DNA of 53,822 nt, the filler included, from Jimgerdemannia flammicorona (taxonomy: Eukaryota), in assembly GCA_003990765.1 (NCBI GenBank). It is 3 parts of 3 records of this genome, joined end to end, with 100 filler letters (N's around TTAATTAATTAA, not from the genome) between each part and the next. Parts side by side here need not be neighbours in the genome. Positions count along the whole stretch, not along the records: positions 1 to 17,878 come from RBNJ01002377.1; 2 more parts are not named here. One strand, 5' to 3'. Positions 1 to 53,822 of the stretch are shown here, piece by piece. The translations under genes were made by a program, and so were the position numbers. Numbering within the stretch: position 1 is the first letter of the stretch; each line of letters begins with the position of its first letter. The notes under the pieces were generated by a model. The model worked only from the letters and a program-made list of their open reading frames with translations. It was not told where the DNA came from and did not search any database.

Positions 1-2643
1 GCACACATATACCATTGGAGAAAACTTTCCCCTGGAGGAACAACTTCTCAAGATTCTGCACCAGAACGAAGGAGTACTTGCTACAGACTTAAGAGATATC
101 CACAATCAAGAACCCAAGTATCACTATGAAGTTGACACTGGTGATACCAAGCCTATCTACCAGAAAGCCAGACCCATACCACCTGCCTACAGAGAGTGGC
201 TGTGAGCCGAACTCAAGGAAATGGAAGAAGCTGGAATCATCAAGCAAGCTATCAGCCCCTGGGCCTCACCCATTGTCCTTGCCCCAAAGAAAGGAAGCAA
301 GCCTAAAGAGTTTGCACCAAGACTCTGCATTGACTACAGGAAACTCAATGCCATTACCAAGAAGGATAGACAGCCCTTGCCAAATATTCAAGAAATCCTT
401 ACCACCCTTAGAAGCAAAGCCAAATACTACACCACCTTGAATCTGTTCTCAGGCTTCCATCAGATCGGTCTCACTCAAGATGCCAGTGAGAAATCAGCCT
501 TCATCACACCTGATGCCACCTATATCTATCTGCGAATGCCATTTGAAATGTGCAATGCCCCAGCAAGTTTCCAGCGAATGATGAACAGAGTCTTCAGCAA
601 CAAGATTGGAAAATGGCTCTTTGTCTATGTTGATGATGTGATCATCTTCAGCAACACTGCACGGGAACATGTCAATCACATACAGCTAGCCCTCAAGAGG
701 CTCAAGGAGCATGGCCTCTACATCAAGCCCAAGAAATACAAGTTTGCAGCTCAAGAAATCACCTATGTAGGACACCTCATCAACCAGACCAGAATCCACA
801 CAAACCTCATGAAGATCGAGGCTATTGTAGCCTACCCAAGACCCAGAACAACCACAGAAGTCTATGCCTTCCTTGGACTGGCCAGCTACTACAGAAGATT
901 CATCAAAAGATACTCCAACATTGCAGCACCTATCTATGAGCTACTGAAGAAGGAGACCAAATTCAAATGGATCAAGGAGTGCCAAGAAACCTTCAATGAA
1001 CTCAAGACCAGGTTGACCCAAGCACCCATCCTCAGAAGACCAGACTGGAGCCTAGAATTCATCCTGCAGACAGATGCAAGTGTTATAGGACTTAGAGCAG
1101 TCCTAGCTCAGAAGAAAGATGGACATGAATATATCATCTCCTACGCAAGCCGAGGTACCCATAGAGTGGAACAGAACTATGAGTCATGCAAGCTTGAATG
1201 CTTAGCGGTAGTTTGGGCAGTAGACAAGTTCCACTACTACCTAGCTGAAAAACACTTCACTATTCAAACAGACTATTCTGCTCTTGCCTGGCTATTCCAC
1301 ACTCTGAACCCCAAGGAATATATGCCAGATAGATCTACAGGCTGCAAGAATATGACTGTACTATCAAGCACTGCCCAGGAAAGACCAACACCAATGCCAA
1401 TGCACTCTCAAGGATACCCCAAAACAGCCCCATCAAGACTATTCAACATGAATAAGGAGCTATACTATGGATTAATTAGCTACCTTGGGCAGTAGAAGAT
1501 GCCCAACCACCTCAAACCCTGGACAATCACCATCATCAACTGGACTTGGAAACAGTTTGAATTAGACAACACTACACTCAGAAAAAGAGGAAAGCTAGTA
1601 ATACCTGAACACAAGAAGTATCAAGTAATGAAGGAAGTACATGAGCAAGGACACTTAGGGGAAACTAACATATATGACAAGGCAAGAAGAACCATATGGT
1701 GGCCCAAGATGAAAGAAGACCTGCACCAATTTGTCAAAGGGTGTGACAAGTGCCAAAAACAGAAACAAGATCAGCAAGACCAGGCACCTGGATCATCAAG
1801 AATTGAGCCTTTCCCCTTCCACCACATCGCAATAGATATCATTGGACCACTACCAGTAACACTATCAGAAAACTGCTATATTATAGTTATTGTAGACCTC
1901 TTCACCAAATGGATAGAGGCAGGAGCATTACAAGAAGCCAATGCCCTCTCTATAGCCAATTTCCTACACCGAGAAATCATCTGCCACTATAAGACACTAA
2001 AGCAAATCACAACAGACCATGGTATAGAATTTGTCAATGGATTCTATGAGATAATGTACCAGAAATACAAGATCTAGCACATCAAGACCACTGCATACCA
2101 CCCTCAAGGAAATGGACAGACAGAGAGAACCAACAAGACCCTTAAGAACATCCTAGCAAAGATCTCAGAGACATATGAGAATTGGGATAACTATCTCCCA
2201 ACTGCCCTCTCTGTTCTATGAGACATATGGTCACAGAGCACACATTTTACCCCAAGAGAGCTGCTCTTCAGAGAAGAAGATTCTAATGGAACCTCAGCTA
2301 CAAATCTAGACCTAACTTGGAGATAAGTTGATGCAGAAATCCAGAGACTACACCAAATCAGGAAGAAGGCTGAAGATTACATCTCCAAGTCATAAGCACT
2401 GACAAGGAAGAATGCAGAAAAGAATCACAAGGCCCTAGAACCCATCCGAATTGGAGAAAAGGTTCTACTGTATCAAAATATGGTAAAAGCCTCATGGTCA
2501 TGAAAACTGGAGCCCAAATGGGAAGGACCCTTCTATGTGCAAGATATCAAGGGAACTATCTTCTAGCTTAGAAAAATCTCATGGACCATACTGCCTACCA
2601 CAGTATATAGGAACAGACTCAAGAAGTACCATGAACCTATATA
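1..2643 (+). pseudogene. Gypsy pol (RT, RNase H, integrase) with stops and frameshifts
   Basis: Motifs SPWASPIVL, RLCIDYRKLN, MPF.MCNAPASFQ, YVDDV, QTDAS, H..GH...WWP...CDKCQ, IAIDIIGP, TDHGIEF, YHPQGNGQTERTN, KWEGPF. Confidence 0.95.
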
Positions 2644-2998
2644 AGAGAAGCAAAATGTAATAACTGCCCATGAGGTTCTAGTCCACAAATCATAACAGCA
2701 TGTCCCATAACCAGCAGGCTATCTGTCTGGACTATTCTCTAAGGGATACGGTACTGACAACTACTCATCCATAAGACTTTCACAGTCAGAGGAGTTTGAA
2801 CCATCAACTGATTGGTCAAGATCAGAATCAGGCCCTTGCTCTATATGAAGGGAGTGACCCTTCACTATCACACCAAAATACAAAGAGAAGACACTAGCCC
2901 ATAAATACTAGTTTTTGACCCCTTGCCAGAGGTTATGGGATCAGCAAACTTTTCAAGACTGGACCAATGAATAAGGATACTCAGGAAGATCCTTATTC

Positions 2999-3008
2999 AG
3001 GAGGAAGA
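2999..3008 (+). promoter_or_regulatory. Polypurine tract (PPT) of Gypsy copy A
   Basis: AGGAGGAAGA directly precedes the TG that starts the LTR. The same arrangement occurs at 8482-8491 on the minus strand. Confidence 0.8.
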
Positions 3009-3250
3009 TGTAATGGTGACCCCAGAATGATGACATCAGCACAGGAGACAGCCTTTCCTTATAAGCCATCAGATCGGAGCACAAGAAGATTATATGGCAT
3101 ACGAGATGAGCAATGATGACCAACTGTGAGTCATTGTGACCACAGCATGAGCATCCTGAAGAATATAAAAGAAGGATCAAGGAACCACAGTAGCAGCAAC
3201 CAATAAGAACCACAAATCCCAAAATAGCTCAAAGACTTACCACAAACAAA

Positions 3251-4054
3251 ATGCCTGCTGTCTGCCAAACCTCAAGGTCAAGGAATCACCAAGGTATCTC
3301 AGTTGAGGAAAGGATATTCCAAGACATCAGAAGAGCCATGAGGACCTGCTCAAGAAGGACTCCTAGTGTCAACCTGGGTACTGCAGACCCTTATCACTTT
3401 ATCCTCTACCACTGTGAAATGGAAACAAGGATCACCATTGCTACCGAATGCCTCCAAATGTGGCAGGAGTATGAAATAGGAAACCTCCTCTGCCGGGAGT
3501 TCCTACAGACCAGCACCCAAGAGCTACAAGATGCCACTCCCATGGATATACATGAAACAAGGATAGCTAGGAAGATTAATCAGATCTTCAGGTATGTACC
3601 ATGATCGATCCCCAACTTGGAGTATATTAGAGTCTCAGATTTCAGAGACCTATCATCCCGCTGTATCAATGCACTAGAAGCCAGGGTGACTACAGAAGCC
3701 CAGTCCACTATCACCCTCAACAGTGAAGAAGTAGAAGACTTCTGGTACCCTATCCTCCAGGACAACCCAGATCAATTCCTGCAAGGATTGATCTCAGTAT
3801 TCTAAGACTCAAGTATCTGGATTAGATCTCCCCAAGACCCCACATTTGTTCCTTATTTTGTGGAAGAGAACCTCATAGACTGGAGAGCTCCAGACCTTGT
3901 CTCTGATTTCCCTGCCACAGCCGAACATGATGATGTCATCAATGACATCATCCTATATAATATCAAAGTATGTGAAAATGATGAATTCGTGGATCTCATC
4001 TCCTTCAGTGATGATGATGATGAAGCCCCCATAATCCTGAACTTTCTGCTCTAA
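3251..4054 (+). pseudogene. LTR-encoded orphan ORF (~267 codons, acidic C-terminus) interrupted by two C-to-T-type stops
   Basis: ORF-track pieces 3251..3604, 3617..3805 and 3860..4054 are in one frame, separated by TGA and TAA. Homologous pieces occur in the copy B LTRs and at 21899-22812. Confidence 0.75.
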
Positions 4055-4064
4055 GTTCTTTATT

Positions 4065-4190
4065 ACACTGAATAATACCAGCACCGGTATTCTCATATAA
4101 CACTGGATAATGCCAGCACCAGCATTCTGAGGTGATGCAAAATTGTTCCAGCACCAGTATTTTGATGTGACACTAAATAATGCCAGCCCT
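4065..4190 (+). repeat. ~35-bp imperfect tandem repeats (x4) in the LTR U3 region
   Basis: Recurring unit ACACTG(A/G)ATAAT(A/G)CCAGCACC(A/G)G(T/C)ATTCT, located upstream of the TATA box. Confidence 0.7.
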
Positions 4191-4501
4191 GGAACTTAGT
4201 AGTTTTAGTTATTGGAATTTATATTTAGCTTTATATCTTAGCAACCATTGAATTATATTTTATATAAATACCTCTCTTATTTCCTCTGAAATAAAGTCAG
4301 TCTTCTCAGTGCAATACACACACTTCCTTGCAAGCAATCTAAGAGATAACAAGATAGTTAAAGATAAGAAGTTTGAGGACTATAAGACCTTGGGAAGGCA
4401 CTCCAATAAGAACTTGCTTATAACAAACTTGAGTTAGTCCAAAAGATACACCTTGAAGAGAATCTGGTATATTTGAAGGACTCAGTGACCACTATGTGAC
4501 A

Positions 4502-6976
4502 ATAAATAGGATAGTTCTTTAGAGATCACAATTGTTAGAAATATATAATTTATTCTTGTAATAGATAGTATTGTCCTTTAATTGATATTGATGATATTGA
4601 GAGTACTTGTTGATATTAATATTACTCAGAATTTTTTGAAGTACTTGAGCTTTTATATTATTAGCACATATTGCAATAATTTATTCTATAATAGAATTAA
4701 TAACTAAGGTGATGATTTGTATAAATTCTTCAATTGGTAGTCTAGAGATAGTATCAGTAATAATAGTTTCTTTATTAGGGCAGTATTGTATTTTATAGTC
4801 AAAATTAGTAAGAACTTTTATCTATCTGATTTACTTTTGGGAAAAGATAGCCTAAGTCTTGATATTGATTAAGATTTATAATATATCAATATAGTGAAGT
4901 ATACTCTTTCAAAATATAGATACTATTTAAATCAAGATGTCTATAATGACTAATATTTCCTTCTTGTAAGTAGTATAATTAATTTCAGTATTATTGAACT
5001 TATAAGAATAATAGGTCACAAGATATCTTTCTTATATAAGAACTACTCCAAGAGCAAGGTCAGAGGTATCTATAGTAACTTTATATAAAAAGGCAGAATT
5101 TACTACTTAAAGAACTAGAGTAGTTATTAGAGCATTTTTAAAACTTAGAAGATAGTATCTTATTTTAGTCACTATTTAACAAGATTGATAAAATATTTTC
5201 CTTACTTTATAGTCTTCAGTTATACTTTTATTTTACTACTTTTAATTAATTGAGTAAGAGCAGTAGCAATTTTGCTAAATTTTGTAATAAAATACATATA
5301 GTAGTTTGCTAATTCTAGAAATAACTAGAGGTTCTTTCCCTTTTTTAGTCTAGGTCACTTCTTGATTGAAGAGATTTTACTGAGATTTACTTTAATTCTA
5401 TCAGATATAATAATATATCTAAGGAATTGAATTTCTTTTAAAAGGAATTCACATTTACTGAGTTTTGTATAAAGTTGGTTCTCTTAAAGTTTCAGTAGTA
5501 CTAGTTTAAGATATTTAAGATATTCCTTCAGAGTTTTGCTGAAGACTAGAATATTATTAATATAGATAATATTAAATTTGTCTAGATATAGATATAGAAT
5601 GATATTAATTAGAGTCTGAAAGATTATAGAAGTATTAGTTAAGTCAAAAGGCATAATTAGGAACTCAAAATATCTATAGCAAGTTTGAAAGACAGTTTTT
5701 TAAATATCTTCTTCTTTTATAGTAATTTATTAGTATCTATCAAAGGAGCTTATAAATTGAAGGTTTGTAAACCTGTCAAAGATCTTATCAATTGAGAATA
5801 ATGGATAATAGTTTTTAATTATCTATTTATTGAGATCTCAGTAATTAATATACATTTAGATATCTCCTTCTTTTTTGATAATAAAGATATCTTATATACT
5901 ATATAGTGATATACTTGGTCTAATAAATCCTTATTCTAGGAGTTTATCAATTTTTTCCTTAGGTATATTAATTTCTCTAGAAAACATATAGTAGATTGAC
6001 TTGAAGACTAGTTTAGCATCTAGTATGGTCTTGATTGTATAGTCAACTACTTGTTTGAGTAGTAGTCTTTTAGAAAGTTTCTTTGGAAATATATCTTGAA
6101 ATTTCTAGAGAAGAGGTCTGACTCAACTATCAACTTTAAAAAAGTCTTTCTTAAGATTTTCTGGTTCTTTTTTGAATAAGTATATAGAGATAGTATAAAG
6201 AGAATATTTCTTTACTAATTTTTTAAGTTAGAGTTTGTTAATATAGATGATTCTTAGACTAGAGTTACTAGAGTTGAGTGAATTACTTTCACTTTATAGT
6301 TTAAAACTATAGTATTTTTTCTTAATAGTCAAAGAGTGGTTCACTTAGTCTATCATGAGTTTTTCTTATTTTAACCATAGTGTTTTAAGAATAATCTTAT
6401 TATCTAGAAGTGGTATAATTTAGAGAATAACATATACTTAGTAATCATTAATTTTGAAGGATAGATTGTAGACTTCCTTACTAATAATATATAAGGTTCT
6501 ATCAGCAGTAGCAATTGCTTAAATTTATTGTACTAGAGAGATCAGAACTTTAAGTCTGTTGACTGTTTCTTTATTGATAAAATTGTCAAAAGCACTACTG
6601 TCTATCATGATTTTAACAGAGACTTGATCAATAAAAGCTTATAAGCAGTTTGTCTAATCTAATAGTGGTCATTTCAACTATCAGTAGTTTTCTCCTATTA
6701 GTTCTTTATTTGGTCAGTTTATTAATATTTGAGAAATAATTATCAATTATTCAGAAAGAGTATATTTCAATATCATGAGAGCACTAGCTACTAGGTACAA
6801 ATTCTTCTTCAATTTTCTTATAGAATTATTTTTCTTTATTCACAATAGATTGGGCTAGTACTTTATATCTAGATAATCTAAATTCTATTGATTTTTGAAT
6901 AATAAGTAATAGTTTAGAAACTTCCTTAACTAATAAAGTAGACTCAATTTTCTCAAATAGAATCTGAGTAATATAT
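4502..6976 (-). mobile_element. Old, heavily mutated Gypsy pol relic of another family, interrupted by copies A and B
   Basis: The minus strand near 5630-5680 reads YFEFLIMPFDLTNT (consensus YE..VMPFGLTNAP). The sequence is very AT-rich and has no intact ORFs. Confidence 0.75.
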
Positions 6977-8481
6977 TGTCACATAGTGGTCACTGAGTCC
7001 TTCAAATATGTCAGATTCTCTTCAAGGTATATCTCTTAGACTAACTCAAGTTTGTTATGAGCAAGTTCTTATTGAAGTGCCTTCCCAAGGTCTTATAGTT
7101 CTCAAACTTCTTATCTTTAAACTGTCTTGTTATCTCTTAGATTGCTTGCAAGAAATTGTATATAAGTGAACCAGAACTGACTTTATTTCAGAGGAAATAA
7201 GAGGAGTATTTATACAAAATATAATTCAATGGTTGCTAAGATATAAAGCTAAATATAAATTCCAATAACTAAAATAAAATGCCAGAGCAGAAAAAACTGC
7301 TAAGTTTCAGGATTGGCACTAATAGTTGTACAGATTCAGGATACTGGTATAATTCAGTATTACATCAGAATACTGATACTGGCATAATTCAGTGTTATAT
7401 CAGAATGCCAGTGCTAGCATAATTCAGTGTAACCAAAGAACTTTAGAACAGAATATTCAAGACCATAGGGGCTTCATCCTCATCATCACTGAAGGAGATG
7501 AGATCTGTGAATTCATCATTGTTGTACATTTCACATGCTTCAATATCATATGAGATGACATCATTGCTAATGACATCATCATATTTGGCAGTAGTGGAAA
7601 GGAGGTCTGGGGCTCTCCAGTCTATGAGGTTCTCTTCCACAAAATAGGGGACAAATGTGAGGTCTTGGGGAGGTCTAACCTGAATACTTGGGTTTTGGAA
7701 TATTGAGATCAATCCTTACAGAAATTGGTCTGGGTTGTCCTGAAGGATAGGATGCCAGAAGTCTTCTACTTCATCACTATTGAGGGTGATAGTGGACTGG
7801 GCTTCTGTAGCTACCCTGGTTTCTAGTACATTGATATGGTGAGATGACAGGTCTCTGAAATCTGAGACTCTAACATACTCCAAGTTGGAGATCAACCATA
7901 GTATATGCCTGAAGATCTGATGAATTTTCTTAGCTGTCCTTGCTTCTCATATATCCATGGGTGTGGCATCTTGTAATTCTTGAGGGCAAGCCTGTGGGAA
8001 CTCCTGGTAGAGGAGATTTTCTATTTCATCATACTCCTGCCATATTTAGAGGCATTCAGTAGCAATGGTGATCCTTATTTCCATTTCATAGCAGTAGAGG
8101 ATATAATGATAAGGGTTACCAGTACCCAGGTTAACACTAGGAGTCCTTTTTGAGTGGGTCCTCATGGCTCTTCTGATGTCTTGGAACATCCTTTCTTCAA
8201 CCGAGATGTCTTAGTGGTTCCTTAACCTTGAGATTTGGTGAGCAGTAGGTATTTTGTTTATAGTAAGTCTTTGAGCTATTTTGGAATTGGTGGGTCTTAT
8301 TGGTTGCTGCTACTGCAGTTTCTTGATCCTTCTTTTATATTCCTCAAGATACCATACTGTGGTCACAATGACTCATAGTTGGTCATCATATGCCATATGA
8401 TCTTCTTATACTCCAATCTAATAGCTTGTAAGGAAAGGCTGTCTCCTGTACTAATGTCATCATTCTGGGGTCACCATTACA
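6977..8481 (-). repeat. 3' LTR of copy B
   Basis: Reverse complement of 3009-4501 and direct repeat of 14163-15654. Confidence 0.92.
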
Positions 8482-8849
8482 TCTTCCTCCTGAATAAGAA
8501 TCTTCTTGAATATCCTTATTCATTAGTCCAGTCCTGAAAAATTTGCTGATCCCATAACCTCTGGCAAGGGGTTGAAAAGTAGTATTTATGGGCTGGTGTC
8601 TTCTCTTTGTATTTTGGTATGATGGTGAAGAGTTACTCCCTTCATATAGAGCAAGGGTCTGATTCTGATCTTGATCAATTGGTTGATAGTTCAAACTCCT
8701 CTGGCTTTGAAAGTCTCATGAATGAGTAGTTACTAGTGCTGTATCCCTTAGAGAATGGTCCAGACAGATAGCCTGCTGGTCACAGAATATGCTGTTACAA
8801 TTTGCAGACTAGAACCTCATGGGCAGTCATCACATTTTGCTTTTCTTAT

Positions 8850-11800
8850 ATAGCTTCATGGTACTTCTTGAGTCTGTTCTTATGTATCATAGTAGACAGT
8901 ATAGTCCCTGAGATTTTTTTAAGCCAGAAGGTAGTTCTCTTGATATCTTACATATAGAAGGGTCCTTCCCATTTGGGCTCCAGTTTTTGCAACCATGAGG
9001 CTTCTATTATATTTTGATACAGTAGGATCTTTTCTCTGATTTGGATGAGTTCTAGGGTCTTGTAATTCTTTTCTGCATTCTTCCTTATCAGTGCTTGTGA
9101 CTTGATGATATAATCTTCAGCCTTCTTCCTGATTTGGTATAGTCTCTGGATTTCTGTATTGACCCATCTCCAAGTTAGATCTAGATTTGTGGCTGAGGTT
9201 CCATCAGAATCTTCTTCTCCAAAGAGCAGTTCTCTTGGGGTAAAGTGTGTGCTCTGTAACTATATGTCTTGTAGGATAGAGAGGGCAGTTGAGAGGTAGT
9301 TATCCCAATTCTTGTATATCTCTGAGATTTTTATCAGAATGTTCTTGAGGGTCTTATTGGTTCTTTCTGTCTATCCATTTCCTTGAGGGTGGTATGCAGT
9401 AGTCTTGATGTGCTGAATCTTGTATTTCTGATATATTATCTCATGGAATCTATTGACAAATTCTATGCTACAGTCTGTTGTGATTTGCTTTGGTGTCTTG
9501 TAGTGACAGATGATTTCTCAGTGCAGGAAGTCAGCTATAGAGAGGGCATTGGCTTCTTGTAATTTTCTTACTTCTATCCATTTTGTAAAGAGATCTATAA
9601 TAACTATAATATAGCAGTTTCCTGATAGTGTTACTGATAGTGGTCCAATGATATCCATTGTAATGTGGTGGAAGGGGATAGGCTCAATTTTTGATGACCT
9701 GGGTACCTGGTCTTGCTGATCTTGTTTCTGTTTTTGGCACTTATTACACTCTTTGATAAATTGGTGCAGGTCTTCTTCTATTTTGGGCCACCACATAGTT
9801 CTTTTTACCTTGTTATATATGTTGATTCCTCCTAGGTATCCTTGCTCATATACTTTCTTCATTACTTGATACTTCTTATCTTTGAGTATTACTAGCTTTT
9901 CTCCTTTTCTAAGTGTAGTATTATCTAGTTCAAACTGTTTCCAAGTCTGGTTGATGATGGTGATTATCCAGGGTTTGAGATGGTTGGGAATTTTCCACTG
10001 CCTAAGGTAGCTGATTAATCCATAGTATAACTCCTTATTCATATTGAATAGTCTTGATGAGGGTGATTTGGGGTGTCCTTGAGAGTACATTGGTATTGGT
10101 ATTAGTTCTTCCTGAGCAGTGCTTGATAGTAGTCATACTCTTGCAGCCTGTAGATCCATCTGGTATATATTTCTTTAGGGTTTAGAGTGTGGAATAGCCA
10201 GGCAAGAGCAGAATGGTCTGTTTGAATGGTGAAGTGTTTTCCAGCTAGGTAGTAGTAGAACTTATCTACTGCTCAAACTACTGCTAAGCATTTGAGCTTA
10301 CATGACTTGTAGTTCTGTTCTACTCTACAGGTACCTCAGCTTGTATAGGAGGTGACATATTCATGTCCATCTTTCTTCTGAGCTAGGACTGCTCCAAGTC
10401 CTATAGTACTTACATCTGTCTGCAAGATGAATTCTAGGTTCCAATCTGATCTTCTGAGGATAGGTACTTGGATCAATCTGGTCTTAAGTTCATTGAAGGT
10501 TTCTTGGCATTCCTTGGTCCATTCAAATTTGGTTTTCTTCTTCAGATAGGTGCTGCAATATTAGAGTATCCTTTGATAAATCTTCTGTAGTAGCTGGCCA
10601 GTCCAAGGAAGGCATGGACTTCTGTAGTTGTTCTGGGTCTTGAGTAGGCTGCAACAGTCTCAATCTTTATGGGTTCTATGTAGATTCTGGTCTAGTTGAT
10701 GAGGTATCCTAGGTAGGCAATTTCCTGGGCTACAAACTTGCATTTCTTAGACTTGATATAAAGGCCATGCTCCTTGAGCTTCTTGAGAGCTAGCTGTATA
10801 TAATTAATATATTCCTGTACAGTGTTGCTAAAGATGATCACATTATCAATATAGACAAAGAGCCATTTTCCAATCTCATTGCTGAAGACTCTGTTCATCA
10901 TTTACTGGAAACTTGCTGGTGTATTGTATATTCTAAATAGCATTCACAGGTAGATATAGGTGGTATAAGATGTGATAAAGGCTGATTTCTCACTGATATC
11001 TTGAGTGAGACCAATCTGATGGAAGTCTGAGAACAGATCCAAGGTGGTGTAGTATTTGGCTTTGCTTTCAAGGGTGGTAAGGATTTCTTGAATATTTGGC
11101 AAGAGCTACCTATCCTTCTTGGTGATGGCATTGAGCTTCCTGTAGTCAATGCAGAGTCTTGGCACAAACTCTCCAGGCTTACTTTCTTTCTTCAGAGTAA
11201 GGACAATGGGTGAAGCCCAGAGACTGATGGCTTGCTTGATAATTCCAGCTTTTTCCATTTCCTTGAGTTCTGCTTGTAGTCATTCTCTGTAGGCAAGTGG
11301 TATAGGTCTGGCTTTCTGGTAGATGGACTTAGTATTACCAGTGTCAACTTCATAGTAATACTTGGATTCTTAATTGTGAATATCCCTGAAATCTGTAGCA
11401 AGTACTCTTTTATTCTGGTGCAGGATCTTGAGAAGTTATTCTTTTAGAGGAAAGTTTTCTCCAATGGTATATGTATGCTTGTTCTGGTCCCTGTCTTTCT
11501 TGTGCTCAAGTTTGGTAATCTTAGTAGTAGCATAGGCTCCTCTTCCAGTAGATCTAAAGTCTTGTTCTCCTCTCTTAGTCTTGATGAGTTTGATGGCTTC
11601 AGTGATCTTGGGCTTCTTGATTTCATGGATCAGCATCTGGCCAATCCTATCATACTTCTTGACTTTGAATGGGGTGGTGGGGTTGTGATTTCTGACTATG
11701 AGGAAGATCTCACCAGTATAATCAGGGTCAATTACTTCTCCTTTAACTGAGATTTCACTTTTGGCCAGACTGCTCCTGGTCTTCATAATTCCAGCATAGT

Positions 11801-14106
11801 TCTCTAGCAGCTTGACTCCAATTCCAGTGCCAAGTAGAGTGGTGGTCTGTAGTTTGAGGGTAGTATCTTGAATACTGACAAGGTCTATTCCTATGGCTCC
11901 TTCAGTCTTGTATTCTGGGATCTTGGCTTTGGGGTAGAACTTCTTAACCTTGAGGGTGATATCTGGTTCCTGTCTCTCCTCATCATCACTGTCAGCTTGA
12001 AGCTCTAGGGGCTAGTCATCTTCTTCAGCTTTTCTTTTTACTTTAGCAGCTTCTTGCTTGTGTTTCTATTGGTGGATTTTTCTGACTTCACTAATACAGA
12101 ACCAGCAGTCATTCAGGTGTTCAGAGTAATATATCCTAGTACCATGGGAGCATCTTCCTTGAGGGGCATAGTCATCAATGATCTTGTTGTACCACTACTC
12201 ATCTGTGAGCTTGGGTGTCTTGTTCTTGTTCACTGAATATATGAAGACTTCAGTGTCCTCTTCATCTCCTTCCTCTATATCTGGTAGGACTCCTTTGTGG
12301 ACATTGATAGAGACTTGTACCATTCTTCCTCTATATTTGATCTGCATCTTCTGGGCATTGAGGTCAATGATGGTCTTGGCCTTGTGAAGCCATTGGTTGC
12401 TAATGAGTATGTCATAGTTAGTAGTACTTATAATGATCACATCTACTGGAATAGTAGCTCTTCCTATCTTAATGGGAACTTCTCAGATTTTGCTAAGGGG
12501 GGTAGCTCATATACCATCTGCTGTGATATAGACCATCTTAGTGGACTCTTTAATGTTCCAGCCTAGGCAGTCAATTGCCTTCTTGCTCATAAGGCATCCT
12601 CTAGCACTAGTATCAATGATGGCATCAAAGATACAATCTTTGATCTGATATAGGGTATAGGCTGATGTCTTGCACTGATCTTCAGATTCTTCACCTGAGT
12701 CTTTTGATTCTTCTTGTATATTGTGAGCTTCTACAATCTTGTACTCTTGATTCTTGACAGTAGTTGCAAGTCCTACTCTCAACTGCTGTCTGAAGGCAGA
12801 GACTTCAGCTAGCTGTCCAAAAGTAACATTGATCTTCTATTTCTTAAGATTCTTGTAGATATCATACTAGTGGATCTTAGTCTTATGCAGCTTCTGTTCC
12901 TTCTTGCTTTTGCTTTCTCCTGAGACTGGAGTAATGTCTTCAATGATTTGGCAGATAGCTTCATCTAACTCCATATCTTGATCAATCTCCTTAGGTTGAG
13001 TCTTGCTTTGAATAGTGATAGCTGGGGCCTTCTTTGGTCTTCCAACTGGCTTTCTGTTACTCTTCTTATCATAGGGCTTGGACTGGGTTCTGGTACCTTT
13101 AGTAGCAGGGTAGAATTTGAGCTCCTCATAGTATTCTTCATCATCAGTATCACCAATCTCCTTGATGACTACTGCATTGGTTTGTTCTCTAGTCCTGCTA
13201 GCATTGCTTAGTTGGGCTTTGCATCTTGTTTTGATCATACAATTCTTTGCATAGTGGCCTTCTTCTCCACATCTGAAGCATGTAATATTGTATTATTCTA
13301 TAGCAGCTGCAAATCTCTGCACTGGTCTCCTGTTGGCACTTCAGACTTCTCTAACAACATTACCAAGATATGTAGTCATCTCAGTAAACTGCTTAGCAAG
13401 TTCCTCCACTGGGTCAGCTTTGGCTGCCTTGGGGATAGGTAGAGAGGGTTGTCTGTTTACAACTGTAGCAGATATGATACTAGTTGGCTTTGATGACTCC
13501 ATCTTGATGCTAGTTATTTTCTCTATTGAGTGTTCAGCAGGGTGTCTGGCAGTCTAATATCTCCATACAAAGACCACTTTCTGATCAAGAGTTAGTACAG
13601 CTGGGGTAGACTAAATTGCTAGGGCAATTTCAGGGTGAACTCATTTGAGGAAGATTGAATCTGCTATTTGTTCCTTAAGGGCATCACCATAGCTAGCCAA
13701 GACAATCTGGTGGCAGATTTGGGTATATAATGAGTTGGGATCTTCACTGAGCCTCTGGCAGATAGTATTGAGTTAATTCTTGAGAGCTTGCTTGATCTCT
13801 TTAGTATAGTATGTTGTTCTGAGGAAGGCCTTCATATTGGCAAGTTTGGCTGCACTATTATCAACAATAGTGGCTATATTGAACTTATCCCTGGCAGGTC
13901 CTCTGAGGCTGACTTATAGAAGGGCCAATTGTGTATCTATACCAAGAACTCATATGGTAGCAAATTGTTCAAAGTCTTCAATGAAGGTCAGGATTGACTC
14001 TTCAGTAATATATCTATAGAATGTAGAGAGATGCATTTCCATCTTATCTTAAATTCTTGCAGGGGTGACTCTTGTAGTCAGAGTAGTTGTTATAGAGGTT
14101 GTTCAT
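8850..14106 (-). pseudogene. gag-pol polyprotein pseudogene (gag-CCHC-PR-dUTPase-RT-RH-IN)
   Basis: ATG at 14106. CFRCGEEGHYAKNC near 13240-13280, protease IIDTSA near 12610, YIDNV near 10845, integrase near 9400-9800. Confidence 0.9.
11545..11960 (-). pseudogene. dUTPase domain between protease and RT
   Basis: Trimeric dUTPase motifs A.GIDL, RSSLAK, VIDPDYTGEI, DRIGQ and RGEQDFRSTG (consensus RG..GFGSTG). Confidence 0.9.
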
Positions 14107-14141
14107 TTTTCAGCTTGAAAGTGAGGAATTCATCTTGAATC

Positions 14142-14159
14142 ACTAGTCAATGGGCACCA
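14142..14159 (-). promoter_or_regulatory. Primer-binding site of copy B
   Basis: TGGTGCCCATTGAC lies 3 nt inside the 5' LTR end and begins with TGG, complementary to tRNA CCA. The priming tRNA was not identified. Confidence 0.75.
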
Positions 14160-14162
14160 AAT

Positions 14163-15654
14163 TGTCATGTAGTAATCACTGAGTTCTTTAAATATACCAG
14201 ATTCTCTTCAAGATATATCTCTTAGACTAACTCAAGTTTATTATAAGCAAGTTCTTATTGGAGTGCCTTCCTAAGGTCTTATAGTCCTCAAACTTCTTAT
14301 CTTTAAACTATCTTGTTATCTCTTAGATTGCTTATAAGAAATTGTATGTAAGTGAACTAGAACTGACTTTATTTCAGAGGAAATAAGAGGAGTATTTATA
14401 CAAAATATAATTCAATGGTTGCTAAGATATAAAGCTAAATATAAATTCTAATAACTAAAATAAAATGCCAGAACAGGAAAAACTGCTAAATTCCAGGGTT
14501 GACACTAATGGTTGTATAGGTTCAGAATACTGGTATACATAATTCAGTATTATATCAGAATACTGATGCTGGCATAATTCAGTATAACTAAAGAACTTTG
14601 GAGCAGAATATTTAAGACCATAGGGGCTTCATCCTCATCATCACTGAAGGAGATAAGATCTGTGAATTCATCATTATTATATATTTTACATACTTCAATG
14701 TCATATAGGATGATGTCATTACTGATGATGTCATCATGTTCAGTAGTGATAGAAAGGAGGTCTGGGGCTCTCCAGTCTATGAGGTTCTCTTTCACAAAAT
14801 AGGGAATAAATGTGGGGTCTTGGGGAGGTTTAACCTAGATGCTTGGGCCTTAGAATACTGAGATTAATCCTTACAGTAATTGGTCTGGATTGTCCTGAAG
14901 AATAGGATGCTAGAAGTCTTCTACTTCATCACTATTGAGGGTGATAGTAGACTGGACTTCTGTAGCTATCCTGGTTTCTAGTGCATTAATATGATGGGAT
15001 GATAGGTCTCTGAAATCTGAGACTCTAATATACTCTAAGTTGGGGATCAATCATAGTGCATGCCTGAAGATCTGATGAATCTTCTTAGCTATTCTTGCTT
15101 CTTATACATACATATATCCATGGATGTGGCATCTTGAAATTCTTGAGGGCTGGCCTGTGGGAACTCCTGACAGAGGAGGTTTTCTATTTCATACTCCTGC
15201 TATATTTGGAGACATTTGGTAGCAATAGTGATTCTTGTTTCCATTTCATAGTGATAGAGAATATAATGATAAGAGTCACCAGTACCCAGGTTGACACTAG
15301 GAGTCCTTCTTGAGCAGGTCCTCATGGCTCTTCTGATGTCTTGGAACATCCTTTCTTCAACTGAGATGTCTTGGTGGTTTCTTAACCTTGAGGTTTGGCA
15401 AGTAGCAGGTATTTCATTTGTAGTAAATCTTTGAGCTATTTTAGGATTAGTGGGTCTTATTAGTTACTGCTACTACAGTTCCTTGATCCTTCTTTTATAT
15501 TCCTCAAGATATCCATACTGTGGTCACAATGACTCACAGTTGGTCATCATTACTCATCTCATATACTATATGATCTTCTTATGCTCTGATCTGGTAGCTT
15601 GTAAGGAAAGGCTGTCTCCTATACTGATGTCATCATTCTGAAATCACCATTACA
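14163..15654 (-). repeat. 5' LTR of copy B
   Basis: Minus strand TGTAATGG...TGACA; direct repeat of 6977-8481. Confidence 0.92.
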
Positions 15655-16290
15655 ATATATAATAATCAATAGGGATCTTAAAGAGTGTTTAACTATAGTT
15701 TTATATGAGAATAATAATTTTTCCTATATAGTTCTCATCTATAACTCCTTCTACTGAGAGTTCTTTTAGTGCTAGACTGCTGTAATAGTATATTTTCTAA
15801 TATATCCTTTAGGAATTTGAATTCTAATTTCAGTATAGATTTACTTGACTTCTTGGTTGGATACTGTAGCTTCTTCAGCTATATATAGATCATATCTAGC
15901 TACTTTTTGGCTTTCTTTAGTAGGGGTGGTAGCTATTGTCCTTAATTTGACAAAGTCTAATATTTTGATAGTCAGATTATTGAGGTAGTGTAGAGTGATA
16001 ACAGTTGCTTATGTTGTAGTTCAGGGTTTTTGGTTAGGACTAGTGCTAGCCATATGTCCATTTTTCAGCAATAGAAGCATGCTCTGCTTCTTTTAAGTTC
16101 ATTTATTTCTCTTTCAGTAAGTTTCTTAAAGGTGCTTAATTAGATAGGTTCAGGATTTCTAGATGTCCAAGATGTAGATGTGGAGGGAATTCTGGCTGAT
16201 TCATGTTTGAGTTCCTCTTTCTTGGCCATGATTTTCTTTACTGGGTCCATGGAATTGTTTTTGAACTGTATAGGGTATGATCTCTTATGA
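15655..16290 (-). mobile_element. Probable continuation (gag side) of the old Gypsy relic
   Basis: Resumes after the copy B TSD and has the same AT-rich, CpG-free composition. Confidence 0.45.
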
Positions 16291-16332
16291 CAGGTTGTAT
16301 GACGTCACTCATCTTTGAGAAATAACGACCCA

Positions 16333-16789
16333 ATGGTACGACCAAAGGGTATGTTTGTACCGTCTGTCATCGTTCCACTCTCTATATAGTCTGTACCACT
16401 TTTACAAAAATTGGTTCGCAGTATCGTTTACAGCTCCGACGAGACCCCCAAGACCTGGTCCAGCAAACCTCATTGAGCAAGACACCGAAACCAGCTCAAA
16501 CGATACCGCTCCCGTTCTCGTCGGCCTTCCAGTCGAACCGCAGCCGATCATTCCCCTCACCGACCTTCTCGATTTCCTGTGGTCTGACGAGTTCGCCATT
16601 GACGGAGTAGCCATGCGTCAATTCGCCGCCGAGCTATATACTCGCACCGGACAAGGCCCAGCATATTCGGAACGACACCAGTGCGCCACGTGCGGCCCGC
16701 ACATTCGGAATGACGCCGGCCAAATTCAGTGTGCCACGTGCGGATCCCGGCTACGCCGGGCCGGTGGTACCGGACGGATCTGTAACTAA
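16333..16789 (+). CDS. Small two-exon protein (~123 aa) with a C-terminal CxxC-x12-CxxC zinc ribbon
   Basis: Exon 1 16333-16348 (MVRPK), intron GTATGT...TTTACAG 16349-16433, in-frame exon 2 16434-16789 (APTRPPRPG...HQCATCGPHIRNDAGQIQCATCGSRLRR...). The region is CpG-rich, unlike the flanking TEs. Confidence 0.6.
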
Positions 16790-17878
16790 GGCGGTATACT
16801 CATTATATTTTGAGCTCCCTTTCAAAATGCTTTATTTCTCTTCTTTTCATTTTTATTTTTATTTTGCTAAAGTGTGCCAATACGCTTTCCATATACTTCG
16901 TGGCTACATAATCGCCGGTTTTGCTAGATCTCTCGACGTTTTACTCATAAAACAATATATCGGTTCAATAAATTTCGATTGCACGTGGTTATCTAAATAG
17001 TGACTGATAACAACCTTTTCCTCTCGCCATGGTGGCCGAATTCTTTCTATGAGGGAGGCAAACCCCGTTTAAAAAGACAGAACTTGGTTAAGGGCCTTAT
17101 TTGTCTCCAACTCACGCAACCAATGCGAAGACGGTGGTCGGAAAGCATTCGAAATCGCAAACCCCTCGTGAGCGTTGGGGAGATTGATTTATCCGACTCG
17201 GCGCGAGAGGGAAGGAGACGTGTGATGGATTGTCGTTGAATGGATTTAAACTGATGGCCAAACCGGTAAATTTGTCAGCGCTGAAAGCCGAGAAGAACCA
17301 CAAGATACCCATGGTGTTGGCGGAGGGCATGTAGATTTTGCGATGGCCATATTTACAGGGTTATCGAGTAAGACATTGTTGCCTTACTGCTAGAATTGAT
17401 TCTGTCTGTGGTATAACCGACGAATTGGAGCTGTGCTTGGCCCGAGCTCCAATACAAACGTGCCCACCCACTAACGCGATGATTGTGACATGATATTTAA
17501 TTGTATTTATCAAATGATTTATTTGACTCTCGCGTCTATATAGCAATGCTGCAATTTCCTCAGCCTAGCGAAATCAGATGGAAATAATTGCTAGCTCACG
17601 TTTTTGAATTACACACACACACACAAGCACCGTGTTAGAAAATAAAATATCGGCTGCTGCATTATACACTTTGTCATTTTTCGCGCCCCCTTTCATGGAA
17701 ACCGTTTCCTACGGGCGCCTGGCTTTCTGTTCATTTCGAACGTGGAGTATGATGGACACCTCGTAAATAAAATCTCAACATGGGGGGATCGTTTTATTTG
17801 TATCCAATAAATTGTATTGCATTGCATTGCATAATTATATTGGTACTGAAGGATTGAGCGATATTGAGCTGGGGGGGG

Positions 17879-17978
17879 NNNNNNNNNNNNNNNNNNNNNN
17901 NNNNNNNNNNNNNNNNNNNNNNTTAATTAATTAANNNNNNNNNNNNNNNNNNNNNNNNNNNNNNNNNNNNNNNNNNNN
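17879..17978. other. Assembly gap with TTAATTAATTAA linker
   Basis: 100-nt block N44-TTAATTAATTAA-N44, identical to the gap at 35856. Confidence 0.97.
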
Positions 17979-17987
17979 TTATGGCAG

Positions 17988-18060
17988 GTGTACAGAGTCT
18001 GTACGGTGTACAGGACCTGTACAGTGTACAGAGTCTGTACGGTGTACAGAGTCTGTACAG
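17988..18060 (+). repeat. Tandem 18-bp repeat GTGTACAGAGTCTGTACG (x4, imperfect)
   Basis: Directly visible next to the contig edge. Confidence 0.85.
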
Positions 18061-18199
18061 GTAAACAGACCCTTTCTGGTATATCTGGCTATTTATACAG
18101 TTTCCACAGCAAGGGTTGCTGGTTACTAAGCTGAGTGTTCACGTCATCTTGTTCGCGTCATCTGGTTAGGATATGATTCAGGTAGTACGTCTTGGCTTG

Positions 18200-19058
18200 T
18201 CACAGTACTTATAGTGAGGTCTTCTGAGCTTTGATGAGCTTTCTAGCAAATATAGTTCTGATATAAGTAACTGCTTTTTAAGTAATATTGAGATAGGAGA
18301 AGAGATGGCTATTGCAGATAAGAGAAAGAGTGATAATAGTGAACTAGTCAGGTATCAGACTAGTGATGGTCATTGAGGTTATTGTAAATACTATATATAT
18401 CAGTAGAGTCTTCTAATTGATACTGAGTGATTAAATAATAGATATTACTCTTGGTAGCTCTTAGTAATATATAAGATTAGACTTTGATTATTTAGAATTA
18501 TATATTAGGAGACCTAAGGCTACCTAGGTTGGAAGTTTAGATTATACTCAACTAGAACTAAGAGCTGATATAGTACTATAATTGAAGTCTATAAACTTGA
18601 GTAGTAGAGTATTAGGAGTTTCCTTCTATCTTATATATATATAAGTCCTTCATTTACTTTATCAGAGAGAACTAGGTTCTATCTACTACTTAGTATCTTT
18701 TGAGAAGTTTTTTATTTATCTGTCATTCTATTTAAAGTAGTAGAAGTTTTGCTATTTAGCTCTAATATAGTCTTATATATGTGATATGTGATAGAGTTTT
18801 AAGCATATACTTTTAATTATTGATATATATAGTTACTTTCTCTTTAGTAGTAGAAAGAGTATAGTATACAGAATAAGGTATAGATAAACTTTACCCTGCT
18901 ATATCTAGTATAGTAGAGCTACTAGATATATAGCTAATCTAGGTTAAGAGAGTGTAGTATTTAGGGTGAGAATAGAAGAGAGTTTTGGTCTATATAGTCT
19001 AGATTCTCTTTTAATAAAATACTGTAGAATATTAAGTTTATTAAAAATATATATATAT
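18200..19058 (-). mobile_element. Highly degraded retroelement relic (possible integrase C-terminal region)
   Basis: AT-rich and CpG-free, with weak similarity to the GPF/Y region of copy A near 18620-18670. Confidence 0.3.
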
Positions 19059-22000
19059 TGTGACAGTTGATCTAAATTAGGAATATGAATCAGAGGAATA
19101 AATATTTGATTATAGTATTTAAATCTAATTTCCAAATATAGTACAGCCTTACAAATAGCAGTCATTTTACAAATATATAAACTTTACAAATATAGAGATT
19201 TTATAGATATAGAATCTTTATAATTATAGAGATTTTACAAATATAAAGAATCTATACTTGTGAAAGTAACTTATAGGAAATATAGTTATAACTTAGCTAT
19301 CTTATAGTTAGCAAACTTATATAAATATACCCAGTATCTAGAGTGAATAAATCTCAGATCAAAGTAGTTCAAAGCAAAGAAAAAGTAAGAAACTAGTAAG
19401 CCTATAGACAGATATACTTTAAACTCACCCACTATATTCCTAAGACTCTGTAGAGTCAAAAAAGATCAAGTTTCAAGATACAGAAATCTGATATACTCAC
19501 TCAGTTACACATCTACTACATTATAACTTAGTACTCATTGATTAGTAATTCAAGATAAATTTCTCACTTTTAAGCTAAATAATAAACAACTACTACTACT
19601 TAAATAATTATACAAATCAAACCAAGACATCCAGATAAGATGGATATATATGAGACTATCAGTATTCTACAGATATACTTCAGAAGAATCAATCATTATC
19701 TTCATTGATGATTTCAAGCAATATGCTACCATAAGGACCTTGACAGCAAGGTAGTAAGTAGTCTTCATATCCTTCAGTCTCTGAGATCTAGCAAGAGTAG
19801 CATTTACAGTTATAACCTATATGAGAAATGATGATAATACTATACTAGTAGTACAGAAGGCCTGACCTTGAGCCACCTACTATATAGATAAGATCAAGCA
19901 AGTTCTGAAGGATCAGCTCAATACAATATACCAAGAAATAAGTAAAGATTCAAATACATTCTATATCAGAATTTGATATTAGATAATCCTTATAGATTAT
20001 ACTACTGCTATTCAAGATCAAGTAGCCAAGAGCAACCTTATGAAGAGAGTCTACCCAGAGATAGTTATAGCTATCCACTCATTATCAATAGTTCTGGATC
20101 TAGTACAAAAGATTATCTATACTTAGTAATATTAGATAGTCAGACATTTATAAGACTATATAATGGAAAGAGTCACTAGAGTTAGAATTGAAGCACTCAA
20201 GACAACCAGCATAATTCCTACCACAGTGATTAATCAAAACACATCTCAGCCAAAAGCTACTGAATAGTAGAGAAACAGTTATCCCATGGAGAAGCTAGCT
20301 AAGAAGTTGCTAAAATAACTATCTATCTAGAAGGTGTGGTAAAAGAAATTAGAGGAAGAGACCATTGCTCAGTTCAAAAGTTTGCCACTACCTTAGATAA
20401 GAAGAGAGATACCTACTATATTTGTGAAGAAGAAGGCTATTACTCATATAAATATATAAGTGAAACTAAGTATAAGGCTCAGCCAAGCAATACTACTCAA
20501 AATAGGAAATACACTAATACTATTATCTTTAAAGAAATTAGAGAGTCTGATGAAGAATAATAGGAAACCTACCCTGCACAGACCATTAAGAAGGATGTCT
20601 ATAAGAAATCTTACAAGAGACTACTAGGGAGACCTAAGAAGAACTCTGCAGAAAAACAGATAGAGACTGCTACAAAAAGCCAAGCTAAAGAAATAGATTA
20701 AGATATGGAATTAGAACAGGCTGTCTAAGATATCATTCAAGAAACTACTTCAGCCAACAAGGGAGAAAAGGAAAAGAAGCTTCACAAAATCAAGATCTTT
20801 AAGTATGATATCTTTAAGGACCTCAGTTAACAAAAGATCAATGCAACCTTGGCCAGCTAGTGGAAATACTCATATTTAGATAGAAAATGAGATATAGACT
20901 TACCAAGACAACTAAGGAGCAAGGTTGGAAGATAACTGAGACCAAAAATATTCAAGAAGACTTAGGAGAAAAGAGTGTAGACAATCATAAGACCTCTGCC
21001 TATACAATTTATCAGATTGAAGATAGAGTCTTCAAAGCCATTATTAATACAAGAGCAGAAGGATGTCTCTTTAGCAAAAAGACAGCAGACTGTCTAAAAT
21101 TCTCCACTATAAATAGCTGCTGGATTCTTAAGCTAAATGGTCAAGTCTTTAGAAAACTTTTCCAATTGAGCTCTCAAAATATAACATGCAATTTGTATAG
21201 ATAGTTTTACTGATATATATAGCTCAATGTATCTCTGGTTATTTATATACTATTTATCTCTTTACTAATAATATTCTGGCTCAATGTTCACTTCAACTGC
21301 TATTCAATTTACTTACTGAATTTTGTATCATGTTGGAGTTTATATATCTCAAGTCATTAGTTATATGACTGGTTGTTTAGAATGATGGAGAAGTTAGTGA
21401 TCATTTTTACAGATTCTCTATATTTCTTAGCAGTACTCTATTATCTACTGATAGGTTGGCAATTATTCTGGTATTCTTGGCTAAGTTTCCTGGTAGTTTT
21501 TTGTAATGGCAAATTTTAACTGACTGATTTATATCTCAAGTATATAGTCTTGACTTATATTCTGAGTTTCAAGATGATTTTTTGTCAATTTTTGTAGTGG
21601 TTCTTGATATCCTAAGTGGTAGTTATTTTCTTATCTTACTGTGATAGCATATTCTGGTTTTGTGGCAGTAGTAGCAAGAGTGATTCATCTTCTCAATCTC
21701 TGAGCTTTATGCTCTAGATAGATATTTTGATTTCTAGAATCATTCATTCTCTTAGAGATAGTATATTTTTCTATAAACTTTTTTATACTTCAACCCTACT
21801 CTCTAGACTAAAGAAGAAGACCCTCAAGATTTAAAAGAAACATTAAGAGAAGAAATACAAAGCATTAACTATAAATAGAAGACTTATAATAAAACAAAAT
21901 ATCTACCATCTGCCAAATAATCAGATCAAGGAGCTATCCAGGCCCATCAGTTCAAGAACAGATATTCATAAATATCAAAAGAGTAATGAGGTTATATATA

Positions 22001-23434
22001 AGAAGGACCTCTAGTCTGAACCTTTATATAAGAGACTCTTACTACTATACTCTCAACTACTGAGAAATGGAGACAAGAATTACTACTACTACTGAATATC
22101 TTTAGATGTAATAAGAATATAAGCTAGGACATTACCTTCACTAAAAGTTCATATAAGCTAGCTCTCAAGAGATTACAGATACCACATATATAGATAGATA
22201 TAAATAGAAACTGATCAAAAAAGTTCATCAGATCTTCAGACATATACTCTGAGCTATTCATAATCTAGAATATATCAAAGTCTCTGATATTCAAGAATTG
22301 ATAAGCCACTATATAGACTACCTTGAAGAAATGGTTACAGAAGAGGCCCAATCTACTATCATAGTCAAGAGTGATGAGATTCAAGATCTTTGGAACTCTA
22401 TCCTAGAGGACAATCTAGACCAATTCATTTATAGTCTGATTTCACTATTTCAAGACCCTTTACTGAGAGTCTACTATCCCCAGAATTCCACAGATATTTC
22501 TTATTTTGTAGATGACCTCACCATTGATTAGAGACCTCAAGAGCAGAATGACCTCACACTTTTTGATAATATCACCTCCTAGACAACTTGGAGAATGATG
22601 ACAACCCACTTATTTTATTAGAAGATAATATTAATAACTTTCTTTCCTCACTCCCAGAGTCCACCACTGACCCCAGCACAATTGTGGGAGATATAGAAAA
22701 TAATTTGGCCAGACTCCCTAAAGAAAATGAGAAGAAAGATAAGAATGATATAATTCTAGTTACATTGAATTTTGAGATATATAAGGATGGTTCTATTAAC
22801 CAAATTGAGTAAGTTAGTGGTTGTACAAACAGTAACTGTATATTAACTAGTCAAATTTGTCATAAATATAAAATTTATCTTATCTGATTAGTTAGTCACC
22901 TAAATTTCAAAAGTACACTAAATAGTATCTTCTAGTAATTGTGAGTTACAATCAATTATCTAACCTTATTCTTAGTCTAAAAGTTGTATAAATATCCTCT
23001 AATCTGTAGTAAATAAATCTCAGTCAATTGGTTTATGATACCAACTTAAGTTTGAGTATAAAAACTTAAGAATTACTCTTACTACTATCTCAAAAATCAG
23101 ATACAAGACCCTGGAACTCAAGATATAAGTCAAGACTACACTTTTAAGATATAAGTCAATTGGTATCAAATATAAGTTAATTAGTTCTGAAAGACAAAGA
23201 AAGTCAAGTATAAGAACTTTGGGAAAAGACTCTAAGAGTTGAAGGAATTACTTTTGCTACTACTATTATAAAAATTGAATATAAGACTACAGACTATATG
23301 AAATTCAGAATACAAGTCAGCTTGAGTTTATCTGACTAGTAGTAGTATATCACTAAGATCATTATGAGTTATTATGAGTTCAGATGTAGATCATCTTATA
23401 ATCAAGATAAGTTATAGTTGAGTTATAATTTACA
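19059..23434 (+). mobile_element. Diverged, internally deleted relative of the A/B Gypsy family (LTR-like region, PBS, gag, protease start, LTR ORF)
   Basis: 19527-19590 aligns with the PBS and gag start of copy B. Gag and protease homology (HKTSAYTIYQIEDRVFKAIINT) runs to ~21100. The LTR-ORF homologue is at 21899-22812. Boundaries are approximate. Confidence 0.7.
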
Positions 23435-24265
23435 ACTAGTAGCTTGTGAAGTTAAGGCAGTTTTCTGAATTCTAATATCACTGGTTTCAAAAGTATCATC
23501 ACAATATCTGCCAGTCTCTTCATGATATTCTTCCTGTATCTACTAAGGAATCCAGCCTCTCAACCTTCTTCTATAACTCTAGATCACTACTATAATCACT
23601 AGCATTCTTCTCTCTATAAGTTCTGTCTACTACTATATCTCTGACTATATTGAAACCACTCTCAAGAATATCCACTCTTGTCTTTGCCAATACTTGATAA
23701 TCAAGAAGTCTCTTTAATTATTCAATCTACTCCCCTCATACTGTTGGATAATAATAAGAACTAATAATAACTGATATCCACTCTGGCTAATGCTACTTAC
23801 TCTATACTAAATAATCCCTTCAGCTATCAATTTAATACAGTTTGCCTTTTTTACTCCTCATCAGTATCCCAATCTTATTTCTCCAAACTATAGCACTCTC
23901 TCATTCCTTAGTCTAGTTCTGCCCATCCAAGTTCTTCTCTCAATACACATTCTGCAAAAGAAAGAGATTGGCTTTCAATTTCTTCTACCAATTGAAAATA
24001 TTCTGATACCTCTCAGAACTTCTCAAACTATTTATATTTAGTGAGAAAATATTAGTTATACTATTAATAAGAAAAGATAGTTATAGAGTAGACCCAACTC
24101 TTTATAGCTCTATACTTATTATCTTTTGATTCAAGTTTCTACTATACTCTGCCTCTATCTCTGCCCCTTCAACCTCCCTTGTCTCTATCTTGGCCAAGAT
24201 TTCAGCAATTGCCTTATCATTCTTCTTCTCTATCTCCTTTCTATATATCAGATACAACCTCTCTC
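23435..24265 (-). mobile_element. Degraded LINE fragment (ORF1 end and APE endonuclease start)
   Basis: The reverse complement resembles 27200-27700 (CCAATCTCTTTCTTTTGCAGAAT..., GATAAGATTGGGAT...). Confidence 0.6.
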
Positions 24266-25100
24266 CTTTTTTTTTTTTTTTTTTTTATAGTCACTTAGAC
24301 TTTGCTATTTATTACCAGTCTATAGATATAGTTACAGTACCTCCTCCCACTACCCAATTCCTCTAGGGGGGCTCTCCTCTATCTCTTCATACTTGAAAGA
24401 CACCCTATCACCCACTACCTCAACTCTTCCCACACTCTGCCTATAGGTTTTCTCTATCAAACTATGCTGCCAACCATTCTGCAGGCTCCAACCAAGCCAC
24501 TAGTCCATCAAGATGTCCTCCATCAGCCCTTCCCATCTCAGCAACCATACTCTCAATCCTAGACTCCTCCCATCCTTAAAAATAAACAACTAGTGACCCA
24601 CCAACCCCACCTATATAGCTATAATCTAACCTAAAGTGAGCTACTCTATCCCAACCCCCTCTACCAATCTGTACCACAAGTCCTCCCATTGACCCCTCAT
24701 ATCAACTCCCCTATGTACTACACCCAATTACTACCCAACTACCAACCAGAAGTCACTAAGCACCTCACACTCTCCCAGCCAATGTTCAGGCATCTGTACA
24801 AAACCCCCTTTCTGCCTTATATTATAGTACTCCTCACAGTCAAAACTTCTCCCCTTGACTAGATGGTCTGAGTGAAAGTTGAGCATGACATTTCTCTACA
24901 ATATGTACTACTAGACCACTCAGTACTTTGATAGTATCTACTACCTGATCTCAGCACTCCAGACCCAAACCTCATTCTAGTCTCACTTCTCTCTGATACC
25001 CACCTGCTGCTATCTGCCAGGCCACAAATCCTGTCCTAACCCTCTCTAATACTTGACTCTATTACTAATATCAAAGTTGAGTAATAAGATACATCTAATA
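24266..25100 (-). mobile_element. 3' end of an L1/Tx1-type LINE with poly(A) tail
   Basis: A T22 run followed by ATAGTCACTTAGACT... is the reverse complement of the LINE terminus at ~35030-35855. Confidence 0.88.
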
Positions 25101-28100
25101 TACCTTTCTCTGGTAACATTCAGATTATACAACCTTTTGACAACACTTTTGATACAGTTTCTGAAGAAAAGCTACTAGTATTATGGCAACTATTGAGCAT
25201 TCCAAGATACATACTGGGCAGGGTGGCTCAGATGCATTTGACTGGCAGTATGTAGGGAGGGGCCCTGGCTTAGGGGGAAGTATGAGAGGCCTGCTAGCAG
25301 AAGGACATAGTAGGGGAGGGGGCAGTACTGGAGGTCAGAGGATAGAGAGAGTGAGCTTTGCAGATAAGATGAAGGGAGGTCAGCAGAGAGCTGGGCTGGA
25401 GAGCTGGCTTAGGAGAAGTAAGGAGATGATGAAGACTGCAGGGCAGCAGCCTCAAGGAGAAGTCTCTCTGAGAGGCTGAAGTAGTGGGACTGGTGGTATA
25501 GGAGCTGAGGGGGTGACTGCTGATGGGAGCATGATGGGCAATTAGGAAAAAAATCTAGATGGGACTACTGATGGTGGACTGAGCAGTGGGAAAGACATGA
25601 GGCCTAGCAATCTGGTAGATGGTGTAATGGGACTAGTGGTGGCACCATTACTCAAGAAGTCAATTTTGGAGTTTGCAGTCACCTTGTACTTCTAAGACTT
25701 AACAGTAATGGTGAAAATGGTCCTAGGGCTGATTGTAAAGCAGGTGGCTGAAGCAGTGTCTGTAAAGTTCCTGAAGAGACTGAAAGAAGTAGAGGTTAGC
25801 TTTGAGGAGGCTGGACCATTGGAGGAGACTCTGAAGGCAGGGTTGACAGTTAGAGAGATGTATATTCTGATGGTGCATTGCTTGAGGTGAGACTCCAGGG
25901 TGGTGCAATTGCTGGTGAAGAGGGTGTCCATGGTGACTGCTGAGGAGACAAGGAGGAGAGTTGTGGAAGTCATGGCTGAGTATTGTGAGGTAGTCAATGT
26001 TGGGTTCCAGGTCTGGGAGGGGATCTTATTCAGGACTAGGGATATTGATGTTTGAATTTGGTTGGTAGGGAAGGAAGCTACCAGGAAGGCTAGGGACTGG
26101 CTTTCAGTAATGATCTGGGGGGCTTTCTTATATAAGGTGACAAGGGTGAAGGGGAGTAAGAAGGAGAAAGGAATCTGCTGAAGGCACTGGAAGAGCTGAG
26201 CAGTGCTGTGGAGCAGAGGGCTAAGGCTTGGAAGGTGTATATTGAGTTGATGCATTTGGAAGTAGTAGATGGAAAGAGGATTTAAGTAGATAAGGGATGG
26301 TGGGAAAGATCCCAAGGATGCAAGAGGCAGAGAGAGCTGTTGGTAAAACTGGAAAGCAGGGTGAAGAAGAATACTAGTGGTATTGAAATCATGAGGGGAG
26401 CTAAGGAGAGTGTCTGGGCCAACAAGAATAGAGAGAATACAGAGAAGGGGCTAGGAGGGGGAGAGGAGGTGAAGGGAAATCACTCTTATGCAGATAGTAC
26501 CTTTGAGGTCTGGAAGCCATCCTGACCCCTATGCTACTTATTAGTCAAGATCCAGCTTCAAGGGGTAGGGTGGCAGAGGATATGCCTATGCAGGGAGCCC
26601 AGAGAGTACACTTTGGAGTTCCAGAGATAGCAAAAGAGGGGCAGGTGGTGGCAGTGGGTGAGGATGAACTGGTGGATGTTCAGGAGGAGAAGTGGGATGA
26701 GACTGTGAGCACAGGGGCTGATATCTCAATACTGAATGGAGGGCAGCCAGCAACTCCCAGGAGAAAGGAGGTGAGAAATCTACTATAGATGTGAAAGATA
26801 ATGAACAACTTTACAGCAGAGAAATTGGGGGAAGTGGACCTGTGAGTGATGAGTGATGAGCATTGAGCATATATCCTACATGGTGAGGGAGTGGTGGAGG
26901 TGCTGAAGGTGGAAATTCTTGCAGTTTTCCTGGAGAAGAAAGGGTATGAGGTTGATAAGAAGAGAGAGGCTGGGCTGGCAGTTGCTGCTGGTGAGAGGGC
27001 TGCTTTCTGTTGGATAGAGCAGCATGGGTTGCAGCTCTGACAGGAGGCCTGCCTAGAATATCATGAGGAATTCAAGGAGAAGGAGGATGGGGAGCTCACT
27101 GAACTTCTGGTTGAACTGGAGACTAAGAGGACTGAAGAGGAGGTAGAAGCTGCAGAACATGATCTAGTCCTGGCTCAAGAGGAGATGAATATAGAGCAGT
27201 AGAGGATATACTTACTATTATATATTATTTCTTATGAACAGTACAACCAACATATTCTCTTTAAATGTGAATGGGCTTCAGGGTTTGTTTCATCAATAGA
27301 ACATTTTTGCTTGGTGGAAGAGATTAGAGGCCAATCTCTTTCTTTTACAGAATATCAGGTGTAAGGATGATTTAAATAAACTGGAATAGACAAAGGAATA
27401 GAGAAGAGAGGCAGTTTGAAAGGACAAGATTGGGATTCTGGTCAGGAAGGGCAGAGGGGAGATATGAGATGTACAGTACTGGGGAGACAGACTGGTCTGG
27501 GGTGAGTGAATTTGCACTGGTCAGAAACTGATTACAGTTGGATCCTGCTACTGTTCTGCAGTGAGGGGTGAGCATATAGAGTGGGTGAAGGGTCTCCAGG
27601 AGGAAGGAACTCTGGTAGGAGCTAGAGTAGACATACTTGGTGGAGACTTTAATATGGTCAGAGATGTACTATTAGATAGAACTGATGGAGGGCAGGGGGC
27701 AGAGAGAAGGAGTGGAGGTTTGGAGGTATAGGAGGAAGTAAAGAGGCCAAGTACTTTAGTGGATACTGACAGAGAGCTATGGGATAACAGAAGGATATAT
27801 ATACATTGGGCAAGTGACCTGGGGATAAGGATTGACTGGATTTTGACAGCAAACTGCTGGGGTCTGGATGTTTGAGGGTCTCTGGAGGCAGAATGGTGTC
27901 CATGATCTGATCATTGGGGACTGCTAGGACAGGGACATTTTGGGGGGAGTGGGGATGGACCAGGATATTGGCACCTCAACTCCTCCCTGGTAAACAACAA
28001 GATACTATAGGACAAGTGGGCTGAGAATATTCAGCAGAGGGTGGAGAGATGGATAAGGAAAGGTACCTCAATTGGTGTTAGGTGGATGAGGCTGAAGGAA

Positions 28101-29990
28101 GCTGCTAGGGTCTATTGGAGAGAGGCAGGTGCAGCAGCTGAAAGACAGAGAAGGAAGAAGAGGGTGTGATAGGTTTTGTGGCCCTGGAGGGGGTAGAGGA
28201 TTGGAGATTGCTACAGGTGAGAAAGGAGGTTGTGGAGTTGCAATAGATATTGCAGGAGGAGGAGAAAGCACAGGTGTAGAGTATGGTAGTGCATCTCTAT
28301 TGGCAGGGGCTGGAGGAAGGAGAGAGGTCCTCTAAGTTTCTCATGAGAGCTCTTTAGGCAAAGAGGGTTCAGCAGAGGTGAGAGGGAGTTCTCGATTCTG
28401 AGGAGACATTGGTACATAGCATATAAAACATTCTCAGGTCACTGAAGGAGCAGTAGAGTGGCTTGTAGAGTAAGGAGAAGGGATGCCTCCATTGGTATTG
28501 CCTTGGAGGATTGGCACTCACCATAGGTAGAAGGGCTGGGCAATCTGGTGATGCTGGTGCAGGAGGAGGAGATTCACTAAGTTCTTACCACAACTATATT
28601 GGGTATAGCACCAGGTGAGGATGGCCTGCCTCGGGCTTTCTGGAAGAAGATGGTGGATGTCTCTGGTATGCTGGGAGAGCTGAGAGCACTCTGTGACTTG
28701 GTACTGTAGTCTGAGAGATGGATAGGGGAGCAGGATCTGGGGCTGGTGGCACTGCTGTATAAGAACAAGAGTAGGAGGGAGGACTGGAGAAACTGGAGGC
28801 TGATCATGCTACTGAACATAGACAGGAAGTTAATTACTAAGATGGTAGTAGTGAGGCTGCAGAAGGTGGTCCAGCAGGTCTTGGGGGTAGAGCAGTGGGG
28901 ATTTGTCAGAGGCCAACTCATTCAGGATGATACAGCTTGGGTATATAGTATTATTGAAGGAGCATGGGCCTGTAGATTGGATGGGCACCTGGTCTTCTTG
29001 GATCAGGAGAAGGCATATGACTATGTTTGGAGAGTCTGGTTGGCAAAGATACTAGACAGGATTGGAGTCCCTCACCAGTTCTGAGCAGCAATAGTCAGCC
29101 TACTAGAAGGGAGCAGAGCTGCACTTATGTGTAATGAGCATCAAGGGGTGGCTTTCCCTCTGGGTAGGGGTGTTCTCCAAGGGGACCTACTATCCCCCAT
29201 TTTGTATACACTCTTTTTGGAGCCTCTAATGGATAGGATTCAGCAGAAGATAGGAGGGCTTTCAGTTTATGGTATTGAGTAGAAAGTTGGTACTTTTGTG
29301 GATAATATAGTGGTCAGTCTGGGTTCAATTACCAATATTGAGGAACTCAAGGAGACTGTAGAGTAGTATGAGGCATACTCTGGAGTTAAACTCAATTGGC
29401 ACAAGTGTGAAAAAATGGTGCTGGGTAATGGTCTGGTAGAGGGAGAGGTCATTGGAATAATTGTCCCTGCTGGAGAGACAGTGAGGTGCTTGGGCATCTA
29501 TCTGTCAGTATATGGGTCCATTCTTCCAAAACTCTAGTAGAAGTAGTGGGTGGTTATCTGGAGAGAGGCTCTATGAAGCTGGGGAGGCCACCACTTATCT
29601 CTGGTAGGGCATGTTTCTATCTTGAATACTTACTGACTACTGAAGTTATGGTATCTGGTATATCATCTGAACTTCTCAGCCTGGGTAGTGAAGAGACTAC
29701 TGAAACTGGCCAAGGGGTGGATCTGGGGAGAGAGGAGGAGTCAGATTAGCTGGGACATTTTGTCCCTACTGGTAAATAGAGGAGGACTTGGGCTAGTTGA
29801 CTTCCCAAAGAGATTACACTGCCTGAGAGTATGGTAGCTGAAGAGAGCTGTTGAGCTGGGGGGAGGCAGCAGGGTTCCTCTATTGAAGAAGGTCTGGGAG
29901 ATGAGGTCTTCATCAAGAGGATCTACAGGAGATCTTCTGTCTTTGGTTGGGCTTTAGAACAATGGGCACATGCAGTTCAAGGACTTCTGG
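25101..29990 (+). mobile_element. L1/Tx1-clade LINE copy 1 (ORF1 25183-27202, ORF2 from 27234), 3' end cut by copy 2
   Basis: SLNVNG, GGDFN, PGEDG, NWRLIMLLNIDRK, LDQEKAYD, QGDLLSP, LGI. Many TGG-to-TAG stops. Confidence 0.92.
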
Positions 29991-30073
29991 CATCTCTCTC
30001 TGGTACCCCTCAGGTTACACAACTTTTTGGAAAGCAACTACAACATTATTTTTGGAGAAAAGAGACTAGCAAC

Positions 30074-32098
30074 ATAGCAACCGACAGGCAATCTGAGGTG
30101 TGTACTGAGCAGGACAGCCCAAGCATGTTCGACTGGTAGCATGTGGGGAGAGGCCCTGGCCTGGGGGGAGGTATAAGGGGGCTGCTGGTGGGTGGATAAG
30201 GTAGGGAAGGAGGCAGTAGTGGAGGACAGAGATCTGGAAGGGTGAGCTTTGCTGAGATGGTGAAGGGGAGAAGGCAGATGATGGGGCTGGAGAGTTGGTT
30301 GAGGAAAGGCAAGGAAAAGGAGAAGGCAACAGTATATGGGGGAGTAGCCCTTGGCAGAGGAGGTGGTGGGGCTGGAGATATAGTAGCTAGGGGGGGTGTG
30401 ATGGCTGATGGAGATGGAACTGCTAATCTGGAAAAAAATCCAGATGTGACTGTGGATGGTGTGGCTGAGTGATTGGGGCCTGGGAGACAAGGAGATTTAG
30501 CAGATAGTGTAATGGGCCTGGCAGTGACACCGTTACTCAAGAAATCGATCTCAGCATTTGTGATGACACTGTGCTTCCAGGGCCTAGCAGTGATGGTGAA
30601 AATAGTACTGGGGCTGATTGCTAAGCAGGTGGCTGGAGTGGCATCTGTAAAGTTTTTGAAGGGACTGGAGGGAGTGGAAGTGGGCTTTGAGGAGGCTGAG
30701 CCTTTGGAGGAAGCATTGAAGGTTGGATTGATAGTTGGGGAGGTGTGTGTTCCAATGGCATGATGTCTGAAATAGGATCCCAGAGTGGTCCAACTGCTGG
30801 TGAAAGGGGTGCCCACAGTGATGGCAATGGAGACAAGAAAGAGAGTCGAGGAGGTCATGGTGGAGTATGGAGAGGTGGTGGATATTGGATTCAGAGTCTA
30901 AGAGGAGACCTTGCTCAGGACTGAAGATGTGGATGTGAGAATTTAGCTTACAGAAAAGGAGGCCACTGGGAAGGCAAGGGACTGGCCTTCCATTGTGGTC
31001 TGGGGGGCAATCATGTGCAAGGTAATGAGGGTGAAGGGGAGTGAGGAGGAGGAAGAGGACCTATTGGAAGCACTGAAAGAGTTGAGTGGTGCGGTGGACC
31101 AGCAGGTGAAGGCTTGGAGGGCCTTTGAGGAGACAATGCACTTGGAGGTGGTGGATGGGAAGCAGATTTGAGTAAGCAAGGAGCAGTGGGAATGAGATCA
31201 GAGATGTAAGAGACAGAGAGAACTGCTGGCAAAGATGAAGAGTAGGCCTCAGAAGGATACGAGCAGGATGGTGGACACAGGGGAGGCCAAAGCGAGTGTC
31301 TGAGCAGGTGAGGGAAGTGGGAGTGCTGGGAAGGGGACTGGTGAGAACAGAGAGGCGACTGGTAAGGACCTGTATGCAAATGGTATGCTGGAGGTTTGGG
31401 ATGAGATATGGGAGGACTCTCCTATCCCTACTCCCCTTATCAGGCAGGGCCTAGCTTCCTGAAGCAGGATGGTGGAGGATGTGCCAATGCAGGGGGCCCA
31501 GCATGTGTAATTTGGAGTCCCGGAGGCAGCAAAAGGGGGACAAGTGGTGGCAGTCAGTGAGGAGGAACTGGTGGATGTCCCAGAGGAGTGGGACAAGGCT
31601 GCGAGTGCTGGGGCTGATACCACGATGCTGGATGGTGGGAGGCCAGTGACTCCTGGAGGAAAGGAGGTGGGGAACTTACTTTGGATGTGCAGGATGATGA
31701 ACAACCTGGTGGCCAAGGAGCTGGGAGAGGTGGATCTGAGAGTAATGAGTAATGAGCATTGGGCAAGGATCCTGCAGAGGGAGGGAGTGGTGATGGCATT
31801 GAATGCAGAAATTCTTGTGGTATATCTGGAAGAGGAGGGCTATGAGGTAGATAAGGAGCGGGAGGCAGAGATGGTGGGAGTTACAGAAGAGAGGGCTGAA
31901 TACTGCTGGATTAAGCATCATGGACTGCAGCTCTGGCAGAAGGCTTGCCTGGAGTACTGTGAGGATTTCGAGGAGAAGGCAGATGGGGAGATGAATGAGC
32001 TGTTGGCTGGACTGGAGGCTCAGAGGGCTGAAGAGGAGGCAGTGACTGTGGAACATGATCTGGACTTGGCACAGGAGGAGATGAACATGGAGCAGTAG
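30074..32098 (+). pseudogene. LINE ORF1 with an acidic, coiled-coil-like C-terminus
   Basis: Track ORFs 30242, 30473 and 31544 share one frame and are homologous to copy 1 ORF1. Confidence 0.75.
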
Positions 32099-32128
32099 AG
32101 AAAGCTTGATAATATACCATTTTTTACT

Positions 32129-35100
32129 ATAAACAGTACAACCAACATTTTTTCTTTGAATGTGAATGGGTTACAGGGCACTTATCGATGTAAGAACATT
32201 TTTACTTGGCTGAAGGGATTGGAGGCCGATCTCTTCCTCTTGCAGGATGTCAGGTGTGAGGATGACTTGGATAGACTGGAATAGATGAAGGAGTGGAGAG
32301 GTGAGGCAGTCTGGAAGGACAAGATTGGAATTCTGGTGTGGAAAGACAGAGGGGAGATAAGGGATGTGCAGAGCTGGGGGGATAGATTGGTCTGGGGAGA
32401 GTGGATATGCACAAGTTGGGAGCCAGTCATGGTGGGCTCCTATTACTGCTCTGCAGTATGAGGTGAGTATGTGAATTAGGTGAAGGGCCTACAGGAGAGT
32501 GAAATTCTTGTAGAGATTGGGGTGGATATGCTTGGGGGGGACTTCAATATAGTCTGAGATGTGTTGAGGGATAGAACTGATGGAGGATGAGGAGCAGAGG
32601 GTCAGAGTGGAGGACTGGCAGCATGGGAGGAAGTGGAAAGACTGAGTGCTCTGGTGGATGTGGGTAGAGAATGTTGGGGGGATAGGAGGGTGTACATGCA
32701 CTGGGCTGGGGGCCTGGGGACGAGGATTGACTAGATTCTGACAGCCAGCTGCTGGGGCTTGGATGTTTGGAAGTCACTGGAGGTGGAATGGTGTCCTTGG
32801 TTGGATCATTGGGGGCTTTTAGGGCAGGGACATTTTGGGGGGAGTGGGGATGGGCCTGGACATTGGTGTCTCAATTCCTCCTTACTAGATGATAAGATCT
32901 GATGGGATGAGTGGGCTGAAGATATTCAACTGCGTGTAGAGTGCTGGAGGCAGGAAGGGGCCCCAGTTGCTATTCAGTGGAGGAGGATGAAGAAGATGGC
33001 CAGGACCTTCTGAAGTGAGGCTGGTAAGGAGGCTGGGAAACAGAGGAGGTAGCAGGTGCGGTGGGCTTCTAGTAGACTGTCTAGACTCTTGGAGGACTGG
33101 GCAAGACTGGTGATGTTGGAGGGGGAGGAGGACTGGAGATTGATAAGGGTAAGAATGGAGGTGGTTGAACTACAACAGGTGCTGTGGAATGAGGAAGAGG
33201 CAAGGGTCCAGGGTCTGGTAGCATGGCTTCATTGGCAGGAGTTGGAGGAAGGAGAGCAGCCCTCAAAGTTTCTCACAAGAGCCCTTCAGGTAAAAAGGGT
33301 GTAATAAAGGTAGGAGGGGTGCTAGATGCTGATGGTATATTGGTGCATGGTGTACAAGACATTCTTGAATTGTTAAAGGAGCATTGGAGTGGATTGTGGA
33401 GTGAGGAGGAGGGTGGAGCAGATGCTGAGGACATTGACTGAGCATTGGAGGATTGACACCCTACACAAGCAGATGGGCTGAGTGACTTAGTACTGCTGGT
33501 GCAAGAGGAGGAGATCCACTAGGTTCTTGCCATGACAATCTTGAGTACAGTGCCTGGAGAGGATGGTCTGCCCTGGGACTTCTGGAAAAAGATAGTGGGA
33601 GTCCCAGGAGTACTGGAAGAGATGACAGTACTGTGTGATTGGATTCTACAGATGGAGAGATGGGTGGGAGACCAGGATCTGAGGCTGGTGACATTGCTTT
33701 ATAAGAACAAAGGAAGGTGAGAGGACTGGAAGAACTGGAGGCCAATTATGCTACTGGATATGGACAGAAAGTTGGTTACCAAGGTGGTGGTCGCAAGGTT
33801 GCAAAAGGTGGCCCAGCAAGTCTTGGGTGATGAGTAGAGGGGCTTTGTGGGAGGCCGATTCATCAGAGATGGCACAGCATGGGTTCATGAAGTTATTGAA
33901 GGGGCACAAGCCAGTGGACTGGATGGGCATCTGGTCTTTCTGGACCAGGAGAAGGCTTATGACTGAGTGTGACAGGTCTGGCTGGTGAAAGTATTGGATA
34001 GGATTGGGGTCCCGCATCAGTTCAGAACAGCTATGGTCAGCCTACTGGAAGAAAGTAGGGCTGCACTTATGTGTAATGGACACAGAGGGGTAGCATTTCC
34101 CCTGGGTAGGGGGGTGCCCCAAGGGGACCCACTGTCCCCCATTTTGTACACTCTTTCTCTAGAGCCCTTCATGGACAGAATCAGGCAGAAGATAGTGGGG
34201 CTCTCTATCTTTGACATTGGGTGGAAAGTAGGGACATTTGCAGATAACATGGTGGTTGGCCTGGGATCAATTGCAGATGTAGAGAAGCTCAAGGAGACAG
34301 TGAAGTGGTATGAGGCAAACTCTGGGGCTAGGCTTAATTGGCATAAGTACAAAACAATGGTGTTAGACAATAGTCTGGTGGGAGGGGAGATTATTGGTAC
34401 CATTGTCCCTGCTGGCAAGGCGGTATAGTACTTGGGTATTTATCTGTCAGTATATGGGTCAGTTCTGCCCAGACTTTGGTGGGAGCAGTAGGTTGGTATC
34501 TAGGAGGAGGCCCTGTGGAGTTGGGGGGGCCACCAATTGTCTCTGGCAGGATGCATTTTGATTCTGAACATCTATTGGCTGCTAAAGTTGTAGTATCTGG
34601 CTTATCATCTGGACTTCCCAGCTTGGGTGGTGAAGCGATTGATGAAGCTGGCCAAGGGGTGGATCTGGGCTGGAAGGTGGAGTCAGATCAGCTGAGAGGT
34701 CTTGTCCTTACCGGTGGTGAGTGAGGGACTTGGGCTGGTGGACCTTCCTAAGAGGCTGCACTGCTTGAGAGTGTGGTGGCTGAAGAGAGTGGTGGAGTTG
34801 AGAGGGGGTGGTTGGGTTCCCCTACTGCAGAAAGTATGGAAGATGAGGTCCTCTCCAAGGGGTTCAACTGGTGATCTCCTAGCACTTGTGAGCCTTCAGA
34901 ACATCAAACAATTGTGATACAAAGGCTTCTGGTGGAGAGTGGCAGAAGGGGCATGCTGCATTAGAATTAGGTGGCAGGGAAATGAAGGGGAGGCAGCTTG
35001 GGACCCAGCGATGTAGAGATGGGACCAAGTGTTACTGGGTGGCATTCCCTTAATTAAGTTTGACATTGGTGATGGGATTGAATACCAATGGAGACCAGGC

Positions 35101-35784
35101 CAGGACCTGTGGCCTAGCAGTTGGCAAGGAGTAGGAATCAGCGAAAAGTGGGACTAGCATAGCATTTGGGCCTGGAGTGCTGAGATGAGGAGGTAGCTAC
35201 TGCCAAAGTACTAGGTGGTCTGGTGGCGAGTGCTGAGGCAGAATATCATGCTCAACTTCTGCTCAAGTCACCTTATCGAGGGAGGTTGCTTTGACTGTGA
35301 AGAGTGTTATAATGTAGGGCAGGAAGGGAAATATATGCAGATGCCTGAACATTGGCTAGGAGAGTGTGAGGTACTTTGTACCTTTTGGCAGAACATTGGG
35401 GATCATTTGGGGGTAGTGTGTAGGAGAGCTGGCATGTGGGGGCAATGGGAGGATTTAAGGAATAGATTGGAGGGGGAGGTGGGGAAGGAATGGCTGATAT
35501 TAGGCTGGGCTTTGGCCATTTGGGTGGGGCTGGCCAGTTACTGGTTATTTGTTTTTGAGGATGGGAGGACACTTGGCTCAGAGATCAGACTGCTGAGGTG
35601 GCATAGCCTTATGGAAGACACCTTGATGGGTTGGTGGCTTGGTTGGGGGTTGCAGGGGGGTCAAAGGCATCATTTGGTAGAGAAAATCTGTAGGCAGAGT
35701 GGGGAGAGGGTTAGAGTTGTGGGTGAGAAAGTGGTCTTTGTTTGTGTAGGTGGGGGGAGTGGCACCCCTATGGGGATCGGATAG
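32129..35784 (+). pseudogene. LINE ORF2: APE endonuclease plus reverse transcriptase
   Basis: SLNVNGL, FLLQD, GGDFN, RID, DH; PGEDG, NWRPIML, GVPQGDPLSPILY, FADNM (FADD), YLGI; CFDCEEC...EHWLGEC. Confidence 0.92.
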
Positions 35785-35855
35785 TGGGAGGGTATCCTGT
35801 ATACTTATTAATAGATGGGTAATAAATGGCAGAGTCCAAGTGACTATAAAAAAAA

Positions 35856-35955
35856 NNNNNNNNNNNNNNNNNNNNNNNNNNNNNNNNNNNNNNNNNNNNT
35901 TAATTAATTAANNNNNNNNNNNNNNNNNNNNNNNNNNNNNNNNNNNNNNNNNNNN
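35856..35955. other. Assembly gap with TTAATTAATTAA linker
   Basis: Same 100-nt N/linker block as the first gap. Confidence 0.97.
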
Positions 35956-37164
35956 TTGTGCGCTGTGACTTCGGTTTGACTCAGCTTCGTGATCAGGCAG
36001 GTGATTTCCAGATTTGTTCGGAGGTCGCGTGTGATTTCAGTGGCTTGTCCAGAGGGTGACGTGTGATTTCGGTGGCTTGGAGGTTGTGCGCTTACAATGC
36101 CAGGCGCAGCAGGGCTGATAAGCCTGTACCTCATTCTGTGCACTATGCTCTCCCTACCACTAGGGGAAACCCAACCATACACCAACGACCGAAAGCGCAT
36201 GCCTGAGAACCCAACATATGTACAAGGCTATGCCCGAGCCAAATAGAATAGCCCCTGCCACCCCAAAGAGAATGACAAGCAAAGAAAAAACCCTCATCAC
36301 AGTACAACATAGTGGGTAGGGCCTGGTTCTCCCAGTTGAGGTGAGTAAAGGACTTATACGTGAGGTGGGAGGAAACCCCCAATACCCCACTACTCAAGCC
36401 TGCGGGCCTCGATCACATTGCCGTATCAGCTCTCAGTTCCAGTTGAGTGCAGCCAAGATGCCTGAAATGGGTAGCCTCAGGCCCCCTGACCCCCCCTGAC
36501 GACTGGGGCCTCATCCCGCTACCCGCCAAAAGAAGCCGAGAGTGACACCTACCACCTAACTGCACCGCATCAATCAAAAGGCCCCACTGAAGCAGCACCT
36601 GCCCCAGCCCTGACGACCGCCCCCAGCCTGGCACCCTACTGGTTCACCGTAATCACCCTTTCACCTATCTGTGATGGCCATCTCCCCTCCCATCCCGACA
36701 ACACCTGAAAAGCAGTCACCTATGCCAGAACTACGCTCGCCGGGAAGCTTGCCAAAGCCAGAGGGCCCCACCACAGGCACCGAGGACCTACAGGTAACCT
36801 ATACTGAGCACTTGATGCCCAAGGTCAGCCAACTCCCTACATAGCCCAAGATACACTAAGACAACTCCTTGTTGGCGATGGCAAAAGGAAGAAGGCGCTG
36901 CACCAAAACGGGTATACCCCAGATGCAGCTGAAGGCACCAGAATTCATGAAAAAGTGGAGGAAGTACCGATCTGATACTGATAAAGGGGCAACTCATCAC
37001 CATTGCCCTCCTCCCACCATGCCCCTGCAGGCACAGCAAACCAACCCGAGGTAGAGGGGGTAATATTAGGGGAAAGGGGACTCAGAAGGTCACCTACCAA
37101 ACCTTGTGACTGGTAAGGTAGCGGAGAAAGGAGCGCATTGAGAAGAGGTTATTCTCCTTTTAAC

Positions 37165-37440
37165 AGATGACGAGGCCACTCAAGATGACAAGGCCATCAT
37201 TACTATTCAAGATGATGAGGCCATCATTACTATTCAAGATGATGACGAGACCATCATTCAAGAAATTCAAGATGAGACCACAATTCAAGATGATAACACC
37301 ATCCTTACTATTCAAGATGATGAGGCTACCAATGAGGCTGCCAATGAGACTGCCAATGAGGCCACTAACGAGGCTGCCGATGCTGCCAAGACTGCTGATG
37401 CCACTAAGGCCGCTGATGCCACTAAGGCTGCCACTGCTCC
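37165..37440 (+). repeat. Coding-like tandem repeats (IQDDEAIIT, NEAA and ADATKA units)
   Basis: 27-bp CCATCATTACTATTCAAGATGATGAGG, 12-bp AATGAGGCTGCC and 18-bp GCTGATGCCACTAAGGCC units. Confidence 0.7.
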
Positions 37441-37620
37441 AAGAAGGCCAAGAGGCAAGCCTTGCACGAGCTGCTTCAATTGCTGGCAGTATGGAAAGAC
37501 ATGTAGTACCTTATCCAAAATTTTCCAAAAGTTAAACCCATTGACTCCAAACCTTCCTCTTGAAAAATAACCATATAATAATGCTCAGCAGATGGCAGCT
37601 GCAGCCAGGTGTCACAAGAA

Positions 37621-37769
37621 GTAGACCATTGCAGGCGCAGGGGGATAGACAATAAAAAGAATTTTGGTTACTTGGCAATAAAAATTTTTGTAGGAAGTAG
37701 ACCATTGTAGGCACAGGGGGGTAGATAATAAAAAGAATTTTGATTACTTGACAATAAAAATTTTTGTAG
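37621..37769 (+). repeat. ~76-bp direct tandem duplication
   Basis: GTAGACCATTG(C/T)AGGC...AATAAAAATTTTTGTAG occurs twice. Confidence 0.85.
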
Positions 37770-37786
37770 CATGTGTTATGTGTGAC

Positions 37787-38001
37787 AAATTGAGACTCTC
37801 GATTGAACTTCTAATTCGATTCGTATTGAATCGAATCAAACCCCCAATTCAATTCATATTGAATTGAATCAAACTCCCAATTCGATTCAAATTTGATTTG
37901 ATTCGAATTCAATTTGAATATGAAAATCTCCATTTCCATTCGATTCGAATCAATCTCAATTTGATTCGATTCAAATATATTCGATTCATTTGGGAGCACT
38001 A
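37787..38001. mobile_element. Orphan hAT transposon end with subterminal GAATC/TTCGA repeats
   Basis: Ends in GAGCACTA (TIR TAGTGCTC), in the same orientation as the end at 41437. Confidence 0.7.
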
Positions 38002-38740
38002 CCCAGGGTATTGCTGAGGTAGTAGATGAGAAGAAGTGGCTGTAGAAGATGCTGGAGAGGGTGGCAGCAGAAGAGCTGGGGGGAGAGAACTTCCAGATTA
38101 TGGAAGATAGATATTGGGAGGAAATCCTTCATGGTGAGGAGGTACCGAGAAAGGTTAGGAATGAGATTCTGGCTGTACTCTTAGAATCAGTCAAGTATCA
38201 AGTAGATGATCAGTGGGAGGAGAAACTTTGAGGGATTGCGAATGACTGAGCAATATACTTATGGAATTCGAGGAAGGGCTTAGAGAAGTAGAGAGTGGTA
38301 TGTGCAGATTATCAGGTAGAAATAGAGGTAGTGGATGGGGCAGAATGTTAAGAGATCTTAGAGGTATTAGATGCTTAGGTCATAGTGGAAGGTGAACTAG
38401 AAGCAGAGCAGTGATTGAATCTGACTGAGGATGAGATAAGCATAGAATACTAGGCTGGGTTCTCCAATTCAAATATTATTCAATATGAATAGTATAATTA
38501 GAATATTCTCTTTGAACATGAATGAGTTGAGGGGGGCAGCTCAGCAAAGGCTCATATTTGGTTGGCTCAAGAGATTAGATGTAGATCTCTTCTTACTATA
38601 GAATATATATTATGAGATAGATGTGAACTTATAGGATTGGACTAGGGAGTGGGGGGGGGGCAGCTGTGTGGTTTGGACAGATGGGTATCCTAGTTCAAAA
38701 GGAGATAGGAGATATGTATCAACTCCTGGTGGATATTCAA
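38002..38740 (+). mobile_element. Fragment of a more diverged LINE (ORF1 C-terminus and ORF2 start)
   Basis: ERVAAEELGGENFQIMEDRYWEEILHGE resembles NNLVAKELGEVDLRVMSNEHWARILQRE of copy 2 ORF1. Confidence 0.65.
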
Positions 38741-38744
38741 CAGT

Positions 38745-39541
38745 TTCACATTTCAAATAAATATCTACCTCTTGCTCAGGAATTGCCATTAGTTTCTGTC
38801 ATTTGCTGAATATATATTCTTGTAGTTCAGCATCCACATCATCTCCAGTATCTTCAATATTAGAACTTGCTCAATAAACTGATCTAGCTAGAGGGGTGTA
38901 GGTTGCATTATAGATTATGTAAAATACATTTTTCGCCTCTTCAATCCACTCGGGTTCCCAATCATGAGATATATAATATTGTAATTTAAGCCTGGGATCA
39001 AGTACTGGTTTTATTCAAAAAAGAAAAAAATTAGTTCAATTTTGAAATACAGCCAACATCATTTTGAATATATATACTTACTGGTACCAACATAATAAAT
39101 TAGAGTATCTGTCCTTTTATAATATTCTTTCAACTTAACAATAGCTGCTGTTAGTGCCAGGTGAATGGGATTTGACTCTTCAGTATTATTATCCTCCAAC
39201 TTATCCAGTAAGAAGTTGTAAATTGGAACAGTAGAATAAATTGTTGGATATTTATGCCACATAGTAAGATCTGTTGCTTGTTTGAAGCACTTTAGAATAC
39301 CAACAATATCTTTTAACACCTGCCAAGTATAATCTTCAATGGCATATTATCAAAAATCCCTATCAGCAATAATGATTGCAGTTAAGAGCTATATATAATA
39401 TATATATAATAGTAATTAATTCATTAGATTATCACTTATAAATAAATTAAATATATTCGATTCAAAATATTTTGAAATATTTTGAATCAAATTGCCAATT
39501 CAATTTGATGCTATTTGTTGAGAGTACTGATCTGAAGAATG

Positions 39542-39583
<42 letters not shown>

Positions 39584-41437
39584 CTTACTTTTGATAATTC
39601 TAAGGCTCATTCAATCATTGAATATGTTGAATTCCATCAAGTTCTAATATCCAATATGAGTTCTTTTGGATTGCTGATTCCAAAAATTCTATATTACTTA
39701 GCAAATTGCTCTTGATACTATAGTGAAGATCAGATCTTGGTAATAATCATTTGGAGCCTTGATATTTCTCCATTCTCAGTTATATCATCATCTTCACTCT
39801 CAGCCTTCAGATAGATTAAAAATGCCTGAACAGCCAGGTTAATGATATGCACCAGGTAGCATATATATTGTATTGGTGGATTATTAAGGTACATAAGTGT
39901 GATCGAATTTCTCCTGAATTATTCGAAAAAACACATTGTTGTTGGATGTATTGTCTGTTATTATAGCCAATATCTAGAGTGAAAATCAATAATTTGAAAT
40001 GTAAGATAACTGTATTTCGAAATATATATATATTTTTTTAAAAAAAAAATCACAATCTTTTTTATGTGAAAATATAAAACAAAACCACCCATTTCCAAAA
40101 TATGAAATTATGTACCTTTGTCGATATCCCAAAGTCTCTGATATAGTTCATGAAGGCATCAGCAAGATTTTCATCCAAATGAGGTCCTGACAGCTTGACA
40201 AAATCAATCAACATACAGTTGAGTTACCAATTCTGACTGATCCAATGTACATTAATTCCAAGAAATGTATGCATATTAGGTGATATCCATGTGTCAATAG
40301 TGAAAGATATTCAACTGAGTACATTCTATTTCCAAATAAATTAATCAGAATGGGCTTAATTCAAATTAAGATTTAAATAAGTCAAAATATTAAATCTTAC
40401 CTGTAGCTTAATTTTGATGGCATCATGACTCCATTGAAAAGTTAGTCTGATTTCATTTCAAATAGTTCCAGCAGAAGGAATAGTAATGTCTGGTTTCAGA
40501 AGGCAAAAAATATCTTTCAGCTCTGAACTCTCAACAACTATAAAAGGCTGATTGTTATCAATAATTCAGTAAATGAGCTTGTCTTGAAATAACTGTATAG
40601 AGAATTTTGGCTATTTAAAAAAAGAGAGTTCTTAGGACACTCATCAGCATAGCCACCAGCTCCCCCAATTACAATATGGTCAAAAGGTAAACCATACTTG
40701 TGATAAGTATGAATCTATCATTCCAATCTGAAGACTCTTATAGTGTTTGTTGAAATGTATCCACAAATTTGTTGTTGAGCTACCTTTAGACTTATATTTT
40801 ACTTTACAGTGGTTACACTTCAGAATGACTTCTCCATCATCCTTGTGCACCTTCATAAACTCCTTCCAAATATCAGAGTGTGTATGGTGTGCTCTTCCTT
40901 TTCCTTTTGCAGATTGTATTGAGGTTATTACTGCACTTGTTGAAGTTGTATCTGTTGATATCATAGCTGTTATTATAGTATCCTCTGTAACTGATAGTGG
41001 TGTAAAAGGCTCATCTGACATGCTTGAATACATTAAGGAAGGTAGTTGTATATTGTGAGTTTCAATGCATATGAGTTTCTAATTACCATATTGAGTTTCC
41101 AATTACCATATTGAGTTTTGAGGATCGAATTGAATCGATTTAATTTGATTCGATATTATTGAGCTGACTGTCACATCATTTTATTTATATACTAGTATTG
41201 TAATATTTACAATTGAGCAGTGGCTTATATGACTATAATCCCCCATTCAGCTGATAGAGAAATCTCATCGAATCAAATCGAATTGAAACTCGAATCAAAT
41301 TGGACCTTTGATTCGATTTGAATCAAATTGAATTGAACCTCAATTCGAATTGATTTGAATCAAATTGGCCTCAATTTGAATTGAATCGAATCAAATTTGA
41401 CTCATATTCAATTTGATTCGATTCGTTAAGAGCACTA
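38745..41437 (-). mobile_element. hAT DNA transposon with an intron-containing transposase pseudogene, 3'-truncated
   Basis: BED finger IWKEF...CNHC...STTNLWIHFNKH, FTIDTW, TDN, HIINLAVQ, DIRT*WNSTYSMI, YPT, LDPRLK. TIR TAGTGCTC at 41437 with subterminal 5-mer repeats at 41265-41425. Confidence 0.88.
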
Positions 41438-42575
41438 CCTCTACCCTCATGAGGGTCCAAGAGACTCACATCTACACTATAACTTCTCTCTACATACTGA
41501 ATATACTAAGACCATCTTACTCAATACACCCCTCTGAGCTCAGAGTTATTGAGACTTTGTTATATAATCTGAATGATAGCTGAGAAAAGAGTGTTCAGAT
41601 CTCAATTTTTCTAATTTTTCTACTTTATATATAAATAAAGTATGTAGAATTTCATAATGAACCAAAATATACTATTATAGTCTTTAGAGATAATATATAA
41701 TAAAAGAGAAAATAGCTGATATCTTATAGAGGTTATTCTATACTCTCCAGTAATATAACTACTTAGACAATCTAATACTCATCAGTATCTCTGAATTTTG
41801 ATCTTTCAGAGTATACTCCAAGTATCAAACCATAACTTTAGAATAAGAGTAACTCTCTTATACTATGCTCAAATGTAAAAAATGTGCCATGGTCTGAAAT
41901 AAAGATGTCAATGCTATCAGAAACATCTGCTTCATCACTCTACATATAGCAGTAAATGGAAATAAAATACCAAAGATCTTCACTCAGAATGTATGGCTCA
42001 GAACTGCTACATTGACCTGAAATATGCATGATATGTTTAAATCAATCACAAAGTCATTTTTATCACCAAAATGCTAACCTTCCGACTCAAACTTTGACTG
42101 CAACCTTAAGGTTTGAATATAGCATTCGACCGGCCGTAGGAGCGTTCGCAGTTCAAAACCAACCTGAAAAAAAAAAAAAAATTCAAACCCAACCCCTCCG
42201 ACACCATCAAATTCCTGGTTTCGCCATGCCATTGACGCGACAGCGCTCTGCACACATGCTTAATGTCGTTGGCCTCAAGTCTATAATTGCTCAGAACTTA
42301 GACACATTGCTCTCAAACAGTTCGTTCTCATACATCTTTTGTCAGCAATGTGGGCCTGGGTTGTAAACGAGCCACACAAACCGAACGACGAAAACACATC
42401 ACTGTTGATCCATTATCATTGATGAAAAGAAAAAGGAACCCTACGAGATCAACAAACAGAACTCCGTAAAACACGACATCTAATACACAAGAAATATTCG
42501 GATTTTGAATTTCACTCCAATCACTTGTTCTGATACCATCTATCCTTCAAACTCCGGTGTCTGGCGCCATTTAGA

Positions 42576-45500
42576 TTAGAAATCTGACCCCTCGACACGG
42601 AACGTTTCCGCGAAGGCGAAGTACCGTGTCACGAGCTTAAAGATGGGGTGTGGGAGGTTCATCGAGATGAGCATGTTCTGCATCTTGGAGAGACCCTCGT
42701 TACGAATCAGCTTGTTGAGGTTGTGGCCGATGACCGTAGGGTACTAGATTGAATGACATTGGGATGTGAAGCGTGAACATTGGATGCCAACATGTATGAA
42801 TGACATTGCATACCGCTTCATGAATCAGTTTGAAAGGCCAAAAGAAAAACTTACTACAATCTCATGATACCACCGCTCGTGATATACCGTCAGCTTGACG
42901 ACGGCGACCAGGGCTTTCTGAACATTGCCCTCATCGGCATAGATTTCAAGGAGCTTCATCCAAGCCTTAGCCGAAAATTTGTGGTCCAAACACTGCTGAT
43001 AGGCTTCCTTGGCTTCCTCCTGCAAAAGAGCACACAATCGTGTTAATTATGAATGTATGAGGCCGAAGTCGATGCTCGCAGCAGAAAGACATAAATCATC
43101 AATCCCTCTCGACCCACCTTGTGATGCAGCCTCGAAGCCAAATCACCAAGTATTTCCCATTCAGTGCCTGTCTTGCGGTAGGGCATATGCTGTGCCTTGT
43201 AGTGCGACACTTCGGTTCTCCAGACGGTATAAACGCGAAGATCCTAAATGATGAGGTCGGTGTGATTATGTTGTGTATAGCAGTATTGTGGACGAATCGC
43301 AACAAAAACGCAGTGACGAACCTCGTAAAGAACCATAAACAGGTTGTCCAACCATCGTTCGCACAACCTCTTATTGCTGAACGAGAAACTGTGCTCTGGC
43401 TGGCTGGCCGCATCCTGGAATTGAGTGAATACAATTTTGGGGGATCAAAGATCGATCCTGATCGTGGCAGAGGATTTCTACCGCTCAGAATTTCTTCTTG
43501 AACCCGGAACCTTTTCCCGGTTGATCACACATAAGTTTGTCATATTTCAACTGACCTTTAGATCCTTCTGCTCCTCAGCAGCCTGCTTAGGCTTCTCCAT
43601 GTAACTTTGCTCCAAAGCCGCCGACTTCAATTTTTCTTCCTGTTCTCTCGCCTTCCTCGCTTCCTCGCTTTCCTGTTTCTTCTCCTCCCCATCATCCAAT
43701 TTCACATCCTCCAAATCCTCCGCCAACTTTTCTCCCCCCCCCTCGTTCTGTTCCTTCTCCTTCTCCTCTTCTTTCTCCTCTTCATTCTCATCCTTCTCCT
43801 CCTTTTCCTCCTTCCCCTTCTCCTCCTTCTCCTCCTCCTCCTCCTTCTCCTCCTTCTCCTTCTCCTTCTCCTTCTCCTCCCTCTCCCCCTTCTCCTTCTC
43901 CTCTAATTTCCTTTTCTCCTCCTCGAGTTTTGCCCCATTCGCTCTCGCCTCCTCCTCCAGCCTCTCCTCCCTCCTCGCCGCCACTAGGCTCTCTCTCTTT
44001 GCCCTCGCTGCTTTGAGACCTTCCATCGCCGCACTTCCCTTCCGCTCCTCCTCCACGGCCTTCTGCATACGGTATTCCTCCTCCATAACGAACACGCCCG
44101 ATCGGCACTTGAGCAGCTCGTCCCAACCAATCCTGGCGACGAGGCGGGTCAGAAGCGAGTAAGCCTTGTTGAAAGTACCGTGAAGGGCCGGGGCGGGGAG
44201 GCGGTAGAGGTTCGGATCGGCCTAGGAGACGCGATAATGGGTAGGATGTGGCAAGACAGTTGAAGTATATAGGGTTTATGCGTCGTTGGATGGTTACAAA
44301 AACGATTACAGCATACATACATCGCTATCCCGGCCGGTATCCTCCTCCATGATGCCCGAATTCACGATCTCCGGCTTGATTGGTAAATGAGTGCGCGCTG
44401 GGGTCGGCATGCGATGCATGTCGCGCTCGCTGTAGGTGAACATGGGGCACGAATTCAGGGTAAGGAGGGCCTGGAAGGAGATGAAGAAATAAGCGAGGTG
44501 TAATAAATAAGTGTGACCGCCACAGTACATTTCGAGAGCTCTCTTGTCTAAGTTGTTTTGGTTGAACCTAAGCGAATACACCAATTAAAGGAACAGCTTA
44601 AAAACAGGGATGCAAACGCACAGATTCGTAATCAGCAAGATCAATGTACACTTCCGTAAGTTTGGCCCAAGTGACAAATTCCGAAGGCGTATTGTTCACA
44701 GCGTGCTTAGCGAGCTTCAGAGCGATATCGTATTTGCCCTGCATAACGGATTAATTTCGATAAGTATCGTTGATGCAAGCTTTCACTTTCAACGAATTAG
44801 GAAAAAAAAAAAAAAAAAAAAAGCGAAATGCAAACCTTAGTCCTCAGGAAATCGACCTGCGTATGCAGTAGCGCATAACTCATAGGCGTGGCCTTGAGGG
44901 CGTCATACAAAACATTGATGGCCTTAATTTCCTCGTCTATAAAATAAAGACAAAGGATATATACGATCTATATCAACATAATGAGAAGGGGGCTCAGCGG
45001 GTCACACGTGACTCGGTACCCCTTTTCGCAACAATACAGGAGCATAGCCTCGTTCAGCGTACCTTGACCAATATAAGCCTGTGAGAGCAACGCGGCGACC
45101 TCAGGATCCTTCTGATACAGTGCACAGGAATCAAGGAATAGCTCACAACAAAAACTCACACGATGTGGCACAAGCTCAAAAAAAAAAAAAAGAGGTATGA
45201 TCGAAAAGGATATTTTTCTCAAACAGCTTGACGGCAGGCTCAAAGCGGAAGCTATCACCAAAATACTTCATAATGCCATTGGTCAGGTGGTTGTTGACGG
45301 AGGTGGCGACTTGGATTTCGGGAACACTGCCGAGTTGCCAACCTGTAGAAACCCAATCAATACGAAGGATGTTACTCAGCCGGTTCGACCAGACGGAGGG
45401 CATTGCGATAGGCCAGCAAAATCTTCTAGATTCTTATTCGTCGAACAAGATCGTGGAAAAACAATCGATCAAGGAAATCCCTCAAAACCGCACCCTGGAA

Positions 45501-46827
45501 AAAACACTGCTCGGCAGCCTCCAAGAACTTTGCCTCGGCCTGGAGATTGGGAATCGGATCCCTCTTACGGAACCCTGCAAGGCGGTACGAGCTGTCGTCC
45601 GAGTACAGGATGGAGCGGAGCAAGGCAGAGATGTAGGTCTGCTGCCAGACCTCAAGGGTGGCTTCGTGGCTGACGAGCAATGGTCATGCGGGTGAGCTCG
45701 GTGCCGCGAAAAGGATGAGTTCATAGGCAAACTGAGGAAAGGGGAGATGCCCACCGTTCACCACGGACATCGACGAAGTAGCTTTCCACACCACCGGGAA
45801 TCTTCACTTCGACGCGTACGTCGACGCGGGAAAAGGCGTTGAAACAGCTGAAATAGCAGGGGTTCCGAAACAGGTGAATGGATAGATTGAGACAGTCTCC
45901 CCCATCAGAAATAGACTCAACCATCGCCAGGATGTCATATCTTAAATTCGACCAGAATATATGCGTACCAGTAGATTCCAGACCGGATTCTCCAGGCGGC
46001 CGGCTTGGAGAACCAAGCATGGGGTTCATCCTGTAGCCGATAACGATGTAAAATCACGTACGGGCATGAGCTCCGGAACCGTAGCAATAAGTTTGAAAGG
46101 ACCAGCTTCTTAATTCTTTATCAAGATGCAACAGATCAACTCACCAATGAGTACGTCAACATATTCAAATAAGCAGCAAGACTAGCCGAAGAAGAAGCAT
46201 CGACACCGGAGACGTAGTGATAGGATCCGACCTGGAAAGGAAAGTAAAGAGTAAGTTTATTCATGAGCGAGTCTCGTCCGAAACTTACACCTGGTGTGAA
46301 GAGCTTTTGAAGCATTTTACTGATGGGCTGTACTCATACCAGATCCTGGAAACAGCAAACATTGTTGAAATGAGAGTAGGTAGAAGGTTAGTGAACTGTG
46401 AAAGACATTTTCAAGAGAGAGTTCAAGAAAGTACGAGGCGGTGTGCCCGAATATGGCTAGAACATGAAAGCAAAATCATAAACTTTTGGTGTGCAAACAT
46501 ATCAACTCATAGCCTCTTGTATCTCAACATCCTTGTTTTCGTAAAAATCAAACCAGCCACACGTCTGAGAAGTGATGTACCTCTTTAACACCCGGTTTCG
46601 CGTTGGACTTAGTGATGTGGCATAAATCCGGAGGGCCAAGCTCACGGAAAGAACCTATTCAGACGATGGGTACGACAATCAGGAAAGAAGAGTTTTAACG
46701 ACGGACACAATGGTTGATCAAGTTTCTGTGGGTGGTAAGCCATACCGAGCGAATCAGTTCTGGAGATGATGGCCTCGCCAAGCTCATTCTCGAAGAATTC
46801 TGGGATATCCTTAAGGGTATCACCCAT
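42576..46827 (-). CDS. BUD7: Exomer ChAPs-family protein (Chs5-Arf1-binding, BUD7/BCH1-like), multi-exon
   Basis: Spliced exons read MGDTLKDIPEFFE, GSFRELGPPDLCH, GSYHYVSGVDASSSASLAAYLN, CFNAFSRVDVRVEVKIPGG, WQQTYISALLRS, ALLTLNSCPMF, IGWDELLKCRSGVFVMEEEY, KFSAKAW, ...FRVEGSDF*. Introns are GT-AG, and an E/K-rich insert lies at 43600-44050. Confidence 0.92.
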
Positions 46828-48236
46828 TGTTTGTTGTCAGAACGCGTTCGCGGAATGGAGAGTGAGTTTCTTGCGGCAAGGAGCAAAGAAAGAAGGGCTA
46901 TTCTGACAGCGGGCGTTGTCGCGAAGTGCTCCTGCATTCCGGGAAACCTTAACGTCACCATTCGGTGTCCAATCCGGTGCGCAGCCCCGAATCACAGTCA
47001 CACATTACTGCACCCTTCCCTGTTTGAACGCCAAGCCGAGAACGAGTGTATACATATTAGGAGACCAACACGTCATGAAACTATCTATAATCTTAAGCCC
47101 GTGTTAAGGAGGCGCTCTTGACGTAGCTAAGCGACGTCGGGGAGTTTTTTTTTTTTTTATTTTACTTTTTTTTTATTTTTGCCAGGGTCCCACGGTCTGC
47201 AATAATGCTCGGGGATTACTACCGGAATTACCGCTTTTCCGAGTTGTCAAAGCTGACCATGAGTTGGAAACCTAAAGCAAAAAAACCGTTTACTGACCCT
47301 CGATGAACAGTTATCATACGGAACTGTTTGGGAAGTTCGAGGACCCCTGACAGATCCCTTCACCTGACATGGTCACAATCATTTGATGGATGTTCCTGCC
47401 AACATAGATTGACATCACCAAAGCCGTTAATCTGTGCAGTTCTATGATCTTTGGCAAGTACACGGATCTAGTAAATGCATTCTCCTTTTGTAAGCTGATA
47501 GTTGCCTTGTACATGTTTATTTTCATCTGGTCGTGCCCTTAGGAGAGAACCCACCACAAAGCCAAACCTCGAGGGAGAACACAAACTAGGTGACAACAGG
47601 CAGGTCGAAAGGACTTCGGCGATGGAGAGGTCGCTGGCCCTCTGGCAGCAAACAATGGATAAACTTGCATCGCCGATTTGGATTTTGCAATCATGCAATA
47701 CCGCAGTAGTGCGGTGCTCGATCAAGCCATGAACGGCATGATGTCCTCTTTTGTTGTAAAAGGTTGTTTTTCAGATCGGTCACCCCCGCGCCTCGAGAAG
47801 ATGTAGCTGTAATATATTAATATCTGTACAAAATATGCAATTTATGATGTTAATTCCTAATCAATCTTGGATTATTAATGTATATTTTTATTTTAGTCTG
47901 AGCCCTTGGATGCCATCACCCAATGTTTAAATCAAATAAATAGCAGTTCAACTAGTTCAAATATTGAATAAAAAAGAGAAACATTCTTACCTAAGGCAGA
48001 GTTTAATAACAATGTAGTTTAGAGACACTATTGTATTCAAGTCAGAAGAACCCATGCATTCTATAGTAACTACAGCTCGGCTAACCAGGTCTGACTGCAC
48101 ATGTATATAGTTGCTGCCATGTTAGTTGTAACCTTTTACGTCAAGACATTATCCAATGACGTATAGGGTGGCCGACTAAATATGGATTATGAACTGAGGA
48201 AAATATGTGTTTCTTTGTTATTATGAAGCTTCAACT

Positions 48237-48308
48237 GGTTTCGTAGTGTAATGGTTATCACACAAGACTCTGAATCTTGTAATCCGAGTTCGATTCTTAG
48301 TAAGACCT
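48237..48308 (+). tRNA. tRNA-Gln(CUG), possibly pseudogenised
   Basis: Anticodon arm CAAGA-CT-CTG-AA-TCTTG, TTCGA T-loop and a T-rich tail. One C.A mismatch each in the acceptor and T stems. Confidence 0.85.
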
Positions 48309-48399
48309 TTTATTTTGCCTCATGAAGGGATGCTTGAATATACATATATCATTTATAACCAGAATCTCATGGTTATTACGGTTCCGCAGAGACAGCACG

Positions 48400-49224
48400 A
48401 GAGGAGGAAGATGGCCCAGCAGGAGCCAGGGGAGCAAACCCAGAGCCAGTGTCAAAGCGAATGGAAGACATGTGGAAGAGCATGTATAAGGGGGACGAAC
48501 AAAGAACGTAACCGAAATTACATCAGCCATTTATTGCCATGTAAAAACGCGGTCCTTATATACAAAATACGACGTCCCAAAAGGGAGGACATGCCACAAC
48601 TCGGGGTGAACCGAATTAGGAACCACATGACCGCCGGAGATAAGCGGAGATAAAGGGGGAGCCAATCTCAGTTGCAGGATAAAAATCACAAACAAATACA
48701 AACAAAACAAATCCAAATCGAGATTAAAAAACATCCTTGCCCCCTCTGGGGTCTTGCGCTCGCTCCGGGGTCTCGGCCTTACTCTGCTCCCCTCCGCTGC
48801 CTTTGACCCCTCACTTCGCTCGGGCTCGCTGCGGCTCGCTCCGTTTCAGCCTCACCCCTCGCTCGCGCTCACCCCTCCGGGGTCTGCGGATGTTTTTTAA
48901 TCTCGATTTGGATTTGTTTTGTTTGTGTTTGTTTGTGATTTTTATCCTGCAACTGGGATTGGCTCCCCCTTTATCTCCACTTATCTCTGGCGGTCATGTG
49001 GTTCCTAATTCGGTTCACCTCGAGTTGTGGCGCGTCCTCCCTTTTGGGACGTTGTATTTTGTATATAAGGACCGCGTTTTTACGTGGCAATAAACGGCTG
49101 ATGCAATTTCGGTTACGTTCTTTGTTCATCCCCCTTATACATGCTCTTCCACATGTCTTCCGTTCACTTTGACACTGGCTCTGGGTTTGCTCCCCTGGCT
49201 CCTGCTGGGCCATCTTCCTCCTCT
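48400..49224. repeat. Palindrome: 337-bp inverted arms (48400-48736 and 48888-49224) around a 151-bp loop
   Basis: AGAGGAGGAAG...GATTAAAAAACATCC is the reverse complement of GGATGTTTTTTAATC...CTTCCTCCTCT. Confidence 0.95.
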
Positions 49225-50370
49225 GCTGTACCGCCTGCCCTCGGGGCCTCCGTCCTCGTCGATGAGCTCATGGATGAGGTACTTCCTCCTCCCTCTCCCC
49301 CTGCCTTCACCCCCGCCACTGTCTCCTTCGAGACCTATATCTCGTCTGCCATCCTTTCCCTCCCCCTGGACCTTCATCCTTCTGGTCGTCCGCTCCTCTC
49401 CCAGTTCCGGTCGGTTCTTGCCCTCTCCGCCAAGGAGGCTCATCTCCGCCATGACGTCGACATCATCGCTCCGCCCGCCATCTGCTACTCCGTTCTCCCC
49501 GAGGCCCGCCACCAAGCCCTCTCTGAAGAGGTTCGTGCCGCCACCGCCGCCGCCGAACTCGCCGCCGCTGACGCCACCGCTGCTTCTGCCGCCGCCGCCT
49601 CCACCGCCTTCCAACGTGCCTGTGCCACTTTTGTGGCCTTCGCCTCCTCCCACCTTTCGGATGCCGCCCCTTTCTGTGGCTTTGCCATCCATGAGGTTCC
49701 TTCGGTCGCTGCCGACATCGACGCTATGCATCGTTTCCTCCTCGCCGGCACTTCCTTTGTCGCTCGTCTTCACGAGCAGGAGTCTTCACGTGCCGCCGCT
49801 GCTGCTCGCACCGCCGCCACTGCTCCCCTCTCTGCCTCCCCTGAGGTTTCGGTCTCCGAGGCCATTTGCGCCAAAGCTCGTGCTGCTGCTCGTGCTGAGG
49901 TTCGTTCCTTCGCTGCCGCCACTGCCAAGGCCCCCTCCAAGACCCCCGTCAAGACCCCCGCCAAGCCCAACCAGGCTTCGTCGGTCTCTTCCCAGTCCCC
50001 CTCCTCTGCCAAGGCTTCCTCCTCCGTTCCCCCTGCCCCCAAGCATGGCCGCCAACTTGGTTCTCGCCCTGTCGGGGCCTGGCCTTGTGCTGTCTGCTCC
50101 GGTCGCCTCCACCGTGCCTACTGGCACCTGGCCAAGTCCGTCTGCCCCCATGGTGGTATTCCTCGCGCTGCTGCCCCTTCGGCTGCTCGCTCGCCTTCGG
50201 CCTCCTCCGCTGGTTCTTCCTCTGCCTCCTCTCTCCGTGCCCCTGAATGCAAGGGCTGCACGAAAGCCTGTGGCCGCAAGGTCTGGCACTCTGACGGGGT
50301 GTTCTCTCGTTCGTCGAGTTCGCCACCTTCAAAAAAAGTCAGAGGGAAGGGGAAGGCCTCCCGCTCTTAA
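49153..50370 (+). CDS. PLE ORF1 (~405 aa, Ala-rich helical, with C-terminal Cys/His motifs)
   Basis: Intact ORF. The track start at 49141 reads ACG in the 3' pLTR copy, so 49153 is preferred. Motifs CAVC...WH...C.H and CKGC...WH; TATATAA near 49062. Confidence 0.75.
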   Translation: MSSVHFDTGSGFAPLAPAGPSSSSAVPPALGASVLVDELMDEVLPPPSPPAFTPATVSFETYISSAILSLPLDLHPSGRPLLSQFRSVLALSAKEAHLRHDVDIIAPPAICYSVLPEARHQALSEEVRAATAAAELAAADATAASAAAASTAFQRACATFVAFASSHLSDAAPFCGFAIHEVPSVAADIDAMHRFLLAGTSFVARLHEQESSRAAAAARTAATAPLSASPEVSVSEAICAKARAAARAEVRSFAAATAKAPSKTPVKTPAKPNQASSVSSQSPSSAKASSSVPPAPKHGRQLGSRPVGAWPCAVCSGRLHRAYWHLAKSVCPHGGIPRAAAPSAARSPSASSAGSSSASSLRAPECKGCTKACGRKVWHSDGVFSRSSSSPPSKKVRGKGKASRS

Positions 50371-50380
50371 ACTTCCCCCT
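50331..50380 (+). promoter_or_regulatory. Putative -1 ribosomal frameshift signal
   Basis: A_AAA_AAA is phased to ORF1 codons and followed by a G-rich/C-rich stem with GGGGAAG/CTTCCCC pairing. The RT lies in the -1 frame. Confidence 0.6.
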
Positions 50381-52385
50381 GGCGTGGTTCTCCCCCGGTG
50401 TCCCTGTCCCTTCTCGGATTCCGTCGTCGCTTCTGGTGCGCCCTGAGTGGTTCCTCATGTTGTCCCCCCTTCGCCTTTCCCAGTTGCTTGTCCCGAACTT
50501 TCGGGTTTATTCTTCTCTTGGAATACTTTTGTCTCCTCCTTTTTCTTCGGCTGACTGCCCCCTTTCTCCCCTTCAAGTCTTTGCCTTATCTTTGGGTCCT
50601 CGCTTTGTTTTTCCTGCGACTCCCTCACAATTCTCCTTCACTGATCCGGCTCGTCTAACACGTTTTCGTCGTACTCTTGATCTTGCCATTTTCTTTCAAG
50701 ATCGTGGTAAGATGCCCTCTCGCTATTTTGTTCCTAGCGATTGGACCCCCCCTCCCAATGTCTCTTCACACTGCATATTCCTCGACATGGCTTGCTCTTT
50801 GTCCATTCCCGGACATGCTCGCTCTTGCTTGGTTTCGGACCGTGCCATGCGTACCGCGCTTAAATCGGTCAAGCAATTGCCTATACATTTGCTCACAGTC
50901 ACTGATAAGAATCAGGGTTTTGCACTTATTCCTAAGTCGCTCTACCTTGATGGCCTTTCTGCCCTCCTTCGAGCCATGGCTTACGAGCCTAGTGCTCTTG
51001 GATTGGATGAGGTTCTCACTCTTCTTCGGGTTTCTCTGGCTCATGCTAGATCGCTTTCGGATTCCCTGTTCGCGAACCCTATTTTTAACTTCTTCCAGGA
51101 CTCTTTGTCCTCCCCAGATATTTCTCTTCCGGTCTTCTATACTCTTCCTAAAGTTCACAAGCCTCTTTTGGCTTGGCGTCCTATTACGGCTGCTTATAGT
51201 TCTCCTACCACCAAGATTTCGAAATGGTTATCTCATTTCTTTCTCTCCTGGATGGCTCTCCTATAACACCGTCTTGGGCCTGAGTACACTATTCTTCATG
51301 ATACTCAGGAGCTCGCCCTTCTTTGCTCCACCATTGTGCCTGTTCACCATTTTTCCCATTTAGCCTCTGGTGACTTCTCTTCCTTCTATACTGCTATTCG
51401 TTTTGATGAGATCGATGACTGCCTTCACTTCTTGGGTTCCTTGGTTTTTCCTTTGGATTCCCCGGTTTCGCTGACTTCCATCATTGAGCTTACGCTCCTC
51501 GTCTGCGGCTCGAATTATTTTGAGTCGGCCCTTGGCTCCTTTCACCAGACTTCTGGTATTGCCATGGGTACGAATTGTGCCCCCACCCTTGCCAACCTCA
51601 TTGGCCTGGCCCACGAATTGCGTGCGTTACGTGATATTACTTCACCTCTTTCCATTGCGTTCCGGGCTGGGGATATCTTCTTTCGCCGATACATTGATGA
51701 CTTTATTGTCTTCGCTGTTGCTGGTGTTGATATTCCTAGTATGTTCCTGAGCGTCTACCCTCCCCACCATTCTATTACCTGGGTGTGTGGTACGACTAGT
51801 ATTCCCTTTTTGGACCTTTCCATTTCTCTTTCTCTCTTCCGAACTGTTGTTTATTCCCGTTTTCCCCGTTCCCAACAGTTCCCTGACTTCTTGTCCAATC
51901 ATCTTCGTCGCACTCTTCTCGAATGTGTTCGTGGTGAGGCTCATCGTCTTGCATTATGCTGCTCCCATCGTTCTGATTGGGTGTCTGCTGTTCGGGTTCT
52001 TGGCAACTTTGTGGTCCATCGTCGTGCCTACCCTATTTCTATCGTTCGTGATCTACTTGCTTCTGTTGAATGGTCTGTTGTTCGCTCTACCCTCCTCTCT
52101 CCTTTTTATCCCCCCTCCCTTCCCTCTCTCCCCCCTTACCCTCTCTGTACCCCCTCTTCTTTCCCACCCCCGATTCTCGTTGTACCATTCGATCATGCTC
52201 GCTGGGTCGCTCAATGCCCTGATACCGTCCTGCGCTCCTCTCTTTCACGCCATGGACTTTCATCTCTTTCCCGACGCCCTCTGATTGCTCGTTCGCGTCT
52301 TCCTTCCATTTCTTCTACAATCCATCACTCTCGTTTTGCGTTCTCGTCACCTTCTGGTGCCTCCGGCTCTGCTGGAGAGGATTAA
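50331..52385 (+). pseudogene. Penelope-type reverse transcriptase with a single premature TAA at 51264-51266
   Basis: LSLGPRF, TDKNQG, FYTLPKVHK...WRPI, GDFSSFYTAI, QTSGIAMGTNCAPTLANL, RYIDD, PFLDL, PLIARSRLPSI. Track ORFs 50436 and 51336 are in the same frame. Confidence 0.9.
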
Positions 52386-52882
52386 AAAACATCCTTGCCC
52401 CCTCCGGGGTCTCGCGCTCGCTCCGGGGTCTCGGCCTTACTCTGCTCCCCTCCGCTGCCTTCGGCCCCTCGCTTCGCTCAGGCTCGCTGCGGCTCGCTCC
52501 GTTTCGGCCTCACCCCTCGCTCGCGCTCACCCCTCCGGGGTCTGCGGATGTTTTTTAATCTCGATTTGGATTTGTTTTGTTTGTGTTTGTTTGTGATTTT
52601 TATCCTGCAACTGGGATTGGCTCCCCCTTTATCTCCGCTTATCTCTGGCGGTCATGTGGTTCCTAATTCGGTTCGCCCCGAGTTGTGGCGCGTCCTCCCT
52701 TTTGGGACGTTGTATTTTGTATATAAGGACCACGTTTTTACATGGCAATAAACGGCTGATGCAATTTCGGTTACATTCTTTGTTCGTCCCCCTTATACAC
52801 GCTCTTCCACATGTCTTCCGTTCGCTTTGACACTGGCTCTGGGTTTGCTCCCCTGGCTCCCGCTGGGCCATCTTCCTCCTCT
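52380..52882 (+). repeat. 3' pLTR (503-bp direct repeat of 48722-49224)
   Basis: Near-identical to the 5' copy; the differences are mostly transitions at CpG. Confidence 0.95.
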
Positions 52883-53822
52883 ATTGTATCCAAGTACATT
52901 GGTGGTGCTAAATTCAATATGATGTTGGGCACAACATCGAATAGACCCAGATCATTCGGAACAGACGCCCACAATGACAAATAAACCACACGCATTGCGG
53001 CACGAACTCAACCGGAATGACCTTCCTTATTTATCTGATTAAGTTTTCATACGTCCTGTCGCAAGTATTTTTATTCTTTTATTTGGTCTCACAGAAGTCA
53101 AATCGAAAGCTATTAATGTATAGTACCGATATGGATAGATGGATGTATGAAACGCCCTAGCCGATAAAATGGCTCCCGAAAGTTCAAACGTCTCCCCAGA
53201 ATATATTTACATACGATCCTTAGCGACGTTATGTATCATTGCTTCCCATCTCATCTCCTTAATACATCTCTTCCTCATCCTGTAGCGGTGGCGATGGTGA
53301 CGTGCGTGGTTTGTCAGAGGAGACACGGCCCCTGTCGAGCGAGGCACGGGGGGAAACGCTAGGGGATCGGTCTGTGGATTGGGGTTCGGAGTGGGGGTAT
53401 GGGAGATTTGGGGGGGATACAATTAATACCTATAGCCTGTCGGAGAAGTTTGGAAGACGAGACGTAGAAATGGTCAGGATAACTTTCTGCGAAGGGGCGT
53501 TGAAGTAAAGAGACACGTACCTCTCAACGGCGCGCTGGCCACGGTCTGTTTGTGCAAGCCCTCGGCGTTGACCTTAGGTGCAACTGGAAAGTCACAAAAA
53601 CAAGGATGGTCAGAGATCACGCTATTTCCTGTCCTCCACACCAAGTTTCGCAGCCATACAAACTACTTACACTTCGCGGCCTGAACTTGGAGCGAATCCG
53701 CGACGGCTGTCGCCCTGACCTTGGGCATATGCTTGGCACAGAATAACTTGCCATCCGAGACCAAGAAGTTTTGGAGGGTCAGGCTAGCCTTGCAGCCAGT
53801 CGACGAGCACTATTAACATGAA

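What the first reader, a model, noticed from the sequence alone, without database searches (positions are those of the whole stretch)
3251..4054. Conserved orphan protein encoded inside the LTR (U3) of a fungal Gypsy family
Seen: a ~267-codon frame lies wholly between the PPT/TG start (3009) and the TATA box (4261), and the same frame is present in all three LTR copies. A diverged element at 21899-22812 keeps the peptide with conservative changes (VTTEAQSTITLNSEEVEDFWYPILQDNPDQFLQGLISVF versus VTEEAQSTIIVKSDEIQDLWNSILEDNLDQFIYSLISLF). Known: U3-located ORFs occur in retroviruses (MMTV sag, and HIV nef in part); I do not know of one as a standard Ty3/Gypsy feature. Inference: an accessory protein once under selection, for example a transactivator or anti-silencing factor given its acidic tail.
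Basis: partly seen in the sequence, partly recalled or inferred. Interest (0 to 1): 0.75.

Follow-up and report, generated by a model that had tools for sequence, protein, structure and literature searches.

The report
Protein gene hidden inside a retrotransposon LTR
A family of fungal Gypsy-type jumping genes carries an extra, evolutionarily conserved protein gene of unknown function inside its terminal repeat, a place where such elements are not known to hold genes; the copies in this window are dead, but intact relatives exist elsewhere.

Summary
The repeat 3009-4501 is a true LTR (TG...CA, polypurine tract before it, primer-binding site after the 5' copy) of a gag-PR-dUTPase-RT-RNaseH-IN Ty3/Gypsy element. 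The 267-codon frame 3251-4054 lies wholly inside it, upstream of a conserved TATAAATA/AATAAA/TCAGTC block. None of the four window copies is open: they carry 2, 4, 6 and 9 or more in-frame stops, almost all C>T or G>A derivatives of CAA, CAG or TGG. Three copies have lost the ATG.

Outside the window there are intact relatives of 271-342 aa at 35-86% identity, including a metagenome contig with the same TATA-ORF-TATA-AATAAA layout. Amino-acid changes are far fewer than the nucleotide changes predict (0 of 1000 permutations; omega 0.16-0.33). Between subfamilies, only the ORF part of the LTR still aligns.

The protein is an orphan: no Pfam, PDB, fold or gag/pol match, and no membrane segment. 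It has a basic N-terminus and an acidic tail ending in LNF. A second conserved TATA box 65-87 nt upstream, with an ATG-free leader, suggests an LTR-contained mRNA. Function and expression remain untested. I rate it a new variant of retroelement accessory genes, analogous in position to MMTV sag.

The parts
206..2680 (+). 3' part of pol of element A (RT, RNase H, integrase), broken by stops; pol ends about 330 nt before the LTR
   Evidence: Pfam RVT_1, RT_RNaseH, Integrase_H2C2 and rve; three-frame read of 2000-3010
2999..3008 (+). Polypurine tract AGGAGGAAGA directly before the LTR
   Evidence: Sequence; the same tract stands before the 3' LTR of element B
3009..4502 (+). 3' LTR of element A (TG...CA; about 1493 bp)
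   Evidence: Termini shared by three copies. Homology to the 5' LTR of element B starts exactly at 3009. Contigs of other runs leave the window at 3009 and at 4501/4504 (table 7)
3164..3171 (+). Upstream TATA box (TATAAAAG), 87 nt before the ORF's ATG; proposed promoter of the ORF mRNA
   Evidence: Present in A, both B LTRs and L001 (65 nt before its ATG); TTTAAAAG in the diverged copy, 69 nt before its start. There are 8 ATGs in 3009-3163 and none in 3164-3250. Promoter activity is inferred, not shown
3251..4054 (+). LTR-embedded ORF, copy A: 267 codons, a pseudogene with two in-frame stops (TGA 3602-3604, TAA 3803-3805)
   Evidence: homologues; selection tests
4263..4270 (+). Downstream TATA box (TATAAATA); proposed promoter of the genomic RNA, marking the end of U3
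   Evidence: Conserved with the same spacing to AATAAA (25-27 nt start to start) in A, B3, B5, D and L001, although the surrounding LTR no longer aligns between subfamilies
4290..4302 (+). AATAAA poly(A) signal followed by TCAGTC (initiator-like; motif name recalled)
   Evidence: conserved in all five copies (B copies read GTCAGT)
6977..8481 (-). 3' LTR of element B, with ORF copy 8252-7446 (4 stops, ATG>ATA)
8482..14162 (-). Internal region of element B: gag (CCHC), protease, dUTPase, RT, RNase H, integrase; many stops
   Evidence: Pfam on X-read-through translations; dUTPase 11436-12011
14163..15654 (-). 5' LTR of element B, with ORF copy 15412-14601 (6 stops, 8-nt insertion, ATG>ATA), followed by the primer-binding site TTTGGTGCCC
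21830..23025 (+). Diverged LTR-like copy (subfamily of L001): TTTAAAAG 21830, ORF remnant 21899-22534 and beyond, TATAAATA 22987, AATAAA 23012, TCAGTC 23020
   Evidence: It is preceded by a gag-PR fragment at 19650-21096 that is 39-56% identical to element B

Best explanation
SHOWN. The 1.5-kb LTR of a dUTPase-bearing Ty3/Gypsy lineage contains a genuine protein-coding gene of about 270-340 codons. It has been kept by purifying selection across subfamilies. All four copies in this window are dead, inactivated mainly by C>T and G>A transitions of the kind fungal genome defence (RIP-like) produces. The product is a soluble orphan protein with a mostly basic, arginine-rich N-terminus, a conserved core that models as helical at low confidence (residues ~55-215) and a variable acidic tail ending in a conserved LNF motif.

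INFERRED, roughly even odds. The gene is a self-contained cassette within U3. A conserved TATA box (3164) fires about 30-50 nt upstream of the first ATG (3251). The message runs through the ORF and the downstream genomic promoter, and is polyadenylated at the LTR's own AATAAA (4290), giving an mRNA of about 1.1 kb. Either LTR, or a solo LTR, could make it. The genomic RNA starts just after AATAAA at the TCAGTC initiator-like site, so it carries the ORF only at its 3' end.

GUESS, about one in three. The protein acts in the nucleus on the element's own expression. It could activate or gate the downstream genomic promoter, or handle its RNA, in a two-promoter early/late arrangement like the internal promoter and Tas of foamy viruses.
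For: Real gene under selection:
- One search found 6 homologues of 230 candidates. One search found 4 real hits in an exhaustive HMMER scan of 1.84 billion representatives. One search found 9 of 4360 candidates.
- Three members are full length and open: P0003 (271 aa), P0010 (342 aa, 35-37% identical) and the L001 ORF (323 aa). They share the MPA/MPP start, 14 invariant core columns and the C-terminal LNF.
- Copy A versus L001 gives omega 0.21 (NG86), 0.24 (ML) and 0.33 (LWL85). For the first ~210 codons the values are 0.16-0.27. Shifted-frame controls give 0.94 and 1.80.
- In the permutation test, 131-133 codons change amino acid against 175-177 +/- 5 expected (0 of 1000). L001 has 0 stops against 7.8 expected (0 of 1000).
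- Second codon positions are depleted for transversions, 43/17/34 by codon position.
- Of the 1494-bp LTR, only 3232-3894 still aligns with L001.

Inside the LTR: boundaries.

Cassette:
- The order TATA1, ATG-free leader, ORF, TATA2, AATAAA, TCAGTC is conserved in A, B3, B5, D and L001.
- The start context CAAA(A)ATGCC is shared by A and L001.

Protein features:
- No segment is hydrophobic enough for a membrane span (maximum Kyte-Doolittle 0.47-0.74).
- The first 50 residues have pI 10.6-12.0 in 3 of the 4 proteins examined.
- The tail has a net charge of -13 to -25.
Against: - No transcript, protein or activity was observed. The only two public runs holding related sequence are small, of guessed type, and kept as contigs.
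- The neutral control was not perfectly neutral under my tests. Changes between the two LTRs of element B since insertion gave NG86 omega 0.29. They also gave slightly fewer amino-acid changes than permuted (42-44 against 54 +/- 4; 2-11 of 1000). Transition bias therefore flatters omega, and the absolute values should be read loosely.
- dS is near saturation (1.1-1.7).
- The database proteins are gene calls on short contigs (600-4848 nt) whose context I could not see, so only L001 and the window show the LTR setting.
- The basic N-terminus is missing in P0010 (net charge 0).
- Both structure models are of low confidence (mean pLDDT 42.5 and 55.8).
- The U3/R boundary, both promoters and the poly(A) site are read from motifs only.
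Confidence: 0.6

Rival explanations
1. Same gene, different expression route. It is translated from a spliced subgenomic RNA that starts at the genomic promoter of the 5' LTR and joins a leader donor to an acceptor in front of the ORF in the 3' LTR, as retroviral env and sag messages do. The upstream TATA box would be irrelevant or an enhancer element.
For: This is the usual way retroviruses express 3' genes (established knowledge; MMTV sag papers seen only as search listings). The ORF lies at the 3' end of the genomic RNA in sense orientation.
Against: No conserved polypyrimidine-AG acceptor lies between the LTR start and the ATG in A or L001. The 155 nt before TATA1 hold 8 ATGs, while the 87 nt after it hold none. 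That pattern fits a start downstream of TATA1. TATAAAAG is kept at 65-87 nt from the ATG in two subfamilies whose flanks no longer align.
Confidence: 0.18
2. The upstream TATA box (3164) is the element's only promoter. R would then be about 1.1 kb and the ORF would sit in R, making it the first cistron of the genomic RNA and not a U3 gene.
For: TATA1 is conserved and is followed by an ATG-free leader. Nothing measured fixes the U3/R border.
Against: The TATAAATA-N-AATAAA-TCAGTC block is kept with the same spacing in five copies of two subfamilies, inside sequence that otherwise no longer aligns. That is hard to explain if it were only a poly(A) region. A 1.1-kb R and an 800-nt ORF ahead of gag would be unusual for LTR elements (established knowledge).
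Confidence: 0.12
3. The ORF is a transduced or captured fragment of a host gene carried along in the LTR, without a role for the element.
For: LTR elements do capture host sequences (review PMC7264820, passages read).
Against: According to that review, transduced genes occur in one or a few copies. Here the ORF is in two subfamilies whose gag proteins are only about 40% identical. The exhaustive HMMER scan found no relative outside the family; the two other hits are long repeat proteins matched over about 60 residues. Selection has kept the frame across that divergence.
Confidence: 0.05
4. It is not a gene. The frame would be a chance by-product of an A-rich, T-poor strand, and the conservation would reflect DNA-level function such as enhancers.
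For: The strand is A-rich (AT skew +0.20 over 3001-4000). All window copies are broken. Copy A's own longest open frame (136 codons) is reached by 19 of 1000 shuffles.
Against: L001's 343-codon frame exceeds every one of 1000 dinucleotide shuffles (maximum 217). Constraint is frame-specific and follows codon position. Three full-length open relatives reach down to 35% identity.
Confidence: 0.03

Closest known systems
MMTV sag (superantigen ORF in the U3 of the mouse mammary tumour virus LTR)
   Same: A sense ORF of roughly 270-320 codons lies inside the LTR upstream of the genomic promoter. It is therefore duplicated with the LTR and sits at the 3' end of the genomic RNA. In five searches for an ORF inside an LTR this was the only case I saw; it came up.
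   Different: Sag is a type II membrane glycoprotein of a vertebrate betaretrovirus (recalled). The protein here has no hydrophobic span, matches no Pfam family at all, and belongs to a fungal Ty3/Gypsy element without env.
Additional ORFs (aORFs) of LTR retrotransposons: Athila/Bagy2 env-like, Grande gene23, RIRE2, Retand, Botrytis Boty
   Same: These are family-wide extra reading frames of unknown function beyond gag-pol, some with their own promoter (review PMC7264820, abstract and passages read).
   Different: The aORFs described there lie in the internal region, mostly between pol and the 3' LTR, and often antisense. The terms 'in the LTR', 'inside the LTR' and 'within LTR' occur 0 times in that review. 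Here the ORF is sense and wholly inside the LTR, 242 nt past the LTR start.
Retroviral 3' accessory genes that reach into U3 or use an internal promoter (HIV/SIV nef; foamy virus bel/tas with its internal promoter)
   Same: These are regulatory or accessory proteins encoded at the 3' end and overlapping the LTR. The foamy virus arrangement of two promoters, an early accessory gene and a late genomic one, is the model for the mechanism I propose (recalled, not tested).
   Different: Those genes only overlap U3 and belong to vertebrate retroviruses. No sequence or fold similarity was found here.
dUTPase-containing fungal Ty3/Gypsy elements (PosPlaTy3-5 of Postia placenta, Phanerochaete chrysosporium elements, Tuber Tmt1)
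   Same: The carrier element has dUTPase between protease and RT. That arrangement is described for PosPlaTy3-5 in PMC2864245 (passages read).
   Different: That paper's figure legend lists an 'additional ORF with unknown function' for some fungal elements. The figure is not held, so I could not see where that ORF lies or whether it is related.
Cassandra TRIM elements with a 5S RNA gene in each LTR (recalled, not looked up)
   Same: An independent transcription unit is carried inside the LTR itself and so is copied twice per element.
   Different: That unit is an RNA polymerase III RNA gene, not a protein gene, and it occurs in plants.

Membership tests
Ty3/Gypsy (Metaviridae) LTR retrotransposon (the carrier) | Domain order PR-RT-RNase H-IN in pol, with gag carrying a CCHC knuckle | tested here: met
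   Pfam on element B finds zf-CCHC, RVP_2, dUTPase, RVT_1, RT_RNaseH, Integrase_H2C2 and rve in that order. Element A has RT, RNase H and IN
Ty3/Gypsy (Metaviridae) LTR retrotransposon (the carrier) | Direct LTRs with TG...CA ends, a PPT before the 3' LTR, a PBS after the 5' LTR, and a short target-site duplication | tested here: met
   Termini; PPT and TGG-starting PBS. The duplication is ATAT or TATAT in an AT repeat, so that one point is only weakly informative
Protein-coding gene under purifying selection | Open frame kept across diverged copies; fewer amino-acid changes than the nucleotide changes predict; codon-position pattern | tested here: met
   Caveat: the neutral control shows a mild bias in the same direction
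U3-resident gene (as MMTV sag) | The ORF lies between the LTR 5' end and the start site of the genomic RNA | tested here: inconclusive
   The ORF lies between 3009 and the conserved TATAAATA/AATAAA/TCAGTC block. The start site itself was not measured, and a rival promoter exists at 3164
MMTV superantigen family | Sequence similarity to Sag; a transmembrane anchor | tested here: not met
   No Pfam family was found for any of 11 members at E <= 1 apart from two chance-level hits. Maximum 19-residue hydropathy is 0.47-0.74
Env-like aORF | Signal peptide and/or transmembrane segments; location between pol and the 3' LTR | tested here: not met
   No hydrophobic span. The ORF starts 242 nt inside the LTR
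gag or pol domain in disguise | Profile or sequence similarity to the element's own gag/pol, or to retroelement polyproteins in databases | tested here: not met
   hhalign against gag of element B gives probability 0.07%. No polyprotein appeared among hits. Pfam found nothing
Retroviral-type transactivator or RNA-export factor (Tat/Tax/Tas, Rev/Rex/Rem) | Nuclear localisation, binding to LTR DNA or element RNA, effect on LTR-driven expression | not testable with these tools
   Only composition fits: an arginine-rich N-terminus and an acidic/hydrophobic tail

The most novel reading that the evidence does not exclude
Each LTR of this Gypsy lineage would be a complete gene cassette (promoter, ORF, poly(A) signal). 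Every LTR, including solo LTRs left after element loss, could then supply a trans-acting factor. That factor either switches on the downstream genomic promoter, giving an early/late two-promoter circuit convergent with foamy viruses, or blunts the host's genome defence. It would be the first accessory gene resident in the U3 of a non-retroviral LTR element, possibly created when the polypurine tract moved upstream of a former 3' accessory ORF.
Probability: 0.3. Interest if true: 0.85.

Novelty: new variant of a known kind. Interest (0 to 1): 0.66.

Why it matters
LTRs are treated as non-coding control regions, and annotation pipelines mask them. A conserved protein gene inside the LTR would therefore be systematically overlooked.

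If the gene is active, three things follow:
- Accessory genes of LTR retrotransposons can live in U3, as in MMTV.
- Each element carries two copies, and solo LTRs may stay protein-coding. That changes how one thinks about trans-complementation and dosage.
- Fungal Gypsy elements may have regulatory circuits of retroviral complexity.

The family (10 database proteins plus the L001 ORF) also gives a concrete orphan protein to test for roles in transposon control or in evading RIP or silencing.

Tried and rejected
- **Whole genome:** none is held, so I could not make copy counts, a solo-LTR census or a co-phylogeny with RT.
- **The listing of cluster members:** The genomic context of P0002-P0010, including the 4848-nt contig of P0010, therefore remains unseen.
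- **Longer or fused forms:** none among 7999 candidates. This is weak evidence, as the tool says.
- **Viral contigs:** 56 pattern matches, none confirmed.
- **Metagenome scan:** 2 loci from 380 pattern matches. L001 is real. I set L002 aside as probably chance (28 residues, 43% identical).
- **P0011 and P0012:** these are 1270-aa repeat proteins matched over about 60 residues, and I dropped them as spurious.
- **Pfam, PDB sequences and ESM Atlas:** Pfam gave only ATG5_HBR (3 of 11 members, best E 0.028) and NpmA (1 member, E 0.026), both below any threshold. PDB sequences gave 0 hits at E <= 10. ESM Atlas gave a best feature score of 0.83 and TM <= 0.33.
- **Structure:** two AlphaFold runs gave mean pLDDT 42.5 and 55.8. 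Foldseek against PDB gave 0 of 21 rows at E <= 0.001. I did not pursue further fold searches on such weak models.
- **Expression:** no RNA holder is listed. The two small-share holders are of guessed type and kept as contigs. Their higher word depth over the LTR than over pol cannot separate copy number from expression.
- **Other checks:** the bacterial promoter/terminator scan is irrelevant to a eukaryote. TGAGTCAT is no commoner in the window than chance (4 matches against 3.05 expected). Earlier findings of this scan held nothing.
- **Literature:** searches found no LTR-embedded protein ORF in a retrotransposon. Searches were false leads. The library lacks most subscription journals and figures, so this is not proof of absence.

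Full report
**1. What is at the site**

The window opens inside a plus-strand LTR retrotransposon, element A. Its RT, RNase H and integrase lie at 206-2077 (Pfam), and the integrase frame trails off near 2680. A purine tract, AGGAGGAAGA (2999-3008), is followed by TGTAATGGTGA at 3009.

That 11-mer occurs three times in the window and 0.03 times in shuffles: at 3009 (+), 8481 (-) and 15654 (-). The end word CTAYRTGACAAT also occurs three times, at 4492-4503 (+), 6975-6986 (-) and 14161-14172 (-). The repeat is therefore about 1.49 kb long, reads TG...CA, and is present three times:
- once as the 3' LTR of element A (3009-4501/2);
- twice as the two LTRs of a complete minus-strand element B (8481-6977 and 15654-14163).

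Homology between A and the 5' LTR of B begins exactly at 3009. The 5' LTR of B is followed by TTTGGTGCCC, a primer-binding site. Its flanks carry ATAT/TATAT on both sides, a plausible but low-complexity target duplication. Contigs from two unrelated public runs depart from the window at 3009 and at 4501/4504 (table 7), which agrees with these ends.

Element B encodes gag (CCHC), protease, dUTPase, RT, RNase H and integrase in that order. It is a Ty3/Gypsy element with a dUTPase between PR and RT. That arrangement is reported for some basidiomycete elements (PMC2864245, passages read).

A fungal host is supported but not proven. The evidence is a ChAPs-domain gene fragment at 43547-44221 and the RIP-like mutation pattern described below.

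**2. The frame**

In copy A, 3251-4054 reads as 267 codons with two in-frame stops, TGA at 3602-3604 and TAA at 3803-3805. The homologous stretches are worse off:
- the 3' LTR copy of B has 4 stops;
- the 5' LTR copy of B has 6 stops and a private 8-nt insertion;
- a fourth, diverged copy at 21899 onward has 9 stops in the first ~215 codons and then loses the frame.

The ATG is ATA in all three of these.

At both of copy A's stops another copy carries TGG or CAA, and nearly all other stops sit where other copies have CAA, CAG or TGG. Changes polarised on the two LTRs of B since insertion number 183. Of these, 160 are transitions and 120 are C>T or G>A, with an excess at CpA (53 of 116, against 240 of 652 available). 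The copies look like a once-open gene destroyed by transition mutagenesis. tblastn with four family proteins finds only these four copies in the window.

**3. Relatives elsewhere**

I read copy A through with X at the two stops and searched with it.
- The word-indexed search found 6 proteins among 230 candidates.
- The exhaustive HMMER scan of 1.84 billion representatives found 6. Four are real. The other two are 1270-aa repeat proteins matched over about 60 residues, which I discarded.
- A profile search found 9 of 4360 candidates.

In all there are ten database proteins (P0002-P0010, P0013), none with a Pfam domain or an informative name. P0003 (271 aa) and P0010 (342 aa, 35-37% identical) are full length and open.

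One metagenome contig, L001 (1345 nt), carries an intact 323-codon ORF within a 343-codon open frame. All members share the MPA/MPP start, a core with 14 invariant columns (for example WNPILQDNPDQ and PYFVEEN.IDWR) and a C-terminal LNF. P0003 and L001 carry W and Q at the two positions where copy A has stops. No longer or fused form was found among 7999 candidates (weak evidence).

**4. Selection**

Copy A against L001 (264 codons, protein-guided alignment) gives the following.

| Method | All codons | First ~210 codons |
|---|---|---|
| NG86 | 0.21 | 0.16 |
| ML with kappa | 0.24 | 0.23 |
| LWL85 | 0.33 | 0.27 |

YN00 failed to run. The same columns read one or two bases out of frame give 0.94 and 1.80.

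Because the mutation spectrum is skewed, I added a permutation test. It keeps the number of each base change and re-deals them over sites of the same base.
- 131-133 codons change amino acid, against 175-177 +/- 5 expected (0 of 1000 permutations as low).
- L001 has 0 stops, against 7.8 expected (0 of 1000).
- In the first 212 codons, transitions fall 29/22/65 and transversions 43/17/34 over codon positions 1/2/3 (p = 1e-6 and 4e-3).

The negative control argues for caution. The two LTRs of element B have diverged only since insertion, yet they still give NG86 omega 0.29 and 42-44 changed codons against 54 +/- 4 expected (2-11 of 1000). A transition-only spectrum therefore mimics some constraint. 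However, only 157 of the 312 A-L001 differences are transitions, and the deficit there is about 8 sd against about 2.7 sd in the control.

Three further observations are independent of these tests.
- L001's 343-codon open frame exceeds all 1000 dinucleotide shuffles (maximum 217).
- Of the whole LTR, only 3232-3894, the first two thirds of the ORF, still aligns between A and L001 (70% identity).
- The diverged window copy follows a gag-PR fragment (19650-21096) that is 39-42% identical in gag to element B. The ORF remnant there is 49-51% identical to P0002 and P0003. The ORF is thus kept about as well as gag across element families.

**5. Anatomy of the LTR**

Five copies of two subfamilies (A, B3, B5, the diverged copy D, and L001) share the same order of signals.
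- TATAAAAG (3164 in A; TTTAAAAG in D) lies 65-87 nt before the ATG.
- The ORF follows.
- About 200-240 nt of unalignable sequence comes next.
- Then come TATAAATA (4263), AATAAA 25-27 nt later (4290) and TCAGTC (4297), an initiator-like word (name recalled).

The 155 nt before the first TATA box hold 8 ATGs. The 87 nt after it hold none, and L001 has none in its 68 nt before the ATG. The start context CAAA(A)ATGCC is shared by A and L001.

My reading is inferred from motifs only. The upstream TATA box drives a separate message of about 1.1 kb that ends at the same poly(A) signal. The rivals (spliced subgenomic RNA; a single upstream promoter with a very long R) are scored in the Rival explanations section.

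**6. The protein**

- It has no hydrophobic span (maximum 19-residue hydropathy 0.47-0.74), so it is neither Env-like nor Sag-like.
- The first 50 residues are basic in 3 of the 4 proteins examined (pI 10.6-12.0; P0010 is neutral).
- The last third is strongly acidic (net -13 to -25), with scattered I/V/L/F.
- It matches no Pfam family, no PDB sequence and not gag (hhalign probability 0.07%).
- AlphaFold models are mostly helical but of low confidence (pLDDT 42.5 for the whole protein, 55.8 for the core). Foldseek and the ESM Atlas gave nothing usable.

Composition suggests a nuclear regulator, but that is a guess.

**7. Comparison with what is known**

The closest positional analogue is MMTV sag. 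It was the only LTR-internal protein ORF I saw in five full-text searches.

Additional ORFs of LTR retrotransposons are well known, but they are described in the internal region. In the review PMC7264820 (abstract and passages read), the terms 'in the LTR', 'inside the LTR' and 'within LTR' occur 0 times.

A figure legend in PMC2864245 mentions an 'additional ORF with unknown function' in some fungal elements. I could not see the figure or its supplement, so a related earlier sighting cannot be excluded.

**8. Verdict**

This is a real, selection-maintained orphan gene inside the LTR of a fungal Gypsy lineage, present here only as pseudogenes. Its expression route and function are inferred. 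I rate it a new variant of a known kind (retroelement accessory genes), with interest 0.66.

Noticed in passing
window 11436-12011 (-): Element B carries a dUTPase domain (Pfam E 4.6e-25) between protease and RT. This arrangement is reported for a few basidiomycete Gypsy elements.
   Followed up: partly
window 4500-7000 and the LTRs of element B: There is RIP-like decay. GC falls to 0.24-0.29 at 4001-7000. Of 183 polarised changes between the two LTRs of element B, 160 are transitions and 120 are C>T or G>A, with a CpA excess and 8 of the 18 CpG-context C sites hit.
   Followed up: partly
window 3127-3134 (also 8368-8375 and 15529-15536, minus): TGAGTCAT, which resembles a bZIP (AP-1/Gcn4-type) site (name recalled), lies about 30 nt upstream of the first TATA box in all three LTRs. 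It is no commoner in the window than chance, and conservation across subfamilies could not be tested.
   Followed up: partly
window 5241-5954 (-): A heavily decayed reverse-transcriptase remnant of a different element (29% identical to element A's RT; Pfam RVT_1 E 7e-9) lies between element A and element B.
   Followed up: partly
window 19650-21096 (+) and 21525-21571 / 23112-23158: A gag-protease fragment of a related family stops abruptly about 700 nt before the diverged ORF-bearing LTR-like copy, and no pol lies between them. A 47-nt inverted repeat (81%) brackets that copy. The structure may be an internally deleted or rearranged element.
   Followed up: partly
window 25000-36000: This stretch has very strong GC skew (+0.28 to +0.50). 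It holds two diverged direct copies about 4.9 kb apart (72-77% identical). The seven ORFs I scanned there have no Pfam match. It is unexplained.
   Followed up: no
window 48722-52679: Two 300-nt direct repeats (97% identical) lie 3658 nt apart around GC-rich (0.48-0.62), T-rich-strand ORFs. One ORF has a weak RVT_1 match (E 4e-4, below Pfam's cut-off). This may be another retroelement of a different kind.
   Followed up: no
window 40680-41078 (-) and 43547-44221 (-): There is a BED zinc-finger ORF (E 5e-5) and a ChAPs (Chs5p-Arf1p-binding) gene fragment (E 6e-22). The latter is the main hint in the window that the host is a fungus.
   Followed up: no
window 3593, 3597, 3604 (table 3): In contigs of one public run (X1) the abundant variant reads C, C and G at these places (depth 835 of 835). 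The TGA of copy A is therefore TGG in the common form of the family there.
   Followed up: partly

Follow-up and report, generated by a model that had tools for sequence, protein, structure and literature searches.

As described in PMC8557442, the canonical insertion of a Penelope-like element (PLE) consists of a partial tandem, which gives rise to pseudo-LTRs (pLTRs), together with an adjacent, inverted and 5'-truncated copy; these complex tandem and inverted ends have been ascribed there to the cutting properties of the GIY-YIG endonuclease. PMC3846280 describes an endonuclease-bearing PLE in which the inverted and direct pLTRs overlap by 15 bp, in which a TATA box and the start of the ORF lie inside the pLTR, and in which palindromes occur at the pLTR 5' ends. 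For the one PLE examined in vitro, PMC11167929 places the start of reverse transcription inside the ORF, 111-118 nt from its beginning, within a stem-loop and at the same site on both strands. Non-telomeric PLEs that lack an endonuclease have also been published, namely PLE-X of Chara and Selaginella and MjPLE01 (PMC8557442).

Here a retroelement is described that spans positions 48400-52882 of the window (that is, of the whole 53,822-nucleotide stretch of DNA analysed) and whose parts follow one another in the order A'-B-A-ORF1-RT-B-A. This layout with inverted ends, which an initial annotation of the sequence had recognised, was confirmed both by a repeat search and by a blastn comparison of the element with the window. 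The two pLTRs, each 503 bp long and consisting of B followed by A, lie on the plus strand at 48722-49224 and 52380-52882 and are 96.6% identical; the second ends at a terminus common to all copies of A. Upstream, on the minus strand, is A' (48400-48736), an inverted, 5'-truncated pLTR fragment of 337 bp that is 95.8% complementary to both A copies (48888-49224 and 52546-52882) and is separated from the nearer arm by 151 nt. Within A, a motif scan finds TATATAA (49062-49068) and AATAAA (49089-49094) on the plus strand, which recur at 52720 and 52747; the former is a putative promoter, 73 nt upstream of the ORF1 ATG, and contigs of run X3 that match A start at 49117-49158. Two Penelope-type features--a TATA box and an ORF start within the pLTR--thus occur together here, as do the pLTRs and the inverted, 5'-truncated upstream copy that belong to the class as PMC8557442 and PMC3846280 define it. 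Taken together, these features probably represent a single, old and now defective PLE insertion, which carries ORF1 and a reverse transcriptase (RT) without an endonuclease, which has the canonical Penelope architecture, and which arose by the break-primed route set out below. The structure is not new in kind, since the layout is that of canonical PLEs (PMC8557442, PMC3846280), and non-telomeric, endonuclease-less PLEs are on record (PMC8557442); what is unusual is to find this architecture in an element that is at once endonuclease-less, ribozyme-less and non-telomeric.

The direct repeat begins at 48722 and A' stops at 48736, so that the two overlap by 15 bp (48722-48736, with no strand assigned); the overlap, GATTAAAAAACATCC, is common to the inner end of A' and to the first bases of the 5' pLTR. 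The same 15 bp pair with 48888-48902 as the two arms of a native inverted repeat, which closes hairpin B of the 5' pLTR (48722-48902, plus strand), a GC-rich quasi-palindrome of 151 nt. It is exactly within this native repeat, which forms the base of a 181-nt hairpin, that A' and B join. An identical pair of 15-mers (52380-52394 and 52546-52560) bounds B in the 3' pLTR, where no inverted neighbour exists, and the corresponding hairpin (52380-52560, plus strand) has a predicted fold of -77 kcal/mol (z -2.5, with 3 of 200 shuffles as good). The junction palindrome is the sole place at which two convergent cDNAs could anneal; assigning the junction to the palindrome at the hairpin base is what the present analysis adds to the published architecture.

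All three A copies finish at one base, ...CTTCCTCCTCT, the outer end of A' being the reverse complement of this common terminus. Counted from the ATG at 49141, the terminal base is nucleotide 84 of ORF1, and it is nucleotide 72 from a second in-frame ATG at 49153; the initial estimate that both outer ends share a base 'about 70 nt' into ORF1 is therefore acceptable. The equivalent position in the 5' pLTR (49224, plus strand, ORF1 nt +84) is in the loop of a predicted stem-loop, which is weak, with a stem of 4 bp (for the fold of the whole 201 nt, z is -2.4 and 2 of 200 shuffles are as good). A common end 84 nt inside ORF1 is consistent with the published finding that reverse transcription initiates internally on both strands of the target (PMC11167929); the best explanation of the shared outer ends is that reverse transcription began at one template position from two DNA 3' ends. 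Four short contigs of runs X1 and X3, from either RNA or DNA, can be aligned to A at about 10% difference; in each, the match stops 0-3 nt from the terminus while the contig continues beyond, which suggests that the same terminus appears in other copies. Among the pairs of A copies there are 14, 14 and 10 differences per 337 nt, with 9 private substitutions in A' and 5 in each of the others, so that the three copies stem from one event rather than from an artefact. These 9 substitutions, absent from both other A copies, and the difference of about 4% between the arms show that the palindrome did not result from a fold-back during assembly. This is an old, dead copy: its repeats are 3.4% diverged and its RT frame contains an in-frame stop, and it has decayed since insertion chiefly through CpG transitions.

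ORF1 (49141-50370, plus strand, as called; 409 aa), the first 84 nt of which lie within the pLTR, encodes a protein rich in alanine, serine and proline with Cys/His clusters and a basic tail, for which searches found no Pfam family and no homologue. ORF2 (50373-52385, plus strand) encodes a PLE-type RT, as is indicated by its motifs, phmmer matches, alignment and AlphaFold model. It contains, in order, DKNQG, LPKVHKP, SGDFSSFY, GIAMGTNCAP and RYIDDF, followed by a thumb and a short C-terminal module; it is broken by a single in-frame TAA (51264-51266), and its final TAA (52383-52385) sits within the 15-bp palindrome arm. A phmmer search with the RT against 1.84 billion representatives gave 3357 matches at E ≤ 0.001, which include RVT_1+GIY-YIG proteins and the best full-length ones of which are RVT_1-only; in the alignment the DKN, LPKVHK, GIAMGTNCA and YIDD motifs are conserved with relatives. 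The AlphaFold model of the residues after the stop (pLDDT 87) matches the RTs of retrons, telomerase and group II introns, and no nuclease. In a FastTree tree of 118 RT cores, the query falls within a starred (that is, well-supported) clade of 8 rows, all without an endonuclease, as are its nearest relatives (7 of 7), and all 10 endonuclease-bearing rows fall within a separate starred clade of 17 rows. Judged by motifs, tree grouping and RT/TERT-like fold, the RT is Penelope-like; motifs, relatives and domain searches together support the original view of a Penelope-like RT element without an endonuclease.

Pfam detected no GIY-YIG domain and no tyrosine recombinase in ORF1, in the RT pieces or in the RT read-through, nor in another 19 ORFs, each 80 aa or longer, taken from the two strands of 48315-52871; in every frame of the element it found no domain other than the RT. 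An N-terminal GIY-YIG, which is a Naiad/Chlamys trait, is absent from ORF1 and from the ORF2 N-terminus at Pfam E ≤ 1. A local endonuclease HMM built from three GIY-YIG tails does not match the query RT, although it matches 16 of 152 proteins; with Pfam, GIY-YIG is seen in 2 of the top 55 phmmer hits. In the alignment ORF2 stops after its C-terminal module, where endonuclease-bearing relatives go on to a Cys linker and GIY-YIG, and a relative that is 48% identical (P0002) terminates at the same place. The absence of both enzymes, as first annotated, is thus borne out by Pfam, the local HMM and the alignment. A DIRS-like element, which was considered in view of the inverted ends and the internal complementary piece, was rejected: no frame encodes a tyrosine recombinase or RNase H domain and the RT groups with PLEs. 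For the hammerhead ribozyme, which is reported in the pLTR for all PLE clades except Naiad and most Chlamys, there was no Rfam match at E ≤ 1, no CUGANGA...GAAA core on either strand, and no match in 48400-52882 at E ≤ 10, with filters off, to a covariance model built from 20 relatives' hammerheads; as controls, the core scan was positive in 24 of 65 related loci and the covariance model in 21 of 65.

No target-site duplication and no 30-40-bp tail are visible at the element junctions, neither end carries poly(A), and no telomere-type repeat occurs anywhere in the window; the initial annotation had reported as much for duplications, telomeric repeats and poly(A), and the junctions, a window-wide repeat check and the end sequences agree. 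Both flanks are genic. On the left, outside the element, a tRNA-Gln(CTG) gene (48237-48308, plus strand; Rfam tRNA 49.2 bits, E 1.8e-8; also called by ARAGORN) ends 91 bp upstream of it. On the right, a spliced host gene (53067-53822, minus strand) begins about 185 bp downstream and runs off the window; its introns (53372-53520 and 53584-53670, GT..AG on the minus strand) are seen from joints and pieces of run contigs with 0-1 differences, its coverage in runs X1 and X3 is heavy, and it has a weak LIM match (E 0.095). Given these neighbours and the lack of telomere repeats, the insertion site is genic and non-telomeric, and the element, as had been stated, is not joined to telomeric repeats. 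The flanks had also been called CpG-rich and unique, which is partly correct: they are single-copy in the window by blastn, and their CpG observed/expected ratio is 1.0-1.1 on the right and 0.6-0.73 on the left, compared with a value of 0.37 across the window. Transposable elements abound in the window, which also holds a ChAPs-domain fragment; as this is a fungal family, the host is probably a fungus.

From this anatomy, which is what is observed, we infer every step of the following route. The template RNA would carry the pLTR-ORF1 junction at both ends, either through a pLTR promoter with a repeated R region or through read-through of tandem copies. The RT would start cDNA at one fixed internal site, ORF1 nt +84, and priming would use two free 3'-OH ends of DNA, exposed where the chromosome was broken, without homology to the target; the break would be either spontaneous or the work of a nuclease not encoded by the element. 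A fixed start on two break ends accounts for coterminal ends without target-site duplication or poly(A). The cDNA primed from the right flank would cross the whole unit, enter the second pLTR and reach the base of hairpin B, and that primed from the left flank would copy A only (337 nt), stopping on the opposite side of hairpin B. Since both cDNAs are antisense, they can pair only at an inverted repeat of the element; their 3' ends would meet at the 15-bp palindrome, where the short cDNA would then prime the second strand, and host repair would seal the product. The initial proposal that both DNA ends were primed from the same RNA 3' end thus holds as to one template position and two DNA 3' ends; the common end, however, lies inside ORF1 and need not be an RNA 3' end. 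A more general reading is tentative and less likely than not: that the RT and its RNA suffice to produce the Penelope layout, with no part played by the GIY-YIG nuclease. An endonuclease-less PLE could then insert at any chromosome break, using one internal start on both ends; the palindromic hairpin at the 5' pLTR edge would act in cis to let the antisense cDNAs anneal, with second-strand synthesis primed by the short one.

The endonuclease-independence claimed at the outset is an interpretation rather than a demonstration, because the same element and the same two-strand priming could have used DNA ends cut in trans by an endonuclease-bearing PLE or another nuclease of the same genome. The architecture is indeed identical to that of endonuclease-bearing Penelope, whose GIY-YIG is described as cutting both strands (PMC11167929, PMC3846280). 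Such help is nevertheless unlikely: duplications of 8-10 bp accompany this layout in the Adineta examples, whereas none is seen here; the account in PMC3846280 reports no cross-mobilisation of endonuclease-less elements and holds that fungal genomes contain endonuclease-less PLEs only; and the element's seven closest relatives all lack the enzyme. Comparably improbable is priming at one DNA end only, after which a single cDNA would have folded back at the 15-bp inverted repeat and self-primed its complement, as in the 2013 self-priming model for Penelope. A junction in a palindrome at the foot of a stable hairpin, as observed, is what this model would also lead one to expect, and PMC3846280 reads such palindromes as signs of self-priming; a snap-back copy, however, has no reason to halt exactly at the RT start and then join an unrelated flank. 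It should have continued into antisense ORF1 or copied flank, yet A' ends at the same base as both A copies, and in vitro both strands are extended from one start site (PMC11167929).

Two further readings are very improbable. One is that A' and the full element inserted separately, or were brought together when copies later rearranged, and abut by chance; this has nothing specific in its favour beyond the abundance of transposable elements in the window; against it, the parts overlap seamlessly at the native palindrome, share an outer terminus, show similar pairwise divergence, and form exactly the layout that recurs among PLEs (PMC8557442, PMC3846280). About as remote is a formerly telomeric or subtelomeric addition of Coprina/Athena type that was later internalised, or an assembly artefact. 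Endonuclease-less PLEs are described as usually terminal (PMC8557442, PMC13159263) and the element is 940 bp from the window end; but there is no telomeric repeat at its junctions or elsewhere in the window, whereas telomeric relatives (L047, L049) carry (CCCTAA)n directly at their ends, and genes lie within 200 bp on both sides. The 4% difference between the arms, moreover, is unlike the product of a fold-back read artefact.

That an endonuclease-less copy lying between ordinary genes has the classic direct and inverted repeats suggests that the Penelope-type arrangement needs no nuclease of the element's own. The complete layout, present at a genic site in an element with neither endonuclease nor ribozyme, is an argument that it is generated by the mode of RT initiation and a palindromic cis element. 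This offers a concrete, testable role for the pLTR palindromes noted since 2013, and the element adds to the cases in which endonuclease loss does not confine a PLE to telomeres. If the more general reading above is true, such elements would be break-repair retrotransposons independent of telomeres, nuclease and ribozyme. With one decayed copy as its base, the proposal is a lead rather than a demonstration.

Among described systems, Penelope/Poseidon elements (Pen2a_Av of Adineta vaga, PMC3846280; PAc of Anolis, PMC11167929) are alike in having two direct pLTRs and a head-to-head inverted pLTR, a pLTR with a TATA box and the first ORF codons, a fixed terminus inside the ORF, and the RT motifs; in Pen2a_Av, as here, the palindromic overlap between inverted and direct copies is 15 bp. 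The present element differs from these, and from the canonical endonuclease-bearing PLEs generally (Penelope/Poseidon, Neptune, Nematis), in lacking a C-terminal GIY-YIG, a short target-site duplication and the optional 30-40-bp tail; compared with Penelope/Poseidon, it also lacks a pLTR hammerhead, has two ORFs rather than one, and has an RT outside the clade of endonuclease-bearing hits. With Coprina and Athena, which occur in fungi, protists and rotifers (PMC8557442; Coprina-1_Alen, PMC13159263) and are compared here by description, it shares an RT with DKN motif and thumb, the lack of an endonuclease and a probable fungal host, but not the hammerhead or the telomeric attachment with reverse-complement telomeric repeats at the 3' end. 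An upstream ORF1 occurs in Athena and Coprina-1_Alen as well, and direct terminal repeats in the latter. It has, on the other hand, an inverted pLTR, and PMC3846280 states that this organisation is not shared by the endonuclease-less PLEs of fungi and protists. PLE-X (Chara, Selaginella) and MjPLE01 (kuruma shrimp) likewise combine the lack of an endonuclease with intrachromosomal insertion (PMC8557442); they arose inside endonuclease-bearing clades, however, whereas the nearest relatives of the present element are all endonuclease-less and its site is beside a tRNA gene, and PLE-X is further set apart, by description, by canonical hammerheads, a CxC motif and, in spike mosses, a 28S rDNA target (PMC8557442). 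Three metagenome contigs (L028, L031, L060) hold endonuclease-less PLE relatives with RVT_1-only ORFs, each ORF being flanked by direct repeats of 525-662 bp; the 3' end of these relatives is fixed (...ATATCGC), but the non-telomeric flank that follows differs in all three. They are only 22-35% identical and belong to another RT clade, their pLTRs carry hammerheads, and no inverted copy is seen on the contigs. LINE-1, finally, has an RT of another class, copies from a poly(A) 3' end and as a rule has neither pLTRs nor inverted head-to-head copies; its endonuclease-independent insertion at DNA breaks nevertheless resembles the present case in the use of a pre-existing 3'-OH and in leaving no target-site duplication.

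The retroelement, a Penelope-like element (PLE) at 48400-52882, has the layout A'-B-A-ORF1-RT-B-A with a 337-bp inverted arm, as the initial annotation had described it; this was confirmed both by a repeat search and by blastn of the element against the window, the latter finding no further copy within the window besides 48400-52882. A direct repeat of 503 bp (48722-49224 and 52380-52882; 96.6% identity), corresponding to two pseudo-LTRs (pLTRs), contains segment B (48737-48887) and then segment A (48888-49224), after which the body and a second B-A follow. The outer left arm, A' (48400-48736), is inverted relative to A, being the reverse complement of both 48888-49224 and 52546-52882 (95.8% identity). 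All three copies of A end in ...CTTCCTCCTCT, so that both outer ends do stop at the same base, as had been noticed. This common terminus lies inside ORF1, at nt 84 from the ATG at 49141 and at nt 72 from the second in-frame ATG--close to the roughly 70 nt first estimated--and within the loop of a short stem in a weak 201-nt fold (z -2.4). Likewise upheld is the absence of poly(A) at either element end, of a target-site duplication visible at the junctions, and of telomere-type repeats anywhere in the window. In the flanks, GCTGT on the left (preceded by 3 extra nt) and TGTA on the right (preceded by 2 nt) are similar to the ORF1 bases past the terminus, in matches too short to tell from chance.

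The suspicion that the palindrome might be an assembly artefact can be set aside: over 337 aligned positions A' carries 9 private substitutions and the two direct A copies 5 each, which argues against an assembly fold-back and also indicates that the insertion is not recent. The B segments of the two pLTRs differ at 7 of 166 positions. As a separate observation, all 26 differences between repeat copies (48400-49224 and 52380-52882), of which 19 separate the three A copies and 7 the two B copies, are transitions, and 15 of the 19 within A fall at CpG/TpG sites (9 are C>T at CpG; 6 are T>C or A>G at TG/CA). The CpG observed/expected ratio for the whole window is 0.37. Judged from these base changes, the decay of the repeat copies looks like the result of cytosine methylation at CpG.

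Two frames make up the coding content. ORF1 (49141-50370, plus strand) specifies a 409-aa protein rich in Ala, Ser and Pro that has Cys/His clusters and a basic tail; it matches no Pfam family and has no homologue among 8000 scored candidates, 152 proteins or the ORFs of related loci. The RT frame, ORF2 (50373-52385, plus strand), contains one in-frame TAA (51264-51266) and was read through, with an X at the stop, to give the query sequence. Pfam detects solely RVT_1 on it, below threshold; a phmmer search against 1.84 billion representatives returns 3357 matches at E<=0.001, and alignment to the closest of these reveals that DKNxG, LPKVHK, DFxSLYT, GIAMGTNCA and RYIDD are kept. The available text of PMC13159263 and PMC8557442 gives the DKN motif and the thumb as PLE markers. 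The uninterrupted part of the RT matches generic PLE-like clusters only (PF26215, Rotifera and Cnidaria). For the 372 aa downstream of the stop, an AlphaFold model (60-row alignment; pLDDT 87) resembles the RTs of retrons, telomerase and group II introns and matched no nuclease; a sequence search of the PDB with profile A1, the alignment also used to scan for relatives, gave no match at E<=0.01.

The initial annotation had found neither a GIY-YIG domain nor a tyrosine recombinase, and several lines of evidence agree. Among the 55 top RT matches scanned by Pfam (E<=0.01), 2 carry GIY-YIG; a local endonuclease HMM built from three GIY-YIG tails and run on 152 proteins matches 16 of them (its 3 seeds included), and does not match the query at E<=1. 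A FastTree analysis took in 118 RT cores, comprising the query and the 117 proteins aligned over 330 positions or more; 34 others were left out as too short. In this tree the query falls within a well-supported (starred) 8-row clade without endonuclease (P0001, which is the query, and the related proteins P0002, P0004, P0006, P0031, P0109, P0135 and P0147), and all 10 of the 16 endonuclease-bearing proteins that passed the length filter fall within another starred clade, of 17 rows, distinct from it; the support values are local ones, and long branches occur in several rows. This split was unchanged by the addition of 26 metagenome ORFs. At the sequence level, the final folded module of ORF2 (PILVVPFDHARW...PLIARSR...) aligns with the corresponding module of both endonuclease-less and endonuclease-bearing relatives; past that module a Cys-rich linker and GIY-YIG follow in the endonuclease-bearing relatives, but ORF2 ends, at the same place as P0002 (48% identical). 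On the two strands, a further 19 ORFs with a length of 80 aa or more contain no domain except one chance-level RING match. From the Pfam, HMM, tree and alignment results, the element thus lacks endonuclease, recombinase, integrase and RNase H. A DIRS-like identity was considered and rejected: tyrosine recombinase and RNase H were not found, and the RT groups with those of PLEs.

Nor does the element carry a hammerhead: Rfam gives none at E<=1, a core-motif scan of both strands gives none, and a covariance model constructed from the hammerheads of 20 relatives finds no match inside it at E<=10 with filters off. As controls, the core scan finds RT-strand hammerhead cores in 24 of 65 related loci (two further matches, in L044 and L052, were not counted because they seemed spurious) and the covariance model matches 21 of 65. 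At its gathering threshold Rfam reports no hammerhead in 20 related loci where the motif scan shows them, so that a negative Rfam result weighs little for PLE hammerheads. A second hammerhead-like variant (GGGCUGAAGAGGGUC...CCCGAAACGUUCCC), occurring in one clade of endonuclease-less PLE relatives (L008:270, L009:2389, L014:2169, L016:2404 and L033:47), is undetected both by Rfam at the gathering threshold and by hammerhead model R1.

The flanks of the element are genic. A tRNA-Gln(CTG) gene (48237-48308) ends 91 bp before it, and on the right a gene at 53067-53811 (minus strand) is matched, with 0-1 differences, by contigs of two sequencing runs from one organism. These contigs skip 53372-53520 and 53584-53670, both with GT..AG ends, and the gene is therefore spliced; its LIM match is weak (E 0.095). 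Both host-like runs also match the left flank (47248-47797) with 0 differences, and hence derive from this strain or a very close one. No run contig bridges either junction or shows an empty site, and parts that lack coverage are uninformative; the best shares among the runs were 0.12, 0.10 and 0.06. Run peaks at 49535-49612 are low-complexity matches, loose at both ends. Since 0 of 60 related loci has a tRNA gene, adjacency to tRNA-Gln does not characterize the family; it probably belongs to this site, which may be a fragile spot. A TATA motif in A' points toward this tRNA gene.

Elsewhere in the window, a fragment with a ChAPs domain, a fungal family, occurs at 43550-44221 and points to a fungus as host, and a minus-strand zf-BED ORF (40683-41078; E 5e-5), which may be the remnant of a hAT-type DNA transposon, lies near another minus-strand ORF (39062-39346) with no Pfam match. 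Ty3/Gypsy copies within 1-15654 are oppositely oriented (1-4507 versus 6971-11478; 86% identical) and encode RT, RNase H, integrase and a Gag zinc knuckle, with a dUTPase ORF at 11439-12011. A G-rich block (24279-35855; GC skew ~+0.45) comprises two tandem 4.9-kb units (25104-29961 and 29994-34903; 71% identical) bounded by ~760-bp inverted repeats (24279-25037 and 35097-35855; 72%). ORFs on the minus strand of the block are rich in Ser, Thr and Pro and match no Pfam family. The identical masked patterns (44 N, 12 bases, 44 N) at 17879-17978 and 35856-35955, 17977 bp apart, are the filler between joined records, the second directly following the right inverted repeat of this block.

Scanning metagenome contigs with alignment A1 yielded 64 related loci (22-35% identity), with an endonuclease in 2 of the 64 by tblastn and RVT_1 alone (Pfam) in ten long locus ORFs; none of the 26 ORFs from these loci long enough for tree placement joins the query's own clade. 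In L047 and L049 the element ends bear (CCCTAA)n, which is what Athena/Coprina-type additions should show. L028, L031 and L060 have direct repeats of 525-662 bp with hammerheads, which end in ...ATATCGC and are joined to three different non-telomeric flanks; this window is therefore not alone in having an endonuclease-less PLE with pLTRs outside telomeric repeats. A separate observation concerns 15 of the 64 endonuclease-less PLE-RT contigs (L001, L002, L003, L007, L014, L015, L017, L018, L022, L025, L040, L041, L044, L045 and L051), which are 3.0-4.0 kb long with 100%-identical end overlaps of 60-126 bp, and L032, which consists of three exact tandem units of 3196 bp: such elements assemble as circles or tandem arrays, several have a hammerhead in each unit, and they might behave like protein-coding retrozymes. 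A search of viral contigs found no related locus, and one of genome contigs found a single distant one, L065, whose PLE-type RT (26% identity; E 1e-12) lies on a 3.8-kb contig binned to a Bacteroidetes MAG and most likely mis-binned from a eukaryote. As to further copies of this family, pieces from a soil-metagenome run, with ~5-10% differences, cover 49216-52689 and leave the flanks uncovered, and four contigs of the host-like runs (records 3, 17, 18 and 21) match A with ~10% differences, lose the match 0-3 nt from the terminus, and continue. These contigs, which are short and whose kind (RNA or DNA) is guessed, give a modest hint that the terminus recurs in other copies.

The palindromic junction of the element is informative. 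A native 15-bp inverted repeat bounds B: GATTAAAAAACATCC occurs at 48722-48736 and 52380-52394, its complement at 48888-48902 and 52546-52560, and the ORF2 stop codon lies inside the first arm. Together with B, the 15-mer pair folds into a hairpin of 181 nt (-77 kcal/mol; z -2.5), a result equalled by 3 of 200 shuffles. The 3' pLTR has the pair as well, though no inverted copy adjoins that pLTR, so the pair belongs to the element and is no scar; and the A'/B junction falls exactly within the 15-mer (overlap 48722-48736). Two cDNAs synthesized from both sides of a break would both be antisense and could pair solely at an inverted repeat of the element, a place that the 15-mer provides. On the simplest account, each step of which is inferred, a long cDNA primed from the right flank would copy one unit and enter a second pLTR as far as the hairpin base, either by a jump or on a multi-unit RNA; a short cDNA primed from the left flank would copy A only; and the two would anneal via the 15-mer, whereupon the short cDNA would prime the second strand. 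The main rival is a single cDNA that snaps back at the same palindrome, which leaves unexplained the exact halt of A' at the start site and its junction with an unrelated flank. Annealing of two cDNAs retains from the initial annotation the idea of a common start on both DNA ends, with which the mechanism in the available text of PMC11167929 fits: there a Poseidon protein cuts and extends both target strands, reverse transcription starts internally at a stem-loop 111-118 nt into the ORF, and the start site is identical on both strands, with no target homology. A terminus at ORF1 +84 is as this mechanism predicts, and so need not be the RNA 3' end that the annotation had proposed.

The element is a PLE without endonuclease or hammerhead that lies at a genic site and has the full architecture of Penelope, as evidenced by one decayed copy. 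According to the available text of PMC8557442, non-telomeric endonuclease-less PLEs are already known (PLE-X and MjPLE01), and tandem and inverted pLTRs are likely caused by the cleavage properties of the endonuclease; the corresponding text of PMC3846280 states that the inverted-pLTR organisation is absent from the endonuclease-less PLEs of fungi and protists. A literature search found no description of a non-telomeric endonuclease-less PLE with that architecture. The same portion of PMC3846280 describes, for Pen2a_Av of Adineta vaga, two pLTRs with an adjacent inverted pLTR, a 15-bp overlap between the inverted and direct pLTRs, and a pLTR carrying a TATA box and the first ORF codons, along with palindromes of 18 and 38 bp at the 5' end of the pLTR in other families. 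The present element, with TATATAA (49062), AATAAA (49089) and the ATG at 49141 inside the pLTR, agrees with this description of Pen2a_Av on every point listed. The earlier interpretation was right in spirit and overstated in its novelty: the layout itself is already in print, and what is unusual is its occurrence without an endonuclease and without a hammerhead.
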